Assembly (NCBI GenBank): GCA_037201625.1
Contig: JBBCGR010000002.1
Location: 12,831 to 76,830 of the forward strand
Direction: 5' to 3'
DNA length: 64,000 nt
DNA from: Acetobacteraceae bacterium
GTDB taxonomy: Bacteria > Pseudomonadota > Alphaproteobacteria > Acetobacterales > Acetobacteraceae
Both the position numbers and the translations under genes were made by a program. The notes under the pieces were generated by a model. The model ran no database searches. It was given only the letters and a program-made list of their open reading frames with translations, and was not told the DNA's origin. This document shows, one piece after another, positions 1-64,000 of this stretch (within the stretch, counting starts at the first letter, position 1; each line of letters starts with the position of its first letter).

Positions 1-826
1 CCACATAGTCGCGACGGAAATCCGCCGTGCCGAACAGCATGTCCCACCAAGGCAGCACTGCGCCGTAGTTGCAGCTCCGCTGGCCGGCGGCGAGCAGCCC
101 GTGATGCGCACGATGGAACCGCGGCGAGATCAGCAGCCGGTCGCCGATGGGACCGAACGACACCCGCGCATTGGCGTGCGACAGGCTCTCGAGGAAGCGC
201 AGCACCAGCACCAGCAGTGGGAACTGCAGCGGCGGCACACCGATCGCCAGCGCGATCACGCCGAACCACAGCGCGCCGATCAGGTCGTCCAGGATGTGGT
301 TGCGGTCATCCGACCAGAAGGTCATCTGCCGCTGCGCGTGGTGCAGCGAGTGCAGCGCCCACCACCAGCGAAACGTATGCGACAGCCGGTGCCGCCAGTA
401 TTCGGCGCAGTCCAGGATGATCGCATACAGCACGAAGGTCAGCACCGGCTGGCCGAGCAGGAACGGCACCAGCCGCTCCAGCGTCGGCGGCACATAGCCG
501 TTGTCCGCCAGGAAGCCGTTCAGCGCCACCTGCGCGCGATAGAACAGCACGAAGGTGAACAGCGGCAGGATGCCGACGCGCGAGATCAGCGTATAGATCA
601 CGTCCACCCACACCGCCTTGGCGTCCGGCCATCGCTCCACCGGGCGCCAGTGCTCCAGCGGCACGCAGACCGCGAACGTCACCGCGACCTGCACCGCGCC
701 ATACACCGCGAACAGTGCCCAGCCGTACGACACGTCCTCCCACTGCATCAGCCCGAGCGTGTACAGCAGCGGGATCAGCAGGTGCTCCTGCAGCAGGCCG
801 GCGAGGCTGTCGAACGGATCGCCCAT
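1..826 (-). CDS. fatty acid hydroxylase / sterol desaturase superfamily membrane protein (3' end cut by window edge)
   Basis: Own minus-strand translation from ATG at 826 (MGDPFDSLAGLLQEHLLIPLLY...). It is open to position 1, so it is absent from the ORF track. Histidine boxes HRLSH, HSLHH, HRAHH. ORFs 101..1945 and 306..1097 look like shadows. Confidence 0.7.
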   Translation of the reverse strand, partial: MGDPFDSLAGLLQEHLLIPLLYTLGLMQWEDVSYGWALFAVYGAVQVAVTFAVCVPLEHWRPVERWPDAKAVWVDVIYTLISRVGILPLFTFVLFYRAQVALNGFLADNGYVPPTLERLVPFLLGQPVLTFVLYAIILDCAEYWRHRLSHTFRWWWALHSLHHAQRQMTFWSDDRNHILDDLIGALWFGVIALAIGVPPLQFPLLVLVLRFLESLSHANARVSFGPIGDRLLISPRFHRAHHGLLAAGQRSCNYGAVLPWWDMLFGTADFRRDYV

Positions 827-829
827 CGC

Positions 830-1804
830 TCAGCGCGCCGCCACACTCGGCGCCACCGAGCCTTTCGGGTTCAGGAAGATGCCGTGCGGCGAACGGCCGA
901 CCTCGATCGTCGCATACTCGCCGGTCTTCGGATCGAGCACGGCCACGCGCTCCGCCCAGCGCCGCGTGATCCACAGCTTGCCGTCGGGCGCGAAGGCGAT
1001 GTCGTCCGGCCCGCCGGGGATCGCATAGCTGCGGATCGGCGTGAGCGTCGCCGCATCGAGCGACACCGTGGTGCCCGCGACGCGGTTGTTCACCCACAGG
1101 ATCTTCCGGTCGGGCGAATAGAACAGCGTGTGCGCGCCCTTGCCGGTCTGGATGCGCCGCAGCACGCGCCCGTCCGCCGGATCGACCTCGGCCACATGGT
1201 CGGACCCCATATTGGCGACCAGCACGCGGCCGTCATGCCAAGTGACGCCGGCCGGTGCCTTGCCCACCTTCGCCACCCACTGCACTGCCAGCTTCGCAAG
1301 GTCGATCGCCACCAGGCTGTCGGTGCCCTGCAGGCTGACGAACACGCGCGAAGAATCCGGCGTGTAATCCAGATGGCTCGGCATCGAGGCGATCGGGATG
1401 CGCTTCAGCAGTTGCAGGCTGCCGCCGTCGTAGATGTCGACCTGGTTGCGCGCGAGACCGGCCACCACCAGGAACTTCCCGTTCGGGCTGAAGCCAAGCT
1501 GATACGGATCGGCCATCGTCATGCGCTTCTGCAGCGCGCCGGTGGCCGGATCGAAGAACAGCATCTCATTGCCGACGGTGTCGCCGATCAGCAGGCTTCG
1601 TCCGTCGGGCGTCAGCGCGAGATGGTGCGGCTCCCGCAGCACCGGGATGCGGCGCAGTTCCTTCTGACTCGACATGTCGATCAGGCTGACCGACGCACCG
1701 GCCGAGTTGATCACGAACGCAATTCCCGCCGCGCGGGCGGGACCGGCGGCCAGCCCGGACAGCAGCAGCGACAGCAGGATCGGGACGACACGTGCGGCTC
1801 GCAT
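830..1804 (-). CDS. YncE-like / YVTN-type beta-propeller repeat protein, secreted
   Basis: ORF 830..1819. Signal peptide MRAARVVPILLSLLLSGLAAGPARAAG. Repeated ~40-aa units (P.GL..SPDG..L.V.N..). ATG at 1804 follows GGAG; the track start at 1819 is TTG. Confidence 0.8.
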   Translation of the reverse strand: MRAARVVPILLSLLLSGLAAGPARAAGIAFVINSAGASVSLIDMSSQKELRRIPVLREPHHLALTPDGRSLLIGDTVGNEMLFFDPATGALQKRMTMADPYQLGFSPNGKFLVVAGLARNQVDIYDGGSLQLLKRIPIASMPSHLDYTPDSSRVFVSLQGTDSLVAIDLAKLAVQWVAKVGKAPAGVTWHDGRVLVANMGSDHVAEVDPADGRVLRRIQTGKGAHTLFYSPDRKILWVNNRVAGTTVSLDAATLTPIRSYAIPGGPDDIAFAPDGKLWITRRWAERVAVLDPKTGEYATIEVGRSPHGIFLNPKGSVAPSVAAR

Positions 1805-1836
1805 GCGGTGCGGCTCCAACGGCGGTGGCGCTGTGC

Positions 1837-3207
1837 CTACGCCACCTCACCCGTGTGCATCAAGCGCGTCTCGCGGGCAAAGACCCCTGTCGCGAACGTG
1901 AAGAAGACGCAGGCGGTCGTGGCGATCAGCACATTGTCGGTGTAGGCGTGCGCGGCGAAGGCGAGGAACACCAGCCGCATGATCACCTTGTCGGTGCGGC
2001 ACAGGCGGCGCGTGTGGCGCACCACCCAGGCCACGAACATCGCGATCAGCAGCGCCCGTCCGATCTGGCCGCCCTCCACCAGCACCCGCAGGTATTCGTT
2101 GTGGGCGGCCCAGCTTTGAATGGTACGCGCGACCTCGCTGTCGGGCGGGATGACCGCATTGCCGGCACCCACACCCCAGCCGACCCAGGGTGACGCCGCG
2201 GCCGCCTGCTCGAACGGCGGCCACAGCAGGTCGCGGCCACTGAAATTCCCGGCGCCGGTGGCCAGCACGTTGAACAGCCGCACCATCGGCAGGTCGTGCG
2301 CCAGCACCGCCAGCAGCGGCAGCAGGCAGGCGGCCAGCAGGACCGGCAGGATGCGGTAGCGGCGCGGAAACACCGGCGAGCGTACGAACACGAGCGTGAG
2401 GGCGGTCACCGCGACCGCATAGGCCAGCGGCGCACGCGCACCCGTCAGCACCAGGATCAGGAAGTTCACCCCCAGCAGCAGCAGCCAGCGCGTGCGGCCC
2501 TCGCGATACAGTTCGATCAGGCAGGCGTAGATCGCCGCCAGGCAGAAACCGGCGAGGAAGGCCGGATGGCCGAGACCCGCCAGCCGCTGCCCGCCGCTCT
2601 CGACGAACACCGGCCTCACCCCGCCAAGGTCCAGCAGCACGCCGGCCAGCGTCGAGATCAGCGGAATGATCGTGGTGGCATGCACGATCGCCGTGCCCCA
2701 GCGCGGCGACAGGCGGCTGAACGCGAAGGCGAACGGTGCCACCGATCCCACCAGCGAGCGCAGGCTGTCCGCCAGGGTCAGGTCCGGATGCAGCCCGTGC
2801 GCCAGGCCGGCCACGAACATCGCACCGAACGCGAGCCCCGGGTTGAATACATCGGCAAACCCGCCGTAGCGCACGATGCACAGGCCGGCGAGCAGGAGTT
2901 CGGCCGTCTTCACCGCGGCAATCGTGCTCTGGAACGCGCCCGGCCCGATCAGGTCGATGAAGGCCATCTCGAGCGTGGCACCGGCCACCAGGAGCCAGGC
3001 CACGCAGAATGCAGTCGTGTGGCGGAGGGCGAGCGCCCCGACCGCGACGACCGCGAGCAGCGCCAGCGGCAGCCAGAACCAGACCGGTGCGAGCACCGTC
3101 GCCACGCCCGCCGCGATGAACGCGCCGCAGATCGCCAGCGGCACCGGCTGGCTCCAGTCCGGTGTTCCCGGCCAGGATGCAGAGACGCGGATCGCCATAC
3201 ATCCCAT
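1837..3207 (-). CDS. O-antigen ligase (Wzy_C) family polytopic membrane protein
   Basis: 456-aa ORF with many hydrophobic helices. Periplasmic-loop motif AHNEYLRVLVEGG is typical of O-antigen ligase-like proteins. Confidence 0.75.
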   Translation of the reverse strand: MGCMAIRVSASWPGTPDWSQPVPLAICGAFIAAGVATVLAPVWFWLPLALLAVVAVGALALRHTTAFCVAWLLVAGATLEMAFIDLIGPGAFQSTIAAVKTAELLLAGLCIVRYGGFADVFNPGLAFGAMFVAGLAHGLHPDLTLADSLRSLVGSVAPFAFAFSRLSPRWGTAIVHATTIIPLISTLAGVLLDLGGVRPVFVESGGQRLAGLGHPAFLAGFCLAAIYACLIELYREGRTRWLLLLGVNFLILVLTGARAPLAYAVAVTALTLVFVRSPVFPRRYRILPVLLAACLLPLLAVLAHDLPMVRLFNVLATGAGNFSGRDLLWPPFEQAAAASPWVGWGVGAGNAVIPPDSEVARTIQSWAAHNEYLRVLVEGGQIGRALLIAMFVAWVVRHTRRLCRTDKVIMRLVFLAFAAHAYTDNVLIATTACVFFTFATGVFARETRLMHTGEVA

Positions 3208-3284
3208 TGCACCACGAAAACCTTACCGAACCGCTTTTTCTTCCCGCCGGATCGGCTAGGCTTTCCCCAAAGAGGGGGAACGAC

Positions 3285-4205
3285 ATGGGCGAACTGCGCG
3301 TGGTGGCGACCGGACTGTGCTTCCCGGAAGGGCCGGTGGCGATGGCGGACGGCTCCATCGTCCTGGGCGAGATCGAACGCCAGACGCTGAGCCGCGTGCT
3401 GCCCAACGGCACCGTGCAGGTGATCGCGCATACCGGCGGCGGACCGAACGGCGTGGCGCTCGGGCCGGACGGCGCCTTCTACATCTGCAACAACGGCGGC
3501 TTCGCCTGGCGGCTCGAGGACAATCTGTTCCGCCCCGCCATGGCGTCCTCGGACTATGTCAGCGGCAGCATCCAGCGGGTCGATGCTGCCACCGGCGCGG
3601 TGACCGTGCTGTACGACCGCTGCGGCGCCAACAGGCTGAACGGGCCGAACGACATCGTGTTCGACACGCATGGCGGCTTCTATTTCACCGATCTCGGCAA
3701 GACCCGCGCGCGCGACCGCGATCAAGGCGTGATCTACTACGCGCTGGCGGATGGCTCGCGCATCGCTGAGGTCGCCTATCCCGCGCTGACGCCGAACGGC
3801 ATCGGCCTGTCGCTGGACGGCCGCGTGCTCTACGTGGCCGAAACCGAGCCCGGGCGGCTCTGGGCGTTCGACATCACCGCACCGGGCGTCGTCGCCAGGC
3901 AGGGCTGGCCGTCACCGAATGGCGGCCGCCTGGTCGCCGGCCTGCCGGGCTTCCAGCGTTTCGACAGCCTGGCGGTGGAGGCGTCCGGCAATATCTGCGT
4001 GGCGACGCTGATCACCGGCTGCATCAGCGTGTTCGCGCCGGACGGCAGGCTGCTGCGACAGGTCGCGATGCCCGACCCGGTCACCACCAATATCTGCTTC
4101 GGCGGCCCCGATCTGCGCACCGCCTACGTGACGCTGTCGGGCACCGGGCAACTGGTGGCGCTGGACTGGGCGGAGCCGGGCCTGCGCCTGGCCTACGAGG
4201 GGTGA
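3285..4205 (+). CDS. SMP-30/gluconolactonase/LRE family protein
   Basis: MGELRVVATGLCFPEGPVAMADGSIVL..., NGPNDIVFD, PNGIGLS blocks. ATG 3285 is preceded by AGAGGGGG; upstream part of ORF 3162..4205 rejected. Confidence 0.8.
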   Translation: MGELRVVATGLCFPEGPVAMADGSIVLGEIERQTLSRVLPNGTVQVIAHTGGGPNGVALGPDGAFYICNNGGFAWRLEDNLFRPAMASSDYVSGSIQRVDAATGAVTVLYDRCGANRLNGPNDIVFDTHGGFYFTDLGKTRARDRDQGVIYYALADGSRIAEVAYPALTPNGIGLSLDGRVLYVAETEPGRLWAFDITAPGVVARQGWPSPNGGRLVAGLPGFQRFDSLAVEASGNICVATLITGCISVFAPDGRLLRQVAMPDPVTTNICFGGPDLRTAYVTLSGTGQLVALDWAEPGLRLAYEG

Positions 4206-4252
4206 GGAACAGAGCGCCCGAGGGGGCTGAGGGGGCCGCGAGGCCGCGGCGC

Positions 4253-5497
4253 CTACGGCACCCGCACCAGGCGATGCTGCTTGCGCCCGGCCGACAGCTT
4301 GATCGCATCGTCGTGCAAGTCGGCCATCGTCACGGTATGGCCTTCATCCTTCACCGGCATGTCGTTGATGCGCGCGCCGCCGCCGCGGATCAGCCGGCGC
4401 GCCTCGCCGTTGCTGCCGGCCAGCCCCGCCAGGGCGAAAAGCCGGAACGCCGGGATGCCGGCAGCCAGGTCGTCGCGCGCGACCTCGATGCTGGGCAGGG
4501 TCGCCGCCGCCTCACCCTCCTCGAAGGCGCGCCGCGCCGTCTCGGCTGCCTCCAGCGCGGCTTCGGCCCCATGCGCCAGCGCGGTCGCCTCGGTCGCCAG
4601 CACCTTCTTCGCCTCGTTGATCTCCGCCCCGCCGAGCGCCTCCAGCCGGGCGATCTCGTCCAGTGGCAGGTCGGTGAACAGCCGCAGGAAGCGGCCGACA
4701 TCGGCGTCCTCGGTGTTGCGCCAGAACTGCCAGTAATCGTAGGGCGACAGCCGGTCGCGCGTCAGCCAGACCGCGCCCTGCGCCGACTTGCCCATCTTGG
4801 CGCCCGAGGCGGTGGCGATCAGCGGCGTGGTCAGGCCGTACACCGTGCGGTTGTCGGTGCGCCGCGTCAGGTCGATGCCGCAGACGATGTTGCCCCACTG
4901 GTCCGATCCGCCGATCTGCAGTGCGACGCCGTAGCGCCGGCCGAGTTCGCGGAAATCGTAACTCTGCAGGATCATGTAGTTGAATTCTAGGAAAGTGAGC
5001 GAGTGCTCGCGCTCCAGCCGGATCCGCACCGAATCGAAGCTCAGCATGCGGTTGATCGTGAAGTGCGTGCCGACCTCACGCAGCAGCGGGATGTAGCCGA
5101 GGCTGCCCAGCCAGTCGTCGTTGTTGGCCATGAGCGCGTCGGACGGGCCGTCGCCGAAGCGCAGGAACGGATCGAAGCAGCGGCGGATGCCGGCCATGTT
5201 GGCGGCGATCTGCGCATCGGTCAGCAACTGGCGGGATTCGTCCTTGCCCGACGGATCGCCGATCCGCGTGGTGGCGCCGCCCATCAGCACCAGCGGCCGG
5301 TGGCCATGGCGCTGCAGCAGGCGCAGGAGCATGATCTGCACCAGGCTGCCGACATGCAGGCTGTCGGCCGTGCAGTCGAAGCCGATATAGGCGGTCAGCG
5401 GACCAGCGCTGAACGCCGCGTCGAGGCCGTCGGTGTCGGTGCACTGGAAGACGAAGCCGCGCTCGGTGGCTTCCCGGAGGAATTCGCTGTTGACCAT
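4253..5497 (-). CDS. tyrS: tyrosine--tRNA ligase
   Basis: 414 aa. Class I HIGH-like (DSLHVGSL) and KMGKS motifs, plus a C-terminal S4-like domain. Confidence 0.95.
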
Positions 5498-5534
5498 GGT
5501 GCGGCTGGGCTAGCACAGACGCGGACGGGGGAAA

Positions 5535-6611
5535 ATGCTGCGCACGATCGGACTGATGAGCGGCACGTCGCTCGACGGTGTCGACGCCGCCTGGCTGGAG
5601 ACCGACGGCGAGCGGATCGGCGCGTTCGGGCCGGCGCTGACGGTGCCCTATGACGACGGCCTGCGAAACGACCTGCGCCACCTGCTGGACCTGGCGCCGA
5701 CCCTGGATCCGGACGATGCCGGGCTGCGGCACGCCCAGGCGCGGCTGACCGCCTATCACGCCCGCGCCGTCGCGGCACTGGACCGCGAGGCCGACCTGAT
5801 CGGCTTCCACGGCCAGACCATACTGCACCAGCCCGACCGGCAGCGGACCTGGCAGATCGGCGACGCGGATGCCCTGGCGCGGCTCACCGGACTGCCGGTG
5901 GCGCATGATTTCCGCTCGGCCGATGTCGCCGCCGGCGGCCAGGGCGCGCCGCTCGCGCCGGTGTACCATGCGGCGCTGGCGGCCGATGCGCCGAAGCCGC
6001 TCGCGGTGCTGAACATCGGCGGCGTCGCGAACGTCACCTGGATCGGCGCTGATGGCACGCTGGTCGCCTTCGATACCGGGCCCGGCAACGGCCCGCTGGA
6101 CGACTGGACCTCGCGCCGCGCCGGCACCGCCTATGACCGCGACGGGGCGCTGGCACGCTCGGGCCAGGTGGACGCCGGCGTGCTCGCCCGCCTGCTGGCC
6201 GATCCCTATTTCGCCCGCCCGGCGCCCAAGTCGCTCGATCGGCTGGACTTCGCCGCCTCGCTGGCGGCGAGCGGCCTCGATGTCCTGGCGCCGGCCGATG
6301 GCGCGGCGACGCTGGTCGCGTTCACCGCCGCCGCGGTCGCCGCCGCGCCGCTGCCGGCCGCCCCGCTGCGCTGGCTGGTCACCGGCGGGGGCCGGCACAA
6401 CCCGGCCATCATGGCCGAGTTGCGCCGCCGCCTTGGCGCGCCGGTCGATCCGGTGGAGGCGCTGGGCTGGAACGGCGACACGCTGGAGGCGCAGTGCTTC
6501 GGCTTCCTCGCCGCCCGCACCCGCGCGGGCCTGCCGCTGAGCTTTCCCGGGACCACCGGTGCCCCTGCCCCGCTCACCGGCGGGCGGGTGACGATGCCGC
6601 CGCGGCCATGA
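5535..6611 (+). CDS. anmK: anhydro-N-acetylmuramic acid kinase
   Basis: N-terminus MLRTIGLMSGTSLDGVDAAW and overall length (358 aa) are characteristic of AnmK. Confidence 0.9.
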   Translation: MLRTIGLMSGTSLDGVDAAWLETDGERIGAFGPALTVPYDDGLRNDLRHLLDLAPTLDPDDAGLRHAQARLTAYHARAVAALDREADLIGFHGQTILHQPDRQRTWQIGDADALARLTGLPVAHDFRSADVAAGGQGAPLAPVYHAALAADAPKPLAVLNIGGVANVTWIGADGTLVAFDTGPGNGPLDDWTSRRAGTAYDRDGALARSGQVDAGVLARLLADPYFARPAPKSLDRLDFAASLAASGLDVLAPADGAATLVAFTAAAVAAAPLPAAPLRWLVTGGGRHNPAIMAELRRRLGAPVDPVEALGWNGDTLEAQCFGFLAARTRAGLPLSFPGTTGAPAPLTGGRVTMPPRP

Positions 6612-6629
6612 CAACAGCGCGTCACCCTG

Positions 6630-6722
6630 ATGCCTGACAGCAAGCACGGCGCGACCGTTAATGCCCGACAGCAAGCACGGCGCGATCCTTAATGCCTGAC
6701 GGCAAGCATGGCGCGCCGATCT
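6630..6722 (+). repeat. three tandem 31-bp copies of the vanZ-family gene start (ATGCCTGACAGCAAGCACGGCGCG...)
   Basis: Copies at 6630-6660, 6661-6691 and 6692-6722. Only the third is in frame with the long ORF; copies 1 and 2 start with ATG and stop after 20 and 12 codons. Confidence 0.85.
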
Positions 6723-7966
6723 GGCCGATCGCCCTCCTGATGGTGGGCGTCATCCTGTACGGCTCGCTGTATCCGTTCGAACTGCGCGTGCCGACCGATG
6801 GGCCCGGCCCGCTGCTGACCTTCATGGCAAGCTGGAAGCAGCGGGTCAGCCGCGTCGACTTCATCGCCAACGTGCTGCTCTATCTGCCGTTCGGCTTCTT
6901 CTTCCTGCTGAGCTTTCCGCCGGCCCGCCGCCGCGCGGCGCTCGGCCTGGTCGTGGCCTGCGGCGCGGCGCTGTCGCTCGCGATCGAGTTCACCCAGTAC
7001 TACGACGCCGGCCGCGTCACATCGGCCAGCGACTTCTACACCAACACGATCGGCACGCTGATCGGCGGGCTGGGCGCGCGCGTGCTGGGCCGCAGCTTCC
7101 GCATGCCCTTCGCCGGCGAGGTCTGGGCGCGGCCGATCCCCACCATGCTGCTGCTGGCCTGGCTGGCGCACGACCTCTACCCGTACGTGCCCTCGCTCGA
7201 CGTGCACAAATACTGGAACGCGCTGAAGCCGATCTTCCTGGTGCCGACGCTGACGCCGTACGACCTGTTCTGCCAGACCGCGCTCTGGCTCGCGGTCTAC
7301 GCGCTGGGCGCGGCCATCATCGGCACCAGGACGGCCACGCGCCTCGCCCTGCCCTTCGCCGGCGCCGTACTGTTCAGCGAGGTGCTGATCGTCGAGAAGA
7401 TGCTGGGCGTCGCCGACATCGCCGGCGCGCTCGGCGGCTTCGTCGTGTGGCTGCTGCTGCGCCCCGCCTCCGAGCGCATGCGCGACGGCGCCATCGGCGT
7501 TGTCCTGTGCCTCTACCTCATCGTCCAGCAGCTTGAGCCGTTCGAGTTCGGCGGCGCGCGGCGGCCCTTCGTCTGGCTGCCGTTCTACGGCCTGATGCAC
7601 GGCTCGCTGCTGCTGGACATGCTGGCGTTCCTCGAGAAATTCTTCCTGTACGGCAGCGTGCTCTACCTGCTCGGCAAGGGCATCGGGCGGCCTCTGGTCA
7701 CGACGATCGTGGTCGCCGGCCTGCTGTTCGTCACAAGCTGGGTGGAGACCTACCTGCCCGACCGCTCGGCCGAGATCACCGACACGCTGATCGCGATCAT
7801 CGTCGCCATCGTGTTCGCCCTGCTGCCTGCGGGACGGCCGCCGCTGTCCGCCCCGCGCGCCGCCGTGCCGGTCCCCGTCCCGCCGCCGACCCCCGAAGCC
7901 GGCCAGGCCCTGCGCGAGTGGCAGCGCGAGCAGGCACGCGCGCTGGGGATCGAGCCGGACCGCTGA
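6692..7966 (+). CDS. VanZ family membrane protein with extended C-terminal membrane domain
   Basis: N-terminal block ILYGSLYPFE...FIANVLLYLPFGFFF is typical of VanZ-like proteins. Multiple TM helices. Confidence 0.7.
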   Translation: MPDGKHGAPIWPIALLMVGVILYGSLYPFELRVPTDGPGPLLTFMASWKQRVSRVDFIANVLLYLPFGFFFLLSFPPARRRAALGLVVACGAALSLAIEFTQYYDAGRVTSASDFYTNTIGTLIGGLGARVLGRSFRMPFAGEVWARPIPTMLLLAWLAHDLYPYVPSLDVHKYWNALKPIFLVPTLTPYDLFCQTALWLAVYALGAAIIGTRTATRLALPFAGAVLFSEVLIVEKMLGVADIAGALGGFVVWLLLRPASERMRDGAIGVVLCLYLIVQQLEPFEFGGARRPFVWLPFYGLMHGSLLLDMLAFLEKFFLYGSVLYLLGKGIGRPLVTTIVVAGLLFVTSWVETYLPDRSAEITDTLIAIIVAIVFALLPAGRPPLSAPRAAVPVPVPPPTPEAGQALREWQREQARALGIEPDR

Positions 7967-8067
7967 CCCCCCGACGCTGACTCGCCCTGGCGCGAATTTG
8001 GTTTGCAACAGCGCCGGCCAGCGGTAGAGTGCAATTGCGAACTATTTGCAATAATGGGGAGGTTGAT

Positions 8068-9108
8068 ATGCGGCGACGCATGGTGGCGCTGGGCATCGGC
8101 GCCGCGCTGGTCTCGGCTGCAATGGCGGCGGTCGTGACGGCCGGTCAGGCGGCGGCGCAGACGGTGAACCTCTACAACGCGCGCCACTACGGCACCGACC
8201 AGACGCTGTGGGACAGCTTCACCAGGCAGACCGGCATCAAGGTCAACGTGGTGCAGGGCGGCCAGGACGAACTGGTGCAGCGGCTGATCACCGAGGGCGC
8301 CAACAGCCCGGCCGATGTGTTCATCACGGTCGATGCCGGGCGGCTGGCCTTCGCCGCCGACAAGGGGCTGTTCCAGCCGGTGAAGACTCCCGCGCTGGAG
8401 GCCGCGATCCCGGCGCATCTGCGCGAGCCGAACGGCCTGTGGTACGGCGTCGCGGTGCGCGCCCGGGTGCTGGTCTACGACCGCCAGAAGGTGCAGCCGG
8501 AGGATCTCTCGACCTACGAGGCGCTCGCCGAACCGAAGTTCAAGGGCAAGATCCTGGTCCGCAGCGGCACCTATATCTACAACCTCAGCCTGCTCGGCTC
8601 GATCATCGCGGCCGATGGCGCGGCGGCGGCCGAGGCCTGGGCGAAGGGGCTGGTTGCCAATATGGCGCGGCCGCCGCAGGGCGGCGACACCGACCAGATC
8701 AAGGCGGTGGCCGCCGGCGTCGGCGACATCGCCATCTCCAACAGCTACTACTTCGCGCGCCTGGTGGCCTCGGACAAACCCGACGACAAGGCGATCGCCG
8801 CGAAGCTCGGGGTGTTCTTCCCCAACCAGAACAACCGCGGCACCCATGTCAACGTGAGCGGTGCGGGCGTCACGCGGTCGGCGCCCAACAAGGACAATGC
8901 GGTGAAGTTCCTGGAGTTCCTGGCCTCGCCCGACGCCCAGCGCTACTTCGCCGACGTCGCCTTCGAATATCCGGCCAATCCCAAGGTGCCGCCGCACCCG
9001 GTGCTGGCCGGCTTCGGCACGTTCCGCCAGGACACGCTGAACGCCGCCACCTATGGCGCCAACAACGTCGAGGCCGCCCGCATCATGGACCGCGCCGGCT
9101 GGAAATAG
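8068..9108 (+). CDS. Fe(3+) ABC transporter substrate-binding protein (FbpA/AfuA-like)
   Basis: Signal peptide then TVNLYNARHYGTDQTLWDSFT..., DVFITVDAGRL. ATG 8068 follows GGGGAGG. Confidence 0.85.
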   Translation: MRRRMVALGIGAALVSAAMAAVVTAGQAAAQTVNLYNARHYGTDQTLWDSFTRQTGIKVNVVQGGQDELVQRLITEGANSPADVFITVDAGRLAFAADKGLFQPVKTPALEAAIPAHLREPNGLWYGVAVRARVLVYDRQKVQPEDLSTYEALAEPKFKGKILVRSGTYIYNLSLLGSIIAADGAAAAEAWAKGLVANMARPPQGGDTDQIKAVAAGVGDIAISNSYYFARLVASDKPDDKAIAAKLGVFFPNQNNRGTHVNVSGAGVTRSAPNKDNAVKFLEFLASPDAQRYFADVAFEYPANPKVPPHPVLAGFGTFRQDTLNAATYGANNVEAARIMDRAGWK

Positions 9109-9206
9109 AGCGTGATCCGTACAGGTAGAATCACCGGAGCGGTGAATCACGCTCTCAGATAACGAGCTGGAGCGGATTCCGTGAGCCTACACGAACGGAA
9201 TCCGCT
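9108..9206. repeat. two REP-like palindromic hairpins acting as a probable bidirectional terminator between convergent genes
   Basis: GAGCGTGAT(9108-9116)/ATCACGCTC(9146-9154) with an inner TCACC..GGTGA hairpin. Second hairpin has a 13-bp stem, GAGCGGATTCCGT(9170-9182)/ACGGAATCCGCTC(9194-9206). Confidence 0.5.
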
Positions 9207-9218
9207 CTAGCCGCGACG

Positions 9219-10275
<1,057 letters not shown>

Positions 10276-10283
<8 letters not shown>

Positions 10284-11952
10284 TGCGCGCGCCGGGCCGC
10301 GAGGCGCGGATCATGCGGCACAGCAGCAGCACCGGCAGCAGCCCGACCGCGACGATGATCAGCGCCGGCACCGCGGCGGCGTCGAGACGCTCGGTGGTGG
10401 CAAGCTGGAACGCCTCCACCGCGAGCGTGTCGAAGTTGAACGGCCGCAGCATCATGGTCGCGGGCAGTTCCTTCAGCACCTCGACGAACACCAGCAGCAG
10501 CGCGCTCAGCAGGCTGCCGCGCAGCAGCGGGATATGCACCCTCGCCAGCACCCCGCCCGCGGTGGCGCCCAGGGTGCGCGCGGTGTCCGCCAGGCTGGGC
10601 CGGATGCGCGCCAGCCCGGCATCGAGCGGGTTGTAGGCCACGGCGAGGAAGCGCACCGCGCAGCCATAGGCGACCGCGGCGAGGGTGCCGCCGAGCACCA
10701 GGCCGGTGGAGATGCCGAGAAGCTGGCGCGACGTGGCGTCGATCGCCGAGTCGAGCATGCCCACCGCGATCAGCACGCCGACCGCGATCACCACGCCCGG
10801 GGTGGCGTAGCCCAGCAGCGCGGCGCGCATCAGGCCGGGCGCGACCCCGCCCCGGGTCCGCCGCACGGCGTAGACCGCCAGGATCGCGACCCCACAGGTG
10901 GCGAGGCTGACCACTGCGCCAAGCTGCACCGTGTCGCTCACCAGCACGGCCAGCCGCGCGGCCGCCAGCGGTTCGCCGGAGCGCAGCGCCATCGCCGCCA
11001 GCGCGGCCGCCGGGATCGCCAGGCCGAGCGCCGGCGGCAGGCCGCAGGCGAGCGTGGCGGCCACCGCGCGGATGCCGTGCAGCGGCACGGGGCGCAGGTC
11101 GCGATACCGGCTCGAGGTATGCGCATAACGCCGGCGCCCTCGGCTCACGCGCTCCACAAGCAGCACGGCGAACACCGCGAGCAGCAGCAGCGAGGCAAGC
11201 TGCGCCGCCGCCGCCGGGCTGCCATAGGCGAACCAGGCGCGATAGATGCCGGTGGTGAAGGTGGGGACCTCGAAATACCGCACCGCGCCGAAATCGGCGA
11301 GCGTCTCCATCACCGCGAAGCCTGCGCCCGCGGCGATCGCCGGGCGGGCGAGCGGCAGCGCGATGCGTAGGAATGCGCCCCAGGCGGAGCAGCCCAGCGT
11401 GCGGCCGACCTCGAGCGCGCAGATCGACTGGTCGAGGAAGGCGGTTCGCGCCAGCACATAGACGTAGGGGTAGAAAGCCAGCGACAGCACCAGGATCGCC
11501 CCGCCCGGGGAATGGATGGGCGGGAACCAGTAGTCACCCCAGCGCCAGCCGGTGAGCGAGCGGAGCAATCCCTGCAGCGGGCCGGTGAACTGCAGCAGGT
11601 CGGTATAGGCGTAGGCGAGGACGTAGGCCGGCATCGCCAGCGGCAACACCAGCGCCCAGTCGAGCCAGCGGCGGCCGGGGAAGTCGCACATCGCCACCAG
11701 CCAGGCGCAGCCGGTGCCGATGACGATGGTAGCGGCGCCGACGCCGGCGGCCAGCAGCAGCGTATTGCCCAGGTATTCGGCGAGCACCGTGGCGGCGAGG
11801 TGCTGCCACAGCCCGTCGGTGGGGGTGAGGGCGAGGACGAAGATGACCCCGAGCGGCGCGGCGACGACAGCGGCGAGCAGCACGGCGAGCCGTGTGCCGG
11901 GGGCGGGCATCTGGAGGGCTAGGGACATGGAGCGGCCAGCCGCTGTTGACAC
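10276..11952 (-). CDS. iron ABC transporter permease (two fused BPD-type domains, FbpB-like)
   Basis: 558-aa polytopic protein that overlaps the ATPase gene by 8 nt. Start codon uncertain (M1/M9/M15). Confidence 0.85.
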
Positions 11953-12014
11953 TCATTCGCAGGTGGCACGCTAGTACAGCGCCGCGGGTCCTGCCGCAAC
12001 CGGCGGGGCTCTCG

Positions 12015-12076
12015 CAGGACGGGGGAGGGCGGGAAAGCACCGGCGCACCGGTCCCTTCCTGCCCTCCCCCGTCCTG
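12015..12076. terminator. long GC-rich hairpin downstream of the hydrolase gene
   Basis: CAGGACGGGGGAGGGCGGGAA (12015-12035) pairs with TTCCTGCCCTCCCCCGTCCTG (12056-12076) with one mismatch. No clear U-tract. Confidence 0.4.
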
Positions 12077-12098
12077 GGTGGAGATCTGGGTTAGACGA

Positions 12099-12764
12099 TC
12101 AGTCCGCGGCGAGCGCCATGGCGCGGCGGGCGATCGCCTTGCCGCAGTAATCCTCGATCGCCTCGGACACCCGTTCGGCGTGCTCGGCGAACACATGGTC
12201 GGCGCCGTCGAAGATCCGGTAGTCCACGCTGACGCCCTTCTGGGTGTTCAGCTTGTCCACCAGCTTGCGGACCGCGACCTCGGGCACGAGTTCATCGGAG
12301 TCGCCGTGCAGCATCAGGCCGCCGCATGGACAAGGCGCCAAGAACCCGAAATCGTAGTGGTTCGCGGGCGGGGCGACGCTGACCCAGCCGGAGATCTCCG
12401 GCCGGCGCATCAGCAACTGCATGCCGATGAACGCACCGAACGAATAGCCGGCGATCCACAACCCCCCATGGTTGGGATTGACCGCCTGCATCCAGTCGAG
12501 CGCGGCAGCGGCGTCCCCTATTTCGCCGATTCCGCCGTCGTACCGGCCTTGGCTGCGACCAACCCCACGAAAATTGAACCGCATCACCGAGCAACCGAGA
12601 CGCTGGTACGACTGGTACATCGAGTAAGTGACTCGATTGTTCATCGTCCCGCCGTGCAGCGGATGCGGATGAAGGATCAGCGCGACGGGCGCACCGGTCT
12701 CCTTCGAGTGGTGGTATCGGCCCTCCAGCCGGCCGTCAGGGCCGGCAAACATCACCTCTGGCAT
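12099..12764 (-). CDS. alpha/beta hydrolase fold protein
   Basis: Nucleophile elbow GYSFGA, HGGTMNN and HGDSDELVP blocks. Start taken at MPEVMFAGPDG (12764) rather than the ORF start at 12842. Confidence 0.75.
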   Translation of the reverse strand: MPEVMFAGPDGRLEGRYHHSKETGAPVALILHPHPLHGGTMNNRVTYSMYQSYQRLGCSVMRFNFRGVGRSQGRYDGGIGEIGDAAAALDWMQAVNPNHGGLWIAGYSFGAFIGMQLLMRRPEISGWVSVAPPANHYDFGFLAPCPCGGLMLHGDSDELVPEVAVRKLVDKLNTQKGVSVDYRIFDGADHVFAEHAERVSEAIEDYCGKAIARRAMALAAD

Positions 12765-13104
12765 GGCGTTCCGAAACCGCTTTCCTGTCGAACCGGGCAG
12801 CGCCGCTACGAAACCTGAAGGCTCCGACCGCCGCCACTCCAATAAATAAGCCCCTATCCCCGCGCCCGATCGGGTTCACTCACTAGAATAGGAACGCATT
12901 CCCCGCATTACAGTTCCGCGTGAATTCTTGACCCAAGAGGTCGGAATATCTAGCCTACGCGGAGCGGCGCTGGTGCCGCAGGGTCTGCTTCCTCCACTAT
13001 CAGTTCGGCCCCCCCGACCGGCCGTCCCCCGGGACTGGGCTCCAGGTCCCAAGGTCCAGATACTATAGGGTAGAAGCCCCGGTACTTCATAACGGAATTG
13101 TCGC

Positions 13105-13797
13105 ATGGCTTTCATGTTCCTGCGTGAGACCATCCGGACGTATCGGGAACGCGACCCGGCAGCACGCTCCGACCTCGAGGTCCTGTTGTGCTATCCGGGC
13201 CTGCATGCCGTCATGTGGCACCGATTGTCGCATTGGCTATGGGGCCACCGACTCTATTTACTTGGCCGCTTCTCCTCCCACATCGCCCGCTGGCTGACCG
13301 GTATCGAAATCCACCCGGCCGCCAAGCTCGGCCGCCGCCTGGTGATCGACCACGGCATGGGCGTGGTGATCGGCGAGACGGCCGAAGTGGGCGACGACTG
13401 CTACCTCTACCATCAGGTCACCCTGGGCGTGGCCCGCACCAGCGGCGGCAAGCGGCACCCGAGCGTGGGCAACAACGTCATCATCGGCGCCGGTGCGAAG
13501 GTGCTGGGGCCGATCAAGGTCGGCAACAACGCCCGCGTCGGCTCCAACGCCGTCGTGCTGGACAACGTTCCCGACGACACCACCGTGGTGGGGATTCCCG
13601 CCCGCTCGGTCGATCGCACGCCGGTGCGTGACCGCAAGATGCCGGGCTTCGACCCCTACGGCATCCCCTGCGACGGCAGCCTGGACCCGCTGCTGCGCGA
13701 CCTCGACCAGATGCACTGCGAACTGGCCGAACTGGAGGCGCGGGTCGCGCGGGTGGCCGAGGAGCAGATGCGGCAGCGGCAGGCGGCGGCGGAGTAG
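13105..13797 (+). CDS. cysE: serine O-acetyltransferase
   Basis: [26 protein letters not shown], then hexapeptide repeats ([27 protein letters not shown]). Confidence 0.9.
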
Positions 13798-13800
13798 ACG

Positions 13801-14298
13801 GTGCAACTCTCCACCCGCGGCCGCTATGCGGTCATGGCCATGGTGGACCTGGCCACCCAGCAGACCCTGGCCACCCAGCAGACTCTGGGCTGCCCGTGCG
13901 GCCCGGTCTGCCTGGCCGAGATCGCCGCCCGCCAGCGGCTGAGCCAGGCCTATCTGGAACAGCTCTTCGGCAAGCTGCGGCGCGCCGGCCTGGTCGAATC
14001 GTCACGTGGCCCGGGTGGCGGCTACCGGCTGACCCGCTCGTCCGCGGCGATCGCGGTGGCCGAGATCATCGCTGCGGTCGACGAGCGCACGCAGGCGACC
14101 CGCTGCGAGACGGGCAGCGCCGGCTGCATCGAGGCCGATGACGGCCCGGTGCGCTGCCAGACGCACGATCTGTGGGAGGAGCTTGGCCGGCAGATCCAGT
14201 TCTTCCTGCGGGCGGTCACCCTGGCGGATGTGGTCTCCGGCAAAGTGGCGGGCCGCGCCGTCCCGCTCGATGAAGGCCGGCGCCTGGCGGCGGACTGA
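13801..14298 (+). CDS. Rrf2 family transcriptional regulator (IscR/CymR-like)
   Basis: GTG start. MQLSTRGRYAVMAMVDLA..., wHTH, Cys residues C..C....C. Contains an internal TQQTLATQQTL duplication. Confidence 0.85.
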   Translation: MQLSTRGRYAVMAMVDLATQQTLATQQTLGCPCGPVCLAEIAARQRLSQAYLEQLFGKLRRAGLVESSRGPGGGYRLTRSSAAIAVAEIIAAVDERTQATRCETGSAGCIEADDGPVRCQTHDLWEELGRQIQFFLRAVTLADVVSGKVAGRAVPLDEGRRLAAD

Positions 14299-14302
14299 GG
14301 GC

Positions 14303-15400
14303 ATGGTCTATCTCGACGCCAACGCCACCGAACCGCTTCGCCCCGAGGCGCGCGCCGCGATGCTGGCGGCGCTCGAGGTCACCGGCAATCCATCGTCGGT
14401 GCATGCCGCCGGGCGGGCGGCACGGTGCATTCTGGAGGACGCGCGCGAGGCGCTCGCGGCCCGGTTCGGCGCGGCGCCGGCGAACCTGGTGTTCACCTCC
14501 GGCGGCACCGAGGCCGATGCGCTGGCGATTCACGCCCTGGGTGCCGGAAGGCGGGTGATCGTCGGGGCGACCGAGCACGCCGCGGTGTTTGCCGCCGCAC
14601 CCGGCGCCGCCACGCTGCCGGTCGACTGCGACGGGGTCGCCGACCTGGCGTGGCTCGCCGCCTGGCTGGCGGACGGGCCGGCCGCCCTGGTGTGCCTGAT
14701 GGCGGCGAACAACGAGACGGGCACGCTGCAGCCGATCGCCGAGGCCGCCGCCCTGTGCCGCCGCCATGGCGCCTGGCTGCACGTCGACGCCGTGCAGGCC
14801 GCGGGGCGCAGCCATGTGTCCCTCGCGGCGCTGGGGGCGCACAGCGTGGCGATCTCCTCCCACAAGCTCGGCGGCCCGCCGGGCGCCGGCGCGCTGCTGC
14901 TGGCGCCCGGGGCGGCCGCGATCGCGCCGCTGATCGCCGGCGGCGGCCAGGAGCGCGGCCGGCGCGGCGGCACCCCTGCCCTGCCCGCCATCGCCGGCTT
15001 CGCCGCCGCGGCCCGGGCGGCGACCGGCGCCCCCCACCTGGCCGCACTGCGCGATGCGGCCGAAGCCGCCGCGGCCGGCGCGGGCGCGCTGGTGTGCGGG
15101 GGCGGCACGACCCGGCTCGATAACACCACCTGCCTGGCGCTGCCCGGGATTCGCGCCGATGCGCAGGTGATCGCGCTCGACCTGGATGGCGTCGCGGTCA
15201 GCGCCGGCGCCGCCTGCAGCTCCGGCAGGATGGCCGCGAGCCACGTGCTGGCGGCGATGGGCCTCGGGCCGCTGGCCAGCGAGGCCATCCGGGTCTCATT
15301 GCCATGGAACGCAACCGAGGCGGACGTCGCGGCCTTCGCCGCAGCATACCATCGCATGGCGGAGCGGCTCCGCCCGGCGCTGGCACCGCGCGCCGCCTGA
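14303..15400 (+). CDS. cysteine desulfurase (class V aminotransferase, NifS-like)
   Basis: MVYLDANATEPL, PLP-lysine SSHKLGGP, catalytic loop SAGAACSSG. ATG 14303 lies directly after the Rrf2 stop. Confidence 0.85.
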   Translation: MVYLDANATEPLRPEARAAMLAALEVTGNPSSVHAAGRAARCILEDAREALAARFGAAPANLVFTSGGTEADALAIHALGAGRRVIVGATEHAAVFAAAPGAATLPVDCDGVADLAWLAAWLADGPAALVCLMAANNETGTLQPIAEAAALCRRHGAWLHVDAVQAAGRSHVSLAALGAHSVAISSHKLGGPPGAGALLLAPGAAAIAPLIAGGGQERGRRGGTPALPAIAGFAAAARAATGAPHLAALRDAAEAAAAGAGALVCGGGTTRLDNTTCLALPGIRADAQVIALDLDGVAVSAGAACSSGRMAASHVLAAMGLGPLASEAIRVSLPWNATEADVAAFAAAYHRMAERLRPALAPRAA

Positions 15401-15416
15401 ACCCACATTGGTCCGC

Positions 15417-16619
15417 ATGATCGAAGCCCCGCCCCGCCCCAACCGGCCCGTCTACCTCGACAACCAGGCCACCACCCGCTGCGACCCCCGCGTGGTGGCC
15501 GCCATGCTGCCGTGGTTCACCGAGCATTACGGCAACCCGCACAGCGTCGAGCATGTCATGGGCACCGAGGCGGAAGCGGCGGTCGAGGACGCACGCGGCC
15601 ATGTCGCGGCCCTGGTCGGCGCCGATGCCAAGGAGATCGTGTTCACCTCCGGCGCGACCGAGAGCAACAACATCGCCATCAAGGGCGCGGCGCGGTTCGC
15701 GCTGCAGGCGGGCACCGAGCGCCGCCGCATCGTGACGGCGGCGACCGAGCACAAATGCGTCCTCGAATCGGTCGCCGACCTGGCGGCGGAGGGGTTCGAG
15801 CCGGTGGTCCTGCCGGTGCGTCCCGACGGCCTGCTGGATCCCGATGTCCTGCGTGAGGCCTTGGCGGCGCCGACGCTGCTGGTCAGTCTCATGGCAGTGA
15901 ACAACGAGACGGGCGTGATACAGGACATCGCCGGCCTCGCGACGATCGCCAAGCAGGCCGGCGCGCTGTTCCACACCGACATCGCCCAGGCGACCGGCAA
16001 GATCCCGCTCGATCTCACCGGATGGAAGGTCGACCTGGCCTCGATCAGCGGCCACAAGATCTATGGGCCGAAGGGCATCGGCGCCCTCTATGTGCGGCGC
16101 CGGCCGAGAGTGCGGCTGGTGCCGCTGTTCTCGGGCGGCGGCCAGGAGCGTGGCCTGCGCTCCGGCACGCTGGCGGCGCCGCTGATCGTCGGGCTGGGCG
16201 AAGCCTGCCGGCTGGCGCAGGCGGAGATGGCGCAGGAGGCGACGCGGCTGGCCGGCCTGCGCGACGGGCTGCTGCGGCGGCTGCAGGCGGTAATCCCCGG
16301 CCTGCGGGTGAATGGCAGCAGGACCGCGCGGATCGCCGGCAACCTGAACCTGACCTTCCCCGCCGTGACCGCCGCCGACCTGATGGCACGCATCCCAGAC
16401 CTCTGCGTCTCCACCGGCTCCGCCTGCTCCTCGGCCGCGATCGAGCCGTCCTACGTGCTGCGGGCGCTCGGGCTGGACGATGGCGCGGCCGGACGCACCT
16501 TGCGCATCGGGATCGGACGCTTTACCTCGCCGGCCGATATCGACTACGCGGCGGCGGCGCTGGAAGCGGCCCATGCCGGGGCCCCGGCGCCCAGCATCGA
16601 ACACCTTGCCAAGGCCTGA
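15417..16619 (+). CDS. cysteine desulfurase, IscS/NifS-like
   Basis: VYLDNQATT, ISGHKIYGPKGIGALY (PLP Lys), STGSACSS catalytic Cys. Start ATG 15417. Confidence 0.9.
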   Translation: MIEAPPRPNRPVYLDNQATTRCDPRVVAAMLPWFTEHYGNPHSVEHVMGTEAEAAVEDARGHVAALVGADAKEIVFTSGATESNNIAIKGAARFALQAGTERRRIVTAATEHKCVLESVADLAAEGFEPVVLPVRPDGLLDPDVLREALAAPTLLVSLMAVNNETGVIQDIAGLATIAKQAGALFHTDIAQATGKIPLDLTGWKVDLASISGHKIYGPKGIGALYVRRRPRVRLVPLFSGGGQERGLRSGTLAAPLIVGLGEACRLAQAEMAQEATRLAGLRDGLLRRLQAVIPGLRVNGSRTARIAGNLNLTFPAVTAADLMARIPDLCVSTGSACSSAAIEPSYVLRALGLDDGAAGRTLRIGIGRFTSPADIDYAAAALEAAHAGAPAPSIEHLAKA

Positions 16620-16637
16620 ACGGAAGCGATTGCCCAG

Positions 16638-16970
16638 ATGCCGAAGATGACGTTCATCGAGCGCGACGGGACGCGCCGCGAGGTCGACGCGCCGCTCGGC
16701 CTGTCGGTGCTGGAGATCGCGCATATGCACGGCGTGGACATCGAGGGAGCCTGCGAGGGCTCGCTCGCCTGCTCCACCTGTCACGTCATCGTCGATCCGG
16801 CCTGGTCCAAGCGGCTCGCCGAACCGACCGAGGACGAGGAGGACATGCTCGACCTGGCGTTCGGCCTGACCGAGACGTCGCGGCTGGGCTGCCAGATCGT
16901 GATCACCGAGGCGCTGGATGGCCTGGTGGTGAAGCTGCCCGCCGGCACCCGCAACCTGATGGGCGACTGA
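16638..16970 (+). CDS. fdx: 2Fe-2S ferredoxin (adrenodoxin/Fdx type)
   Basis: 110 aa. [12 protein letters not shown] ... LGCQ cluster ligand pattern. Confidence 0.9.
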
Positions 16971-16974
16971 GCCG

Positions 16975-18102
16975 ATGCGCATCCTCGTCGCGATGTCCGG
17001 CGGCGTGGACAGCAGCACCGTCGCCGGATTGTTGCGTGAGGCCGGCCACGAGGTGGTCGGCGTCACGCTGCAACTGTACGATCACGGCGCCGCGGTGGGG
17101 CGGAAGGGCGCCTGCTGTGCCGGCCAGGACATCCACGACGCGCGCCGGGTGGCCGACCACCTGGGCATCCCGCACTACGTGATCGACGCGGAGAAGCGGT
17201 TCGCCGATGCGGTGATCGGGGACTTTGCCGACAGCTACGCCGCGGGCGAGACGCCGGTGCCCTGCGTGCGCTGCAACCAGACGGTGAAGTTCGCCGACCT
17301 GACGGCACTGGCCGCGGGGCTGGGCTGCGAGCGGCTGGCCACGGGCCACTATGTGCGGCGGCTGGACGGGCCGACCGGCCCCGAACTGCATCGCGCCGTC
17401 GATGAAACGCGCGACCAGAGCTGGTTCCTGTTCGCCACCACGCGCGCGCAGCTTGCGCGGACGCTGTTCCCGCTGGGCGCGATGGCGGACAAGCAGGCAG
17501 TGCGCGCCGAGGCGGAGCGTCTCGGCCTGCCCGTGGCGGCCAAGGCGGACAGCCAGGACATCTGCTTCGTCCCCTCGGGCAGCTACGCCGAGACCGTGGT
17601 GCGGCTGCGCCCCGATGCCGGCGCGCCGGGCGAGATCGTCAGCCGCGACGGCCGCGTGCTGGGCCGGCATGACGGGATCGCCCGCTACACGGTGGGTCAG
17701 GGGCGGCGCCTCGGCGCGGCCGCGCAGGATGCCGGGCAGCAGCAGGCGGTGGTCGCGCTGGAGCCGGCGACGCGTCGGGTGGTGGTGGGCCCGCGGAGCG
17801 CCGGCACGCGGCAGGTGCGGCTGCGCGAGGTGAACTGGCTGGTCGACGCGCCGGTCGCGCCGCTGGCCTGCCAGGTGAAGCTGCGGGCGCGCGAGGCGCC
17901 CCATCCGGCGCAGGTGCTGGGCGAGGATGTGACGCTGGAGATGCCGGCGCTGCCGGCGCCGGGGCAGGCCTGCGTGTTCTATGACGGGAGCCGTGTGCTG
18001 GGTGGCGGCTTCATCTGCCGCGGCACGGTGGTTGACGTGGCAGGGGAGGGCGGACTATCTCCCCTCCCCTCCGGATCGGATGGCGGCGTAGCTCAGCGGT
18101 AG
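16975..18102 (+). CDS. mnmA: tRNA 2-thiouridine(34) synthase
   Basis: PP-loop MRILVAMSGGVDSS, CCAGQD and VPC.RCN motifs. The last ~20 nt overlap the tRNA gene. Confidence 0.9.
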   Translation: MRILVAMSGGVDSSTVAGLLREAGHEVVGVTLQLYDHGAAVGRKGACCAGQDIHDARRVADHLGIPHYVIDAEKRFADAVIGDFADSYAAGETPVPCVRCNQTVKFADLTALAAGLGCERLATGHYVRRLDGPTGPELHRAVDETRDQSWFLFATTRAQLARTLFPLGAMADKQAVRAEAERLGLPVAAKADSQDICFVPSGSYAETVVRLRPDAGAPGEIVSRDGRVLGRHDGIARYTVGQGRRLGAAAQDAGQQQAVVALEPATRRVVVGPRSAGTRQVRLREVNWLVDAPVAPLACQVKLRAREAPHPAQVLGEDVTLEMPALPAPGQACVFYDGSRVLGGGFICRGTVVDVAGEGGLSPLPSGSDGGVAQR

Positions 18103-18156
18103 AGCAGGGGAATCATAATCCCTTGGTCGGTGGTTCAAATCCGCCCGCCGCTACCA
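18082..18156 (+). tRNA. tRNA-Met (anticodon CAT; an Ile2 identity via lysidine cannot be excluded)
   Basis: Hand-folded cloverleaf: acceptor GGCGGCG/CGCCGCT, D arm GCTC..GAGC, anticodon stem GGGGA/TCCCT with loop ATCATAA, T arm GGTGG TTCAAAT CCGCC, encoded CCA. Confidence 0.9.
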
Positions 18157-18179
18157 TCTTTTCAATGGGTTAGCAGACA

Positions 18180-19430
18180 CTACGAGGCGCGTTTGGCAGT
18201 TCGCGCTCCCTTGCGTTTGGCAGTCGCCGGTCCTGCTGCGTTCTTGATCGGCAGCACGATCGCCTCTGCGGTGCTCGCTGCCAGGCGTTTCTGATCGGCG
18301 CCTCGCGCGTAGTGGCGAGAGGCGGTGGCCGTCCTGTGGCCCAACAAGGCCTGGATCCCCTGCTCGCTTGCTCCACCGTCAGCCGCCCAGCTCGCCGCTG
18401 CGCCACGCAGGCCGTGCCACACAAGTCCATCGAGGCCGGCTGCTCGGATCGCTTGGCCAGCCGCCTTCTGAAAGGCGTTGGCTATCCACGGCGTCTCGTC
18501 GGGCCTGGTAAGGATGGTGAGCGCGGCGATCGTCGACCCGCCCATCGCCTGCTGACGCGCATCACGACGGCGGTCCAACTCGGCCCGCAAGGCGGGCTGA
18601 CAAGGCACCCAGAGTTTGACCGTGGCATTGCCTTTCAGCTGCACCACGTGGATCCCGGCGCCGTCATAATCGGCCCATCGCATCTTCACCTGATCCTGCC
18701 CGCGCTGGGCCGTCAGGAGCGCCAGCAGCGCGGCGAATCGCCACTCCTCATTGGCCCGCTCGTAGAACTGCGTGAACTCCTCCGGCCGCCACGGCCGGAA
18801 CCCTTCACCTCCCGTTTTCAGTCGCTTCGGGCGCAAGGCAGGATTGTCCGCCCGCCAGCCCAGCGCGTCGACGGCGAAGGTCATCAGGATCGATAGGACC
18901 GTGATCACGCGGTTTGCCTGGCGGCCATTCCACACCCGCTCGGTCGCTCCATCGGCGCCACCGCGCACCGCCACTTCGCGCCAAGCATAGCGGCCCCGGA
19001 TCTGAGCAACATGCTGTCGGCGCAGGCCGTCCACCAGCAGCTTGCCCCAGTCGCGCACCAGCGGCGCCAGGGCCTTCTCATAATCCCGTTTGGTTTCCGG
19101 CGCCTTCTCGGCCCATTCGTCGCTCGCCCGGTACTTCTGGATCAGGTCGGCGATGCTGTGGGGGCGCACAGCTCGGGCAGCCGCCGCATCGGCAGCGGCG
19201 CGTTGTGCTGCCTCATGCGCCTCGTGCGTTCGCTGCCATGCGGAAACGAGGGCCGTTGTGTCGGCAGGATCAACGGGCGTCCCGTCATCGCCCAGCAGCC
19301 GTCGGCGGAACCCGTCGCGCCGGTAGTAGGCGACCATGCGGCCGCGAGCGCGAAACGTCTCCAGGTAGGCCAGCTTCACCGATGCCACATGCGGCATCCC
19401 ACTCTGCGACTGGATCAGGCTCGGGGGCAT
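18180..19430 (-). CDS. int: tyrosine-type phage integrase
   Basis: C-terminal catalytic region HGLRGAAASW...LLGHRTATASRHYAR. N-terminus like MPHVASVKLAYLETFRARGRMVAYYRRDG. Start is 19430 or 19397. Confidence 0.9.
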   Translation of the reverse strand: MPPSLIQSQSGMPHVASVKLAYLETFRARGRMVAYYRRDGFRRRLLGDDGTPVDPADTTALVSAWQRTHEAHEAAQRAAADAAAARAVRPHSIADLIQKYRASDEWAEKAPETKRDYEKALAPLVRDWGKLLVDGLRRQHVAQIRGRYAWREVAVRGGADGATERVWNGRQANRVITVLSILMTFAVDALGWRADNPALRPKRLKTGGEGFRPWRPEEFTQFYERANEEWRFAALLALLTAQRGQDQVKMRWADYDGAGIHVVQLKGNATVKLWVPCQPALRAELDRRRDARQQAMGGSTIAALTILTRPDETPWIANAFQKAAGQAIRAAGLDGLVWHGLRGAAASWAADGGASEQGIQALLGHRTATASRHYARGADQKRLAASTAEAIVLPIKNAAGPATAKRKGARTAKRAS

Positions 19431-19626
19431 GGCCGGCGCCCCCCGCTTCGAACAGGCGGTTGAGATAGTCATCCAGGTTGTCCCGCAGGTAAATGATCCG
19501 GCCAGGCGAGTGGCGACGGGGCGGTGCGACTTCACCCGCCTCAACCTTCGCACGCAGACCCGTCACCGACAGTCCGATATACTCGGCTGCAAGCTCTTCC
19601 CGCATTCCGCGCGGCCAGCCAGGCAT
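19285..19626 (-). CDS. xis: excisionase / AlpA-like helix-turn-helix protein
   Basis: MREELAAEYIGLSVTGLRAKVEAGEVAPP...IIYLRDNLDDYL. The ORF tail overlaps the integrase start by more than 100 nt in another frame. Confidence 0.6.
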   Translation of the reverse strand: MPGWPRGMREELAAEYIGLSVTGLRAKVEAGEVAPPRRHSPGRIIYLRDNLDDYLNRLFEAGGAGHAPEPDPVAEWDAACGIGEAGLPGDVSRSRPHGRLLPARRVPPTAAGR

Positions 19627-19708
19627 TCGCCGTTCACGTCGAGGCTCCGCTGGCCGATCGCCGCGTAGCCCCTGCTCGCGAGTGGCGGCGATGCTCGCGT
19701 CGGCGCGA

Positions 19709-21322
19709 TCACCCATCGCTCAGCTCCTTCGCCAGCGTCACGACCTGGCCGGCGACGGTGACCAGCCCGTTGTTGCGCAGCACCGCCATACCGCCGTTCC
19801 AGTGCCCGCCCCGCGGCTGCTTGCCGAGGCGGGCGGCCAGCTCCGTGACGGTCATCGATCCGTGCGCCGCCAGCGCCCCGACCATCTGCGGCGCCGGTGC
19901 CGGCAGCCTGGCGCACCACATCGCGCGGATCTCCGCCGGCGACGTCGGCGCCTCACGCACGTCGCCGGCGCGCGCCACCCCCGCGTCCGTCGCCCACACC
20001 AACGAGCCGTCCTCGACCACAAGACCCTCAGCACGGAGCTGCTGCCGTCCTGCGTTGAAGTGGCCGCCGCGTGCCTTCAGCCCGGCCAGCGTGGCCGCCT
20101 GGTTCCAGGTCAGCCGTGCCGGCGTGCGCGATGCCAGCACCGCCAGGAGGGCGCGCGCCGCGGCGTGCAGCGTGGCGTCGGAGCGCGCCGCACCTTGTGG
20201 CCGGGCCCGCCGAGTGGCGCCCGCATCGCTCGCTGGGCGCACCGGACGATGCAGGACCTGCAGCGCAGCCGCGCCACCGGTAGGCGCCGCCTCGACCTGT
20301 GCCAGCAGCGCGCGAAGTCCCTCGGCAGTTGCGGTCTGCATGGCACGCACCTGGTCGCGCAGTCCGGCGAGCTCAGCCGCCGCTTCGGCGCGGCCGCGCT
20401 GATAGCCGCGCTCCTCGGCCGCGGCCAGGTCGTCGGGGTTGCGCTTCGCCGAGGCCGGCTCTGGCCGCCGCTGCCCCGCGAGCAGGGTGGCGATCGCCGA
20501 CACGTCCACCGGCGCCAGGCTTCGGGCCGCGACACGCTGGCCGCGCGTCGGCGTCCTGCTGCTGTCGAACGTTGCGATGCCGGGGAATGCCACTTGCTGC
20601 AGAACGTCGTGGCCAGGCGACCACACCAGGCCGGTCCCCACCTGCAGGCGCGCAAGCTGCGCCAGCATCCGCTTGCCTTCCGCGCGGTCCGCCTGGCCCT
20701 CGATCCAGGCGCCGATCGCATTGCGATCCTGGCTGCTGGTCAGCTTCATCGCGATCAGGGTGTCGGCCTGGCTCAGAACATCCTTGTCGAGCACGGCGGG
20801 CCGCTGCGTGATCAGCCACGGCACGAAGCCGCGCACGCGGCCGCGGCGCACTATCTCGCCGATCTTGCCCTGTAGCGCGGTCTGATCGGGCAGCGGGCGC
20901 TGGGGTGCCCAGAGGTCGGCCTCGTCCAGGATCAGATGCAGGGGCCGCCGGTTGGCGTCGTACAGCGCCTCGGCGAAGGCGGACATGAAGCGCCGCCGCG
21001 CGGCGCCGCTGCCCACTTCGGACACGTCGACGATGCAGCGGAGATCGGAGTCCGCCAGGATGCGCGCCAGCGCGCGGCCGTCCTGGTCGGTGATCGGAAT
21101 GTCGCCGTGCAGGCCGCCGAAGATGGTGACCGGCAGGCCGCCGGCCGGATCGCCATCGGGGCCGGCGCGCAGCCCCCACCAGACGCCGAGCGGGTCGACC
21201 ACGCACACGCGCGCACCGCCGGCGATCAGCGCCTCGGCCATGCCCTTGGCAGCAAAGGTCTTGCCCGAGCCGGTGGTGCCGACGATGGCCAGCCGATCCT
21301 CCAGGATCACGTCGGTGATCAT
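19709..21322 (-). CDS. HerA/FtsK-like P-loop ATPase with two C-terminal winged-helix-like repeats
   Basis: Walker A GTTGSGKT, Walker B LHLILDEADLW, LITQRPAVLDKDVLSQADTLIAMKL. C-terminal repeat pair contains GGHFNAGRQQLRAEGLV and GGHWNGGMAVLRNNGLV. Confidence 0.75.
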   Translation of the reverse strand: MITDVILEDRLAIVGTTGSGKTFAAKGMAEALIAGGARVCVVDPLGVWWGLRAGPDGDPAGGLPVTIFGGLHGDIPITDQDGRALARILADSDLRCIVDVSEVGSGAARRRFMSAFAEALYDANRRPLHLILDEADLWAPQRPLPDQTALQGKIGEIVRRGRVRGFVPWLITQRPAVLDKDVLSQADTLIAMKLTSSQDRNAIGAWIEGQADRAEGKRMLAQLARLQVGTGLVWSPGHDVLQQVAFPGIATFDSSRTPTRGQRVAARSLAPVDVSAIATLLAGQRRPEPASAKRNPDDLAAAEERGYQRGRAEAAAELAGLRDQVRAMQTATAEGLRALLAQVEAAPTGGAAALQVLHRPVRPASDAGATRRARPQGAARSDATLHAAARALLAVLASRTPARLTWNQAATLAGLKARGGHFNAGRQQLRAEGLVVEDGSLVWATDAGVARAGDVREAPTSPAEIRAMWCARLPAPAPQMVGALAAHGSMTVTELAARLGKQPRGGHWNGGMAVLRNNGLVTVAGQVVTLAKELSDG

Positions 21323-21376
21323 GTTCGCCCCGCATCGGCGGCCCGGCCTCGCGGCGGGTGCGACGTCAGCCGATCC

Positions 21377-22129
21377 TCATGCCGCACGTGCCAACCACCC
21401 CGGTTTGCAGCGGCTGCACAGATCGTCCTCGACCCAGCAGCACCCTTCCGGGCAGCCGACCTGGTCGGTGCAGCCACAGGCCCGGCACTGGCGGATCCCG
21501 AGCGAGGCCAGCCGCGGCCGCGGCAGCGGTGCGTCCACCTTCAGCACCCGCTCGCCGATCACCTCGTCGATGATCGCCGCGGTCTCGACATCGGCCGCCA
21601 TGAACCAGGCGGCGTCCACGCGCATCGCGCTCGCGGTGCTCCCATGGCAGCCGATGCGATGAGCGATCGCGCCGGCACCGATCCGCTCCTGCTCTGCCGG
21701 AGCGAGCGCGCGCCAGGCCGCAACGGGATCCAGCCATCCGATGCCCTGCACGTCGCCGGCGGCCTCGCCGCCGATCGCCGCCATTGTGTCGGCCAGGTGC
21801 TTCGCCTGATCGTGGCGGAAGGAGCCCTCCTCGAGTTCGCAGATCGGCACGCGCCCATCCGAGGCTGGATGGCCGCGGCAGGCGAAGCGCAGTGCGGCGC
21901 GGCCGGCGTCCCATTCGCCGGCGCAGCCGTCGCAGAGCACGGCCGACGCGCCCTCGGCCGGCAGGCCGCACGTGAAGCAGCTCCAGCCACGCCCTGGCAT
22001 GGCACACCGCCGCTCGAGCATGACCAGGTTGCGGACACCATCCTCGCGCTCGCAGATGCAGCAGGGTCCGAGTTCCAGCTCGTCGCCATCGTCCCTTATC
22101 GCCATAGGCCGCGGCGGGTTCTCAGGCAT
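21377..22129 (-). CDS. cysteine-rich (putative multi-zinc-binding) phage protein, function unknown
   Basis: N-terminal CCxC...C..CxxC...CxxC and C-terminal CRACGCTDQVGCPEGCCWVEDDLCSRC clusters. Overlaps the upstream gene by 8 nt. Confidence 0.7.
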   Translation of the reverse strand: MPENPPRPMAIRDDGDELELGPCCICEREDGVRNLVMLERRCAMPGRGWSCFTCGLPAEGASAVLCDGCAGEWDAGRAALRFACRGHPASDGRVPICELEEGSFRHDQAKHLADTMAAIGGEAAGDVQGIGWLDPVAAWRALAPAEQERIGAGAIAHRIGCHGSTASAMRVDAAWFMAADVETAAIIDEVIGERVLKVDAPLPRPRLASLGIRQCRACGCTDQVGCPEGCCWVEDDLCSRCKPGWLARAA

Positions 22130-23861
22130 CGGCGTCCTCCATCATCGCAGTGCCGGCCGGCACGCGCGGATGGCGTTTCTGCTCCGGCTTCGGCCCCGGG
22201 GCGCCGAATGTGGTCGGGCGCCAGGCGGGCGCCTTGCCGATCAGCGCCTCGCGCAGTTCGCGCACCTTCTTCGGAGTGCTGACCTCGGCCGCCACGGCGA
22301 TCGCGCGCAGTTCGCTGCTGGACAGCGTCGCCAGCATCTCGGCGCTGTCGAAACGCGGCAGCGCCACGTCGGCGCCGAGGGCGTTGCCGATCCACTCGGC
22401 CACGTCGCCGCTGCCGTGCATGGTCACCGGGTCCTGCACCACGAGCATCCGCGCCAGCGCCTCGGCGAGGATCTCGGCCAGGCTGTCCTCCGGCACCACA
22501 AGGTCGCCGCCGGCATTGACCAGCCGCAGCGCCAGGTCCTGGAAGTCGGTCAGCTCCCACCGCGAGTTGCCGCCCTCCACGCGGACGTTCTTGCCGGCCA
22601 GCGCCAGCACCAGGCAGGCGGCGAGGATCTCGGGCGAGCGCCGCGCGCCCTCCGTGCGCAGATGCCCGCGCAGCGCGCCGGTCTTGGCGGCCGCGATCAG
22701 TTGCAGGCCGCGCTGCGTGATCGGCGACCGCCCGGTTTCAACGTCCGCGGGTTCCGCCTGCTCGGCCTGGTCCGCGGCACCCTCGTCGCCGGCGCTGGTG
22801 GCCGCGCTTCCGGCTCCGGCTGCCGGGCCCGGCGGGCGGGTCGACGCGCCGGTCTGCCGCAGCGCCACCGCCCCCTTACCCTTCGCGGCCTGGCGGGCCT
22901 GCTGCCGCGCAAGGGCGCGCGGCGGGTCCGCGATCGCTTCCTCGATCGCACCGAAGTTGCGGTCGGCCTCGCTCACCGCGACGAACCTGGTTGGTCCCGT
23001 CGGTCCTCGCAGCGCCTTCTTCGACACCGCGTCGAAACGCTGCATCCAGCCGCGCGGCATGGCGATCCGGTGGGCTTGCCACTCGGCCAGCACGATGCGC
23101 TCGCCCTTCGCGCGACCGGCCTCCACACGGGCCTTCAGCGCCGCCTGCTGGGCTTGCAGGAAGCCGTTGGCATCGCGGGTGACGAACTGGTCCGGCGCAC
23201 CCGGTGCGGCGAACAGGTCTTCCTCGAACACGACGCGCGAGGCCTCTACGTCGAAGATGGCGATCCCGCGGGCGATCACCTTCTGCTGGCACGCGTGCGC
23301 GACGATGTGCCAGTTCACCTCCCGCCCCTGGCGCGCGTAGGGAGCCTTCAGCGCCTTCGCCTGCACGTCCTGCGGCGCCGCCGCGATCCGGCGCAGATCC
23401 TGCTGGCTCGGCATCGACGTCTCGACCAGCTTCAGCACCTCGGGATGCAGGCTGGCCAGCCGCTCGACCTGGCGCGTGCCACGCTCGTCGAGACCAAGCG
23501 CCATCGCCGCATCGGCGATGGCCGATCCCGCGTCGAGCAACTGGCGCGCCGCGCGCCATACGTCGATCGGATGCAGTGCGGCGCGCTGCATGTTCTCGAT
23601 CACCTGCGCCTCGATCGCCTCCTCGTCGGTGAGCGCGCGAATCTCGGCCTCGATCTCGCTGAGGCCGGCGCGGCGCGCGGCGCGAACGCGCCGGCGGCCG
23701 AGCACGATGCCGTAGCGGTTGCCCTCGGGACGGACGGTGATCGCCTGCAGCACGCCGCGCGCGGCGATGCTGCGCTCGAGCGCGGTATCGGCCGCCGCGG
23801 ATGGCAGGATCCTGCGAATGTCGGGAATGCTCTCGTCGAGCAGCTCGAGCGCCAGCTTCAT
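22122..23861 (-). CDS. large ParB/Srx N-terminal-domain protein
   Basis: ParB-N block LERSIAARGVLQAITVRPEGNRYGIVLGRRRVRAARRAGL..IEA. ~450-aa extension with a low-complexity linker. ATGA coupling to the upstream ORF at 23858-23861. Confidence 0.8.
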   Translation of the reverse strand: MKLALELLDESIPDIRRILPSAAADTALERSIAARGVLQAITVRPEGNRYGIVLGRRRVRAARRAGLSEIEAEIRALTDEEAIEAQVIENMQRAALHPIDVWRAARQLLDAGSAIADAAMALGLDERGTRQVERLASLHPEVLKLVETSMPSQQDLRRIAAAPQDVQAKALKAPYARQGREVNWHIVAHACQQKVIARGIAIFDVEASRVVFEEDLFAAPGAPDQFVTRDANGFLQAQQAALKARVEAGRAKGERIVLAEWQAHRIAMPRGWMQRFDAVSKKALRGPTGPTRFVAVSEADRNFGAIEEAIADPPRALARQQARQAAKGKGAVALRQTGASTRPPGPAAGAGSAATSAGDEGAADQAEQAEPADVETGRSPITQRGLQLIAAAKTGALRGHLRTEGARRSPEILAACLVLALAGKNVRVEGGNSRWELTDFQDLALRLVNAGGDLVVPEDSLAEILAEALARMLVVQDPVTMHGSGDVAEWIGNALGADVALPRFDSAEMLATLSSSELRAIAVAAEVSTPKKVRELREALIGKAPAWRPTTFGAPGPKPEQKRHPRVPAGTAMMEDADA

Positions 23862-24271
23862 GGCAGCGCCCTCCTGCTGCCGCGCAACGCCGGCGTGATG
23901 CGCAGCCAACCCAGGCACCGCCGCCAGGCGGGCATCGGCTGTCGTCCGCTGCAGCCGGCTTCATGTTCCAGCAACTGCTCCTCCCAGCGAAGCATTGCGA
24001 TGGCGACGCAATGGAGCGCCGCCCGGCATTGCGGATCGATGGTGGCCCATGCCGGGTCGTCGACCACCGCCTGCGACAGCGCGCGCGCTACGCCGCCGAC
24101 CTGCTGCGGCAGCGGAAGGGATGTCGCCATGGCCGCCGCCAGCAGCGGATCCATCGGCATGCGGTCGGCATACTCGGTCAGGGCGGAGAACGCGTTGCGA
24201 TACAGGCCGGCCTGCGGGTCGAGGCGGACGACATTGGCGGCGAGACGCGCCGCGGCGGTTGCGTTGTTCAT
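23858..24271 (-). CDS. hypothetical phage early protein
   Basis: 137-aa ORF with 4-nt overlaps to both neighbours in the leftward operon. Confidence 0.6.
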   Translation of the reverse strand: MNNATAAARLAANVVRLDPQAGLYRNAFSALTEYADRMPMDPLLAAAMATSLPLPQQVGGVARALSQAVVDDPAWATIDPQCRAALHCVAIAMLRWEEQLLEHEAGCSGRQPMPAWRRCLGWLRITPALRGSRRALP

Positions 24272-24693
24272 GGACGCTCCTCCGTTGCTGATGCTGTCTG
24301 CGGCAGGGCGGGCCCGATCTTCTGCAGCCGTGCCCGCTCATGCGGGAGGAACAGCATCGATGTCGCGTCGTCGTTCAGCCAGCCGACGATGCAATCGAAC
24401 GCGCTGCCGTAGAAGCGCTTCGCAAAGTCCGTGGCCACGGCTTGATCCAACGGATCGGCCGGATCGAGCAGGCGCCACACCAACAGCATGGTGACCTGGC
24501 GGAGTTTCGGATCGAGCATGCCCAGCCCTTCCTTCTCCAGGACGAGGTCGCCGGGCTGCAGATCCTGCGGTTCGCGGTACAGGTCCCACCGGCGCTCGAG
24601 CTCCATGCGCTGCGCCAGCATGTCCGGTCGCGAGGTGGAATGATTGGCGGCGGCGGCTTTGTGTCGCGCGAGCAGGGTACTGTGGTCGGTCAT
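24268..24693 (-). CDS. hypothetical phage early protein
   Basis: ORF 24268..24816. Start taken at MTDHSTLL (24693), which follows GGAGGG. Confidence 0.55.
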   Translation of the reverse strand: MTDHSTLLARHKAAAANHSTSRPDMLAQRMELERRWDLYREPQDLQPGDLVLEKEGLGMLDPKLRQVTMLLVWRLLDPADPLDQAVATDFAKRFYGSAFDCIVGWLNDDATSMLFLPHERARLQKIGPALPQTASATEERP

Positions 24694-24763
24694 GCTGCCC
24701 TCCGCGGGCGCGCGCATTCGGCGCGCAGGTCGAGATGGGTGGACTGGGGTTGCTGCGATTGGC

Positions 24764-25150
24764 TCACGGCTGCCTTCCTTCGATGATGGACCAGATGCGT
24801 TGGGTGGTTTCGTCATCGGCGCGCATCAGGAACAGGAACGGATCGTCGCGAAACGATGCCCAGCGTTCGGCCGAGAGGAATGGGACCTCGTTGTGGTCGA
24901 TGCTGTGCAGGATGCGCAGTGCGTTCAGGAATCGCCGCCGTGTGGCTGCATGTTCGGCTTCGTCGGCCAGGTCGTGCAGGACATGGCTCAGCGCGCGCGC
25001 GTTGGTTGGCGCGAGTTCGACGCTGCGAAGGTCGAGGGCGTGCGAGCCGACCGCGAGGCGCAGCGTCGGCTCGCCGCGACGATACTCACCCAGGCTGACG
25101 ATGACCTGGCCGGATGGAACTTCGAGGCGGTGACTGGTGGTCGCGCTCAT
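24764..25150 (-). CDS. hypothetical phage early protein
   Basis: ORF 24764..25216. The ATG at 25150 overlaps the stop of the upstream small ORF (ATGA). Confidence 0.55.
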   Translation of the reverse strand: MSATTSHRLEVPSGQVIVSLGEYRRGEPTLRLAVGSHALDLRSVELAPTNARALSHVLHDLADEAEHAATRRRFLNALRILHSIDHNEVPFLSAERWASFRDDPFLFLMRADDETTQRIWSIIEGRQP

Positions 25151-25338
25151 TGGACTGCACCCAGAACCGCCAATCCGCAGGTCGCGCCGCATATGCCGGC
25201 GACCGTGACGTGCCACATCGCTGCTCGTGGCTGCCCAATCTCAACCGCCACGGCGGCGACCGCGATTGATGCAAGCGAGAATGCTGCGAACATGCCGGCA
25301 AGAGCGGCGAACAGAGCTTGCGGAAGTGCGGCAATCAT
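25147..25338 (-). CDS. small two-helix membrane protein
   Basis: 63 aa, almost entirely hydrophobic (MIAALPQALFAALAGMFAAFSLASIAVAAVAV...). ATGA coupling on both sides. Confidence 0.5.
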   Translation of the reverse strand: MIAALPQALFAALAGMFAAFSLASIAVAAVAVEIGQPRAAMWHVTVAGICGATCGLAVLGAVQ

Positions 25339-25718
25339 GCGGGCGCCCCACTTCCGCTGGCCGCGAGGCGGCCGTATTCAGCCACCAGATCGACGCGATG
25401 CGCCCCCCCCGAAGCCGCGGCGCCCGACGCTGGTAGCCCGCGGTGATGACGCCAGCAGTGGCCGACTGCGGCGGCGTTCAGGGGCTTCAGCCCCATCCCG
25501 CTGTTCGCGGCGGTGCCGACGCGGTGCGCTTCGACGCAGCCGCAGCATCGAGAGTCTGAGCTACTTCGGACGATGCAGCCCTGACCGTGGACGAAGGCGA
25601 GTTGGACGGGGTTGCTCTGGACCAGATTCGCGCAAGGTCTCGATCGTGCCTGCTTCGCGCCCAAAGCAACATCCGCACCATCCGTCGGGAGAGGCCTGAT
25701 TACATTCCGTTCTCGCAT
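25335..25718 (-). CDS. hypothetical first gene of leftward early operon
   Basis: 127-aa ORF with ATGA coupling to the next gene and reasonable third-position GC. Contains a G8 homopolymer (25403-25410). Confidence 0.4.
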   Translation of the reverse strand: MRERNVIRPLPTDGADVALGAKQARSRPCANLVQSNPVQLAFVHGQGCIVRSSSDSRCCGCVEAHRVGTAANSGMGLKPLNAAAVGHCWRHHRGLPASGAAASGGAHRVDLVAEYGRLAASGSGAPA

Positions 25719-25813
25719 GGCGCCGACGGTAACCAGAATGGGGACTATCGGTCAAGGGAGAAGTAACCTAATTGGGGACCGATGCCTTTTTCGCCTTTTG
25801 CTACGCTGCGGCT

Positions 25814-26491
25814 ATGAAAGCGGCTGCTCTTCGACTGGCGGTGCCCTTGGCTGCGGTGATCGGTTGGCCGTCTGCGGCTGCAGTTCAAGAAACGGGCGAT
25901 GAGTTTGCGGGTTTTGCCTGTCCTGAATCGTTGCCGGACGAGGCCAGTAGGGCGAAAAACCTGCTTGCATTTATACAGTGGGCCGTTGGGCGGCATCCTG
26001 AGCTTAAATCTGCGCAACAAATGCTCAGCTTCAGGCGCAGCTACCTTGAGAGACACGGCTGCGCACAAACGCTGAAAGGTATGGATTCGCGTGCGGCTGC
26101 GGAGCAACGCCTTAGCTCCGGCTCTGTTGACGATGGCACTGTGACGAAGATCACAAAGGAGTTCCAACAGAAATTTAAGTCTGGTGGGATGAAATCGGTC
26201 AGCGCAGATATCGCACATTGTTACGATATCGAGATTGCGGGACCCAACCGAGTGGGCCTAGCCAGATGTATGCTATACGACGTGGCGGCCATGAAGTTCC
26301 ATCGAGTTATGGGGCTCCTTTTCGAGTCGCGTGGCATCCCTTTGCCTTCGGATCTGCCATTCCTAACAGAGCGAGCCTTCGGATTACGAATGCAGATCTA
26401 CACGAACCTCGTTTTCGGTGGTTCACAGACGAGCGCGGCACGCTACCTAGCGGACGGACCGGATCGAGTTGTGCAAGGGTTGAACCGCTAG
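25814..26491 (+). CDS. secreted protein of unknown function (prophage moron)
   Basis: Signal peptide MKAAALRLAVPLAAVIGWPSAAAVQE and four Cys in the mature part. Clearly lower GC than its surroundings by eye. Opposite strand to both flanking operons. Confidence 0.65.
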   Translation: MKAAALRLAVPLAAVIGWPSAAAVQETGDEFAGFACPESLPDEASRAKNLLAFIQWAVGRHPELKSAQQMLSFRRSYLERHGCAQTLKGMDSRAAAEQRLSSGSVDDGTVTKITKEFQQKFKSGGMKSVSADIAHCYDIEIAGPNRVGLARCMLYDVAAMKFHRVMGLLFESRGIPLPSDLPFLTERAFGLRMQIYTNLVFGGSQTSAARYLADGPDRVVQGLNR

Positions 26492-26503
26492 GCGGCCACT
26501 GAG

Positions 26504-26866
26504 CTAACCTCTTCTTGCTTTCTTCAGATCGATGACGCACGGCGGCGGTCTGGGATGCGTAGCCGCGAGACTTCGGGCCACCTCGAGCAACAAACGTCGT
26601 CCATCATCGTCGAGCGCTTCGAAGGCGGCGAATAACTCATTGCGTCCTGGGGTCGTCGTTGGGTCGGCCTCGACAAGGTCCTGCCACCCAATCCCGAGGT
26701 GGGGAGCCAGGCGGTGTGCCCATTCGACGGTTAGCTTTCTCTCCCCCCGCCGCAGTTTGAAGATCTGCTGTTTGGACGTGCCCGCTAACTCTGCGAGCGC
26801 GGGATCGGTCAGTCCGGCCGCCGCCATCCATTCTGCAAGCCGGTTAGGGTAGGGCACCTTGGCCAT
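26504..26866 (-). CDS. CI-like XRE-family repressor
   Basis: HTH LAEWMAAAGLTDPALAELAGTSKQQIFKLRRGERKLTVEWAHRLAPHLG. Divergent from the Cro-like gene. Start taken at MAKVPYPN (26866). Confidence 0.75.
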   Translation of the reverse strand: MAKVPYPNRLAEWMAAAGLTDPALAELAGTSKQQIFKLRRGERKLTVEWAHRLAPHLGIGWQDLVEADPTTTPGRNELFAAFEALDDDGRRLLLEVARSLAATHPRPPPCVIDLKKARRG

Positions 26867-26948
26867 GCGGCGAAGGTAACCGTTCTGGGGACGGGGGGTC
26901 GGCAACCGTTCTGTTGACCGACGGTCCCCATAATGGTTACCGTAGATC
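26867..26948. promoter_or_regulatory. divergent lysis/lysogeny switch region with three operator-like repeats
   Basis: GGTAACCGTTCTG, GGCAACCGTTCTG and GGTTACCGTAG lie between the repressor and cro-like starts. TTGACC (26914-26919) and CATAAT (26929-26934) hexamers are present but oddly spaced. Confidence 0.5.
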
Positions 26949-27200
26949 ATGTTGCTCGATGATTGGCTCATGCGGCGCGGTATGACGTCGGCCGAGTTTG
27001 GCCGACTCTCTGGCTTGGGCAAACAACTTGTTCACAAATATCGACATGGTGAGCGCTTTCCTGCCGCAGAGAACCTGCTTCGGATCCGGGAAGCTACCGA
27101 CGGTCAGGTGACGGCGGACGATTTCGTCAATCAGCACACCTCTCCTACTAGAACCGAGCGGGATGCCTCTCGACCCGTATCCCAAGGAGAAGAGGTTTGA
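26949..27200 (+). CDS. Cro/YdaS-like HTH regulator
   Basis: MTSAEFGRLSGLGKQLVHKYRHGERFPAAENLLRIREATDGQV. Divergent from the repressor. Confidence 0.7.
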   Translation: MLLDDWLMRRGMTSAEFGRLSGLGKQLVHKYRHGERFPAAENLLRIREATDGQVTADDFVNQHTSPTRTERDASRPVSQGEEV

Positions 27201-27270
27201 CTCGCTGTCACAGCCGCCCCGCCGAGGGCGCGTACAGCACCCGAGCCGCTTGCCAGCGGAGGATCCCGCG

Positions 27271-27486
27271 ATGAGCTATCGCAGCCTGATCGAGCTCAAC
27301 CACGACTTCGTCCCCGGGCGCTCGCCGGCGGCGTTGGCCGAGTGGGCAGCGAAGATCGCGAGCTACGCCCGCTCCGGCGACGCGCGCGAGCTGCCCTACG
27401 GCGTCATCCTCAGGTCGCGGCGCCATCACACGGAACCCTGTCCGCTCGACCTGAGCGGGGCTTTGCGTGCGGAAGGTGAAGCATGA
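27271..27486 (+). CDS. hypothetical phage early protein
   Basis: ATG 27271 lies 8 nt after GGAGG. Upstream part of ORF 27163..27486 rejected. Confidence 0.55.
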   Translation: MSYRSLIELNHDFVPGRSPAALAEWAAKIASYARSGDARELPYGVILRSRRHHTEPCPLDLSGALRAEGEA

Positions 27487-27818
27487 TCCGACGCCCGCCC
27501 GTCCTGGTCTCTTGCCTGACCTGCTTCACGCCGCGGTGGATGCCTGCCGGCCGGCCCCAATCGTTCTGCTCGCGGATGTGCCGCACGAGCCCACGACCTT
27601 TCACGGTGGCGGAGATAGCGCGCGCTGCAGAGTTGGCGACCGCCGGTCGTTCGTACGAGCAGATCGCAGCCGAGGTGGGCCGTTCGCCTGGCGGCATCGG
27701 CCTGCTGCTGAACCGCCTGATCCGCGCCGGCCGCCTGAAGCCGCGAGGCATCCTGACGGCGCCGCCGGCACCGGATCGACCGTTCACCGCGGTCGACCCA
27801 TCGATGGAGGCAGCCTGA
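27483..27818 (+). CDS. zinc-ribbon plus HTH small protein
   Basis: CLTC...FCSRMC followed by RSYEQIAAEVGRSPGGIGLLLNRL. ATGA coupling. Confidence 0.6.
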   Translation: MIRRPPVLVSCLTCFTPRWMPAGRPQSFCSRMCRTSPRPFTVAEIARAAELATAGRSYEQIAAEVGRSPGGIGLLLNRLIRAGRLKPRGILTAPPAPDRPFTAVDPSMEAA

Positions 27819-27819
27819 C

Positions 27820-28281
27820 ATGCACACCGGCCCGTTTACCCAGCCACTCGCTTTGAAGCTGCCCGGTGATCCGCCTGAGAGGTTGCGGCCAAGGCCGGTC
27901 GGTGTGTTTGTGGTGAAGAACATCGTCAAGGTCGACCCTGGTGAAGCATCGCTCTTGATGATGATCTGGCCAGAAGAGACAGACCGCCTCGCTGGAACTC
28001 CCGGCGACGCGCCCGGCCGGCCGCCGCCGCCAGCGCCGGAGCCGGCACCCCCTGCCGTCACACCCACCAGCGATCCGCCCGGCGCGCTCCTGGGCGACGT
28101 GCGCCATATTTGCGTGCAGGCGTCCTGGTCGGACGCGGAAAGCATGGCGGCCTTGGTCGCAATGCTGGAGCGCATTGAACGCGCCATCATCGAGACGAAC
28201 GCTCGAATCGAATGGCAGATGGAGCGGCACCTCCATGAGAGCCGCGTCAACGCCTTCCGGCCGCTGCGACTTCGTGCATGA
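27820..28281 (+). CDS. hypothetical phage protein with Pro-rich linker
   Basis: 153-aa ORF with GGAGG 9 nt upstream. Confidence 0.55.
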   Translation: MHTGPFTQPLALKLPGDPPERLRPRPVGVFVVKNIVKVDPGEASLLMMIWPEETDRLAGTPGDAPGRPPPPAPEPAPPAVTPTSDPPGALLGDVRHICVQASWSDAESMAALVAMLERIERAIIETNARIEWQMERHLHESRVNAFRPLRLRA

Positions 28282-28448
28282 CCGCCCGGCACTGGCCGCA
28301 ATGGATCATGGCCGCGATTCTTGCGCTGGGTGTGGTGCGCCACGTGAGCAATCACGGCCAGTCGCTCGGCCAGTACGATGGGCCCGGCGCCTTCATCGCA
28401 GCCTGCGTCAGCGCCGGGATCCTGTGGTGGGGAGGTTTCTGGGGTTGA
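28278..28448 (+). CDS. small membrane protein (56 aa)
   Basis: Not in the track (under 60 aa). Own translation: MTARHWPQWIMAAILALGVVRHVSNHGQSLGQYDGPGAFIAACVSAGILWWGGFWG. ATGA overlap with the previous stop. Confidence 0.4.
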   Translation: MTARHWPQWIMAAILALGVVRHVSNHGQSLGQYDGPGAFIAACVSAGILWWGGFWG

Positions 28449-28453
28449 GCACT

Positions 28454-28546
28454 GTGGGCACCGCACTGCTCGCGCTCATGACCTGGCTGCTGGCCGGCCT
28501 GTTGGTCGGGATCGTCTTCGGCGAGATCGCCGGAGGCGAGGAATGA
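28454..28546 (+). CDS. possible 30-aa single-TM peptide
   Basis: GTG start. VGTALLALMTWLLAGLLVGIVFGEIAGGEE is the tail of ORF 28175..28546. Confidence 0.3.
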   Translation: MGTALLALMTWLLAGLLVGIVFGEIAGGEE

Positions 28547-28634
28547 TGCTGGTGGCATCTTCATCCGCGCGGGACAGGTCATCCGCATCCACCTCGTTTC
28601 GATGCCGCGGAACCGGCAACCGCCGCGGCCGCCT

Positions 28635-28680
28635 GGCCCGACCGCCGCGACTGGAACCGCGGCGGTCGGGCCTTCTTCCT
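28635..28680 (+). terminator. strong intrinsic-terminator-like hairpin inside the rightward early region
   Basis: Perfect 15-bp stem GGCCCGACCGCCGCG(28635-28649)/CGCGGCGGTCGGGCC(28658-28672), followed by TTCTTCCT. Confidence 0.6.
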
Positions 28681-28784
28681 GCGACCAGGTCGCGGGCGAC
28701 GATTGTGCATGCACGGGTCGTTACGCCTCTTGCGCCGTGCCGTCATCGGAACGTGGTCCCGCAGCGGAAGGGGGCGCCCGCGCC

Positions 28785-29276
28785 ATGAGCTCCCCGCGCC
28801 AGTTCCATTACGCGGTCTACGCCGCGTTGAAGATCGCGTTCCGTCAGCTCGTCATGAAGGTGGGCGGGATCGACGCGGCGGCGGCGTGCACGCGCGTCAG
28901 CCGTTCGCGGATCAGCGACTACATGAACCTGGCGTCGCCGCTGTTCCCGCCGCTCGACGTTTGCCTGGACCTCGCGCTGGTCGCCGGCGATCTGGGGCCG
29001 CTCATCCCCGCCCTGCAGGCGTTGAGCCACCATGCCGTGCGCAACGAGCCGGGGCCGGGTGCCGACATCGCGCTCGCGATGGCCGAGCTTGCCGTCGCCG
29101 GCGGCAGAATCGCGGCAACCACGCTGACGGCGGTCAGCGACGGCGTCATCACCAAGGCGGAGATCCTGGAGATCCAGCGCGATGCCGGCGTCGCTCGCCG
29201 GGCGCTGGACCGAGTGGATGCCGCAGCCGCCCGGCCGTCCGCGGACCACACGGATGACGGGGAGGACGGCTCGTGA
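28785..29276 (+). CDS. putative phage regulatory protein (CII/CP76-like architecture)
   Basis: ATG 28785 follows GGAAGGGGG. HTH-like TRVSRSRISDYMN, then ...AELAVAGGRIAATTLTAVSDGVITKAEILEIQRD. The family call is from memory. Confidence 0.45.
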   Translation: MSSPRQFHYAVYAALKIAFRQLVMKVGGIDAAAACTRVSRSRISDYMNLASPLFPPLDVCLDLALVAGDLGPLIPALQALSHHAVRNEPGPGADIALAMAELAVAGGRIAATTLTAVSDGVITKAEILEIQRDAGVARRALDRVDAAAARPSADHTDDGEDGS

Positions 29277-29399
29277 CCGCGCCATTCATCCCTACCGCAT
29301 CCCTCGCGCGCCGAATCCGTAGCCCGGGAGACCACCGCAACCGCTGAAACAGACGAGGCCGCCGGGTTGCACCCCGACGGCCTCAAGGAGGCAACGCAC

Positions 29400-29810
29400 G
29401 TGTCAACGACAGGATTATGCCCGAGTTCCACCTTTGTTCGCAATTCCGATTCGGCTCAATCGGACGTCAGCACCGATTCGACGGATGCTGCTGGCGGGCG
29501 CAGCCGCCCGCTCCTGATTGCCGATATCCAGCGCGCCATTGCGGCACATTTCGGTGTGCCCGCAACGGAGATGGTGTCGGATCGCCGGCACCGCCAGGTG
29601 GCCCGCCCCAGACAGGTGGCGATGTACATTGCGCGGCACGCGACACCGCACTCGCTGCCGCAGATCGGCCGTGCGTTCCGGCGTGACCACACGACGGTGA
29701 TGCACGCGATCGCGCAGATCGAGGCGCTGATGGTGGCCGATGCCGAGTTCGACGCCGAGGTACGCGCGCTGACGTTTGCATTCACGCCCGCTGCCGGCCC
29801 GGTGTCATGA
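29400..29810 (+). CDS. DnaA domain-IV (Bac_DnaA_C) containing protein
   Basis: IQRAIAAHFGVPATEMVSDRRHRQVARPRQVAMYIARHATPHSLPQIGRAFRRDHTTVMHAI matches the DnaA C-terminal DNA-binding domain. GTG 29400 lies 8 nt after AAGGAGG (the track start is 29367). Confidence 0.8.
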   Translation: MSTTGLCPSSTFVRNSDSAQSDVSTDSTDAAGGRSRPLLIADIQRAIAAHFGVPATEMVSDRRHRQVARPRQVAMYIARHATPHSLPQIGRAFRRDHTTVMHAIAQIEALMVADAEFDAEVRALTFAFTPAAGPVS

Positions 29811-30481
29811 GCGGCGATGCCTTCGTCCTGGTGGGCGAGCCGGCGCCGGCTGATGTCCAGGAGGCAGTGAGGCCGGCAATCGCCGCGCCTCGGCCGGTCG
29901 TCGGCAGGAACATCCGCTCGGCGGTTGCCGCCGCGCTCTACGCGTGGCTGCTGGCGCGGCAGGAGGATCTGCCGTCTCTGGGCGAGATCGCAGCGACCCT
30001 GCCGCATCCGTGGCCGCACCGCAGGGTGATCGGCGAGGATGTGCGCGCAGCACTGAAGCTGCTGTCGCAGCGCGGCTGGATCACCGAGCGCCACACCGCC
30101 GGTCGCGGCAGGACAACGCTGCGGCATCAGGCGGTGATGATCACCGGCACACGCCGCGTGCTGCGCACGCCCGGCTGTCCGTTCGACCCGCCGACTTCTC
30201 ACCACGTCGGCCACTCGCCCACGGTCCGCGCCTGCATCTCCTGTGCGGCGACGAGGCGGGATGGCGCGGTGCTGCACAGGCTGACCCGCGACGGCCTGCT
30301 GCTGTGCGAGGCGTGTTCGGTGCCGGCGGAGCTCGAGCGCGACGCGCGCATCGATGATCAGCGCGACGCGATTGCCGCCGGCGACGCGCCGATCGCGCGC
30401 GGGCGATACCGCGCCGCGTACCGCCGCCGATCGGCGGACCGGCAGCATGATCTGGTTGACCTGGTGAGGCCAGCGCCATGA
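29807..30481 (+). CDS. hypothetical phage protein (wHTH-like N-terminus, CxxC pairs)
   Basis: 224-aa ORF with ATGA coupling. Confidence 0.6.
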   Translation: MSGDAFVLVGEPAPADVQEAVRPAIAAPRPVVGRNIRSAVAAALYAWLLARQEDLPSLGEIAATLPHPWPHRRVIGEDVRAALKLLSQRGWITERHTAGRGRTTLRHQAVMITGTRRVLRTPGCPFDPPTSHHVGHSPTVRACISCAATRRDGAVLHRLTRDGLLLCEACSVPAELERDARIDDQRDAIAAGDAPIARGRYRAAYRRRSADRQHDLVDLVRPAP

Positions 30482-30672
30482 GCGACGCGCCCGACGTTCC
30501 GACACCGCCAGCAGCTCATCCGGCGAGGCCGGTTGCGGCCCCGTCCAGGGAGCCGCCGCAGGAGAGGAACTGCCTGCTGTGCCGCAAGCTGTTCCTGTCG
30601 GTATGGAGCGGCAACCGACTGTGTAGGCACTGCAGAGTAGGCGGACCGACGGAAACGAGGTTCGCATCATGA
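30478..30672 (+). CDS. small zinc-finger protein
   Basis: CLLC....LCRHC pattern and ATGA coupling. Confidence 0.5.
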   Translation: MSDAPDVPTPPAAHPARPVAAPSREPPQERNCLLCRKLFLSVWSGNRLCRHCRVGGPTETRFAS

Positions 30673-30866
30673 GCGCCGGTTCTGGCGGATTCGGCCAGGG
30701 ACACGTCTTCTCGGCCGTGACGTGGGCTTGCGAACGCTGCGGCTGCGCTGCCTCCAGCTTATCGGCTCTCGCAACCTGCCCGGGCACCAGTCTGTTGGCC
30801 ACGGCCGAGGTCGAGGCCGAGGGCGACCGCCTGATGCGCCTCATCCGGGAGGCGAGCACCACGTGA
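30669..30866 (+). CDS. small hypothetical protein
   Basis: 65-aa ORF with CERCGC...C and ATGA coupling. Confidence 0.45.
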   Translation: MSAGSGGFGQGHVFSAVTWACERCGCAASSLSALATCPGTSLLATAEVEAEGDRLMRLIREASTT

Positions 30867-31153
30867 CCCCTCCGGCCGAGCTGCGCCGCGCCATCGATGA
30901 CTGCCTGATCGGCGGGAACCACCTGTCGTCGCTGCTCGGCGCCGACGCGCCGCCGGCATCCGCCAGCACCGCCGAGGCCATCAGTCACTACGGCCCGGAG
31001 TCACCGACGTTTCAGCTCTGGATGACCTGGCGCGCTATTGCGAGGTTGCGCCAGGCGCTGGCCGACGCGACCGCGTCACCAGCAGGACCCGCCGAGCCGA
31101 TGCTGCTGGACAGGGCAGCGCTGATGCAGCCGAAGGAGGCGAACTCGTCATGA
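30863..31153 (+). CDS. hypothetical phage protein
   Basis: GTG 30863 overlaps the previous stop (GTGA). VTPPAELRRAIDDCLIGGNHLSSLLG... is the tail of ORF 30722..31153. Confidence 0.5.
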   Translation: MTPPAELRRAIDDCLIGGNHLSSLLGADAPPASASTAEAISHYGPESPTFQLWMTWRAIARLRQALADATASPAGPAEPMLLDRAALMQPKEANSS

Positions 31154-31243
31154 GAGGGCAGATCGTTGACCGCGCGGCGCCGAGGCCTTCAAACGACAAC
31201 GCCGGCCAGGATTGGCCTGGCCGGCGCTCTGGAGGAGAATGTG

Positions 31244-31324
31244 ATGCGACCACATCGCAAGCTCCTACCGCTGACAGTCGTGATCGTAGCCATCGAGGTC
31301 AAGATCAGCATACGTCGGCGGTAG
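31244..31324 (+). CDS. possible 26-aa hydrophobic peptide
   Basis: Own reading: GGAGGAG, 6-nt spacer, then ATG. Sequence MRPHRKLLPLTVVIVAIEVKISIRRR. Better third-position GC here than the overlapping 31150..31605 frame. Confidence 0.3.
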   Translation: MRPHRKLLPLTVVIVAIEVKISIRRR

Positions 31325-31691
31325 GGTCGGGGCCAGCCGAGCGATGGTCTCGCCCTACCCTCCGGGCCGGCGCCTTGGCGCGCGCAGAGGGAGCGCGAGG
31401 CCTGCGACGCTCGAGTGCCCGCCTGATCCTGGCGACATCGATCGCTGAGCTGGTCATGCTCGCGGCCATCGCCCTCGCCTGGGACACTCCCACCGCCCTC
31501 GCGGTGATGATCATCACCCGCGCAGCGGACCTGGTCCGCTGGCGCCTGCAACGCCCTGCCACGCCAGCCGCGCGCCGCGCGGCACCGCCACCAGAGGAGA
31601 CCTAGCCGATGCCCCGCCCAGCCGCGGCGACACCCTGCGCCGGCATGCCCGACGCCGGGGCCGGCGCACGGATCCCGACGAGACCTCGCTC

Positions 31692-33245
31692 ATGAGCGGC
31701 GTAGGGCGCCCACGCGGCAGGACGCAGGAAACGCTCAACCAGTCCTCGCTCTGCCAGCTGCTGCGCGACGTCGGCACGCCGCCGGCGATGATCGCCGCGA
31801 AGCTGAACCTCTCGACGGCGCGGGTCTACGAGCTGCTCAAGCTGCCCAGCGGCGAGCCGGAGGAAGGACCCGATCCGGCTCTGCGATCCGAACCGGAGAG
31901 CGAGCGCCCGGCGCGGCTGTCGGCCCGGACGCTATTCAACCGCGCATGCCTGGCGATGAACGAGGTGAACGGGGACGCCAGGCTCCGCGGCCTGGATCGT
32001 GAGCACCGGCGGCTTTGGCTCGAGATCGTCCAGGCGATCGGCCAGCTCGGCGACGGCGTGCGTCTGCAGCTTGAGCCAAGCGGCTTCTCCGATCGCGCCG
32101 ACCTGGCGGCCACGTATGGCGGATCGGAGGACGAGCTCGGCCGGCTATGTGCGCGGCGGCTGCTCATCGATGAGGGCGATGCCATCGCGCTCCCCGGCGG
32201 CCTCGGCCTGATGCGAGAGCGGCCGAACCGCCGGCGGGTGCCGCGGGCCCGTGGGGAGAGGCGGCCCGGTCCGTGGCAGCACCACATGCCGTACGTGATC
32301 CCCGGCGGCCTTGGAGATTCGAGGAAAATAGGGATTTCACCAGAATCGGTTTCTGGAGAAATGGCTATTTCACCAGAATCGGGTTCTGATGAAATCGGGG
32401 TTTTCCTGGAATCGGACGGTCTCGCGTGCGTTGCTGCTGCTGCTGCTGATAGTGAAAAAAATCAATCATTTAGCAGCAGCAGCAGCTCTGGTAGCCGCGC
32501 GCGGGATTCCAGCGAAACCCCACCCGATTCTGGAGAAATTGCCGCCACTGATTCCACAGATATTACATCGAAACGATCGGACGAGCCCCAGGCCGTCCTG
32601 GCGGCCGAGCTGACGACCGCGGCCAAGCTGGGCCGGGGGCCTCTGCCCTGGGAGCTCGACACGGTCCGCGGCTGGCTGGCAGCCGGCGCGTCGGCCGACA
32701 CCGTGCGCGCCGTGGTCGCCAGCAAGATGCGTACGGCTGGCAAGCGCCATGCCGCGCCGCCTGGCACGCTGGCCTATTTCGACAAGGCCATCCGGGAGTC
32801 GCTCGATGCCGGGCTGCGGCCGGCTTCGGTGACGGGCACGGTGCCGATGTCCGACGCGCCACCACGACAATCGAACCCGGCCTGGCCCGACGAGGCCGCC
32901 TGGCGAGCCCGCCACGTTGCGTTGTCCCGGGCGGCGGAGGGGGCGTTCAACGGCTGGCGCTACATCCCGGGCTGGGACGAGTACGCGGCCATCGTCCGGG
33001 ATCCGGCGCACGCCGAGGATGCGCTGCTGTGGGGTGAGGTGTTCCTGCTGTGGCGGCGTCACAACCGCCGCGACGTGCCGCTGATGAAGGATTTTCTGGC
33101 AGCCGTCGCCGGCCCGTCAGGCGGCGAACAGGCCAGAGACTGGGCGCGGGGCTACGTCGCCGCGCACGCCGGCAGCGGCGAGGTGAGAGAGGGCTGGCGC
33201 GACTTTCTGGCGGACGTCGACCAGGTTGGGGGTCAGGCCCGATGA
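31692..33245 (+). CDS. putative replication initiator/organiser (lambda O-like layout with internal origin)
   Basis: N-terminal HTH (PAMIAAKLNLSTARVYELL). The central low-complexity segment is encoded by the iteron/AT-rich DNA. Sits at the end of the early-right operon next to the DnaA-IV protein. Confidence 0.6.
   Translation: MSGVGRPRGRTQETLNQSSLCQLLRDVGTPPAMIAAKLNLSTARVYELLKLPSGEPEEGPDPALRSEPESERPARLSARTLFNRACLAMNEVNGDARLRGLDREHRRLWLEIVQAIGQLGDGVRLQLEPSGFSDRADLAATYGGSEDELGRLCARRLLIDEGDAIALPGGLGLMRERPNRRRVPRARGERRPGPWQHHMPYVIPGGLGDSRKIGISPESVSGEMAISPESGSDEIGVFLESDGLACVAAAAADSEKNQSFSSSSSSGSRARDSSETPPDSGEIAATDSTDITSKRSDEPQAVLAAELTTAAKLGRGPLPWELDTVRGWLAAGASADTVRAVVASKMRTAGKRHAAPPGTLAYFDKAIRESLDAGLRPASVTGTVPMSDAPPRQSNPAWPDEAAWRARHVALSRAAEGAFNGWRYIPGWDEYAAIVRDPAHAEDALLWGEVFLLWRRHNRRDVPLMKDFLAAVAGPSGGEQARDWARGYVAAHAGSGEVREGWRDFLADVDQVGGQAR
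32334..32539. repeat. candidate phage replication origin: iterons plus AT-rich palindrome
   Basis: ATTTCACCAGAATCGG at 32334 and 32367, GTTTTCCTGGAATCGG at 32400 (33-bp phasing), and an inverted copy CCGATTCTGGAGAAAT at 32524. (GCT)5 at 32433-32447 and (AGC)5 at 32472-32486 flank a 24-nt AT-rich core. Confidence 0.6.
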
Positions 33246-33305
33246 GCTGCCGAGGGCCCAAAGCCGGTGAGGAGATGTTGGTGACCGTCGCGGGCGCGGC
33301 GGCAA

Positions 33306-33533
33306 TCACGTGCGACCGAACGGGCCCCCGACGCCGATATGTGACCGAAAGAGGTGGTAGCCCACACGCTCGAGTTCGATGGCGGCTGTCGCCGCCTCGT
33401 TCAGCAGCTCGTGAGAACCTTGGCCGATGTGCTCCCACGGCCCCCGGCGTTCAGGCAGTTCCTTGCCAGCCGGATCCAAAGCGAAGCCGTTGAGGCCGGG
33501 ATCACGCCGCGAGCAGAAGAAATGGCCTTCCAT
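33306..33533 (-). CDS. small protein A (75 aa), paralog of 34135..34368
   Basis: MEGHFFCS..GL.GF..D..G..LP.R.GPWEHIGQG..ELL.E...A...L...GYHLFR shared with paralog B. Differences inside the conserved blocks fall at minus-frame third codon positions. Confidence 0.7.
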   Translation of the reverse strand: MEGHFFCSRRDPGLNGFALDPAGKELPERRGPWEHIGQGSHELLNEAATAAIELERVGYHLFRSHIGVGGPFGRT

Positions 33534-33676
33534 CGCTGAACGATACGCTGTTGCCGTCGCGTTCCCTACGATTTATTTGCGATCTGGCATAATTGTGCGC
33601 GATTGATTGTAAAACTCGCACATTATCATTGCGCGCCTTAACGTGTGCTCGTTGCTCGCAGCGATAGGAGTTCGGC
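33534..33676. promoter_or_regulatory. AT-rich divergent promoter/operator region
   Basis: Lowest-GC stretch of the area (TTTATTTGCGATCTGGCATAATTGTGCGCGATTGATTGTAAAACTCGCACATTATCATTGCGCGCC). Imperfect inverted repeat ATAATTGTGCGCGA / TCGCACATTAT. TAGGAG RBS lies before ATG 33677. Confidence 0.45.
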
Positions 33677-34081
33677 ATGCCGGCGCGCACCGTAATCGTG
33701 CTCGATGATCGAGCATGTGCTGAGGCGGCCGCCTCGGCGCTCCAGGTGATCGGAATTGAAGCCGCATACATCCACGATCCTATGGCTGCCTTGGATGCGC
33801 TGGACGGCGCCCAGCGGATCGAGGTGCTCGCCACGTCGATTGACCACGGCCGCGGCAAGCCCAACGGCATTGCCCTGGCGCTGATGGCGCGCATGAAGCG
33901 GCCGGGCATCAAGGTCGTGTTCGTCGGTCAGGCCGATATGGCGCACCACACCACTGGTCTTGGGGCGTTCCTCGTATCCCCCGTGCCCGCCACCGAGGTG
34001 GTGGATGCGGTGGTGCGCATGCTCGCGGAGGGCTACGGTCCGCCAGCAGATCCGCAACCCGACGCTACTGCGCGGAACTGA
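33677..34081 (+). CDS. stand-alone receiver (REC)-like domain protein, degenerate active site
   Basis: 134 aa. VIVLDD (acidic pair), IEVLATSID (Asp56 candidate), KVVFVGQ (Thr/Ser position is Gly), FLVSPV (conserved Lys-Pro is Ser-Pro). Hand-aligned to CheY. Confidence 0.65.
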   Translation: MPARTVIVLDDRACAEAAASALQVIGIEAAYIHDPMAALDALDGAQRIEVLATSIDHGRGKPNGIALALMARMKRPGIKVVFVGQADMAHHTTGLGAFLVSPVPATEVVDAVVRMLAEGYGPPADPQPDATARN

Positions 34082-34134
34082 TGGTCCCTGTGACCTGGTG
34101 CGTCAGCCGCCGGCTGTAGCGCTCGCAGGAGCCT

Positions 34135-34368
34135 TCAGCGCCAGGCGATTTCGAAGGGCCCCGGTTTCTTGGCGGGCCCTCGGAAAAGGTGATAGCCGAG
34201 CTGCAGCAAATCGGCGCTGGCAGCCCGTCCCTCAGTCAGGAGTTCCTCCGGTCCCTGGCCGATGTGCTCCCACGGGCCCCCGCGCGCCGGAAGTTGGGCG
34301 CCAGTTTCATCCCGGGTGAACGCATGCAATCCGAGCTCGCTGACCGACCGAAAGAAATGTCCATGCAT
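34135..34368 (-). CDS. small protein B (77 aa), paralog of 33306..33533
   Basis: MHGHFFRSVSELGLHAFTRDETGAQLPARGGPWEHIGQGPEELLTEGRAASADLLQLGYHLFRG... Convergent with the REC-like gene. Confidence 0.7.
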   Translation of the reverse strand: MHGHFFRSVSELGLHAFTRDETGAQLPARGGPWEHIGQGPEELLTEGRAASADLLQLGYHLFRGPAKKPGPFEIAWR

Positions 34369-34644
34369 GCGCCGAGTGTAAAATTGCGCGGCGTCAAAGC
34401 GCGAGCGACTTTCGCGTGTGGAGAGCGCTCGTACTGAACTTGGGACTCAGTCAGCGAAGGACCATCCGGGTCCCCAAGCAGAGGCACGCACGGATATCAC
34501 GATGGCCAGGAAACTGCCCGCCGGCGGGGCGGTTGCGCTTTCTGGTCGCCGGAGTTGTTGGGAGGCGCATCAGCGCGCGCTTCGCGCTGAGCATTGTTGA
34601 AGGTCGCCGCGACGATGAAAATCCGAGTGCCGTAGTCGGAATTG

Positions 34645-34675
34645 TTGACGCGGGACAATCTTCCGGAAATAAAAT
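34645..34675 (+). promoter_or_regulatory. sigma70-like promoter upstream of the DUF6362-like gene
   Basis: TTGACG (34645-34650), 17-19 nt spacer, then AATAAAAT. The spacer contains CGGGACAAT, the same 9-mer as in the repeat array at 36095. Confidence 0.4.
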
Positions 34676-34705
34676 CGCGCTCCCGTGATCAAAATCGGAG
34701 TGAGG

Positions 34706-35293
34706 ATGCGCGACCGGGCGGCAGAGGTCGACGCGGCTTATGTGCTGCGGCGACTGGACGAGGCGGGCAAGACGCTGATGGCATTGCCTGGTCGCGGCGT
34801 TTTTCCGACGGGCTTCCGATCAAGCATGCCGGACTACCTCCATCTGCCGGATGAAGATTTCTGGCATGCCGGCGTCAATCCGCACCTCTCGGCGACGCAG
34901 GCGGAACACCAGAGGCCGGCCCCACCAAGCCGTGCGGCGGTGAGCGCCATGGACGAGGTCTATTTCCGGTGGATGCCGCTCCTGCCGTCCGACACCGAGA
35001 TGGCGCTCCGGAAGCGACGCCTTCTCCTGCTGCGTTCGCTGGTGTGGCCGGGTTCCGGCTGGGACGACCCGCATGTCTGGTCCTGGCGCCGGCTCGGCGA
35101 GCACTTCCGGATTGACCACAAGACTGCGCAGACGTGGCACGCGCGAGTGGTCGACCAGCTGGCGTCACGGCTGCGCCGCATGCCGGACCCCTGTGCGGCG
35201 ACCCTCGCGCGGATCACCGCGCATCGAGGTCGATCGGCCGGCCGCGATCACGAAATTCCCCACTTGCAAAATCGATTCCCCACGCCCGCCTGA
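34706..35293 (+). CDS. DUF6362-like phage protein (possible HTH/late regulator)
   Basis: VLRRLDEAGKTLMALP...PPSRAAVSAMDEVYFRWMPLL...WRRLGEHFRIDHKTAQTWHARVVDQLASRL resembles DUF6362 proteins as I remember them. ATG 34706 follows GGAGTGAGG. Confidence 0.55.
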   Translation: MRDRAAEVDAAYVLRRLDEAGKTLMALPGRGVFPTGFRSSMPDYLHLPDEDFWHAGVNPHLSATQAEHQRPAPPSRAAVSAMDEVYFRWMPLLPSDTEMALRKRRLLLLRSLVWPGSGWDDPHVWSWRRLGEHFRIDHKTAQTWHARVVDQLASRLRRMPDPCAATLARITAHRGRSAGRDHEIPHLQNRFPTPA

Positions 35294-35413
35294 AATACCC
35301 TATAGCCGCCGGCATGATCGGGGCGAGGCGCGTCCGCCTCGCTGCTGCCGCTGAAAGCCTCCGTCGGAGGCACGCGGCGCACCCGACCCGGCAATCATCG
35401 GACCGAGGATCTC

Positions 35414-35788
35414 ATGGCCATTCTGCGCGGCAGCGTCGCACGGCGTGGCCGTCACGCGTGGCTGGTGTGGGACACGACGTGCGCTGATACGGTCGTCGCA
35501 TTCCCGATCCGCCCGCCCCCGCGTTACCGGCGTCGTCATCTCGTCCCGCTGCTGTCGCCAGCCGATCGCCTGCTCTCATGCTGCACCGACGAGGCTCTGA
35601 TCCAGCTCTACCGGCCGGCGCGGCTGAACCGCGAGGGGCTGCAACATTCCGGCGAGATCTCGGGCGCGGTGCAGTGCGCGGTCGTCCAGAGCCTGGTCCG
35701 CCTCCATATCGAGCAGCGGACGGCGGAGCGCTGGACGGCCGACCGCGTCCACCGCCGGCGCGCCGCTGAGGAGAGCTACATCCTGTGA
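35414..35788 (+). CDS. hypothetical phage protein
   Basis: 124-aa ORF with a GAGGA RBS. Two small hairpins (GCGAGGCG/CGCCTCGC and GCCTCC/GGAGGC) precede it. Confidence 0.5.
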   Translation: MAILRGSVARRGRHAWLVWDTTCADTVVAFPIRPPPRYRRRHLVPLLSPADRLLSCCTDEALIQLYRPARLNREGLQHSGEISGAVQCAVVQSLVRLHIEQRTAERWTADRVHRRRAAEESYIL

Positions 35789-36060
35789 AACGGATCCCTC
35801 GCCCCATCCTCGTGCTGCCCAGCGAGCCGGCGCCGATCAATGCGCTCAGCCTCGACGAGGCGGTTCAGATCACGCTCGCCACCGGTACCGCCCGGCGTTC
35901 GGGCGGCGAATATCTCGCCACCGAGGCTCCTGTGGCGGCGCGCGTCGACCGCACGCTGCTCGCCTTTCGCCTGGCGGGCGAGTGGAACTGCATCTGCGTG
36001 CACATCGCCGAGCGCATCGCCTTTCTGGCGAAGCACGCCGGTCGCCGCTGCCCGGTCTGA
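35785..36060 (+). CDS. hypothetical phage protein
   Basis: GTG start overlapping the previous stop (GTGA). 91 aa. Confidence 0.5.
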   Translation: MKRIPRPILVLPSEPAPINALSLDEAVQITLATGTARRSGGEYLATEAPVAARVDRTLLAFRLAGEWNCICVHIAERIAFLAKHAGRRCPV

Positions 36061-36071
36061 GGCGCGCTACG

Positions 36072-36174
36072 CCGGGACATAACCCGCCGCGCGGCGGGAC
36101 AATAACAGCCAGGCTGGGCGCACCGGATGCGACATAACCCGTCAGAGCCGGGACATAATGACTATTATGTCCCG
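36072..36174. repeat. helically phased GACA(A)TAA repeat array ending in a perfect palindrome
   Basis: CCGGGACATAAC 36072-36083, CGGGACAATAAC 36095-36106, TGCGACATAAC 36128-36138, and palindrome CGGGACATAAT-GACT-ATTATGTCCCG 36149-36174. Core spacings are 22, 33 and 21 bp. TATTAT lies inside the palindrome, and the ATG is 6 nt downstream. Confidence 0.85.
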
Positions 36175-36179
36175 CCCCA

Positions 36180-37049
36180 ATGACAGCGGAAGATCTGTCT
36201 TCTCAAAGGGATAGCGTCGGCGCTGTGGGTGACGAGATGGTCGTGCGCATGTGGCTGCACGGCAGGAGCGCCAACACCATCGCCGCATATCGGCGCGACG
36301 TGACGCGGTTCTTCGCCAGCGCGGGCAGGCCCCTGATGCAGATCCAGCTCGCCGATCTGCAGGCCTTCGCGGCCTCGATGCCGGAAGTGGCGCCGGCGAC
36401 GCGCGCCCGCTGCCTCGCCGCGGTGAAGTCGCTACTGAGCTTCGCCCGCCGCATGGGCTACCTGACGGAGGATGTCGGCGCGGCGCTGCGACTGGAGAAG
36501 CCTGGCGCGCCGCCGGTCGAGCGCATTCTCGCCGAAGCCGAGGTCAGCCGGATGATCGGCGCGGCGCCGAACCCGCGCGAGCGCACGGTGCTGCGGCTGC
36601 TCTATGGTTGCGGCCTTCGGGCATCCGAGGCCGCCGCGCTGCGACGTCGAGACCTGACCGCACACCGCCGCGGCGGCGAGGCGCGGATCCTGGGCAAGGG
36701 CAGCAAGCTGCGCGTGGTGGAGATCCCGCCGACGCTGTGGCGCGAGCTGCAGGAGCTGCAGAGTTCGCCGGCTCCGGATGCGCCGGTGATCATCGGCGCC
36801 GACGGCCGGGCACTCACGCGCAAGGGGATCTATCGGATCGTGCGTCGTGCTGCCCGCCGCGCGGGATTGGCACAGGCGGTGTCGCCGCACTGGCTGCGGC
36901 ACAGTCACGCCAGCCACGCTCTGGATCACGGCGCGCCATTGCCAGCCGTGCAGCAGGATCTCGGCCATTCGTCGCTGACGACGACGTCGCGCTATCTGCA
37001 CAAGCGAGCTGGCGACAGCTCGTCGAAATACGTACCGGGCATGAACTGA
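36180..37049 (+). CDS. XerC/XerD-like tyrosine recombinase (second recombinase of the prophage)
   Basis: 289 aa. N-terminal SAM-like core-binding domain (TIAAYRRDVTRFF). Catalytic R (GLRASE), HWLRHSHAS, LGHSSLTTTSRYLH (Tyr). No arm-binding N-domain. Confidence 0.85.
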   Translation: MTAEDLSSQRDSVGAVGDEMVVRMWLHGRSANTIAAYRRDVTRFFASAGRPLMQIQLADLQAFAASMPEVAPATRARCLAAVKSLLSFARRMGYLTEDVGAALRLEKPGAPPVERILAEAEVSRMIGAAPNPRERTVLRLLYGCGLRASEAAALRRRDLTAHRRGGEARILGKGSKLRVVEIPPTLWRELQELQSSPAPDAPVIIGADGRALTRKGIYRIVRRAARRAGLAQAVSPHWLRHSHASHALDHGAPLPAVQQDLGHSSLTTTSRYLHKRAGDSSSKYVPGMN

Positions 37050-37057
37050 GGCAATCC

Positions 37058-37699
37058 GTGGACTCTCCGCAGTCACCGACGCAGCCTGGCCACGATGTGC
37101 CGGCCGGCTTCATGCAGGACGCGCAAGGGCGGCTGGTGCCGTTGGCCCTGGTGAAGGCCGAGCACAAGCTCGAGGACCAGCTCGTGCGAGACCTGTACGC
37201 GGGTGCGTTGCAGCAGTCCGCCGCGCTGAGGGATTTCCGGGGGAAGGCAGCGGCAGAGATTGCGGCGTTCCTGTCCCTGCTGGCGGACCAGTATGGCGCG
37301 CCCCGCGGCGGTGCCAAAGGCAATCTCACGCTCAGCAGCTACGACGGGACATTGCGGATTCAGCTCGCCATCGGTGATCAGCTGGCGTTCGGCCCCGAGC
37401 TGCAGGTGGCAAAGACGCTGGTGGATGACTGCATCCGGGCCTGGTCGGAGGGTGCGGACGAGAAGCTGCTGGCGATCGTCAACGACGCGTTCGCGGTGGA
37501 CAAGCAGGGCAAGCTGAACGTCGACAGAATTCTCGCGCTGCGGCGCCTCGCGATCGATGACGAGGCGTGGCAGCACGCGATGTCCGCGATCAGCGACGCG
37601 ATCCGCGTGGTGCGATCGAAGGAATACCTGCGCTTCTACCAGCGGGCGAAGCCCGACGAGAAGTTTCAGCAGGTGCCGCTGGATCTGGCGTCGGTGTGA
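37058..37699 (+). CDS. DUF3164 family phage protein
   Basis: C-terminal half of ORF 36251..37699: PAGFMQDAQGRLVPLALVKAEHKLEDQLV...GGAKGNLTLSSYDG...VPLDLASV. GTG 37058 follows GAGG. Confidence 0.7.
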   Translation: MDSPQSPTQPGHDVPAGFMQDAQGRLVPLALVKAEHKLEDQLVRDLYAGALQQSAALRDFRGKAAAEIAAFLSLLADQYGAPRGGAKGNLTLSSYDGTLRIQLAIGDQLAFGPELQVAKTLVDDCIRAWSEGADEKLLAIVNDAFAVDKQGKLNVDRILALRRLAIDDEAWQHAMSAISDAIRVVRSKEYLRFYQRAKPDEKFQQVPLDLASV

Positions 37700-38001
37700 T
37701 GCCCGGCGACCCGTTCTACCGCTCGCCGGCCTGGCGCCGGTGCCGCAAGGCGTTCGTCGCCGCGCATCCGGTCTGCGACGTGCCCGGCTGCGGCCAGCCG
37801 ACGACCGACGTCGACCACCGTCAGGCGATCGCCGCCGGTGGCGCGCCGTTCGCCTGGTCGAACCTGCGCGGCCTCTGCCACGCGCACCACAGCCAGAAGA
37901 CGGCGCGGCAGGATCGGCCGAGCTATCGGCGGTCCGACCGGCCCCTCACGGTCCGTGGGACCGATGCCGACGGCTGGCCGCTGGACCCCGGGCACCGCTG
38001 A
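37699..38001 (+). CDS. HNH endonuclease (packaging-associated)
   Basis: CxxxxC...DVDHRQAIAAGG...SNLRGLCHAHHSQKT. ATGA coupling. Sits immediately upstream of the terminase genes. Confidence 0.85.
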   Translation: MPGDPFYRSPAWRRCRKAFVAAHPVCDVPGCGQPTTDVDHRQAIAAGGAPFAWSNLRGLCHAHHSQKTARQDRPSYRRSDRPLTVRGTDADGWPLDPGHR

Positions 38002-38099
38002 GGGGGAGGGGGGGCTCGATCCCTGGACGCCACGGGGCCGCGGACCGATCAGGGCCTCTCCGCACGCTTCCACAGTTCAGATGTTGAGCCAGTGACCCG

Positions 38100-38492
38100 A
38101 TGCCTGCTCCGAGGACGCCGCGTGCGAAGGCCAAGGTTGCCGGCAGCGATGTGAAGAACCCGCAGCGGTACCGGGCGCGCAAGGATCCAGCGGCCGCACC
38201 GCTGGGCAGTCCGCCGACCTGGATGGATGAGTTGCAGGGCCGGGTCTGGCGCACCTTCGCCGGCGAACTGCCGTGGCTGAACCGCTCTCACAGGGCGTTG
38301 CTGGAGATCGCGGTGACCGTGCGGACCCGTCTGATGGCGGGCGACGAGGTGCCGGGCGTCCAGGCGCTCAACCTGCTGCGGCAATGCCTCGGCCAGATGG
38401 GTGCCACGCCGGCCGACGCGACCAAGGTGCAGGTGCCGGATGACGGCGAGGAAGACCCGGACGAGGCGCTCTTCCGGCCGCCCGTCCACTGA
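38100..38492 (+). CDS. terS: terminase small subunit (P27-family-like)
   Basis: 130 aa. Position before TerL. Block W..F..ELPWL...H.ALLEIAV..R. Confidence 0.65.
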   Translation: MPAPRTPRAKAKVAGSDVKNPQRYRARKDPAAAPLGSPPTWMDELQGRVWRTFAGELPWLNRSHRALLEIAVTVRTRLMAGDEVPGVQALNLLRQCLGQMGATPADATKVQVPDDGEEDPDEALFRPPVH

Positions 38493-40332
38493 TCGCGCCA
38501 CAGCCTACGCCGAGGCGGTGATCGCCGGCGCGATCGTCGCCGGCCCGCATGTCAGGAACGCCTGCCGCCGGCACATGCAGGACCTGGCCGTCGGCCACCT
38601 GCGCGGGTTGCGCTATGACGTCGCCGCGGCCGAGCACGTCTGGACCTTCTTCGAGCGCGCCTTCCGGCTGTCGGAGGGGCAGTTCGAGGGCAAGCCCTTC
38701 GCGCTCCACCCGTCCCAGGCTTTCATCCTGGGGATGATCTTCGGCTGGAAGCGCGCCGACGGCATGCGGCGCTTCCGTCGGGCGTACATCGAGCAGGGGA
38801 AGGGCAACGGCAAGTCGCCGCTCGCCGGCGGCATCGGCATCTACGGCATGATGGCCGACGGCGAGGCCGGCGCGCAGATCTATGCCGCGGGCGCGCGGAA
38901 GGAACAGGCGGGCATCCTGTTCCAGGACGCCTGCAAGATGATCCGCAAGTCGCCGCTGCTCAGCAGGCGGCTGCGGTTCAGCGGTGGATTGGGCCGCGAG
39001 TTCAACGTCGCGCATCATCGATCCGGGTCGTTCTTCCGGCCGATCTCGCGGGAGGCCGGCAAGACCGGGTCCGGGCCACGGCCGCACTTCGCGCTGTGCG
39101 ACGAGGTGCACGAGCACCCCAACCGCTCGGTGATCGAGATTCTGGAGCGCGGGTTCAAGTTCCGCCGCCAGCCGCTGCTGCTGATGATCACCAACAGCGG
39201 GTCGGACCGGAAGTCGCTGTGCCGCGAGGAACATGAGCACGCGGTGAAGGTCGCGGCCGGCACGCGGACACCGGATGACGCCGCCACCTATGTGGGCGAG
39301 GTCATCGACGACGACACGTTCGCCTATGTCTGCGCCCTCGATCCCGGCGACGATCCGCTCGAGGACCCGAGTTGCTGGCCGAAGGCCAACCCGCTGCTCG
39401 GCGTGACGGTGCAGCACGACTACCTGGCGGGTGTGGTGCGCCAGGCCAAAGACTTGCCGGGCGCGCTCAACGGCATCCTGCGGCTGCATTTCTGCGTCTG
39501 GACGGACGCCGACCGGGCGTGGATGAGCCGCGCCACGCTGGAGGCAGTGCTGGCGGACTTCGATCCGGCCGAGCATGCCGGGCGCGAGGTCAGGCTGGGC
39601 ATCGACCTCTCGGCGACCCAGGACCTGACCGCCATGGGCGCCGTGGTGCGCACGGGAACGGTGTCCGTTGCGCGCGAGGACGGCGCGACGGTGGAACTGC
39701 CGACCTATGACGCCTGGGTCGAGGCATGGACGCCTGGCGACACGCTGGTGGAGCGGGCGGTACGCGACAACGCACCATATGGCGTGTGGGCCAAGGATGG
39801 CTGGCTGAACGCGCCACCTGGCAAGACGATCCGCATGGACTTCATGGCGGCCCGCGTGGCGGAGCTGCAGGCGATCTACCGCGTGACGATGCTGGCGTAC
39901 GACGCCTATGCGTTCCGCAAGCACTTCGAGCCGCAGCTCGACGAGGCGGGGGTGACGATCCCGCTGGTTGAGCATCCGCAGGGCGGCAAGCGGCGCGCGA
40001 CGCCGAGCGAGGCGCAGATTGCCGCCGCCGAGGCCGAAGGCTCCAAGGCCGAGGGGCTTTGGATGCCGGGCTCGGTGCGCGAGCTGGAGACGCTGATCCT
40101 CGAGCGTCGCATCCGCATCCGGCGCAGTCCGGTGGTTGTCTCGGCGATGATGTCGGCGGTGACGGAATCCGACCCGTTCGACAACCGATGGTTCTCGAAA
40201 GCCAAGGCGGTGAACCGCATCGACCCGCTGGTCGCGTTGACGATCGGCGTAGGCGCCACGCTCGCGGATGTCGGACAGGAGGTCCGCTCGCCCTGGGAAG
40301 ACCCGGGCTTCCGGCTGGGCAGCAAGGGGTAA
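38440..40332 (+). CDS. terL: terminase large subunit
   Basis: Walker A-like EQGKGNGKS, then HFALCDEVHEH and LLMITNSG blocks, and a C-terminal nuclease domain. ATG 38440 is the only start before the conserved N-terminus (the track start at 38401 is GTG). Confidence 0.9.
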   Translation: MTARKTRTRRSSGRPSTDRATAYAEAVIAGAIVAGPHVRNACRRHMQDLAVGHLRGLRYDVAAAEHVWTFFERAFRLSEGQFEGKPFALHPSQAFILGMIFGWKRADGMRRFRRAYIEQGKGNGKSPLAGGIGIYGMMADGEAGAQIYAAGARKEQAGILFQDACKMIRKSPLLSRRLRFSGGLGREFNVAHHRSGSFFRPISREAGKTGSGPRPHFALCDEVHEHPNRSVIEILERGFKFRRQPLLLMITNSGSDRKSLCREEHEHAVKVAAGTRTPDDAATYVGEVIDDDTFAYVCALDPGDDPLEDPSCWPKANPLLGVTVQHDYLAGVVRQAKDLPGALNGILRLHFCVWTDADRAWMSRATLEAVLADFDPAEHAGREVRLGIDLSATQDLTAMGAVVRTGTVSVAREDGATVELPTYDAWVEAWTPGDTLVERAVRDNAPYGVWAKDGWLNAPPGKTIRMDFMAARVAELQAIYRVTMLAYDAYAFRKHFEPQLDEAGVTIPLVEHPQGGKRRATPSEAQIAAAEAEGSKAEGLWMPGSVRELETLILERRIRIRRSPVVVSAMMSAVTESDPFDNRWFSKAKAVNRIDPLVALTIGVGATLADVGQEVRSPWEDPGFRLGSKG

Positions 40333-40336
40333 GCGG

Positions 40337-41662
40337 ATGTGGCCGTTCCGGCGAAGCCAGCGCACGCTCGAGCGGGAGCTGGGCCGCATCCTGCTGGACC
40401 GTGCGGAGGCTCGCTCCTCGCCGGAGGACCCGCGGATCCCTCTGTCCAGTCCGGAGGCGTTCTCTGCGCTGTTCGGCAGCTGGCGAAGCGCCGCCGGCGT
40501 CGAGGTCACGCCGGAACGGGCGCTGGGCGTGCCGGCCGTGTGGTGCGCGGTGAACTTCATCGCGGGCACGATCGCGTCGCTGCCGCTGATCACCTACACG
40601 CGGGACGCGGAGGGCAACCGTCGGCGCGCCGATGGCGATCCGATCTACTGGCTGCTGCATGACGAGGTGAACGCCGAGCTGCAGACCTCGTTTGCCTGGC
40701 GTAAATACTCGATGGTCAACACGCTGCTGCGCGGCCGGTCGGTGAGCTTCATCGAGCGCAACCGGATCGGGCGGCCGACGAATCTCTGGCCGCTGAACCC
40801 ACTCGCCACCACTGTGGAGCGCGTCGGTGGCCGGAAGCAGTACCGGTACCGCGACGGCGCGGCGGAGCACGTCTACGCCGCCAGCGAGGTCATCGACATC
40901 CCCTTCATGCTGTGCGTCGACGGCATCAGCGCCGAAGCGCCGACCAGCAGGCTGCGGAACTCGCTCGGGCTGGCGATCGCCATCGAGGACTATGCCGCGA
41001 CCTTCTTCCGCGGCGGCGGTGTGCCGCCGCTGGCGATGCAGATGCCGGACAAGGCTTCACCGGCAGCCGGCACGCGTGCCGCCGCCAACATCGATGAGCT
41101 GATCCGCGATGCGCGGAGCGACGGCAGGCTGGTCCTGCCGCTTCCGACGGGACATCGGCTGGAGCAGATCGGCTTCAACCCGGAGGCCGGCCAGCTGGTC
41201 GAGGCGCGGCGGCTGCAGGTGGAAGAGATCGCTCGGATGTTCATGCTCCCGCCGATCTTCCTGCAGGAGCTGACCCGGGCGAATTTCGCCAACTCGGAGC
41301 AGCAGGACCTGCACTTCGTCAAGCACACGCTGACGCAGTGGCTGGAATGCTGGGAGCAGGAGCTGAACGCCAAGCTGTTCGGCCCGCGCAGCCGGAACTT
41401 CGTCGAGTTCAACGTCGACGGGCTGCTGCGGGGCGACTTCGCGACGCGCATGGCCGGCTACGCCACGGGCATCCAGAACGCGATCATCACGCCGGACGAG
41501 GCGCGCGACAGCGAGAACCGGCCGCGGATGGGCGGCGAGGCGGCGAAGCTGCACGTCCAGGGTGCGACCGTGCCGCTCGGCGAGCAGACCCGCGCGGTCG
41601 GCACCCCGTCCAATGCGCCGATCCACCCGCCCGCACAGCCGGCGAAGGCAAGCGACAAATGA
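40337..41662 (+). CDS. portal protein (HK97 family)
   Basis: MWPFRR... ALGVPAVWCAVNFIAGTIASLPL is typical of HK97-type portals. Order is terL-portal-protease-capsid. Confidence 0.9.
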   Translation: MWPFRRSQRTLERELGRILLDRAEARSSPEDPRIPLSSPEAFSALFGSWRSAAGVEVTPERALGVPAVWCAVNFIAGTIASLPLITYTRDAEGNRRRADGDPIYWLLHDEVNAELQTSFAWRKYSMVNTLLRGRSVSFIERNRIGRPTNLWPLNPLATTVERVGGRKQYRYRDGAAEHVYAASEVIDIPFMLCVDGISAEAPTSRLRNSLGLAIAIEDYAATFFRGGGVPPLAMQMPDKASPAAGTRAAANIDELIRDARSDGRLVLPLPTGHRLEQIGFNPEAGQLVEARRLQVEEIARMFMLPPIFLQELTRANFANSEQQDLHFVKHTLTQWLECWEQELNAKLFGPRSRNFVEFNVDGLLRGDFATRMAGYATGIQNAIITPDEARDSENRPRMGGEAAKLHVQGATVPLGEQTRAVGTPSNAPIHPPAQPAKASDK

Positions 41663-42270
41663 CCGAGACCAGATTTGCATCGACGCTGCCGGAGCGGCGC
41701 CCCGGCGTGCTTCGCGAGATCCGCGAAGCCGAGGGCAGCGTGCACGTCGCCGGACATCCTGCTGTGTTCAACCAGGTCGCCGATATCGGCGGCTGGTTCC
41801 GCGAGAAGATCATGCCCGGCGCATTCGCGCGCGCGATCCGCGAGGACGACGTGCCCTTCCTGATCGAGCATGCCGGCCTGCCGCTCGCCCGCAACACGTC
41901 GGGCACGCTCGCTCTGGCCGAGGACGGTCAGGGCCTGGCGATGGATGCGCGCCTCGATGGCAGCGATCCCGACGTGCAGCGCATCGTGCCGAAGATGCAG
42001 CGCGGCGACCTGAACAAGATGTCGTTCGGTTTCCTGGCCACCCGCCAGGAGTGGGACGAGACCGGCGAGATTCCGCTGCGCATCATCCACGAGTGCCGGC
42101 TGTTCGACGTCTCGATCGTCACCATGCCGGCCTATGCCGGCACCGATATCGGGCTGCGGTCGCTCGCCGAGTGGCGAAGTGCCCACCCACCCGCCAAGGG
42201 CGCGCCGGTGATCGCCACGCGGCTGCGGATGCGCCTGGCGGGCCGCACGCGCGGCCTGGCCATCCGGTAG
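41659..42270 (+). CDS. prohead protease (HK97 family, S78)
   Basis: GHPAVFNQ...PGAF......VPFLIEH......LARNTSGTL, then MSFGF. ATGA coupling to the portal gene. Confidence 0.85.
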   Translation: MTETRFASTLPERRPGVLREIREAEGSVHVAGHPAVFNQVADIGGWFREKIMPGAFARAIREDDVPFLIEHAGLPLARNTSGTLALAEDGQGLAMDARLDGSDPDVQRIVPKMQRGDLNKMSFGFLATRQEWDETGEIPLRIIHECRLFDVSIVTMPAYAGTDIGLRSLAEWRSAHPPAKGAPVIATRLRMRLAGRTRGLAIR

Positions 42271-42341
42271 CCGATCCGTCGACCGCGTCTCGCGCAGGCC
42301 TGACGCACCTCTCAACCCGTCTGTAGCCCAAGGAGCCTTGC

Positions 42342-43631
42342 ATGGCCGTCCTCCAGGACCTGCGCGAGAAGCAGCAGAAGCTTGTCGTCGATGCGCGCGC
42401 CAAACTCGACGAGATCAAGGACGACACGCCCGAGGCGCGCGCCAAGGAGATCGAGACCGAGTACGACCGGCTGATGGCCGAGTACGACCGGCTCGAGGAG
42501 CGCTGCAAGCGCGAGGAGGACCTGGCGCGCCGCGCGGCGGAGAACGACCGGCCGGACCCGCGCCGCCCCAACCAGGAGGATCGCACCGCCCCGCCGCCCG
42601 GTGATCCGAAGGAGACGCCGGAGGCACGCGAGAAGGCCTATGCCGAGGCGTTCCGCAACATGCTGTGCTTCGGCCGCGAGAACTTGCCGCCGGAGCAGCG
42701 GGCGCTGCTGAACGAGCGCCAGTCGGCCGCACGCGCCTTCCTGGGCAGCGGCGAGGTCCGCGCGCAGGGTGTGGCGATCGGCAGCCAGGGCGGCGACCTG
42801 GTGCCCGCCGGCTTCATGCCGGAGCTCAGCAAGGCCATGAAGGCCTACGGCCCGATGCTGGACGCGCTGATCGTGCGCGAGATGGTCACCGCGACTGGCG
42901 GCTCGATCGGCTGGCCGACGATGGACGACACGTCCAACAAGGGCGCGCGCATCGCCGAGAACCAGCAGGTGTCGGTGGCGGAGGTGCAGTTCGGCACGCG
43001 CACGCTGAACGCCTACAAGTACACCTCGGGCGTGGTGCTCGTGGCCACCGAGCTGCTGTCCGATTCGCCGATGAACGTCGAGCAGATCGTGCGGGACGCC
43101 ATGGGCGAGCGCCTCGGCCGCATCGGCAACGAGGAACTCACCACCGGCACGGGCGGCGGCATGCCGAACGGCGTTGCGGTGGCCGCCGCCGCCGGCGCCA
43201 CCGCCGCGGCGGGGACCGCCATCACCTTCGACGACCTGATGGATCTCGAGCATTCAGTCGATCCGGCTTATCGCGTGGACCCGTCCTGTCGCTGGATGTT
43301 CAACGACGGCACGCTGAAGGCGCTGCGCAAGCTGAAGAACGGCGAGGGCGACTACATCTGGCAGACCGCGGATGTGAAGGCCGGCACGCCGTCGCTGGTG
43401 CTGAACTATCCGTACTCGATCAACCAGAACATGCCGTCGGTCGCGACGACGAACCGCTCGGTGCTGTTCGGCGCGTTCAGCCGCTACATCGTGCGCAAGG
43501 TGAACCAGCTCGTCATCCGCCGCCTGGTCGAGCGGTATGCCGACTTCGACCAGACCGGCTTCATCGGGTTCATGCGCTTCGACGGCAACCTGATCGATGC
43601 GGGTGCCATCAAAGCGCTGACGCACCCGTAG
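42342..43631 (+). CDS. major capsid protein (HK97 family) with N-terminal delta/scaffold-like coiled coil
   Basis: 429 aa. N-terminal charged helix (LREKQQKLVVDARAKLDEI...), then a capsid body ending FIGFMRFDG. Confidence 0.9.
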   Translation: MAVLQDLREKQQKLVVDARAKLDEIKDDTPEARAKEIETEYDRLMAEYDRLEERCKREEDLARRAAENDRPDPRRPNQEDRTAPPPGDPKETPEAREKAYAEAFRNMLCFGRENLPPEQRALLNERQSAARAFLGSGEVRAQGVAIGSQGGDLVPAGFMPELSKAMKAYGPMLDALIVREMVTATGGSIGWPTMDDTSNKGARIAENQQVSVAEVQFGTRTLNAYKYTSGVVLVATELLSDSPMNVEQIVRDAMGERLGRIGNEELTTGTGGGMPNGVAVAAAAGATAAAGTAITFDDLMDLEHSVDPAYRVDPSCRWMFNDGTLKALRKLKNGEGDYIWQTADVKAGTPSLVLNYPYSINQNMPSVATTNRSVLFGAFSRYIVRKVNQLVIRRLVERYADFDQTGFIGFMRFDGNLIDAGAIKALTHP

Positions 43632-43633
43632 CC

Positions 43634-43885
43634 ATGCGCGTCGAACTGCTGACCGGCTACGCAGACTGCAGGCCGGTCAGCGCGCGCCACGTGCACCACA
43701 CCGGCTCGACGGTGGATCTGCCGCAGGCCGAGGCCCTGCGCCTGATCGCACGCGGCCTGGCGCGGCCGCTGCGCGAGATCGCGCCGGAGACGACGGCATC
43801 GGCGGTCGATATCGACCGCGCGGTGCCGCCCAAGGCCGAGACGACGGCGCGGCCCGCCGGCGAACGAACCAGACGCCGCGGCTGA
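43634..43885 (+). CDS. small phage protein, paralog of 49000..49215
   Basis: Tail of ORF 42665..43885: MRVELLTGYADCRPVSARHVHHTGSTVDLPQAEALRLIARGLARPL. Shares the DLP...RLIARGL block with 49000..49215. Confidence 0.55.
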   Translation: MRVELLTGYADCRPVSARHVHHTGSTVDLPQAEALRLIARGLARPLREIAPETTASAVDIDRAVPPKAETTARPAGERTRRRG

Positions 43886-43914
43886 CCGCCGCGCCACTGA
43901 CAGGGAACCATGCC

Positions 43915-44370
43915 ATGACCAATCCCTCGCGCGTGATGAAGACCATGCGGATCAAGCCCGACGGCTCGGGCTACACCGTCGCCGGCGGCACGTCGGACGT
44001 GAACAGCGACATCGTCGATACCGCCGGGTTCGACGGCGTCCGCTTCATCGTGGGCTTCGGCGCGATCACCTCTGGCGGCGTGCAGTCGATCAAGCTGCAG
44101 CAGAACACCGCGAACAGCGGTGGCGCGATGGCCGACCTCGCGGGCACCGGCATCACGGTCGCCGACACCGACGACAACAAGATCGCCATCGCCGAGGTGT
44201 TCCGCCCGGCCGAGCGCTACCTGCGGGTGGTGACCAAGCGCGCGACGCAGAACTCGGCGATCGACTTCTGCCTCGTCGAGCTGTTCGACCCGCGCGTGCG
44301 GCCGATTACCGACGATGCCTCGGTGATCGCGTCCGAGGTGGCTTCGACGCCGGCCGAAGGCACGGCCTGA
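43915..44370 (+). CDS. hypothetical phage structural-region protein
   Basis: 151-aa ORF with good coding character. No family recognised. Confidence 0.6.
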   Translation: MTNPSRVMKTMRIKPDGSGYTVAGGTSDVNSDIVDTAGFDGVRFIVGFGAITSGGVQSIKLQQNTANSGGAMADLAGTGITVADTDDNKIAIAEVFRPAERYLRVVTKRATQNSAIDFCLVELFDPRVRPITDDASVIASEVASTPAEGTA

Positions 44371-44464
44371 GCCGCACTCGACTGAGACCGGCCGGCTCGC
44401 GCCGGACTGAGACCGGCCGGCCCGTGCCGGCCGGACCGCACAGCAATACCCGGAGATAGCGCGC

Positions 44465-45089
44465 ATGGCCGATCCAACCGTCAACGCGAAGATCTATCGC
44501 GACCAGGGCGGCGACCGCCTCGTCGCCAAGACTGGTGGTGCCGTCGTGATCGAGGACGGCGCCACGTTCAGCATGGGCGGCGACCGCAACAAGGGGTTCG
44601 TCCCGCTCGACCTGATGAATGCCCGCGAGGTGGCGACCAACGCCACCATCAACGCGTCCGGCAATGGCGGCATCCTCGCCTCCGACACCACGCCCATCCT
44701 GCAGCGGGGTGAACGGCGCGACCGACAAGGCGCTGCGGCTGAACTGGGCAGCCTCGAATGTCGACGAGATCACCTGGTCCTTCGCCTACCCGCCGGACCT
44801 CGACGATGCGCAGCCGGTCGAGGTGCACGTGCTCGCGGCAATGGCCGGCGCCAGCGACACGCCGATCCTGACGGTCGGCTACTTCGAAGGCGTCGGCGAC
44901 ACCGATGCCGGCGGAGCAACGGCCGCGGTGACCGGGACGAGCGTCGCCGAGTACACGCGGACGATTGCCGCAGCCGATGTCGGTCCGGCGCCGAACGTCG
45001 CCAGTGTGTCACTCGTTCCCGGCACCCATGGCAGCGACGCGCTCTACCTCTATGCGGTCTGGATCGAATACGTGCGCAAGACGGCCTGA
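44465..45089 (+). pseudogene. frameshifted structural-region gene (+1 needed at a G4 run, 44706-44709)
   Basis: Frame A (44465) gives protein-like sequence up to ...GILASDTTPILQR, then R-rich junk. Frame B (44619..45089) continues VNGATDKALRLNWAASNVDEITW...LYLYAVWIEYVRKTA. Removing one G from CGGGGTG joins them. Confidence 0.7.
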
Positions 45090-45092
45090 TCG

Positions 45093-45464
45093 ATGTCCTA
45101 CGTGCACGCGCACCGCGTCGAGCTGGTCACCGACGCGAGCGGCAACGCGATCGGCTACACCGAAGTCGTCACCGGCCGGGTGTGCACGATCCGCTACGTG
45201 AAGAACGACTTCGCGGATGGCTCGACGATCACGGTGACCAACGAGACCACCGGCGAGACGATCTGGAGCGAGTCGAGCGTCAACGCCTCGGCCACGCGCG
45301 CGCCACGCCAGGCGACGCATTCCACCGCCGGTGCCGCCGCGGTCTACGCCTCCGGCGGCAGCGCGGTCCTGGACCGCATCGTCGTCGCCGGCGCGCGGAT
45401 CAAGGTCGTTGTCGCCAGCGGCGGCAACACGAAGTCCGGCACGTTCCACGTCGTCCTGGACTGA
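45093..45464 (+). CDS. hypothetical phage protein (beta-rich)
   Basis: 123-aa ORF, MSYVHAHRVELVTDASGNAIGYTEVVTGRV... Confidence 0.6.
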   Translation: MSYVHAHRVELVTDASGNAIGYTEVVTGRVCTIRYVKNDFADGSTITVTNETTGETIWSESSVNASATRAPRQATHSTAGAAAVYASGGSAVLDRIVVAGARIKVVVASGGNTKSGTFHVVLD

Positions 45465-45504
45465 CCACGGCGCGCACCGCCCCGCACGATCGAGGATGGA
45501 ACTG

Positions 45505-45954
45505 ATGTGGACATACGCGGCACTCAAGGCGGCGCTGGCAGCGCTCGCCCCGGCGCCCGACAGCCTTGAGGCCAAGGCGGAGGCCATCAACGCGCAGGCC
45601 GGCCAGCAGACCGTCGATGTGCCGGCTCGCGATGTGCGTGGTGTCCTGTATGCTCGTGGCAAGCTGCCGGCGGTAAGCCGCAAGGCCATCGACGCGCGCC
45701 TCGGCACAGACTCTTCAGATCCAGCCTTCGCCGCCTTGCACCTGGTCGAGATGTGGGGGGAAGGTGCGACAATCCCCATGACGATCCCAGCCATCGCCGC
45801 CCAATGCGAGGCCGACCTGGCGCTGCTGGTCGGTGCTGAGATCATCACCGAGGACGACAAGGCAGCCGCGCTGTCGCTCGCCACCCGGACGCGGCCGATC
45901 TGGGACCCGCCGGTCACCGCCGGTGACGTGCAGACCGCGGAGGCGCAGCCGTGA
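45505..45954 (+). CDS. hypothetical phage protein
   Basis: Tail of ORF 45331..45954. ATG 45505 lies 8 nt after GAGGA. Confidence 0.55.
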   Translation: MWTYAALKAALAALAPAPDSLEAKAEAINAQAGQQTVDVPARDVRGVLYARGKLPAVSRKAIDARLGTDSSDPAFAALHLVEMWGEGATIPMTIPAIAAQCEADLALLVGAEIITEDDKAAALSLATRTRPIWDPPVTAGDVQTAEAQP

Positions 45955-46412
45955 CCACGTATTTCAGCGAATACCCCGCGGCGCTCGATATAGCGATTCC
46001 CAGCTCGGCACTGAACGGTCTGGCTGACGGCGCATACGCCATCACCGCGACCCCGATCGACAACCGCCCGACGCTCGGGTCGGCCGTGAGCTACAACAGA
46101 GCCGATCTCTTGATCGATCTTGCCAGCGCGGTGACGGTGGGAGCGACGCCAAGCATCATCGTATGGGTATTGCCGTCGGTTGACGGCACCAACTATCCGA
46201 CGCCGCCCGGCACATCGGCTGCCGCCGCTCCTCCGTATTTCGCATACTCGTTTCCGCTTACGCCGAGCGTCAGTTCACAGCGCTTCACGCTCCCGAACCT
46301 TGAACTCACGCCGGACCCGTTGCTGATCCTCATTCAGTCCAAGCTAGGCGTCGGTTTCCCGGCCAGCGGCAATACCTGTCGGCTTCGCCGTCGCGGCCTG
46401 GTCGCCTGGTAG
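45951..46412 (+). CDS. hypothetical phage protein
   Basis: GTG start overlapping the previous stop. 153 aa. Somewhat lower GC. Confidence 0.55.
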   Translation: MTTYFSEYPAALDIAIPSSALNGLADGAYAITATPIDNRPTLGSAVSYNRADLLIDLASAVTVGATPSIIVWVLPSVDGTNYPTPPGTSAAAAPPYFAYSFPLTPSVSSQRFTLPNLELTPDPLLILIQSKLGVGFPASGNTCRLRRRGLVAW

Positions 46413-46415
46413 CCG

Positions 46416-48314
46416 ATGTGGCAAGGCGTTCATCCACCGCGCGGGCGGGTTGAATTTGATCCGATTGCGCTCGGCGGTGTGCCGTCATTCGCATTGCTGC
46501 CGTTCGCCGGAGAAACCACGCCTCGGCTGACCCGGAGTAGCGTGTCCGGCTCGCTGCTGGGTGGCGCCACGATCGGCATCGGAAATATCGCCATGGGTCT
46601 CACGGGGACCGGGGGATATTGGTCGGCCACCAACGTCGGCGGTTACACCCTGCCGCAGAACCAGGGCAGTTTGCTGGTGTTCGTCACGCCGGGAACATCT
46701 CCGACGGACGGCGCGTTCCACGGCCTTTGCATCTTCGGTCCATCGAATTACCCGACGGGGCCGAGCCTGGACGTCGTGAAGTGGAACGACAACAACTGGT
46801 ATGCCGGATGGTGGAACGGTTCGGCCACGCGCGTGGTGGTCTCGGCCGCCGGCACCTACACGGCTGGCGTTCCCTTGGTTGTGGGCGTGACCTGGAGCAA
46901 GGCGTCCGGCGCCGCATCGACCAGGTTGTATTGCAACGGCCGACTGATCGGCACCGACACCAACACGCCGGCCACGGGCGCCACGAACGGCGCGTCGGCC
47001 TACATCACGTGGCTGAACGACCCGACGAATTTTGCGCCCTGGGCGAAGAACGCGAATGACGCGTTCTATTACGCCATGGTCTATGACCAGGAACTTTCGC
47101 CGGCCCAGATGGCCCAGGTGGCCGCTCGGCCGTTCATGATGTTCCGCCCGCCCGCCCGGCGGTTCGTCGGCAGGTTCAGCAGCTCCTATAGCGAGTCCAT
47201 CTCGCTCGCCGCGTCGGCCGCGTTCACCGCCGTTGCGGCGCTGCAGATCCCGTCCGGCATCACCGTGGCGGGATCCGCAACGATGGCCACCGCCGGTGCG
47301 CTCGGCATCAGCGCGGCAGCGACCATCAGTGCCGTGTCGACGATGACGGCCGCGGGCACGCTGGCGATCGCCGGCACGATCACGCTGAGCGGCACGTCCG
47401 GCCTGGCCGCCGCGGGCACCATGGCGATGCCGGCGGCCGCGTCGCTCGCCGGTACGGCTGACGTCGCAGTGTCGGGCTCGCAAGCGATGGCAGGGGCGGC
47501 CAGCCTGGCAGGCTCGGCCGGTGTAGACGCCGCTGGGACGCTTGCCATGCCAGCCGCCACCTCGCTCCCGGGCTCGGCCGGCGTGGCCGCATCCGGCGCC
47601 CTGGCGGCGACAGTGAGCGGCAGCCTGGCAGGCTCGTCTGGCATGGCGGTGGCCAGTGCACAGGCGGTGACGGTTGCTGCGTCGCTCGCCGGCACAGCCG
47701 GCGTAGCAGCATCCGGTGGCCTCGTGCTCGATGCAGCCGCCACCCTGACCGGTTCGGCCAGTGTGAGCGCCGCAGGCGCGCTGGCCATGCCAGCCGCCAC
47801 CTCGCTCCCCGGTGCCGCCGGCCTGGCCGCGTCGGGGGTGCTGGCCGCGACAGTCAGCGCAGGCCTGGCCGGCTCTTCCGGCATGGCGGCCGCCGGCGCT
47901 CAGGCGATGACAGTTGCCGCATCGCTCGCCGGCACCGCCGGCGTGACAGCCTCGGGCGGCCTGGTGCTCGATGCAGCCGGCACTCTGACCGGCTCGGCCG
48001 GCGTGACCGCCGGCAACGCGGTGACGATCGCCGGCGCGGCATCCCTGTCGGGTTCGGCCGGCTTGGCCGCCGGTGCCGCGCTCGCGGCGCAGTCCACGAT
48101 CGTCTTCACGGTCACGGCCTCGGTCGCCGCGTCCGCCGTCTACACGATCGAAGAGCTCATCCAGCTGGTCGGTGCCGCTGCCGTCACCGCCGCCGGCGAC
48201 GCCGGCACCGACATCGTCCGCACCGTGTCGCTCGACGGCCACCGGACCCTGGTCGTCACCCTGATCGGGCGCCGCCAGGGCGTGCTGCAGCTGCGCGCCG
48301 ACCTTACCAACTAG
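46416..48314 (+). CDS. LamG/concanavalin-A-like lectin domain protein with long Ala/Gly/Ser/Thr 20-residue repeat region
   Basis: N-terminal ~250 aa: GSLLVFV.P....DG.FHGL....WNGSATRVVV....YTAGVPLVVGVTW...STRLYCNGRLIG (LamG-like). Then ~16 units of x-A-x-G-x-L-A-x3-A-x-S-L-x-G-x-A-G-V. Confidence 0.8.
   Translation: MWQGVHPPRGRVEFDPIALGGVPSFALLPFAGETTPRLTRSSVSGSLLGGATIGIGNIAMGLTGTGGYWSATNVGGYTLPQNQGSLLVFVTPGTSPTDGAFHGLCIFGPSNYPTGPSLDVVKWNDNNWYAGWWNGSATRVVVSAAGTYTAGVPLVVGVTWSKASGAASTRLYCNGRLIGTDTNTPATGATNGASAYITWLNDPTNFAPWAKNANDAFYYAMVYDQELSPAQMAQVAARPFMMFRPPARRFVGRFSSSYSESISLAASAAFTAVAALQIPSGITVAGSATMATAGALGISAAATISAVSTMTAAGTLAIAGTITLSGTSGLAAAGTMAMPAAASLAGTADVAVSGSQAMAGAASLAGSAGVDAAGTLAMPAATSLPGSAGVAASGALAATVSGSLAGSSGMAVASAQAVTVAASLAGTAGVAASGGLVLDAAATLTGSASVSAAGALAMPAATSLPGAAGLAASGVLAATVSAGLAGSSGMAAAGAQAMTVAASLAGTAGVTASGGLVLDAAGTLTGSAGVTAGNAVTIAGAASLSGSAGLAAGAALAAQSTIVFTVTASVAASAVYTIEELIQLVGAAAVTAAGDAGTDIVRTVSLDGHRTLVVTLIGRRQGVLQLRADLTN
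47190..48140 (+). repeat. coding tandem repeats: 60-bp units with a higher-order 240-bp duplication
   Basis: 240-bp copies at 47529-47768 and 47769-48008 (roughly 80-85 percent identical by eye), with degenerate 60-bp units on both sides. Confidence 0.85.
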
Positions 48315-48325
48315 GAGTCGATCCC

Positions 48326-48997
48326 ATGCATGTTGCGGGCGCCCTGCTGGGCGGCAACGCGCGCGCGTCCGCCATCGGCGCGCTGACCGGCAGCGAGGGC
48401 ATCAGCCTCGCCGTCCGGCTGCACAACACCTATCGCTTCGAGTGCCACCGCCAGGCGGCCCTGCCGCGGCGCCTGCTGGCCCGTGCGCTGGCCTGGCTGC
48501 TCCCGGCGGCCGCCATCGCCGCGGCGCCGCTCGGCAGCGTGCTGCGGCCCGTAGGGCGGCTGCGCTGGCAGGAGGACGTCCACAACCTCGTCACCACCGA
48601 GGGCAAGAACGACCTGCTGACCAAATACCTCAAGGCCAGCAGCTACACCGCCGCCTGGTATGCCGGGCTGGTCTCGGGCTCGTCCCCGACGCTCGCCGCC
48701 GGCGATACGGCCGCGCAGATCGGCGGCTCCAACGGCTGGACCGAGTTCACCGCCTACAGCGAGAGCGTGCGCCAGACGGCCACCTATGGCTCGGCGTCCG
48801 CCGGCTCGATCGACAACTCGGCCAGCAAGGCGGTGTTCTCGATCAATGGCGGCGGCACAGTCGGCGGCGCCTTCCTGGTGTCGACCAGCACCAAGAGCGG
48901 CACGTCGGGCGTGCTGTTCGGCGAGGCGGCCTTCGGCACCGCCCGCACGGTCGTGTCCGGCGACACGCTGTCCGTCACCCTCACCAACACGGTGTGA
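48326..48997 (+). CDS. hypothetical phage structural-region protein
   Basis: 223 aa with AGGAG 8 nt upstream. Block WQEDVHNLVTTEGKNDLLTKYLK...AAWYAGLVSG; no family assigned. Confidence 0.65.
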   Translation: MHVAGALLGGNARASAIGALTGSEGISLAVRLHNTYRFECHRQAALPRRLLARALAWLLPAAAIAAAPLGSVLRPVGRLRWQEDVHNLVTTEGKNDLLTKYLKASSYTAAWYAGLVSGSSPTLAAGDTAAQIGGSNGWTEFTAYSESVRQTATYGSASAGSIDNSASKAVFSINGGGTVGGAFLVSTSTKSGTSGVLFGEAAFGTARTVVSGDTLSVTLTNTV

Positions 48998-48999
48998 TC

Positions 49000-49215
49000 A
49001 TGCAGGTCAAAGCACTCGACCACGTCGAGGATACCAATCAGATTCAGCTGCCGGATGGCAACGGCGGATTCCTGCCGGCACAGTCCGTGCTCACGGTGCT
49101 GGAGGCAGGCTCCATCTACGACCTGCCGGATGACCAGGCGGGCCGGCTGATCGCCCGCGGCCTGGTGTCCGAGGATCTGGAGGCACCGCTGCTGCCGCAC
49201 CTGGTGCGGGACTGA
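49000..49215 (+). CDS. small phage protein, paralog of 43634..43885
   Basis: Tail of ORF 48442..49215: MQVKALDHVEDTNQIQLPDG...IYDLPDDQAGRLIARGLVSEDL. Confidence 0.55.
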   Translation: MQVKALDHVEDTNQIQLPDGNGGFLPAQSVLTVLEAGSIYDLPDDQAGRLIARGLVSEDLEAPLLPHLVRD

Positions 49216-49216
49216 C

Positions 49217-49567
49217 ATGGCGGCCGAAGGCCAGAACTTCACGCTCGTCGCCGGCGACACGGTGCGGCTGGCGTTCACGGCCTACGACAGCGACGGCACC
49301 ACGCCGCTGGACCTCGCCGGAGCCACCATCAAGTGGCAGCTCGCGCGCGACGAGGCCGGCCCTGCCTTGATCAGCAAGCAGACCGGATCCGGCATCACGG
49401 TCACCAATGCCGCGGGCGGCACGTTCGTCGTGGCGATCGCTCCGGCCGACACGGCGGCGATCACGGCCGGCGGCTACTACCACGAGACGCAGGTGACCGA
49501 TGCCTCCGGCAACGTCTCCACCGTCGCCACCGGCAGCATCGCCATCATCCCGGGCCTGATCGCATGA
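49217..49567 (+). CDS. Ig-like/beta-sandwich phage protein
   Basis: 116 aa. The pattern F.L.AGDT..L.F...D.DG.P.DL.GA.I.W.L......I.K....GI.V.....G.F.V.I...DT is typical of small Ig-like virion decoration domains. Confidence 0.55.
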   Translation: MAAEGQNFTLVAGDTVRLAFTAYDSDGTTPLDLAGATIKWQLARDEAGPALISKQTGSGITVTNAAGGTFVVAIAPADTAAITAGGYYHETQVTDASGNVSTVATGSIAIIPGLIA

Positions 49568-50181
49568 GCACCTCCATCGTCACCGAGACCTCGCCCGCAT
49601 CCAGTCCATGCCTCGTGCGGCTGCGCGAGGTGAAGGACGAGTTCGGCATCGCCGACACGGCCAGCGACACGAAGCTGCTGCGCTGGGCCACCGCAACGTC
49701 GGTGCGCTTCGCCAACGCCTGCGGCCGGACCTTCGCAGCAGCTTCGGTGTCCGAGACCTTCCGGGAGGTCTACGGACGGGGCCTGCTGATCCTCTCCCGG
49801 CATCCGGTCATCGAGGTGGCGTCCGTCACCGAGGCGGGCGAAGCGGTCGCGACGGACGGCTATGAGGTCGATCCCGGTGCGGGCCTGCTGTACCGCCTGG
49901 CGGGCGACTGCCGCACCTGCTGGCGGGCGCGCACGATCGTGGTGGCGTACCGCGCCGGGTTCGACCCGATCCCGGCGGATGTCACCGACGCGGTGCTGAC
50001 GGTGATGCGGCACCGGTGGGCGACGTCGGACCGTGATCCGCTGCTGCGCAGCTTCTCGATCGATGGTGTCGGCCGCGAGGACTACTGGGTGCCGCTGCAG
50101 GGCGGAGACACCGCGGCACTGCCGCCGGATCTTCTCCCTGTCGCCGACACGATCGCGCACTACCGGCAGGTCGGCATCTGA
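49564..50181 (+). CDS. head-tail connector (gp6-like) protein
   Basis: Tail of ORF 49333..50181: LVRLREVKDEFGI.DT..D..L....... and ...IPADV..AVL. Position is before the adaptor genes. Confidence 0.65.
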   Translation: MSTSIVTETSPASSPCLVRLREVKDEFGIADTASDTKLLRWATATSVRFANACGRTFAAASVSETFREVYGRGLLILSRHPVIEVASVTEAGEAVATDGYEVDPGAGLLYRLAGDCRTCWRARTIVVAYRAGFDPIPADVTDAVLTVMRHRWATSDRDPLLRSFSIDGVGREDYWVPLQGGDTAALPPDLLPVADTIAHYRQVGI

Positions 50182-50507
50182 TGTTCGCCGCCGCATCGGT
50201 CCTGCGGATGCTCCGAACCCGCGGCCGCCGCGTGACGCTTCGCCGGCCGGGCTCGCCACCGGTTGACGTGACCTGCCTCGCGATGATCGCGCAGTTGGAC
50301 GACGTGGTCAGCACGGGCGGTGCCACGCAGTTCCGCCGGCGGATCACCATCGGCAACGCCGAGATTGCCGCGTCCGGCTGGCCCGGGCCGCCAAAGCAGG
50401 GCGACCAGGTCCTCGACGACGGGCGCACGATGAAGGTGCAGGCCGTGCTGGTGCAGGTGGTCGCCGGCGAGACCGTGATGCACCGGATCGAGACCTGGGG
50501 AGCGTAG
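50181..50507 (+). CDS. head-tail adaptor / head closure protein
   Basis: 108 aa. Position and size fit. Confidence 0.55.
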   Translation: MFAAASVLRMLRTRGRRVTLRRPGSPPVDVTCLAMIAQLDDVVSTGGATQFRRRITIGNAEIAASGWPGPPKQGDQVLDDGRTMKVQAVLVQVVAGETVMHRIETWGA

Positions 50508-50510
50508 CGC

Positions 50511-51284
50511 GTGCCGCCGCAGAACCCGTTCTCGCTGGCCCGGATCGAATCATTGACCAGGCGCATCCGTGCGAACACCAGGGAGCAGATCGTCGCCCTG
50601 ACCAACGAGCTGACCGCACGCAACCAGGCGCTCATCGCCGGCGCGTCCGCGGGCAGCACGGTGCCCTTCACGCGCTATGTCGACGGCGTGCTTGGCAAGC
50701 CGCTCGACCAGGTGCGCGCCGACGGCATGACGCTCACCGAGTTCCACCTGCTCGGCCACGTGGTCGACGCGGCGATCCGCATGCTGATCGAGCGCTCGCC
50801 CTTCGGGCCGGCCGAAGGCGGCCACTACCGCGACGACCACCGGCTGTACGTCAACGGCCAGCGCCGCGACGCCACCAAGGAGGGGACACCCGTCGAGATC
50901 AAGCAGACCGACCAGGTGGTGATCCTCAACCCGCGACCCTATGCGCGGAAGATCGAAGGCGGCGCGCGGGAGCGGTTCCGCGGCCGGATGACCAACCGCC
51001 GGCCGGGTCTGTCGGTACAGGCACCGGACGGCGTCTACGAGATCACGGTGCGCGAGCTGCGGCAGCGCTTCGGCAACATCGCGGTGATCGGCTTCACCTA
51101 TCGCGCGGCGTTCGACGGCGCCGTCGTGGATCCCGCCGCGGTGCCGAAGGCGATCCTCGGCCCGTATCAGCGCAACCGCCAGGGCCGCTTCGTGGCCGGC
51201 AACCGCGCCGCCATCGGCGGCAGGCCGCAGCACAACGTGTCGTCCGAGCGGTTCCCTGCCATCGAGATCACGGGACGCACCTGA
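50511..51284 (+). CDS. neck/tail-completion region protein (unassigned)
   Basis: GTG start, 257 aa, between the adaptor and the tail terminator-like gene. Confidence 0.55.
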   Translation: MPPQNPFSLARIESLTRRIRANTREQIVALTNELTARNQALIAGASAGSTVPFTRYVDGVLGKPLDQVRADGMTLTEFHLLGHVVDAAIRMLIERSPFGPAEGGHYRDDHRLYVNGQRRDATKEGTPVEIKQTDQVVILNPRPYARKIEGGARERFRGRMTNRRPGLSVQAPDGVYEITVRELRQRFGNIAVIGFTYRAAFDGAVVDPAAVPKAILGPYQRNRQGRFVAGNRAAIGGRPQHNVSSERFPAIEITGRT

Positions 51285-51712
51285 TGCTCGCACCCGCGGC
51301 GACCGCCATCCGCTCGTTCATCGCAGCGGGCTACACCGGCTTGACCATCCGCTGGCCGAACGAGGCCATCCCGCCCGAGCGTGACGCCGGACAGGCCTAC
51401 ATCGAGGCGGAGATCATCGGCGGGCGGAACGCCATCCGCGGCTTCAGCCGGCCCGGCAACCGGCTGTTCGTCCATCCCGGCCTGGTCCGCTTCTACATCC
51501 ACGCGCCCTGGCCGGACGGCATGGACGGCGCGCTGGCCACGGCCGACACGCTGGCAGCACTTCTGGAACGCATCGACATCGAGGCACCGGCCAGGCCGCA
51601 GATCGTCCGCACGCAGGACTTCAGCGTCTACGACGACGTCGCCTCGGCCGAAGAGGGCAACTTCGCTGTGCTGATGTGCAGCGTTCCCTTCGACTTCTAC
51701 TACCATCGCTAG
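51284..51712 (+). CDS. tail terminator-like protein
   Basis: 142 aa immediately upstream of the tail tube gene. Block V.WPN....P......YI.....G is reminiscent of DUF4128/gpU-like proteins. Confidence 0.55.
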   Translation: MLAPAATAIRSFIAAGYTGLTIRWPNEAIPPERDAGQAYIEAEIIGGRNAIRGFSRPGNRLFVHPGLVRFYIHAPWPDGMDGALATADTLAALLERIDIEAPARPQIVRTQDFSVYDDVASAEEGNFAVLMCSVPFDFYYHR

Positions 51713-51720
51713 GAGCTGAG

Positions 51721-52953
51721 ATGACCTACCAGAGCCAGTCCAACGGCTATGTGGCCTACAAGGTGCAGAGCGGCCTGGGCACGCAGGCCACCGGCTCCGG
51801 CGGCACCATCCTGCGCACCGCCGGCGGCCAGGGCGGCCGGCTGACCAAGGCCGCCACCGAGAGCAACGAAGCCCGCCGCGACGGCATGCGCACGCGCGGC
51901 CGCCACGGCACGCAGAAGACCGCCGGCACCTGGAGCGCCGAGGCCTCGCTCGGCTCGCACGAGGCGATCATCGAGGCGGTGATGCGCGACACCTGGTCGG
52001 CGGCCGACCTGCAGCTCGACGAATCCGACTTCACCTCCATCACCACGGGCGCCAACACCATCGTCCTCGCCGCGGGCGATCCGCGCACGCTCGGCCTGCG
52101 CGTCGGCGACGTGATCCGCCTCACCAGCCATGCGAGCGCCGGCAATAACAGCCGCAACCTGCGCATCACGCTGCTGTCGTCCACCACGATCACCGTCGCC
52201 GAGACCCTGACGGTCAACGCCACGCCCGACACCGACTGCGAGATCACCCGGCCGGGCAAGGTGCTCACGCAGTTCTCGGCAGGATCGTTCGTCAAGCGCT
52301 ACTTCACGATCGACGAGTACGACATGGACATCGACCAGTCCGAGGTGATGACCGACTTCGTGTGGGGATCGCTCCGGTTCTCGATGCAGCCGAACGGCAT
52401 CATCATGGCCGACCCGGGCGGCGTCGGCACCGGCCGGTTCGAGGCCCTGGCGACCGGCTCGTCGCCGCTGCTGACCACGCCCACCGAGCCGGCCGGCGTG
52501 CCGTTCGCGGTGGTGGATGCGACGATCCGGCTCGGCTCAACCGACGTGGTCGACCTCACCTCGTTCGACCTGACGCTCGATATCGCGCCGAACGCGCCCG
52601 ACACGTTCGGCTCCGGCGCGGTCAAGTATGCGCCGGACGTGTTCCCCGGCCAGATGGCCGTGTCGATGAACCTGACCGCGCTGCGCAAGGATCTGCAGTT
52701 CATCCAGGACTACGTGGCCGAGACGGTCTACTCGCTGCACGTGCTGGCGGTCGACCTGGAGAGCGAGCCGAAGGACTTCCTGTCGATCTACGTGGGCAAC
52801 TTCAGCTTCGGCGGCGTCGACAAGTCCGCGCTGAGCCGGCAGGGCGGCCCGCGCACCCAGACCGTCGCCGTGCCCGCCGCGCTGATCGGCAGGGACACGC
52901 GCGGCACCGGCTACGACCCCACCATGGTGAAGTTCCAGTCCACCGCCGCATAG
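51721..52953 (+). CDS. major tail (tube) protein
   Basis: 410 aa with an AGGAG RBS. Position is before the chaperone pair and the tape measure. Confidence 0.7.
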   Translation: MTYQSQSNGYVAYKVQSGLGTQATGSGGTILRTAGGQGGRLTKAATESNEARRDGMRTRGRHGTQKTAGTWSAEASLGSHEAIIEAVMRDTWSAADLQLDESDFTSITTGANTIVLAAGDPRTLGLRVGDVIRLTSHASAGNNSRNLRITLLSSTTITVAETLTVNATPDTDCEITRPGKVLTQFSAGSFVKRYFTIDEYDMDIDQSEVMTDFVWGSLRFSMQPNGIIMADPGGVGTGRFEALATGSSPLLTTPTEPAGVPFAVVDATIRLGSTDVVDLTSFDLTLDIAPNAPDTFGSGAVKYAPDVFPGQMAVSMNLTALRKDLQFIQDYVAETVYSLHVLAVDLESEPKDFLSIYVGNFSFGGVDKSALSRQGGPRTQTVAVPAALIGRDTRGTGYDPTMVKFQSTAA

Positions 52954-53054
52954 CGGCCGACGTCGACACCGACACCGACACCGACGCCGGCATCGCCGGC
53001 GCCGACGACCACGCACGCGGCCGCGGGCCGCATCCAACCTCATCAGGAGACGTT

Positions 53055-53504
53055 ATGAGCGAGTTCGTCCTCGACGACTTCGACGCGACCGACACGGCGG
53101 TGATGGAGATCATCCCGCCAGGCGGCGCCGACGCGATCGGCACCATCACCTTCGCCGGACCCGGCCATCCCAAGACGATCACCCAATCCGACCGGGTGAC
53201 GCTGCAGAACCAGAAAGAGGCCGCCGACCAGGCGCAGGCGCGCGTCAACGGCCGGAAGTGGAAGGCCGATGTACCCGATGCCGAGCAGATCAGGACGCGC
53301 AACGCCACGTTCGTGGTGGAACGCATCGTCGCGTGGTCGGGCATCAAGCAGCGCGGGGACGATGGCACGGTGACCGAGGTGCCGTTCAGCGACGCGCTGG
53401 CGCGCACCATCTTCCTCGATCGCCGCAAGGAATGGCTGCTGCACGCGGCGCTCGAGTTCCTGACGGCCGAACGGTCTTTTACCAGTCGCTCTGCGACCAG
53501 CTAG
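53055..53504 (+). CDS. tail assembly chaperone (G-like)
   Basis: Tail of ORF 52362..53504 (MSEFVLDDFDATDTAVMEIIPPGG...). AGGAGA RBS. Located between the tube and the tape measure. Confidence 0.7.
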   Translation: MSEFVLDDFDATDTAVMEIIPPGGADAIGTITFAGPGHPKTITQSDRVTLQNQKEAADQAQARVNGRKWKADVPDAEQIRTRNATFVVERIVAWSGIKQRGDDGTVTEVPFSDALARTIFLDRRKEWLLHAALEFLTAERSFTSRSATS

Positions 53505-53899
53505 CCGAGTTCGCAGAGCGCCAGTTCGAACTGGCCGCACCGGACGAGGGCGGGATCTCCTACCGGAAGGTGCTCGAGGGACTGCTGAGGCGCGCCAGGC
53601 GGCCGGACAAGCGGGCGGAATACGAGGCGGCGCTCGCATTGCCTCCGTTCCCGATGCCGCTCCTGCACATCTGGCGGGCCTACCACCGGATCAGGCGCCG
53701 CAAGGGTGCCGCCGGCTTCGGCGCCGCGCCGATCGAGTGGCCCGACATCAGCGAGTTCGTCCGCATGACGCGCACGAGACTGCTGCCGCGCGAGGTGGAG
53801 ATGCTCGAGCGCCTCGACGATGCGTTCATCGCCGCCGCGACGGGGCAGAGCGGCAGTGAGGCTGGCGGTGACGTGGACGGAGAAGGCCTCACGGCCTGA
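53477..53899 (+). CDS. -1 frame extension of tail assembly chaperone (GT-like) or separate overlapping ORF
   Basis: The -1 frame is open from 53258 to 53899 and reads protein-like (...ISYRKVLEGLLRRA...IEWPDISEFVRMTRTRLLPREVEMLERLDDAFIAA). T4 run at 53477-53480. Confidence 0.55.
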   Translation, partial: FYQSLCDQLAEFAERQFELAAPDEGGISYRKVLEGLLRRARRPDKRAEYEAALALPPFPMPLLHIWRAYHRIRRRKGAAGFGAAPIEWPDISEFVRMTRTRLLPREVEMLERLDDAFIAAATGQSGSEAGGDVDGEGLTA

Positions 53900-54102
53900 C
53901 ACCAGGCTGATGGCGAGGACCCAGCCCTCGCGCCACGCCAGGATCCACGCGGGCAGCCCACGCACGCTCTGCGGGCTGCCTTGCAGGCGATGGACCAGCA
54001 GCGGCGTCTCGTCGGTCCGCAACCTCGGCAGCGAACGGATCACCTGCAGGACCTGCGCGCGCCTCGCCAGAGCCGCGTGCACAACCGCGCGATAGGCACA
54101 CC

Positions 54103-57100
54103 TTGTCCGAACAGATCATCACCGAGCTGATCGTCGACGCGCGTGGTGCCGAACCCGGCACCGCGCAGTTCGTCGCGATGATGGGCGTTGCCCAGCGCGC
54201 GGTGGACAAGCACATCCAGTCGCAGGAGAAGCTCGCCGAGCAGGCGACCGCCGCCGGCAATGCCGCGGCCGGGGCCGGACAACAGATCGAGACGGGCGCA
54301 CGTTCCGTCAGCGCGGCCGAGCGCGCCTATGCGGCCTATGTCGCGCGGATGGATCCGGCATTCGCCGCTCAGCAGAAGCTCACCGCCGAGACCAACCGCG
54401 TGAATGCGGCGATCGACGGCTTGATCAACAAGATCAACCGCACGCCCGTCGATACCGAGGCCTATACGAAGCTGGCCGCACAGATGTCGGCCCTCACGGG
54501 GCGCTCGGCCGAACTGCGCGGCACGCTGGACCGGCTCGCCAGCGGCAGCATGAGCGTCGAGCAGGCGCTCGGCTCCCTGGCCACGGAATCGGAGCGTGCC
54601 GCGGCCGCTGCACGCGATGCCGCCACGTCACAGGCGCAGATGGTGGCCCGCGCCCAACAGATCAGGGATGCGCTCGATCCGCTCGGCGTCGTTCAGCGTG
54701 AATACAGCGCGGCGCTGGCAGACGCGACGCGTCTGCAGATTGCCGGGCTGATCACCGATCGCGAATACATCGAAACCACCAATCGAAGCCTCGCTGCGCT
54801 CGACAGGAAAACCGCAGAACTCGACGGTTCGGCGCAGGCCGCGCGCGACGCGGCCGCGGCCGAGATGCAGATGACGGCGCAGGCCAGGCAATGGATCGCG
54901 ACGGCAGATCCTGCGGCCGCGTCACAGGCGCGTCTCAACGAGGCCAGGATCACCGGTGAGAAGCTCATCGCGGCCGGCCTGATCACGCAGCCGCAGCTCA
55001 CCGCTGGCCTCAAGAAGCTGTCCGACCAGCACGAGCAGCTCTATGGCACGACGACGCGGTCCACCGGCGCGCTGCGTGCGCTGTCGGTGCAGATGCCCGA
55101 CGTGGTGCAGGGCGTGCTGTCCGGCCAGAGCGCCTTCCAGCTCCTCGTGCAGCAGGGCGGCCAGGTGATCTCGGTCCTGCAGCTGCAGGGTGGCGTGCTG
55201 AGCGGGCTGAAGGCGGCATTCTCGGCGCTCGTGTCGCCGATCGGCCTCGCTGTCGCGGCCGGCGTCGCGCTGGTCTCCGGCATCGTCGCGGTCGGCGCGG
55301 CATCCGAGGCGTCCGCCCGGCGGATGGTCGATCTCCAGAACGCGCTCCGCGCGACGCGCACGGATTACGTGAACCTTGCGCAGGAGGTGAACGCCGCCGC
55401 CAAGGCGGTCGCGGCCACGAGCCAGATCGGTTCCGGAGATGCGCGCGCCGCGGGCCTGGCCATCGCCGGCTCGGTGGGGTTCCAGGGGAACCAGTCCGAG
55501 CTCGAGCGGCTGATCAAGCTGTCCGGCGACCTGGCGGCGGCATGGGGCACCACGCTGCCGGAGGCGGGCAGGAAGCTGGCGGCCGGCCTGACCGATCCCG
55601 CGAAGGCGGCCCACGAGCTTGCCGATAAGACCTTCCCCGGCGTGACGCAGCAGCTCGCGCGCACGATCGACCTGATGCAGAAGGGCGGCGACGTCGCGGG
55701 CGCACAGCGCCTTCTGATCGATGCCTACAGCCGCGCCGTGGCTGGCGCCGGGGAGCCGCACACGCGGCTTCAGAGGGCCGTCTCCGGCCTGTCCGAGGCA
55801 TTCACCTCGGCCGGACAGAGCGGTCGCAGCCTGGCCGACGTCATCGGGACGACCTTCACCGATATCGCCTCGTTCGCGGTCGAACAGATCACGCGGCTGG
55901 TCACCGCGATCTCCTGGGCCAAGGACAAGATTGCCGCGCTGCTGCCCGGCCAGCTCGGTGGCGGAACGCCCGCGCCGGGCAGTTTCACCGGCGGTCTGCA
56001 GCCGGCGATCCCGACCAACAACACCATCCGTCCCGATCTCGCGCAGCTGCTCTACAGGATCGCGGAGCAGAGGAACTTCGGCGGTGCGCCGGACGTATCG
56101 GCAACGCAGGCCGATCTCGCCACGCAGATCATGGCGATCGAGTCCTCCGGCGGCCGGAACATCCGCGTCAGTTCGGCGGGCGCGATCGGTGCGATGCAGT
56201 TGATGCCCGGCACGGCGGCGGCAATGGGCGTCAGCCCATACGACATGGCCGGGAACATCGAAGGCGGCCTCCGGTTCATCGCCCAGCTATGGCAGCAGTT
56301 CGGCGGCGATCCGGTCCTTGTGGCGATGGCCTACAACTGGGGCCCGGCGAATGTCGAGGCGTTCCTGCGCGGCGTCAAAGCCATTCCGGTCGACGTGCAG
56401 AAATATGCCCAGACCGTCACGGGTATCAGCGGCGATCAGCTGCTCCAGCGCTACAGCGGATCCTTCGCCGCCGCGTCTCGCGCGGGCATCGGGACGAACG
56501 TCGTCGGCCGCAGCGACGCCGACCTGCTCCAGGCGCGGATCAATGCTGCCGACAAGCAGGCGCAGGGCCTGATCCCGGGGCAGCAGGAGGACATACGGGC
56601 ACAGATCAGGAACTTCGACGATCTCCGCGCGAAGGTCGGCGAGAACTCCGCCCAGGGTCAGGCCTACTCGGCGGTCATCAAGGACCTGCAGGGGAAGCTT
56701 GCCGAGCTGCTCACGCCGATGCAGCAGCTCGACAAGTCGCTGCGCGACCAGGCGGCTCTGTCGGGTGTCGCCGAGGGTGCGGCGCGCGAGTACGCGCAGG
56801 CGCTGCAGCAGGCGACCGACGTGGCGGTGAAGCAGGGCGACGGCACGCTGCAGACCGCGGACCGGCTGCGGGTGCTGCAAAGCGTGCACGACAGGCTGAC
56901 CGGGCAGTACCAGCAGAGCATCGTCGAGATCGACCGCCAGACCGCGGCGAACAATCAGTTCAACGCGGCGCTGGCGAACACCATCGCCACCTATGGCTCC
57001 TACACCGCGGCGGCGCAGCACCTCGCCAATGTCGAGAAGGCAAGGGAGGAGCTGCGCAAGACCACGACGGACAATGAGCCTGAGTACCGGCAGCGCCTGG

Positions 57101-59616
57101 ACGAGACGACGGCTGCCCTCGACCGCCAGACGCGGTCGCTGAACGAACGGAATCTCCAGCCGGCGCTGGACCAGCAGCGGCAGTCGATCGCGCTCATCCA
57201 GGCGCAGACCGACGCGCTCGGCATGTCCGCCGCCGAGCAGGACAAGTACATCGCCGTCTTCAAGGCGAAGCAGGAGCTGGAGAGCAGGAACACGGACACC
57301 CAGAAGGGCCTGGGTGCCGAATACATCGCCAATGTCGGGCGGCTCTCCGACCTGACCGCGGCCTACAGCCAACAGAAGCAGGCGCTCGCCGACATCGCAT
57401 CGGCGTTCACGTCCGCCTTCGACCAGCTCGGGCAGGCCATCACCAACAGCTTCCTGTCCGGCACGGGGGCTGCAGTGAACTGGAAGAACGTGATGCTGTC
57501 GGTGGCGCAGCAGGTGTTGCAGAAGTTCCTGCAACTGGCTGTGCTCAATCCGCTGCTGAACAGCCTGTTCAACCAGAGCAATTCGACGCTCGGGACGGTG
57601 ATCGCGGCGCTCGGTTCGGCCGGTGGCTCGGGCAATGCCTCCGGTTCCGGCGGCGCGCTCAACACGCTGGGCAACCTCGGCACGGTCGGCAGTGCAGCCA
57701 ACACCCTGTCCGGCGGCTCCATCTACGAGACGCTGGGCATCACCAAGCTTGGTGGCTGGTTGAAGGACACGCTCGGCCTTTCCGGGCAGGGCAGCCTTCT
57801 GTCGCAGATAGGCAATCTCGGCATCTTCGGCACGTCGACGGCCGAAGCATCGCTGGCCGCCATCAGCCCCGAGTCGATTGCTGCGGCCCTCGGCTACAAT
57901 GCGGCGCCGCTTGCCACGCAAGCTGGCGTCGGCGCCACTCAGGCGACCGGCCTATTCGGCGGGGCGTCGCTCGGCAATTTGGCTGGAGGCGTGGGGCTGG
58001 GATTCGGCGCCGGCAGCCTGGCTGGTGGCTTCGTGCAGGGCGCAGTCGGCAAAACAGGCTACGGCCCTCAGATTGGCGCGGGCACGGGCGCTATCGCTGG
58101 GGCCATCATCGGCTCGTATGTGCCTGTCATCGGGACGGTGCTGGGTGGCCTGATCGGCGGCCTCCTCGGTGGAGGTGGCGGCGGCCTGATCGGGCCGCCC
58201 AAGCCCAACCCGTTCACGTTGACGGACATCGGCGTCACGCCGCAGGGCCTGCTGACGCAAGGCGGCACCGCGTCGCAGCTCGTGGACAGCAACGCCGCCC
58301 AGACGGCTGCGGAGATCGCGCAGTTCAACGCGGCGCTACAGAGCCTGGGCGTGACCATCGCCAGCCTGACCACGCGGTTCGGCACGGCTACCCCCGGCAC
58401 CGGCGGCGGCGGCACCGTCGGCGCGGAGCCCAACAATCCGGACCACGAGAACACCAACTGGATCGGCTCCGACGTCGCCTCGCTGTTCTCGGCCTTCCGC
58501 TTCACCGCCTCCGACCCCACGCTGGCGGACTTCCTGAGCGGCAAGCCGTTTGCTGACGCTGGCGCACTCGCCGCGGCCGTGCAGCAGTTCCAGGCGGCGC
58601 AGGCGGCGATCACGACGTTCCTCGACAGCACGGCGCCGCAGCTCACCGCGAGCGCCACGGCGACCGGCTCGCTCGACCAGGCGATCGCCCAGCTCAACCA
58701 GCAGTTCGCCGCGGCGATCGCGACGGCGCAGCAATACACCGCCTCGGGCGCCGCCTCGGCCGACCAGCTCGCCCGCCTGGCGCAGGCCGAGACCGACCTC
58801 GCCACGGCCCGTGACGCGGCCATACAGAAGGCGCAGCAGCAGGCCGCGCAGCAGACGCAGGATCTCGCCGCCGGCCTCTACAGCCGCTTCCTGGCGGCCT
58901 CCGCGCAGGCCTCCGGCGTGCCGGCCGACCAGCTCACCGCCGCGCTCTACGCCTTCGACGTCCAGGCCGACCAGCAGCGCCGCCAGTTCGATGCCCAGAT
59001 GGTGGCGCTCTACGGCGACGCGGTCCGCGGCACCGCGACCTACGTCAACAACGCCACCCTGCTGGAGGCGACGCTCGGCCAGGAGCGCCTGGCGATCCAG
59101 AAGGCGGCCAACGACAACCTGGTGCAGTCCGCCCAGCAGGCGCAGCAGCAGGCGACACAGGCGCAGCAGCAGGCCGCGCAGAACGTCGCCGGCACGATCG
59201 CCTCGATCACCGACTACGTCCGCACCCTGCAGTTCGGCAGCAACTCGGCCCTGTCCCCGACCTCGCAATACGAGCTGGCCAGCCGCCAGTTCAACGCGGT
59301 CTCCGGCGCGGCCCTGAAGGGCGACTACGGCTCGATCCAGGCGATCACCGGCTACGCCGACCAGCTGCTCACCGCCTCGCGCACCGTGAACGGCTCCGGC
59401 GCCGCCTTCGCCGCCGACTTCCAGCGGGTGATCGACGCCCTCGGCAGGATCGGCGAGATGCCGGCCGACACGCTCACCGCATCGGCCTACGCCGCCGAGA
59501 TGCGCACCCAGACGCAGGTGCTCTCCACCGACCTGCGCGTGCTGCAGGACCTCATGCGCAGCCTGATCGCCGAGTTCAAGCACAGCGGCTGGCGTCCCGC
59601 GCGCCTGGTGGCCTGA
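54103..59616 (+). CDS. tail tape measure protein with embedded lytic transglycosylase (SLT) domain
   Basis: 1837 aa, coiled-coil rich. SLT motifs AIESSGG, GAMQLMPGTA, AYNWGP (about nt 56040-56400). Glycine-zipper hydrophobic segment about 57990-58200. TTG start is uncertain. Confidence 0.9.
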   Translation: MSEQIITELIVDARGAEPGTAQFVAMMGVAQRAVDKHIQSQEKLAEQATAAGNAAAGAGQQIETGARSVSAAERAYAAYVARMDPAFAAQQKLTAETNRVNAAIDGLINKINRTPVDTEAYTKLAAQMSALTGRSAELRGTLDRLASGSMSVEQALGSLATESERAAAAARDAATSQAQMVARAQQIRDALDPLGVVQREYSAALADATRLQIAGLITDREYIETTNRSLAALDRKTAELDGSAQAARDAAAAEMQMTAQARQWIATADPAAASQARLNEARITGEKLIAAGLITQPQLTAGLKKLSDQHEQLYGTTTRSTGALRALSVQMPDVVQGVLSGQSAFQLLVQQGGQVISVLQLQGGVLSGLKAAFSALVSPIGLAVAAGVALVSGIVAVGAASEASARRMVDLQNALRATRTDYVNLAQEVNAAAKAVAATSQIGSGDARAAGLAIAGSVGFQGNQSELERLIKLSGDLAAAWGTTLPEAGRKLAAGLTDPAKAAHELADKTFPGVTQQLARTIDLMQKGGDVAGAQRLLIDAYSRAVAGAGEPHTRLQRAVSGLSEAFTSAGQSGRSLADVIGTTFTDIASFAVEQITRLVTAISWAKDKIAALLPGQLGGGTPAPGSFTGGLQPAIPTNNTIRPDLAQLLYRIAEQRNFGGAPDVSATQADLATQIMAIESSGGRNIRVSSAGAIGAMQLMPGTAAAMGVSPYDMAGNIEGGLRFIAQLWQQFGGDPVLVAMAYNWGPANVEAFLRGVKAIPVDVQKYAQTVTGISGDQLLQRYSGSFAAASRAGIGTNVVGRSDADLLQARINAADKQAQGLIPGQQEDIRAQIRNFDDLRAKVGENSAQGQAYSAVIKDLQGKLAELLTPMQQLDKSLRDQAALSGVAEGAAREYAQALQQATDVAVKQGDGTLQTADRLRVLQSVHDRLTGQYQQSIVEIDRQTAANNQFNAALANTIATYGSYTAAAQHLANVEKAREELRKTTTDNEPEYRQRLDETTAALDRQTRSLNERNLQPALDQQRQSIALIQAQTDALGMSAAEQDKYIAVFKAKQELESRNTDTQKGLGAEYIANVGRLSDLTAAYSQQKQALADIASAFTSAFDQLGQAITNSFLSGTGAAVNWKNVMLSVAQQVLQKFLQLAVLNPLLNSLFNQSNSTLGTVIAALGSAGGSGNASGSGGALNTLGNLGTVGSAANTLSGGSIYETLGITKLGGWLKDTLGLSGQGSLLSQIGNLGIFGTSTAEASLAAISPESIAAALGYNAAPLATQAGVGATQATGLFGGASLGNLAGGVGLGFGAGSLAGGFVQGAVGKTGYGPQIGAGTGAIAGAIIGSYVPVIGTVLGGLIGGLLGGGGGGLIGPPKPNPFTLTDIGVTPQGLLTQGGTASQLVDSNAAQTAAEIAQFNAALQSLGVTIASLTTRFGTATPGTGGGGTVGAEPNNPDHENTNWIGSDVASLFSAFRFTASDPTLADFLSGKPFADAGALAAAVQQFQAAQAAITTFLDSTAPQLTASATATGSLDQAIAQLNQQFAAAIATAQQYTASGAASADQLARLAQAETDLATARDAAIQKAQQQAAQQTQDLAAGLYSRFLAASAQASGVPADQLTAALYAFDVQADQQRRQFDAQMVALYGDAVRGTATYVNNATLLEATLGQERLAIQKAANDNLVQSAQQAQQQATQAQQQAAQNVAGTIASITDYVRTLQFGSNSALSPTSQYELASRQFNAVSGAALKGDYGSIQAITGYADQLLTASRTVNGSGAAFAADFQRVIDALGRIGEMPADTLTASAYAAEMRTQTQVLSTDLRVLQDLMRSLIAEFKHSGWRPARLVA

Positions 59617-59617
59617 G

Positions 59618-61372
59618 ATGGGCCGCGTCCTCCGCACACCGGACCGCCAGCCGCTGATCACCGGCATGGTGGGGCCGACGCCGATCGCCCTGCTGGCGAC
59701 CCCCGGCCCGGCCGCCGCCGCGGCCGGCATGCCGTTCTTCACCGTGGCGATCGAGGCCTACCAGCCGCCCGGCACGGCGCTCACGCCGGTGCTGGGCTGG
59801 AACCTGGTGCCGTGGAACCTGCTCTCGCTGCGGCCGATCGGCGCCGGCTCGACCACGAAGATCACCGCCTCCGACATGGGCTACCGCACCCGCGCCGGCG
59901 ACGCCGGCGGCGTGGTGCCATACCCGGCGCTGATCGCCGATTCGATCCAGCTCGACCGCGAGATCCCGCTCGATCCCGCCACCACGGCCGCCGCGGCCGG
60001 CGGCGCAACGGTCGTGCTGATCAACGACGACGGCCACCTCGACGGCATCGCCAGCTCGATGAACGCCGACGGCCGCCGCGCCGAGATCCGCCGCGGCACC
60101 AAGGTCTGGGATGCCGGCCGCGGCCTCTTCGTCGACCCCAGCCTGGCAGACCTCGACATGGTCTTCGCCGGCGTGGCGACGCCCTGGTTCCTCGACGTCA
60201 CCACCCTGCGCGTGCTGCTGCGCGATGCCAGCTACTGGCTCGAGCGGCCCTACCAGGCAAACCTCTACACCGGCGCCGGCGGCATCAACGGCAGCACCGC
60301 TCTCACCGGGATCCGCATCCCGCGCACCCGCGGCGGCACCGCAGGGCATCCGGTGAAGAACATCACCCCGGTGCTGATCGATCCGGTCAAGCTGATCTAC
60401 CAGTACAACGACGGCCCGGGCGCGATCGTGACGCTCTGGGAAGGCGCCAAGGCCACCATCGCGTTCAGCGGCGACGACACCACGGACCTTTTCTCAGGAA
60501 CGACGCCGCCCGGCACATACCGCACCGACGATACCCATGGCCTGTTCCAGCTCGGCTCGCCGCCGGCCTACGCGATCACCGCCGACGTCACCGGTGAGTT
60601 CCCCGTCGCCGGCGCGGTCACGACCGCGGCGGCGATCGCGCTGGCCATGCTCACCGAGGACCTGGGGCTGGCGGCGGAGTTCGTGGACGCGGACAGCTTC
60701 GCGGCCGCCGACAGTGCCTACCCCTACATCGCCGGCATCTACTTCCACCCGGACGATGCGGCGGACGGCGCCGCTGCGGTGTCGCGCGTGCTGTCCGGGA
60801 TGCACGCCAAGCTGATCCACGCGCGCGCCGGCGAGCTGCGCTGCTGCGTGCTGCGCGCCCTGTCCGGCACGGAGACCCCGGTGCTGACGATCGGCCCGCA
60901 CAACAGCGGCGAGATCGTGCCGGTTCCCTTGCCCGCCACGCTCGACCCGCCGGCGGTGCGCGTACGCGTCGCCTGGCAGCACAACCACACCGTCCAGGCC
61001 TCCGGCCTCAACCCGGAGGCCCCTGCCGCGCAGGTGCAGTTCGCCGCGGCCTCGGACAGCTACGCGTTCTTCGGCAGCCCCGCCGTCGCAGCCCAGTTCG
61101 CCCGCCCCAACGACCTCGCCCCGTTCGGCGGCTCGCTGCTGGTGAGGGACGACGTGGACGCAGTGGCCGCGGACGTGGGCGCGCTGTGGTGCGCCAGACG
61201 GCGGCTCTTCGATGTTCCGCTGCCGCTCGAGCTCGGCGTCGGGCTCGACCTGGGCGACGTGCTCCGCCTGCGCGACCTGACCGGCGAACTGCGCAGCGGC
61301 AGGCTCGGGCAGATCGTCGGCACGTCGCTGCGCAGCAACGAGGACATGATGACGGTGAGGGTGCTGGTCTGA
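59618..61372 (+). CDS. tail tip/distal tail structural protein (unassigned)
   Basis: 584-aa ORF starting 2 nt after the tape measure stop. Confidence 0.7.
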   Translation: MGRVLRTPDRQPLITGMVGPTPIALLATPGPAAAAAGMPFFTVAIEAYQPPGTALTPVLGWNLVPWNLLSLRPIGAGSTTKITASDMGYRTRAGDAGGVVPYPALIADSIQLDREIPLDPATTAAAAGGATVVLINDDGHLDGIASSMNADGRRAEIRRGTKVWDAGRGLFVDPSLADLDMVFAGVATPWFLDVTTLRVLLRDASYWLERPYQANLYTGAGGINGSTALTGIRIPRTRGGTAGHPVKNITPVLIDPVKLIYQYNDGPGAIVTLWEGAKATIAFSGDDTTDLFSGTTPPGTYRTDDTHGLFQLGSPPAYAITADVTGEFPVAGAVTTAAAIALAMLTEDLGLAAEFVDADSFAAADSAYPYIAGIYFHPDDAADGAAAVSRVLSGMHAKLIHARAGELRCCVLRALSGTETPVLTIGPHNSGEIVPVPLPATLDPPAVRVRVAWQHNHTVQASGLNPEAPAAQVQFAAASDSYAFFGSPAVAAQFARPNDLAPFGGSLLVRDDVDAVAADVGALWCARRRLFDVPLPLELGVGLDLGDVLRLRDLTGELRSGRLGQIVGTSLRSNEDMMTVRVLV

Positions 61373-62172
61373 TGGGCAATGTCGCGATCGGCTGTCGCAA
61401 CCACTTCAAGTCGGGCGTCATCACCGCCAACAGCGCCGAGACCGGCCTCGGCCCGACCAACCTGGCCTCCGACCAGTGCGCCGCCGCCTCGGGCTGGCAG
61501 ACGCCCAACGGCAAAGTCCAGTACTCGAGCGACGGCCAGGCGCTGCTCAAATGCACCTTCGCCCGGCCACGGCTGCTGCTGCGCGCCGTCGCCCTGGTCA
61601 ACACCAACCTGACGCCGGCCGCGCGGATCACCGTCCAGGCGTGGCGCGACCTGGCGCTGGTCTGGCAGGCGGTCGTCGCCGGTCCGCAGCCCGGCTACCG
61701 CCAGATCATCGTCATCCTGGACGAGGACGTGACCTGCGATCTCGTGCAGATCCTGTTCGACGATCCCGCCAACCCGGACAGCCATATCAACATCGGCGGC
61801 GCCTTCGCCGGCCCGCTGTGGTTCCCGCGGAACGGCATCGCCTGGCAGACCGCGCACGGCCAGCGGCCCTCGCGGCGCGACACCAGGGTCTCCGGTGGGC
61901 CGCGCTACATCAGCCTCAAATACGTCGAGCGGTTCTGGAGCGTCGTGTTCGACGCCGTGCCGGATGACGAGGCCTGGGACGAGCTCGAGGAGATGAAGCG
62001 CATCGCCGCGCTGGGCAGCAACGTGCTGTTCGTGCCGGACGTGGCCTCGATCGACCTCTACCGCGAGGCGGTGTTCGGCGTGGCCGACGGCATCGACACC
62101 CCGGTCGGCTTCGTGCCCGGCGCCGTCCCGCTGCTGCGCCGCTGGACCGGCGAGATCGTGGAGCGCCTGTAG
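61372..62172 (+). CDS. tail tip structural protein (unassigned)
   Basis: Tail of ORF 61186..62172 (MGNVAIGCRNHFKSGVITANS...). ATGA coupling. Confidence 0.65.
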   Translation: MGNVAIGCRNHFKSGVITANSAETGLGPTNLASDQCAAASGWQTPNGKVQYSSDGQALLKCTFARPRLLLRAVALVNTNLTPAARITVQAWRDLALVWQAVVAGPQPGYRQIIVILDEDVTCDLVQILFDDPANPDSHINIGGAFAGPLWFPRNGIAWQTAHGQRPSRRDTRVSGGPRYISLKYVERFWSVVFDAVPDDEAWDELEEMKRIAALGSNVLFVPDVASIDLYREAVFGVADGIDTPVGFVPGAVPLLRRWTGEIVERL

Positions 62173-63120
62173 ATGCCAGGATGGTGGGCAAGCTTCGTCT
62201 CGGAGACGGCGACCAATCCCGGCACGGGCGCGGTGACGCTGCTCGGGCGCAACCTGGACATCCCGTGCTGCGACTTCGCCACGGCCGGCTACGGCACCGG
62301 CGACCCGGTCTACTACACGATCAGCGATGGCGCGCCCGACGGGCAGAGCGAGGACGTCAGAGGCACCTACAACGCCACCACCAACACCCTCTCGCGCGAC
62401 GAGACGCTGGCCAACACCGCCGGCACCACCTCGCCGCTGAGCTTCACCGGCGACGTCTTCATCTACAGCGTATTGCCTGCCAGCAAGGGCCTCGCGCTCG
62501 ATGCCGGCAACGACCTGACACTGCCGCGTGACCTGTCGGTCACCCGCAACGCGGCGATCGGCGGCACGCTCGCCATCCAGCCGGCATCGGCCGCCGCGCA
62601 TGCGCTGCGCGCCGACCAGGCCTGGCAGACCATCGCCAGCTATCCGCCCTCGATCATCGGCCTGATCGACTTCCCGCTGTCGACCGGCTACCGGCGGTTC
62701 CGGCTCTGGGTCTCGGGGCTGACCGTCACCTTTGGCGACGCGACGATCGGGCTGCAGTTCTCCGGCGACAACGGCAGCACGTTCGCGACCAGCCTCTACA
62801 ACTGGGCGGCGCACTCGGTGCTCGATGCGGGATCGCTGGGCGGGGCGGGCAACGCGAGCGACGTCAGCATCACTGTCGCGCCCGGCATCGCGGCATCCGC
62901 AGGATCCAACGCGTTCGAGGGGATGATCGACATCTTCCCGGGCTCGGTGTCCTTCGCGCCGCGCTGCGTGACGACGATGTACGGGGTCACCTCGGCTGGC
63001 TACATGCTGTGGCAGGGCGGCGGCGGCTGGAACGGCTCGCCCGGGCGGATGAACTACGGCCGGCTGCTGCCCTCGGCCGGCACGATCTCCGCGGCGCTGA
63101 TCCTCGAGGGCCTGCGGTGA
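62173..63120 (+). CDS. tail fibre/baseplate-associated protein
   Basis: 315 aa, starting directly after the previous stop. Confidence 0.65.
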   Translation: MPGWWASFVSETATNPGTGAVTLLGRNLDIPCCDFATAGYGTGDPVYYTISDGAPDGQSEDVRGTYNATTNTLSRDETLANTAGTTSPLSFTGDVFIYSVLPASKGLALDAGNDLTLPRDLSVTRNAAIGGTLAIQPASAAAHALRADQAWQTIASYPPSIIGLIDFPLSTGYRRFRLWVSGLTVTFGDATIGLQFSGDNGSTFATSLYNWAAHSVLDAGSLGGAGNASDVSITVAPGIAASAGSNAFEGMIDIFPGSVSFAPRCVTTMYGVTSAGYMLWQGGGGWNGSPGRMNYGRLLPSAGTISAALILEGLR

Positions 63121-64000
63121 GCTGGCCGAACGTCCCCTTCGCCGGCTCGGTCGACGGCGCGGACTGGGTGCCGGTCGCGCAGGCCGACGGCGAGGTCCGC
63201 CAGGCGACGATCGACCAGATCACGGACGCCCTCCTGCCCGACCTGCCGGCGATGTCCTTCATCGGCAACCTGGGCACCGCCGAGGCGGCCGGCGTACCAT
63301 GCGCGTTCGGCGACGACTTCATCAACGGCGGCAGCTTCCTGGCGCTCGCCGGCACACTGGCCGGCGATCGGCGGTTCACCGGCGCCGTCGTCGTCGACGG
63401 GCCGCTCGTCAACAACAGCGTCGCCCTCGGGCTGGCGATCCAGAACGCGGCCAGCAACTACGTCAACGGCGCGGTGCAGATCGGCGGCGCCGGCGCGGCG
63501 CTCGACGTCGGCAGCAGCTTCGCCACCGACGGCACGCAAACCGTCGCCAACTCCGATGACATCACGCTCAACGGCAGCGAGGGCGTGTTCCTCAACGGTC
63601 CCGCCAACGAGGTGCATCTCGGACCGTCCGGCGGGCAGCTCACCGGCGACTGGGAGGCAACCGGGTCGTTCAACGCCGTCACCCTGCTCGCGGGCGGGCT
63701 GCCGGTGCTGACCACGGCCGGCTCGGGCGTCGCGGTCAGCGGCGGCACCGTGTCGATCGACAACCAGGCGACGGTCGCGGCCACCGGCACCACGACCGTG
63801 ACGCCGGCGGCCGGCACCACGTCGGTGCTGGTCAACATGGGCAGCGTCGATGCGCTGGTGAACATCGGGTCGGGCTATCCGGGACAGCACCTGCGGCTCG
63901 AGATCAAGCAGGGCGGCACGCCGCACGCGGTCACGCTCGGCACGGCCGTGGTCTACGGGTCCATCCCCTCCTTCACCGCGAGCGGCGTGGCCAGCGCGCG
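63117..64000 (+). CDS. tail fibre-like protein (3' end beyond window)
   Basis: Own translation from GTG 63117 (GTGA overlap): VSWPNVPFAGSVDGADWVPVAQADGEVRQATIDQI... Open to the window end, so not in the track. Gly/Ala/Thr-rich beta-type sequence. Confidence 0.65.
   Translation, partial: MSWPNVPFAGSVDGADWVPVAQADGEVRQATIDQITDALLPDLPAMSFIGNLGTAEAAGVPCAFGDDFINGGSFLALAGTLAGDRRFTGAVVVDGPLVNNSVALGLAIQNAASNYVNGAVQIGGAGAALDVGSSFATDGTQTVANSDDITLNGSEGVFLNGPANEVHLGPSGGQLTGDWEATGSFNAVTLLAGGLPVLTTAGSGVAVSGGTVSIDNQATVAATGTTTVTPAAGTTSVLVNMGSVDALVNIGSGYPGQHLRLEIKQGGTPHAVTLGTAVVYGSIPSFTASGVASA

Follow-up and report, generated by a model that had tools for sequence, protein, structure and literature searches.

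The locus and its prophage setting

The window analysed here is a stretch of 64,000 nucleotides from an Acetobacteraceae bacterium, and it contains a prophage that runs from a tRNA-Met gene and its integrase (18.1 kb) to past the tape measure gene (59.6 kb). The prophage genes include the integrase, a rep-like gene with iterons, TerL, portal, protease, capsid and tape measure. Inside the prophage, two diverged copies of a small-protein gene, here called A and B, flank a gene for a receiver (REC)-like protein (Table 1). An initial sequence-only reading of the window had described three ORFs with these positions and strands, and they are present both in the ORF list and among the predictions of an independent gene caller, which called each of the three on the same contig. 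Apart from A and B, all genes from 25.8 to 44.4 kb lie on the plus strand.

Table 1. Features of the locus, numbered from the first letter of the window.
Feature	Position	Strand	Basis
Small protein A, 75 aa, hypothetical protein WDN25_03855	33306..33533	-	ORF, gene call, NCBI accession, family HMM
A-REC divergent intergenic region, 143 bp, AT-rich (GC ~0.50)	33534..33676		Composition profile
EcfG-like GGAAC-N18-CGTT, overlapping the -10-like hexamer of A	33539..33565	-	Pattern search
-10-like hexamer TATCGT, 6 nt before the ATG of A	33540..33545	-	Sequence; without Shine-Dalgarno
Shine-Dalgarno GGAG, 6 nt before the REC-like start codon	33667..33670	+	Sequence
Stand-alone aspartate-less (pseudo-)receiver, 134 aa, WDN25_03860	33677..34081	+	AF2, Foldseek, HMMER, family alignment
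Small protein B, 77 aa, paralog of A	34135..34368	-	ORF, gene call; without NCBI accession
-10-like hexamer TACACT, 6 nt before the ATG of B	34375..34380	-	Sequence; without Shine-Dalgarno

The three genes had been placed between a phage replication gene and late-regulatory genes. The prophage setting was borne out by gene calls and PHROG matches, with a replication-type gene on one side of the locus and the packaging and head genes on the other. For the downstream genes that had been labelled late-regulatory, the sole match was to one PHROG family of unknown function. The locus had also been credited with its own AT-rich divergent promoter region. The AT-richness is real (GC 0.50 in the A-REC intergenic region versus 0.70 for the window), but a scan of that region detected no sigma-70 consensus promoter, and no intrinsic terminator was found there either. 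Rfam models gave no match in the locus, the intergenic region included. On the other side of the REC-like gene, the arrangement with B is convergent, with a gap of 53 bp. The AT-rich region shared by A and the REC-like gene, together with the short gap to B, is compatible with co-regulation.

When the window was searched for a second copy of the tRNA-Met end as an att repeat, nothing matched over 14 bp or more. Searches of IMG/VR and GenBank phages that used the 195-aa and 517-aa proteins flanking the locus found no sister phages.

A and B are paralogous coding genes

The proteins A and B are 53% identical over the BLASTP alignment (38/72 identities, E 1e-24), and the motif string that the sequence-only reading had drawn from the pair agrees with this alignment. 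A also matches the HMM of the A/B family, with E 1e-20 to 1e-24. At the DNA level, the similarity begins at the ATG and stops near codon 72, and the flanks cannot be aligned. Within the aligned part, the nucleotide differences at the three codon positions number 27, 20 and 41, and the codon changes comprise 18 synonymous and 34 non-synonymous cases. The particular synonymous pairs that had been pointed out were all found in the DNA alignment, namely TAC/TAT, CTC/CTT, TTT/TTC and CGG/CGA in the GYHLFR block and CAA/CAG and GGT/GGA in the GPWEHIGQG block.

Of the six frames, only the minus-strand one is open in both copies, and it also gives the highest protein identity. By the Nei-Gojobori method, pS is 0.65 and pN 0.33 in this frame, for a dN/dS of ~0.28, and pS/pN is lower in every other frame. 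With this ratio in the sole shared open frame, the earlier claim that the frame is under purifying selection and that both copies are maintained is upheld: A and B are coding paralogs kept under purifying selection. Their GC3 is 0.71–0.73, versus 0.78–0.89 in neighbouring phage genes, and B is seemingly unannotated in the deposited record, since there is no NCBI accession for it.

These observations also dispose of the notion that A and B are not genes at all, only a repeated DNA segment that has diverged, or antisense ORFs that happen to be open in a genome of 70% GC. Spurious ORFs are abundant in GC-rich genomes, and both the lower GC3 and the missing NCBI accession of B would fit such an origin. 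Against it stand the dN/dS in the one frame open in both copies, the ending of the similarity at the ORF borders, a confident structure model of B (AF2, pLDDT 83) and dozens of relatives that, at 25–40% identity and in genomes of 52–64% GC, retain the start, length and motif. The non-gene reading is effectively refuted.

The A/B family

The family to which A and B belong consists of rare proteins of 65–95 aa, chiefly from soil metagenomes, with the motif M.iy.F.S....l.aFT.D.tG.nLP...gPW...G...GY.L. An exhaustive HMMER search yielded 31 representatives at E<=1e-3, and a profile search returned 53 clusters, every one of them unnamed or labelled ‘hypothetical’. The exhaustive search contained no close relative of the A/B pair, the next best match having an E of 1e-10, and a word-index homology search with B alone returned only B. 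The statement that A and B fall in no characterised family holds up: Pfam had no match for any of 25 family members, and for A and B the NCBIfam, PHROG, Pfam and PADLOC models were likewise without a match. The family profile had no sequence match in the PDB below E 0.8. Searches of plasmids found no match for B and one weak match with a member of an A/B subfamily, a PRC-barrel fusion on a Microvirga megaplasmid.

The AF2 model of B, built from a 51-sequence alignment, consists of strands E2-8 and E14-18, a loop, strand E33-40, helix H47-56 and strand E59-63. The predicted fold is thus beta-beta-loop-beta-alpha-beta, with the conserved D..G.nLP...gPW segment forming the loop. Foldseek searches of the PDB and BFVD with this model gave no match at E<=0.001. 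One lead was YcgL/DUF709 (PF05166, 2h7a), in which Foldseek and hhalign find the same order of elements, beta-beta-(loop or helix)-beta-alpha-beta. The structure 2h7a ranked third against the B model with a query-normalised TM of 0.59, but with an E of 3.1 and a probability of 0.28. In hhalign, the YcgL and A/B profiles scored 19.5, compared with 9.9 +/- 1.9 (maximum 17.6) for 200 shuffled YcgL profiles (P 0.006, probability 6%); the realigned profiles are co-linear, and the Viterbi core is the C-terminal ‘...GyyL’ strand of both. The nLP...gPW loop, which is the hallmark of the A/B family, is absent from YcgL, and PF05166 had no match at E<=1 to A, B or 23 relatives. The likeness is weak, is not significant by standard measures and is only a lead. 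Membership would in any case give no mechanism, because a literature search found no paper assigning a function to YcgL.

Elsewhere, genes of the A/B family occur singly, in tandem pairs or fused so that they encode two-domain proteins. Four such fusions were found, and three loci carry two copies, adjoining in two of them (L023 and L024) and 1.3 kb apart in the third. These tandem and fused forms belong to other subfamilies that are ~30–40% identical to A and B. Since the family is found as tandem or fused pairs elsewhere too, pairing appears to be a trait of the family, and the tandem and fused forms suggest that the proteins may act as dimers or pseudo-dimers. Relatives of A and B adjoin cold-shock (CSD) and HSP20 genes, tiny ORFs, ABC transporters and metabolic genes, and no neighbour family recurs among the A/B loci. 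For the closest relative, a PHROG scan of the surrounding region of tiny ORFs gave a single match of unknown function, so that region is not demonstrably phage.

Upstream elements

A and B each carry a -10-like hexamer placed just before the start codon, and no ribosome-binding site precedes either gene, so each is probably expressed from its own leaderless transcript. No -35 element at standard spacing was found. The arrangement extends to the wider family, in which a Shine-Dalgarno sequence is often lacking and in which 8 of 17 loci have TAnnnT at a distance of 6–7 nt from the ATG on its upstream side, versus a background of 1.4%. In the tandem pairs of L023 and L024, the downstream genes have AGGA instead of TAnnnT. 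The hexamer pattern suggests that the mRNAs of the A/B family may be leaderless.

An EcfG-like motif also lies upstream of A and ends 5 nt before its ATG. The window holds six matches to GGAAC-N18-CGTT versus 0.68 expected, and none of 100 shuffles reached six. Neither B nor any of the homologs examined has this motif upstream. The EcfG consensus is GGAAC-N16-17-CGTT, and the motif at A is one base longer.

The REC-like protein

As the sequence-only reading had anticipated, the 134-aa protein models as a receiver fold. The AF2 model (pLDDT 80) is a (beta-alpha)5 CheY-like, flavodoxin-like structure with elements E5-8, H12-24, E29-31, H35-44, E50-54, H64-74, E79-84, H86-92, E97-100 and H105-117. 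Foldseek returned 296 PDB matches at E<=1e-3, and the best 50 were nearly all receiver domains, with TM ~0.7.

The residues of the active site tell a different story. The acidic pair after beta1 is D10-D11, where relatives have D-E, D-D or D-G. The acceptor position is held by Ser54, which ends beta3 in the model and aligns in HMMER with the phospho-accepting Asp of the receiver 28tm; across the family, this column contains R, S, C or A and never D. Asp56, which had been proposed as a candidate acceptor, must be given up in that role, as it occupies the D+2 position, where relatives vary (D/E/R/Q). V83/G84 stand where Thr/Ser is expected, a position with Thr in most relatives, and S101-P102 stand where Lys-Pro is expected, the relatives having a variable residue, never Lys, followed by a conserved Pro. 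D10, D11, the missing Thr/Ser and S101-P102 had thus been described correctly, and so had the overall verdict of a pseudo-receiver, given that the acceptor Asp, the Thr/Ser and the Lys of the phosphorylation chemistry are all missing. With both the acceptor Asp and the Lys missing from its family, the protein cannot use Asp phosphorylation.

A pseudo-receiver, or aspartate-less receiver (ALR), is a domain with a recognisable receiver fold that lacks at least one of the five catalytic residues, the Asp in the case of an ALR (PMC12632262; PMC4395418). With the fold present and the acceptor Asp absent, the REC-like protein falls within this definition. It shares its CheY-like fold with ALR domains such as the receiver of FrzS (Maule et al. 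2015, PMC4395418; Bourret et al. 2025, PMC12632262), whose structures 2gkg/2i6f are among its top Foldseek matches. Of the catalytic quintet, it lacks the acceptor Asp, the Thr/Ser and the Lys and keeps the DD; it also keeps an aromatic residue at K-3 (F98). It differs from these domains in being stand-alone with no output domain, in being carried by a prophage, in falling short of PF00072 at E<=1, in a two-residue insertion after beta3 and in an invariant segment of its own, GKPNG.ALA.MAR.KRPGIKV. The positions that are invariant in the family are K61-P62-N63-G64...A66-L67-A68.M70.R72...P76-G77-I78.V80. The family itself is small (~19 clusters), 4 of 19 relatives have a precomputed PF00072 match, and no studied member was found.

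The best relative by sequence is the C-terminal receiver of a PAS hybrid histidine kinase (NCBIfam PRK13557; PDB 28tm). The REC-like protein matches positions 417–510 of PRK13557 at E 1.4e-7 and 28tm at E 2e-6, although its 30 bits are far below the PRK13557 cutoff of 631. The acceptor Asp is retained in these receivers (lvtDv), where the REC-like protein has latSi. The evolutionary source of the gene is likely a true alphaproteobacterial receiver.

Distribution of the two families

The sequence-only reading had treated the three genes as a functional cassette, and had itself named a failure of the homologs to occur with receiver domains as evidence against this. Genomes were scanned with the REC alignment for related loci. 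An A/B gene was present in none of six independent loci with a REC homolog, and a REC gene in none of ~20 loci with an A/B homolog, in a sample where most metagenome contigs were 1–5 kb long. The two never co-occur in any locus fetched, and the cassette claim is accordingly not supported. Since the two kinds of gene are never together in the other loci, the locus looks like ordinary prophage cargo rather than a new three-part system. No other genes linked the cassette to the homolog loci, except for a generic ABC-ATPase similarity between one REC-homolog locus and window positions 9222–10310. A 202-aa ORF beside a group of REC homologs was compared with a 202-aa ORF beside B, and the two proved to be unrelated.

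Viral relatives were sought as well. Four pattern-based scans of IMG/VR viral contigs, run for A+B, for REC and for two subfamilies of A/B, yielded no confirmed match, and tblastn of the REC-like protein against GenBank phage genomes gave none. The cellular contexts of the relatives count mildly against a phage-specific role.

Interpretation of the locus

The reading favoured here, held with a probability of about 0.5, is that the locus is accessory (‘moron’-type) prophage cargo drawn from two unrelated cellular gene families, with no dedicated three-component system. A and B would be a lineage-specific duplicate pair of a rare small-protein family, both oriented against the phage's own transcription, and their leaderless transcripts could be produced in the lysogen. 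The aspartate-less receiver gene, in the opposite orientation, may have been acquired separately between the two copies. Its product would most likely be a constitutive protein-binding adaptor, acting through the invariant beta3-alpha3/alpha3-beta4 surface that carries the GKPNG.ALA.MAR.KRPGIKV segment. Any effect that A, B or the REC-like protein has on the host is putative.

Prophage morons are accessory genes that sit between functional modules, as in the lambdoid phages. The three genes resemble them in lying between the replication and the packaging/head modules inside a prophage, in the orientation of A and B against the phage operons with promoter-like elements that are apparently their own, and in having relatives that are cellular rather than phage genes. 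They differ in that no terminators were detected and in that their composition departs from the surroundings only by a slightly lower GC3. The mark that defines a moron is its absence from closely related phages, and the searches with the two flanking proteins found no such phage for comparison.

An unlikely alternative is that A, B and possibly the REC-like protein are host-type small proteins of the general stress response or stationary phase, with A transcribed from an EcfG-type (ECF sigma) promoter. The EcfG-like motif just before A, its enrichment in the window and the cold-shock, HSP20 and tiny-ORF neighbours of some relatives would all fit, as would the family member fused to a PRC-barrel domain, a kind of protein common in alphaproteobacterial stress regulons. 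However, the N18 spacing is not the canonical one, the motif is missing before B and all homologs examined, the hexamer that overlaps CGTT is equally good as a sigma-70-type -10 box, and the neighbour associations are anecdotal and do not recur. Somewhat less likely still is a single functional module, in which A and B would bind the pseudo-receiver and regulate it, or be regulated by it, so as to modulate lysogeny, superinfection immunity or host signalling. All three genes are foreign to the phage core and directly adjacent at one spot, with the divergent and convergent arrangements described above, and pseudo-receivers commonly exert their effects by contacts between proteins (PMC12632262). 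If the three did act together, they would represent a phage pseudo-receiver interfering with host two-component signalling, but the comparative evidence argues against this: besides the lack of co-occurrence, each family is conserved without the other, and A/B genes outside the window are solitary or paired only among themselves.

It seems improbable that the locus, as a module at a cargo hotspot of the prophage, serves in anti-phage defence or in anti-defence. Its proteins are small and uncharacterised, and its position between the replication and late modules and its reversed orientation are typical of prophage cargo. On the other hand, PADLOC-DB v2 gave no match at E<=0.1 for A, the REC-like protein, B or four neighbouring proteins; neither family turned up in the four IMG/VR scans, nor the REC-like protein among GenBank phage records; and the relatives lie in ordinary, chromosomal-looking contexts, among ABC transporters, metabolic genes and a cold-shock gene. 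A bolder proposal, and a distinctly improbable one, makes the locus a phage signalling decoy. Here the aspartate-less receiver would mimic a host single-domain response regulator and titrate a kinase or partner-switch protein, an A/B heterodimer, of an undescribed fold family, would serve as controller or effector, and a host stress or cell-cycle pathway would be re-wired in lysogeny; separately, A/B would be a new small-protein fold, a tandem pseudo-dimer made from leaderless mRNAs.

If the cargo reading is right, the locus is routine as prophage cargo goes and its value lies in two by-products. One is the delimitation of the rare A/B family, which could reasonably be proposed as a new DUF entry and as a subject of small-protein study, with its confident predicted fold, its lack of a significant structural neighbour, its tandem or fused pairing and its leaderless-type promoter geometry. 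The other is the definition of a compact receiver family whose members are stand-alone and aspartate-less and whose beta3-alpha3 surface is unusually invariant; it offers a tractable single-domain case for how bacterial pseudo-receivers work (PMC12632262).

Setting and Reality of the Locus

The genes for the paralogous small proteins A and B, and for the receiver-like protein (REC) encoded between them, lie within a prophage. The tRNA-Met/integrase site (18082–19553) is probably its left junction, and, as no repeat of this region of at least 14 bp occurs elsewhere in the window, the right end probably falls beyond the 64 kb. Between 25.8 and 44.4 kb, A and B are the only minus-strand genes, all other called genes being on the plus strand. 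The GC content of the A–REC intergenic region is 0.50, while that of the window is 69.6%. Simple scans detected no consensus σ70 promoter and no intrinsic terminator at the locus, and Rfam gave no match in it.

Features of the prophage region
Feature	Coordinates	Strand	Remarks
tRNA-Met	18082–18156		adjoins tyrosine integrase; host mnmA on left
Tyrosine integrase, 457 aa	18180–19553	minus	directly beside tRNA-Met
DnaA_C-like gene			right of integrase, with 517-aa gene
517-aa gene	31692–33245		weak PHROG replication-initiator match (E 9e-5)
Three 33-bp iterons (direct repeats)	32326–32424		within 517-aa gene; built on ATTTCACCAGAATCGG
AT-rich (GCT)n/(AGC)n hairpin	32432–32486		between direct repeats and inverted copies
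Inverted iteron copies	32505–32543		within 517-aa gene
A	33306–33533	minus	ORF, 75 aa
REC-like	33677–34081	plus	ORF, 134 aa
B	34135–34368	minus	ORF, 77 aa
195-aa protein (unknown-function PHROG family), two small ORFs			right of trio
Second tyrosine recombinase, XerC/D-like, 289 aa	36180–37049
DUF3164 protein	37058–37699		directly after XerC/D-like recombinase
TerL, portal, S78 protease, HK97-type capsid			right of DUF3164
Tape measure protein	54103–59616
GGAAC-N16-18-CGTT	12893–12917, 13546–13571, 29405–29429, 33539–33565, 44994–45019	minus	33539–33565 upstream of A
GGAAC-N16-18-CGTT	46692–46717	plus

The three genes are real and were correctly described in the sequence-only reading, whose coordinates and strands proved exact when the ORFs were checked. 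All three were also predicted by an independent gene caller in another assembly of this contig. Two of the proteins are NCBI hypotheticals (WDN25_03855 and WDN25_03860, "MAG: Acetobacteraceae bacterium"); A and REC have a protein accession and B has none, so B was apparently left out of the annotation of the deposited MAG.

A and B represent an old coding-sequence duplication under purifying selection. They are identical at 38 of 72 residues (E 1e-24), with 27, 20 and 41 differences at the three codon positions, and the synonymous codon pairs noted earlier were all found in the DNA. By the Nei-Gojobori method, pS is 0.65 and pN 0.33 (dN/dS ~0.28), and pS/pN is lower in every other frame than in the minus-strand coding frame, which is the only one of six tested that is open in both genes. 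The earlier claim of purifying selection thus stands. Nucleotide similarity runs from the ATG to near codon 72, and neither flank aligns. Confinement of similarity to the ORF, together with the selection, led to the spurious-ORF reading being dropped; with the dN/dS and the sole open frame, it also rules out a DNA repeat.

A Family of Small Proteins

A and B belong to an undescribed small-protein family. As the sequence-only reading had it, no characterised family claims them: neither protein matches Pfam, NCBIfam, PHROG or PADLOC, and 25 family members gave no relevant Pfam match, just two at chance level (E 0.16). When an A+B profile was run exhaustively by HMMER against 1.84 billion representatives, only 31 proteins came back at E ≤ 1e-3, the best after A itself at E 1e-10 and ~40% identity. 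The profile search yielded 53 clusters, all unnamed or "hypothetical" and mostly from short soil-metagenome contigs. The core of ~65 residues reads M.iy.F.S....l.aFT.D.tG.nLP...gPW...G...(helix)...GY.L, with S8, G23, L26, P27, P32, W33 and G58 invariant or nearly so.

An AF2 model from 51 family sequences (pLDDT 83) has the order β1-β2-long conserved loop-β3-α-β4. Foldseek found nothing for it in PDB or BFVD at E ≤ 0.001, nor did the family profile match any PDB sequence. The best topological match is Escherichia coli YcgL (2h7a; TMq 0.59, E 3.1). By hhalign the two are co-linear with a score of 19.5, at a reported probability of only 6%; 200 shuffles of YcgL scored 9.9 ± 1.9 and all fell short of 19.5. 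This resemblance is a lead rather than a membership, and a literature search found no paper giving YcgL a function.

Pairing is a recurrent trait of the family. Two-domain fusions occur in four distinct proteins (P0024, P0025, P0026 and P0052), and among 14 loci fetched with one subfamily, paralogs lie side by side in two (L023 and L024), and a third (L031) has a second copy at a distance of 1.3 kb. In the two-domain and tandem forms (L023 972–1615; L024 1706–2242), two subtypes appear in order: the first unit is usually ...SYAe.sL..LaiSDPvm.AvkqDGFYLARSG and the second ...AIPLG.TMASTSP.I...IE..GYALVKG, an order suggesting a conserved heterotypic pair.

Otherwise, the relatives are monocistronic, amid small ORFs or beside unrelated genes (a cold-shock gene, DUF1488, transposases, metabolic genes), and no neighbour family recurs among the loci. 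The closest relative, P0023, lies on a 12-kb metagenome contig (L018) where a 9-kb stretch (1–9371) forms an island of tiny genes, its ORFs all 36–127 aa long, separated by wide gaps and devoid of Pfam matches. One of them matches an unknown-function PHROG with confidence, and a second has a marginal match (E 0.0098).

A Shine-Dalgarno sequence is missing from A, B and many relatives, and a TAnnnT hexamer stands 6–7 nt upstream of their ATG (A, TATCGT-tcagcg-ATG; B, TACACT-cggcgc-ATG; relatives, TATACT-cactgc-ATG). This geometry occurs at 8 of 17 loci, themselves partly non-independent, versus a background of 1.4%. In the tandem pairs of L023 and L024, the downstream gene is preceded by AGGA in place of the hexamer. 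From sequence, the pattern is consistent with leaderless mRNAs where a family gene stands alone or comes first.

An Aspartate-Less Receiver

The REC-like gene encodes a further pseudo-receiver, which is a known kind of protein. It has no Pfam match even at E ≤ 1, a sub-threshold NCBIfam match to PRK13557 hybrid kinases in their receiver portion (E 1.4e-7), and a match to the solved receiver 28tm among PDB sequences (E 2e-6). Its 18 relatives, not counting one short 67%-identical fragment, share 50–54% identity, and many carry the JGI label "NtrC family response regulator". With these as alignment, AF2 (pLDDT 80) gave a clean (βα)5 fold with β3 ending at S54, and Foldseek returned receiver domains at TM ~0.7, FrzS among them, bearing out the proposed fold.

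Asp56, previously offered as the candidate acceptor, does not hold up: Ser54 lies opposite the acceptor Asp of 28tm (latSi vs lvtDv), followed by a two-residue insertion, and position 56 varies in the family. The acceptor column contains R, S, C or A, never Asp, and assorted residues replace the Lys before the conserved Pro. The acidic pair is retained (D-D, D-E or D-G), as is Thr in most relatives, the window protein having V83/G84 instead. Invariant are K61-P62-N63-G64, A66-L67-A68, M70, R72, P76-G77-I78 and V80. Under published definitions (PMC12632262, PMC4395418), the protein counts as an aspartate-less pseudo-receiver, and the suggested independence from phosphorylation is supported by the missing acceptor Asp and Lys.

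In another Acetobacteraceae MAG (DASRQX010000358.1; L004 5764–6162), a REC-family match is spread over three reading frames and looks like a frameshifted remnant or assembly error of a pseudo-receiver gene.

Linkage and Alternative Readings

Gene adjacency and a common AT-rich region would favor a true three-part module, the trio of the sequence-only reading, but co-occurrence argues against it. When every fetched locus was scanned with HMMs of both families, an A/B-family ORF was found in none of six independent REC-family loci within the available flanks (L002, L003, L004, L012, L013 and the L014–17 group), and a REC gene in none of ~20 A/B-family loci, these being short contigs in modest numbers. 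Two of the REC loci (L002 and L003) are alphaproteobacterial MAG chromosomes, L002 plainly so, with large permease-like and ABC ATPase-like ORFs on its flanks as seen in their translations. No gene besides A/B or REC ties the cassette to any fetched locus, apart from a generic ABC-ATPase resemblance of L002 to window 9222–10310. The A-REC-B arrangement is unique in the examined data and therefore cannot be called a system. Cargo for defence or anti-defence would have to be reconciled with the lack of PADLOC matches and with two families that are both cellular; neither was seen on viral contigs in four pattern-based IMG/VR scans, and tblastn of REC against GenBank phage records found nothing.

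A role in general stress draws on an ECF/EcfG-like motif, GGAAC-N18-CGTT, just upstream of A, on HSP20 and cold-shock genes among the relatives' neighbours, and on a PRC-barrel fusion, but the motif spacing is off by one and the motif is not conserved. In the window, GGAAC-N16-18-CGTT occurs six times (five on the minus strand) versus 0.68 expected from dinucleotide shuffles, none of 100 reaching six. The fusion, the only one to a named domain seen in the A/B family, is an unannotated ORF on a Microvirga lotononidis megaplasmid (NZ_CP141050.1, ~308.2–308.8 kb; L036 2989–3573) joining an A/B-family domain (E 1.6e-18) to PF05239 (E 2.6e-8).

The locus is best filed as prophage cargo, A/B and REC being accessory genes of presumably cellular origin. 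In the simplest history, an aspartate-less receiver gene, presumably acquired separately, would have come between the members of a minus-strand tandem A/B pair, in opposite orientation. On the mechanism held most likely, A and B would pair as dimers or pseudo-dimers into a small binding module, with a separate leaderless mRNA for each gene, read counter to lytic transcription. REC would bind partner proteins constitutively, as an adaptor that uses the invariant β3-α3 surface and not phosphotransfer. The A/B module and REC would act independently of each other, whatever effect they may have on the host. The A/B family, with its fold, pairing and leaderless promoter geometry, is probably the most reusable result.

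Other Features of the Prophage

The 517-aa replication-type gene harbours an ori-like structure (32326–32543) with a local GC of 0.53 versus 0.70. In phage lambda, iterons are embedded in the initiator gene O, which this array resembles. The XerC/D-like recombinase and DUF3164 genes lie mid-prophage, flanked by the early genes on one side and the terminase on the other; this recombinase is additional to the integrase beside tRNA-Met and might resolve dimers, act on an invertible element or belong to a nested mobile element.

Follow-up and report, generated by a model that had tools for sequence, protein, structure and literature searches.

The transposon Tn4430 encodes TnpI, a recombinase of 284 amino acids, and its site, the IRS, is positioned upstream of tnpI. 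Cre/loxP of phage P1 separates dimers of the circular prophage into monomers and is also able to cyclise phage DNA, and the integron integrase IntI acts at attI, a simple site next to its gene that is accompanied by extra direct-repeat sites for the same recombinase. An inner core of ATAA-N6-TTAT is typical of dif sites. In the IRS, symmetrical inverted motifs surround a 4-bp spacer, cleavage is staggered by 6 bp, the motifs share a 9-bp sequence, and direct accessory repeats on one side bring the total to about 116 bp (PMC2847244). These accessory repeats are bound by TnpI itself and impose resolution selectivity (PMC2847244). At cer and psi, the sites of XerCD, a dif-like core is joined on one side by about 150 to 200 bp of accessory DNA, and a topological filter gives resolution selectivity; in single-recombinase Xer systems, the XerS gene and its adjacent site form one module, and the XerA site is built as 11-6-11 (PMC5357621). 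Here we describe a recombinase gene and its upstream repeat array inside the prophage of a temperate phage from an acetic-acid-type bacterium, analyzed within a window of 64,000 nucleotides (the whole stretch of DNA that was analyzed). We found no prior description of this module in the literature searched.

Results

A repeat array directly upstream of the recombinase gene

The original prediction for this locus described four direct motifs and one inverted copy upstream of the recombinase gene. All five are present (Table 1), the one at 36096, GGGACAATAA, being a copy with one inserted base. GACATAA is found at 36076, 36131, and 36152 on the plus strand and at 36165 on the minus strand, with no further copies on either strand of the 64 kb. 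The expectation is 0.92 copies in 64 kb, and 1 of 100 shuffles reaches four. Moreover, the four copies span just 96 bp (36076-36171) directly upstream of the recombinase gene, a clustering with a chance probability of about 1e-8. The cluster is non-random, far from what chance would produce.

A perfect palindrome, CGGGACATAAT/GACT/ATTATGTCCCG, occupies 36149-36174, as had been noticed at the outset, and contains TATTAT at 36163-36168; it ends 5 nt before the ATG, not 6 nt as first stated. The core in the window is readable equally as 11+4+11 or as 9+6+9. The former division, which was the one first proposed, is true of the window but specific to it, whereas the conserved unit is 9+6+9, that is, GGGACATAA-TGACTA-TTATGTCCC, with 9-bp arms around a 6-bp center. 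We take a dif/lox-type core to be the best reading of the palindrome. By analogy with the 11-6-11 anatomy of dif (PMC5357621) and the 6-bp cleavage stagger of TnpI (PMC2847244), the 6-bp center TGACTA would be the crossover region. The whole site is 101 bp long (36074-36174), and the core spacings of 22, 33, and 21 bp were given correctly from the start. The accessory sites lie 2.0, 5.05-5.14, and 7.24 helical turns from the core left arm, which places the motifs roughly on the same helix face as had been suggested, but the phasing is only approximate.

Table 1. Features of the module, its conserved downstream neighbor, and the separate integration region (positions are those of the window)
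Feature	Position	Strand	Description
tRNA-Met	18082-18156		
tRNA-adjacent integrase	18180-19553	-	PF00589 at 2.6e-10
Accessory site I	36074..36082	+	GGGACATAA then CCC; 76 bp upstream of core left arm
Accessory site II	36096..36105	+	GGGACAATAA, 10-nt variant with one extra A; 54 bp upstream of core left arm
Accessory site III	36129..36137	+	GCGACATAA then CCC; 21 bp upstream of core left arm
Core left arm	36150..36158	+	GGGACATAA; predicted recombinase-binding half-site
Central (putative crossover) region	36159..36164	.	TGACTA, 6 bp; predicted cleavage points on both flanks
Core right arm	36165..36173	-	TTATGTCCC (= GGGACATAA on minus strand)
Xer-like simple tyrosine recombinase	36180..37049	+	289 aa; Pfam, PHROGs integrase, catalytic residues, NCBIfam and PDB placement in Xer clade
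DUF3164 protein, conserved downstream neighbor	37058..37699	+	PF11363 at 4.6e-74

An arm-less Xer-like recombinase

The open reading frame at 36180-37049, Pfam, and a 29-sequence family alignment agree with the initial description of a 289-aa Xer-like tyrosine recombinase that has a full catalytic set and lacks an arm-binding domain. Pfam returned two matches only, Phage_integrase (PF00589, 6e-28, residues 117-276) and a SAM-like N-terminal domain (PF02899, 9e-9, residues 28-91), with no arm-binding domain, and the protein fits the "simple" class, which consists of a core-binding SAM-like domain and a catalytic domain. In the N terminus, about 20 variable residues stand ahead of a conserved DEM...WLHGR motif, and the start codon is backed by the sequence SQ..S.GAV.DEM, conserved in the closest relatives. 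Residues R147, K173, H237, R240, H263, and Y272 are invariant in the 29-sequence alignment and make up an R-K-H-R-H-Y catalytic set; with the catalytic fold and the R-K-H-R-H/W-Y residues, the protein belongs to the tyrosine recombinase superfamily. The invariance of all six residues across the family indicates that catalysis is under selection, and from these residues we predict that the recombinase is catalytically competent.

In NCBIfam and PDB comparisons, the nearest characterized relatives are XerD, XerC, and XerA. XerD (1a0p) aligns with residues 22-275, and XerH (5jjv) matches over the catalytic domain only. The scores fall far below the curated cutoffs for XerC (TIGR02224, 154 bits versus 335), XerD (TIGR02225, 149 versus 330), XerA (NF040815, 152 versus 220), and XerS (NF003462, 43 versus 267), and the protein is not an equivalog of XerC or XerD by these models. 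It likewise falls outside the integron integrases (TIGR02249, 103 bits versus 265; NF011946, 55 versus 435), and Cre is missing among its PDB matches at 1e-5. The gene is also unlike a housekeeping xerC or xerD gene in position: it lies inside a prophage, between the genes for replication and those for the terminase, and a site of its own adjoins it. We rejected a protelomerase identity, given that PF00589 and PF02899 are the only Pfam domains and that the protein has just 289 aa.

The site is conserved beside related recombinase genes

The original prediction was to be refuted if the repeats were not conserved next to orthologous recombinases, but they are conserved there. In 147 related loci, we scanned the 330 bp ahead of the gene for dyads in an unbiased manner. 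A 9/9 dyad around a 6-bp spacer is present in 38 of the 147 loci, compared with 6 of 756 control segments. A NNNNNATAA-N6-TTATNNNNN core scoring at least 11/13 lies upstream in 93 of the 147 loci (at least 63%), including the isolated phages phiAP1 and phiKM1, compared with 7 of 1560 controls (0.4%). About a third of the loci are missing a recognizable core; some of these are disrupted (e.g., L084 and pNYY1_2), while others scored as misses still carry the array with imperfect dyads.

The arm consensus is G-N-N-A-S-A-T-A-A, and among 62 distinct cores the center is never palindromic and 19 have perfect dyads. The outer arm bases vary by lineage (GGGAC, GCAAG, GTCAG, GACCG, CGCAC, and others), with both arms changing together. 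The accessory copies follow the arm changes of their own core across lineages: their identity to it is 3.52/5, compared with 2.86 +/- 0.16 after permutation of the loci, a value as high as the observed one arising in 1 of 5000 permutations.

The arrangement of the array is also conserved. In 14 aligned loci of the window clade (53-64% protein identity), sites I, II, and III and the core align without an indel over about 115 bp, the site I copy is at -76 in all 14, and the -21 position of site III is conserved in the clade. When the arms of these 14 loci and two more are tabulated, the extra base of site II is kept in 15 of 16 whatever the arm sequence (e.g., GACCGAATAA in L012); the exception, L034, has sites I and II out of register. 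In the Acetobacteraceae clade, to which phiAP1 and phiKM1 belong, a direct copy lies at -32/-31 (-31 in phiKM1-type loci), and an inverted copy is additionally present in most of the loci.

In the window, as in all isolate-derived prophage contigs that we examined, the site is unbroken and its flanks are conserved on either side. Both the window and its relatives have one site per genome region; a reaction would consequently need a second copy of the genome or a foreign site. An inversion or shufflon switch and the excision of an internal segment were rejected, as each genome has just one site. A single-protein scan of genome contigs gave at least one locus, a distant one. Viral contigs contain 53 matches to the pattern GGGACATAAN6TTATGT, 3 of which are genuine and on known or related contigs; the others are chance matches in AT-rich DNA, one being an ordinary terminator hairpin.

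Phage and plasmid neighbors

In phages, the neighbors of the recombinase gene are those for DUF3164, HNH, TerS, TerL, and portal proteins, and the gene heads a co-oriented block running into the HNH, terminase, and portal genes. DUF3164, for which we found no solved structures, is encoded immediately downstream and in the same orientation in 62 loci; it is present in 57 core-bearing loci and absent from 25. The upstream open reading frames are not conserved, leaving the recombinase as the only constant neighbor of the core. In the window, the protein at 34685-35293 had been called DUF6362-like, but Pfam gave no such label, and only phrog_6836 (unknown function) matched. The run of co-oriented genes into the packaging genes hints at late expression, a poor fit with plasmid maintenance and a point against a multimer-resolution role.

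The module is shared by roughly one hundred related phages, and a plainer version of it is found on plasmids. The plasmid relatives, with 42-49% identity, lie beside parA/RHH and toxin-antitoxin genes, with the core 26-28 bp upstream of the gene and without packaging genes. The plasmid-like phase is only a suggestion for the phage itself, but members of the family do reside on real plasmids next to parA. In a search for phage-plasmids among the plasmid matches, pNYY1_7 had a few phage genes only, and pNYY1_2 was rejected as an ordinary plasmid. No Tn3-family transposase was found among the annotated neighbors or in Pfam and PHROGs scans of the window neighbors.

A separate tRNA-adjacent integrase

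That the prophage has a tRNA-adjacent integrase besides the internal recombinase, as was proposed, is borne out by the tRNA-Met gene and the PF00589 match (Table 1). We found no att repeat of the tRNA-Met end within the window, and the right end of the prophage thus lies outside it. For phiAP1 there are a cured host and an infection assay, and a vector equipped with no more than attP and the att-adjacent integrase is able to integrate (PMC8566455); the homologue of the internal recombinase in this phage is PhiAP1_290. These observations show that the internal recombinase is not the integration enzyme. With a canonical integrase present and the phage integrated, the need for multimer resolution is not obvious, which weighs against that role.

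Expression signals around the array

No sigma-70-type promoter is predicted in the window, phiAP1, or phiKM1. A terminator scan of the same three sequences found only one weak terminator-like hairpin, in phiKM1. The idea that the palindrome holds a -10 element and that the transcript is almost leaderless agrees neither with the absence of a predicted promoter nor with relatives, in which a leader of 26-45 nt separates core and gene, with a clear Shine-Dalgarno sequence in some. A 9-mer of the array had also been placed in a promoter-like element at 34645-34675. CGGGACAAT does exist at 34651, but without the ATAA part (CGGGACAATCTTCC), and its occurrence is close to chance (0.34 copies expected; at least two in 6 of 100 shuffles), and no second site like it is conserved in relatives. 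The suggestion that the array serves as an operator for the late operon is therefore unsupported.

Comparison with described systems

The likeness to TnpI/IRS of Tn4430 is nearly point for point in site anatomy; the proteins were compared by size and domain layout, both being simple, arm-less recombinases of similar size. Each site has a core of inverted motifs and, on one side and next to the gene, direct accessory motifs of the same sequence, over about 116 bp there and 101 bp here, and we predict that the accessory motifs here are bound by the recombinase itself, as in the IRS. The systems differ in that Tn4430 is a Tn3-family transposon, whereas the carrier here is a temperate tailed phage or a plasmid, with no TnpA nearby, and the module is not part of such a transposon. 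Tn4430 has two repeats, DR1-DR2, whereas here there are three, one with a fixed one-base insertion, or in the sister clade a direct and an inverted copy. In addition, the core here carries the dif-like motif ATAA-N6-TTAT, and the protein scores best against XerD, XerC, and XerA.

Like XerS/difSL, XerH/difH, and XerA/dif, the module pairs one Xer-type recombinase with a roughly palindromic site, and the closeness of site and gene recalls the single-recombinase Xer modules. Unlike it, those systems resolve chromosomal dimers near the terminus and lack accessory direct repeats, and FtsK is required by XerS and XerH. The sites cer and psi share with ours a dif-like core with accessory DNA on one side, but they use two host recombinases and the unrelated accessory proteins ArgR, PepA, and ArcA. 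In our module the core motif recurs in additional copies, which implies that the recombinase doubles as the accessory protein.

P1 Cre/loxP is likewise a simple phage-borne recombinase with its own inverted-repeat site beside the gene and near packaging functions. However, loxP is a bare 13-8-13 core without accessory sites, P1 has no integrase and persists as a plasmid prophage whereas the phage here integrates at a tRNA gene, and Cre has no detectable close sequence relationship to the recombinase. Integron IntI resembles the module in having a core with extra direct repeats beside the gene and in its partial TIGR02249 score, well under the cutoff, but there are no attC partners or cassettes here, and gene orientation and context differ. 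With lambda-type integrases the recombinase shares the tyrosine recombinase fold and chemistry and a temperate-phage origin; it stands outside that group in lacking an arm-binding domain, in accessory sites that repeat the core-arm sequence, and in a site that remains unsplit inside the prophage, with the canonical integrase separate at the tRNA end. In lambda attP and integron attI, accessory sites can favor intermolecular reactions; their presence is no proof of resolution selectivity and in this respect counts against a resolution role.

Discussion

Our analysis shows that the recombinase and its own conserved, structured 100-bp site constitute a distinct module. We think it probable, judging from sequence comparisons, that 36074-36174 and the gene at 36180-37049 form a self-contained multimer-resolution module that may also be self-repressing. 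The comparative evidence strongly supports the proposal, made in the original prediction, of a lox/dif-like core with accessory sites used for multimer resolution. Two recombinase monomers would bind the inverted arms GGGACATAA and TTATGTCCC and exchange strands across TGACTA, while further monomers would bind accessory copies I, II, and III, which are direct repeats on one side of the core. Where two whole sites are directly repeated on one DNA molecule, as happens when circular phage genomes form dimers or multimers or when prophages lie in tandem, the accessory-bound subunits would help to build a defined synapse that favors deletion, and multimers would become monomers. Integration would be left to the separate tRNA-adjacent integrase. 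We infer that this recombinase binds these sites, that the reaction is selective for resolution, and that resolution is the biological role of the module. Since the core abuts the gene start, its occupancy probably damps expression of the recombinase gene, and the co-oriented downstream genes may be damped as well. Because no promoter is predicted in or near the array, autoregulation of the recombinase gene by core occupancy is a conjecture.

We also considered whether recombination is instead linked to packaging, with the module expressed together with the late genes and acting on replicating phage DNA to provide packaging substrates. Monomer circles could be joined into two-cos dimers, concatemers could be converted to monomer circles, or injected DNA could be cyclised as by Cre/loxP in P1. 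In phages the gene is always co-oriented with the packaging genes and lies a few genes upstream of them (DUF3164, 62/62; HNH, 23/23; TerL, 13/13; portal, 39/39), and no predicted terminator separates the upstream genes from the module. There is also precedent, as P1 cre-loxP adjoins pac and Int-made dimers are able to rescue lambda packaging. However, the plasmid relatives have the same core and no packaging genes, the HNH and terminase set points to cos ends, which cyclise without a recombinase, and one-sided direct accessory repeats favor resolution rather than fusion in the only dissected analogue (PMC2847244). We consider this account unlikely. In its strongest form, which we hold to be just as doubtful and which would extend to a large group of temperate phages of Alphaproteobacteria, the enzyme would be no housekeeping dimer resolvase but would carry out a late, packaging-coupled step, converting replicated phage DNA into a terminase-ready form on a scaffold of its own accessory-bound subunits, perhaps with help from DUF3164. 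If true, this would be an undescribed role for site-specific recombination in tailed-phage morphogenesis and the module a compact, self-directing recombination tool.

It is quite unlikely that the array is primarily a transcription switch, an operator through which the protein chiefly represses or activates its own gene and the late operon. The core does abut the gene start (at 5 nt in the window, 26-45 nt in relatives, and 26-28 nt on plasmids), and Tn3 resolvases and Tn5401 TnpI repress promoters within their res sites. Yet the family never departs from the six catalytic residues, the scans predict no promoter-like element, and the putative operator at 34651 is incomplete and near chance, with no other copy in the 64 kb. 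Regulation is likely a side function rather than the main one.

We give little credence to the core being a second attP, directed at a dif-like or other secondary chromosomal or plasmid site and used by the phage's own enzyme or, in the manner of IMEX elements, by XerCD of the host. Such a function would suit the dif-like core (ATAA-N6-TTAT) and the Xer-like recombinase, and arm-less simple integrases exist, e.g., Brujita Int. The intact site with conserved flanks in the window and in all isolate-derived prophage contigs examined argues against it, as these elements must have integrated at other places. Mimicry of a conserved host dif, which we rejected, is at odds with the wide variation of the arm sequences from phage to phage. 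No lone core without the gene was found in the viral-contig pattern scan, and blastn of the phiAP1 site against plasmids gave no match. The one suggestive locus, L084, retains just the right arm beside foreign DNA, but we rejected it as a recombination junction, as an adjacent IS91-family transposase explains the junction more simply.

It is scarcely credible that the array is no recombination site at all but a set of origin iterons or an RNA hairpin for termination or translation control: the 21-33 bp spacing of the direct repeats is iteron-like, and a hairpin of -22.7 kcal/mol (z = -3.75) is predicted for the transcript of the palindrome, its end 5 nt ahead of the AUG, but inner ATAA/TTAT is kept as sequence beyond mere pairing, direct copies are unable to pair, perfect dyads are confined to the minority of cores noted above, there is no T-run or terminator, and element and recombinase travel together on plasmids and phages with unrelated upstream and replication genes.

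Genome annotations label this second recombinase merely "integrase" or "XerC/D" in many temperate phages of Acetobacteraceae and their relatives, among them phages of industrial vinegar bacteria. The internal gene is unfit for inferring att sites or prophage ends. Returning to the multimer-resolution module, if its accessory repeats impose direction as in TnpI/IRS, these phages and plasmids would hold dozens of natural enzyme-site pairs with different arm specificities, and such pairs would be usable as orthogonal, excision-biased recombination tools.

A repeat array with a dyad core lies directly upstream of the internal recombinase gene

The 119-bp gap at 36061-36179 separates a 91-codon ORF (35785-36060) from the 289-codon recombinase ORF, and it contains three accessory motifs followed by a perfect palindrome. 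Across both strands of the 64-kb window there are four copies of GACATAA, every one of them inside this gap; 0.92 copies are expected, four were reached in 1 of 100 shuffles, and the probability that four random matches fall within 96 bp is about 1e-8. The palindrome of the original prediction is present, and its coordinates, its spacings of 22, 33 and 21 bp and its TATTAT hexamer are all correct. The proposed helical phasing is real but only approximate, with sites 2.0, about 5.1 and 7.2 helical turns from the left arm (3.05 in the sister clade).

Another reading of the palindrome places a 6-bp centre between two 9-bp arms, GGGACATAA-TGACTA-TTATGTCCC, with the inner ATAA-N6-TTAT that is common to dif sites. 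Comparison with related loci shows that 9+6+9 is the conserved unit and the perfect 11+4+11 arrangement a peculiarity of the window. The core shares this type of layout with dif-type sites, in which strands are exchanged across the central 6 bp that separate two half-sites (PMC5357621).

Features of the site array and its surroundings in the window
Feature	Position	Strand	Remark
tRNA-Met	18082-18156
Canonical integrase	18180-19553	minus	adjoins tRNA-Met
Weak replication-initiator match	31692-33245	+
phrog_6836	34685-35293	+	unknown function
Two small ORFs	upstream of array	+
Site array	36074-36174	+
Site I	36074		GGGACATAA; in 119-bp gap
Site II	36096-36105		GGGACAATAA; in 119-bp gap
Site III	36129		GCGACATAA; in 119-bp gap
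Perfect palindrome	36149-36174		CGGGACATAAT/GACT/ATTATGTCCCG; in 119-bp gap
Recombinase	36180-37049	+
DUF3164	37058-37699	+
HNH endonuclease	37567-38001	+
TerS	38100-38492	+
TerL	38401-40332	+
Portal	40268-41662	+

The ORF encodes a two-domain tyrosine recombinase (PF02899, residues 28-91; PF00589, residues 117-276) with six invariant catalytic residues, so catalysis is under selection. Its ATG at 36180 is supported by an N-terminal peptide, SQ..S.GAV.DEM, that the closest relatives (71-73% identity) keep. The exact protein is on record from an Acetobacteraceae MAG, where the NCBI model has 266 aa against 289. Similarly, the deposited start of the "integrase" of the Komagataeibacter phage phiKM1 (L001:5935-5971, protein P0121) lies at locus position 5971, 36 nt downstream of a conserved ATG shared with the Acetobacter phage phiAP1; from the upstream ATG both proteins begin MVSGDR. 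Both deposited starts look too short.

As predicted, a separate integrase adjoins a tRNA gene. A repeat of the tRNA end was sought in the window and none was found; therefore, the right prophage end lies beyond the 64 kb and the array well inside the phage. Beside this integrase, on the minus strand (19709-23918), are three genes for a P-loop ATPase (weak TerL/FtsK-like match), a 250-aa protein of unknown function and a ParB-like protein (597 aa, phrog_6218, 7.5e-21), which could be cargo, a defence-like or a partition-like module.

The core is conserved beside related recombinase genes and covaries with its accessory copies

Thousands of relatives of the recombinase exist. In the isolated phages phiKM1 (53% identity) and phiAP1 (50%), the gene occupies the equivalent position, a few genes upstream of terminase. 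The phiKM1 core is GGGACATAA-CTGTAG-TTATGCCCC, with a direct copy 31 bp upstream, and that of phiAP1 is GCAAGATAA-GTGTAG-TTATCTTGC, with its direct copy 32 bp upstream and an inverted one beyond that; the upstream DNA of both phages matches the window in design and differs in letters. A weak terminator-like hairpin with a T-run in phiKM1 (CCGTTTTTCGACGG TCGTTTTCGG; L001:5889-5912) shares sequence with the outer end of the right arm of the core and reaches towards the recombinase start codon.

The original prediction had proposed searching related phages for the motif. Besides the two isolated phages, a further 160 loci were drawn from collections of viral and metagenome sequences, each anchored on conserved residue 18. 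An unbiased dyad scan (6-bp spacer, 330 bp upstream of the gene) found 9/9 dyads in 38 of 147 loci versus 6 of 756 control segments taken from those loci, and nearly all recovered dyads fit NNNNNATAA-N6-TTATNNNNN. This pattern scored at least 11/13 in 93 of 147 loci versus 7 of 1560 controls; the core thus lies beside the recombinase gene in at least 93 loci, a lower bound, as several "misses" hold an array with imperfect dyads. The 62 distinct cores give an arm consensus of G-N-N-A-S-A-T-A-A, and only 19 of them are perfect dyads. The centre is never palindromic (0/62) and ends in G in 45, which gives the core a polarity relative to the accessory side. We found no earlier description of this recombinase and site module in the literature searched.

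One metagenome contig (Ga0302320_10006663, L084:5900-5990; recombinase 59% identical) retains the right arm TTATGTAGC and all downstream sequence, as in the related locus L085, and carries unrelated DNA in place of the left arm and the entire accessory array. The breakpoint is the core edge, and the upstream genes include BREX (PglZ, BrxL), another tyrosine recombinase and an IS91-family transposase.

Two accessory architectures recur: the window clade has direct copies at -21 and -76 plus a copy at -54, and the Acetobacteraceae clade (about 50 loci) has a direct copy at -32/-31, in most loci together with an inverted one, 75 bp upstream of the right arm. When 14 window-clade loci (53-64% protein identity) were aligned by core centre, sites I, II, III and the core showed zero indels over about 115 bp. 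Site II has an extra base (xxxxxAATAA) in all 14, and in 15 of 16 tabulated loci, whatever the arm sequence; as a fixed half-site variant, it should shift or bend the bound subunit. Across loci, the accessory copies change along with the arms, reading GACCG/GTCCG-ATAA at every site of one related locus (L012) and GCGAC/GGGAC-ATAA at every site of another (L008). Accessory-to-own-core identity over five variable positions was 3.52, versus 2.86 +/- 0.16 with loci permuted, and was reached in 1 of 5000 permutations; the test is conservative because the loci are related to each other.

Plasmid relatives favour resolution of multimers or tandem copies as the probable reaction

The 64-kb window contains one site, and about 1 Mb of flanks of 93 loci held no second core and only four stray exact 9-mer arm copies. 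This excludes inversion or excision of an internal segment, so the partner must lie on another copy of the genome or be a foreign site. In phiAP1, attP and the att-adjacent integrase are all that a vector needs to insert at tRNA-Ser (PMC8566455). Integration is thus covered by that enzyme, which is distinct from PhiAP1_290, the internal homologue. All isolate-derived prophage contigs that were examined retain the site intact.

Relatives with 42-49% identity lie on plasmids of Methylobacterium, Methylorubrum and many cyanobacteria, beside parA/RHH and toxin-antitoxin genes, the usual address of multimer-resolution functions on plasmids. Three of four plasmid copies scanned have a dyad core 26-28 bp upstream of the gene (e.g., GCAAGACAA-GAATCG-TTATCTTGC in pCMU02). 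Based on these relatives and the one-sided direct accessory repeats, we rank multimer or tandem-copy resolution first. The main rival is a role in packaging or late DNA processing rather than maintenance, for which the constant co-orientation of the gene with downstream packaging genes in phages leaves room.

On the Methylobacterium plasmid pNYY1_2, IS5- and IS110-family insertions lie between the parA-RHH operon and the recombinase (L221:18508-19935), no recognisable core was found upstream of the recombinase copy, and the site has probably been destroyed. The 17.7-kb Methylobacterium plasmid pNYY1_7 (L165) carries parA/RHH, a RelE/ParE toxin, the recombinase with its core and a few phage genes (HK97 prohead protease, small terminase, tail assembly). 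It resembles either a satellite-like element or what is left of a phage that now persists as a plasmid.

The array is best read as a protein-binding site for the recombinase

Transcription from upstream, if it occurs, would let the palindrome fold into a hairpin of -22.7 kcal/mol immediately ahead of the AUG; however, the inner sequence is fixed, the direct copies are unable to pair and many dyads are imperfect, a pattern of conservation that fits a protein-binding site and not an RNA. The second 9-mer copy of the original prediction, CGGGACAAT at 34651 (34620-34700, TTGACG...CGGGACAATCTTCC), is missing the ATAA half of the motif, and its frequency is close to chance. Scanning the arrays of the window, phiAP1 and phiKM1 predicted no sigma-70-type promoter, although a scan with the E. 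coli consensus is weak negative evidence. The almost leaderless layout is specific to the window, since the leaders of relatives measure 26-45 nt and some contain a clear GGAGG.

The recombinase is the only gene constantly found with the site, partly by construction because the loci were gathered through it; the covariation and plasmid evidence are independent of how they were gathered. ORFs upstream of the array are not conserved across loci. In 62 loci, the gene that directly follows the recombinase, in the same orientation and with a median gap of about 200 bp, encodes DUF3164, of unknown function and with no solved relative found. Of 61 loci that have DUF3164 and enough sequence downstream, 57 carry the core; it is also present in 25 loci without DUF3164, and on plasmids from which phage genes are absent. 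Taken together, the constant company, covariation, plasmid relatives and Xer-type half-site strongly suggest that the recombinase binds the sites.

The module resembles the Tn4430 resolution site in anatomy

By sequence, the recombinase falls within the Xer clade, with XerD (1a0p, 2e-42) the best match, followed by XerA and XerC. The recombinase scores far below every curated cut-off for XerC, XerD, XerS, XerA and integron integrases, and is therefore an orthologue of none of these. The closest likeness in site anatomy is the 116-bp IRS of Tn4430, in which two symmetrical inverted motifs flank a 4-bp spacer, the cleavage points are 6 bp apart, and two direct accessory motifs lie on one side; all motifs share 9 bp and each is bound by TnpI (PMC2847244). 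The window site matches each of these anatomical points. The Tn4430 accessory motifs are dispensable for catalysis and instead impose resolution selectivity via a defined synapse and fix the order of strand exchange (PMC2847244). We therefore class the module as a Xer-like simple recombinase with a TnpI/IRS-like site, which would be res-like in its working while standing outside the Tn3-family systems.
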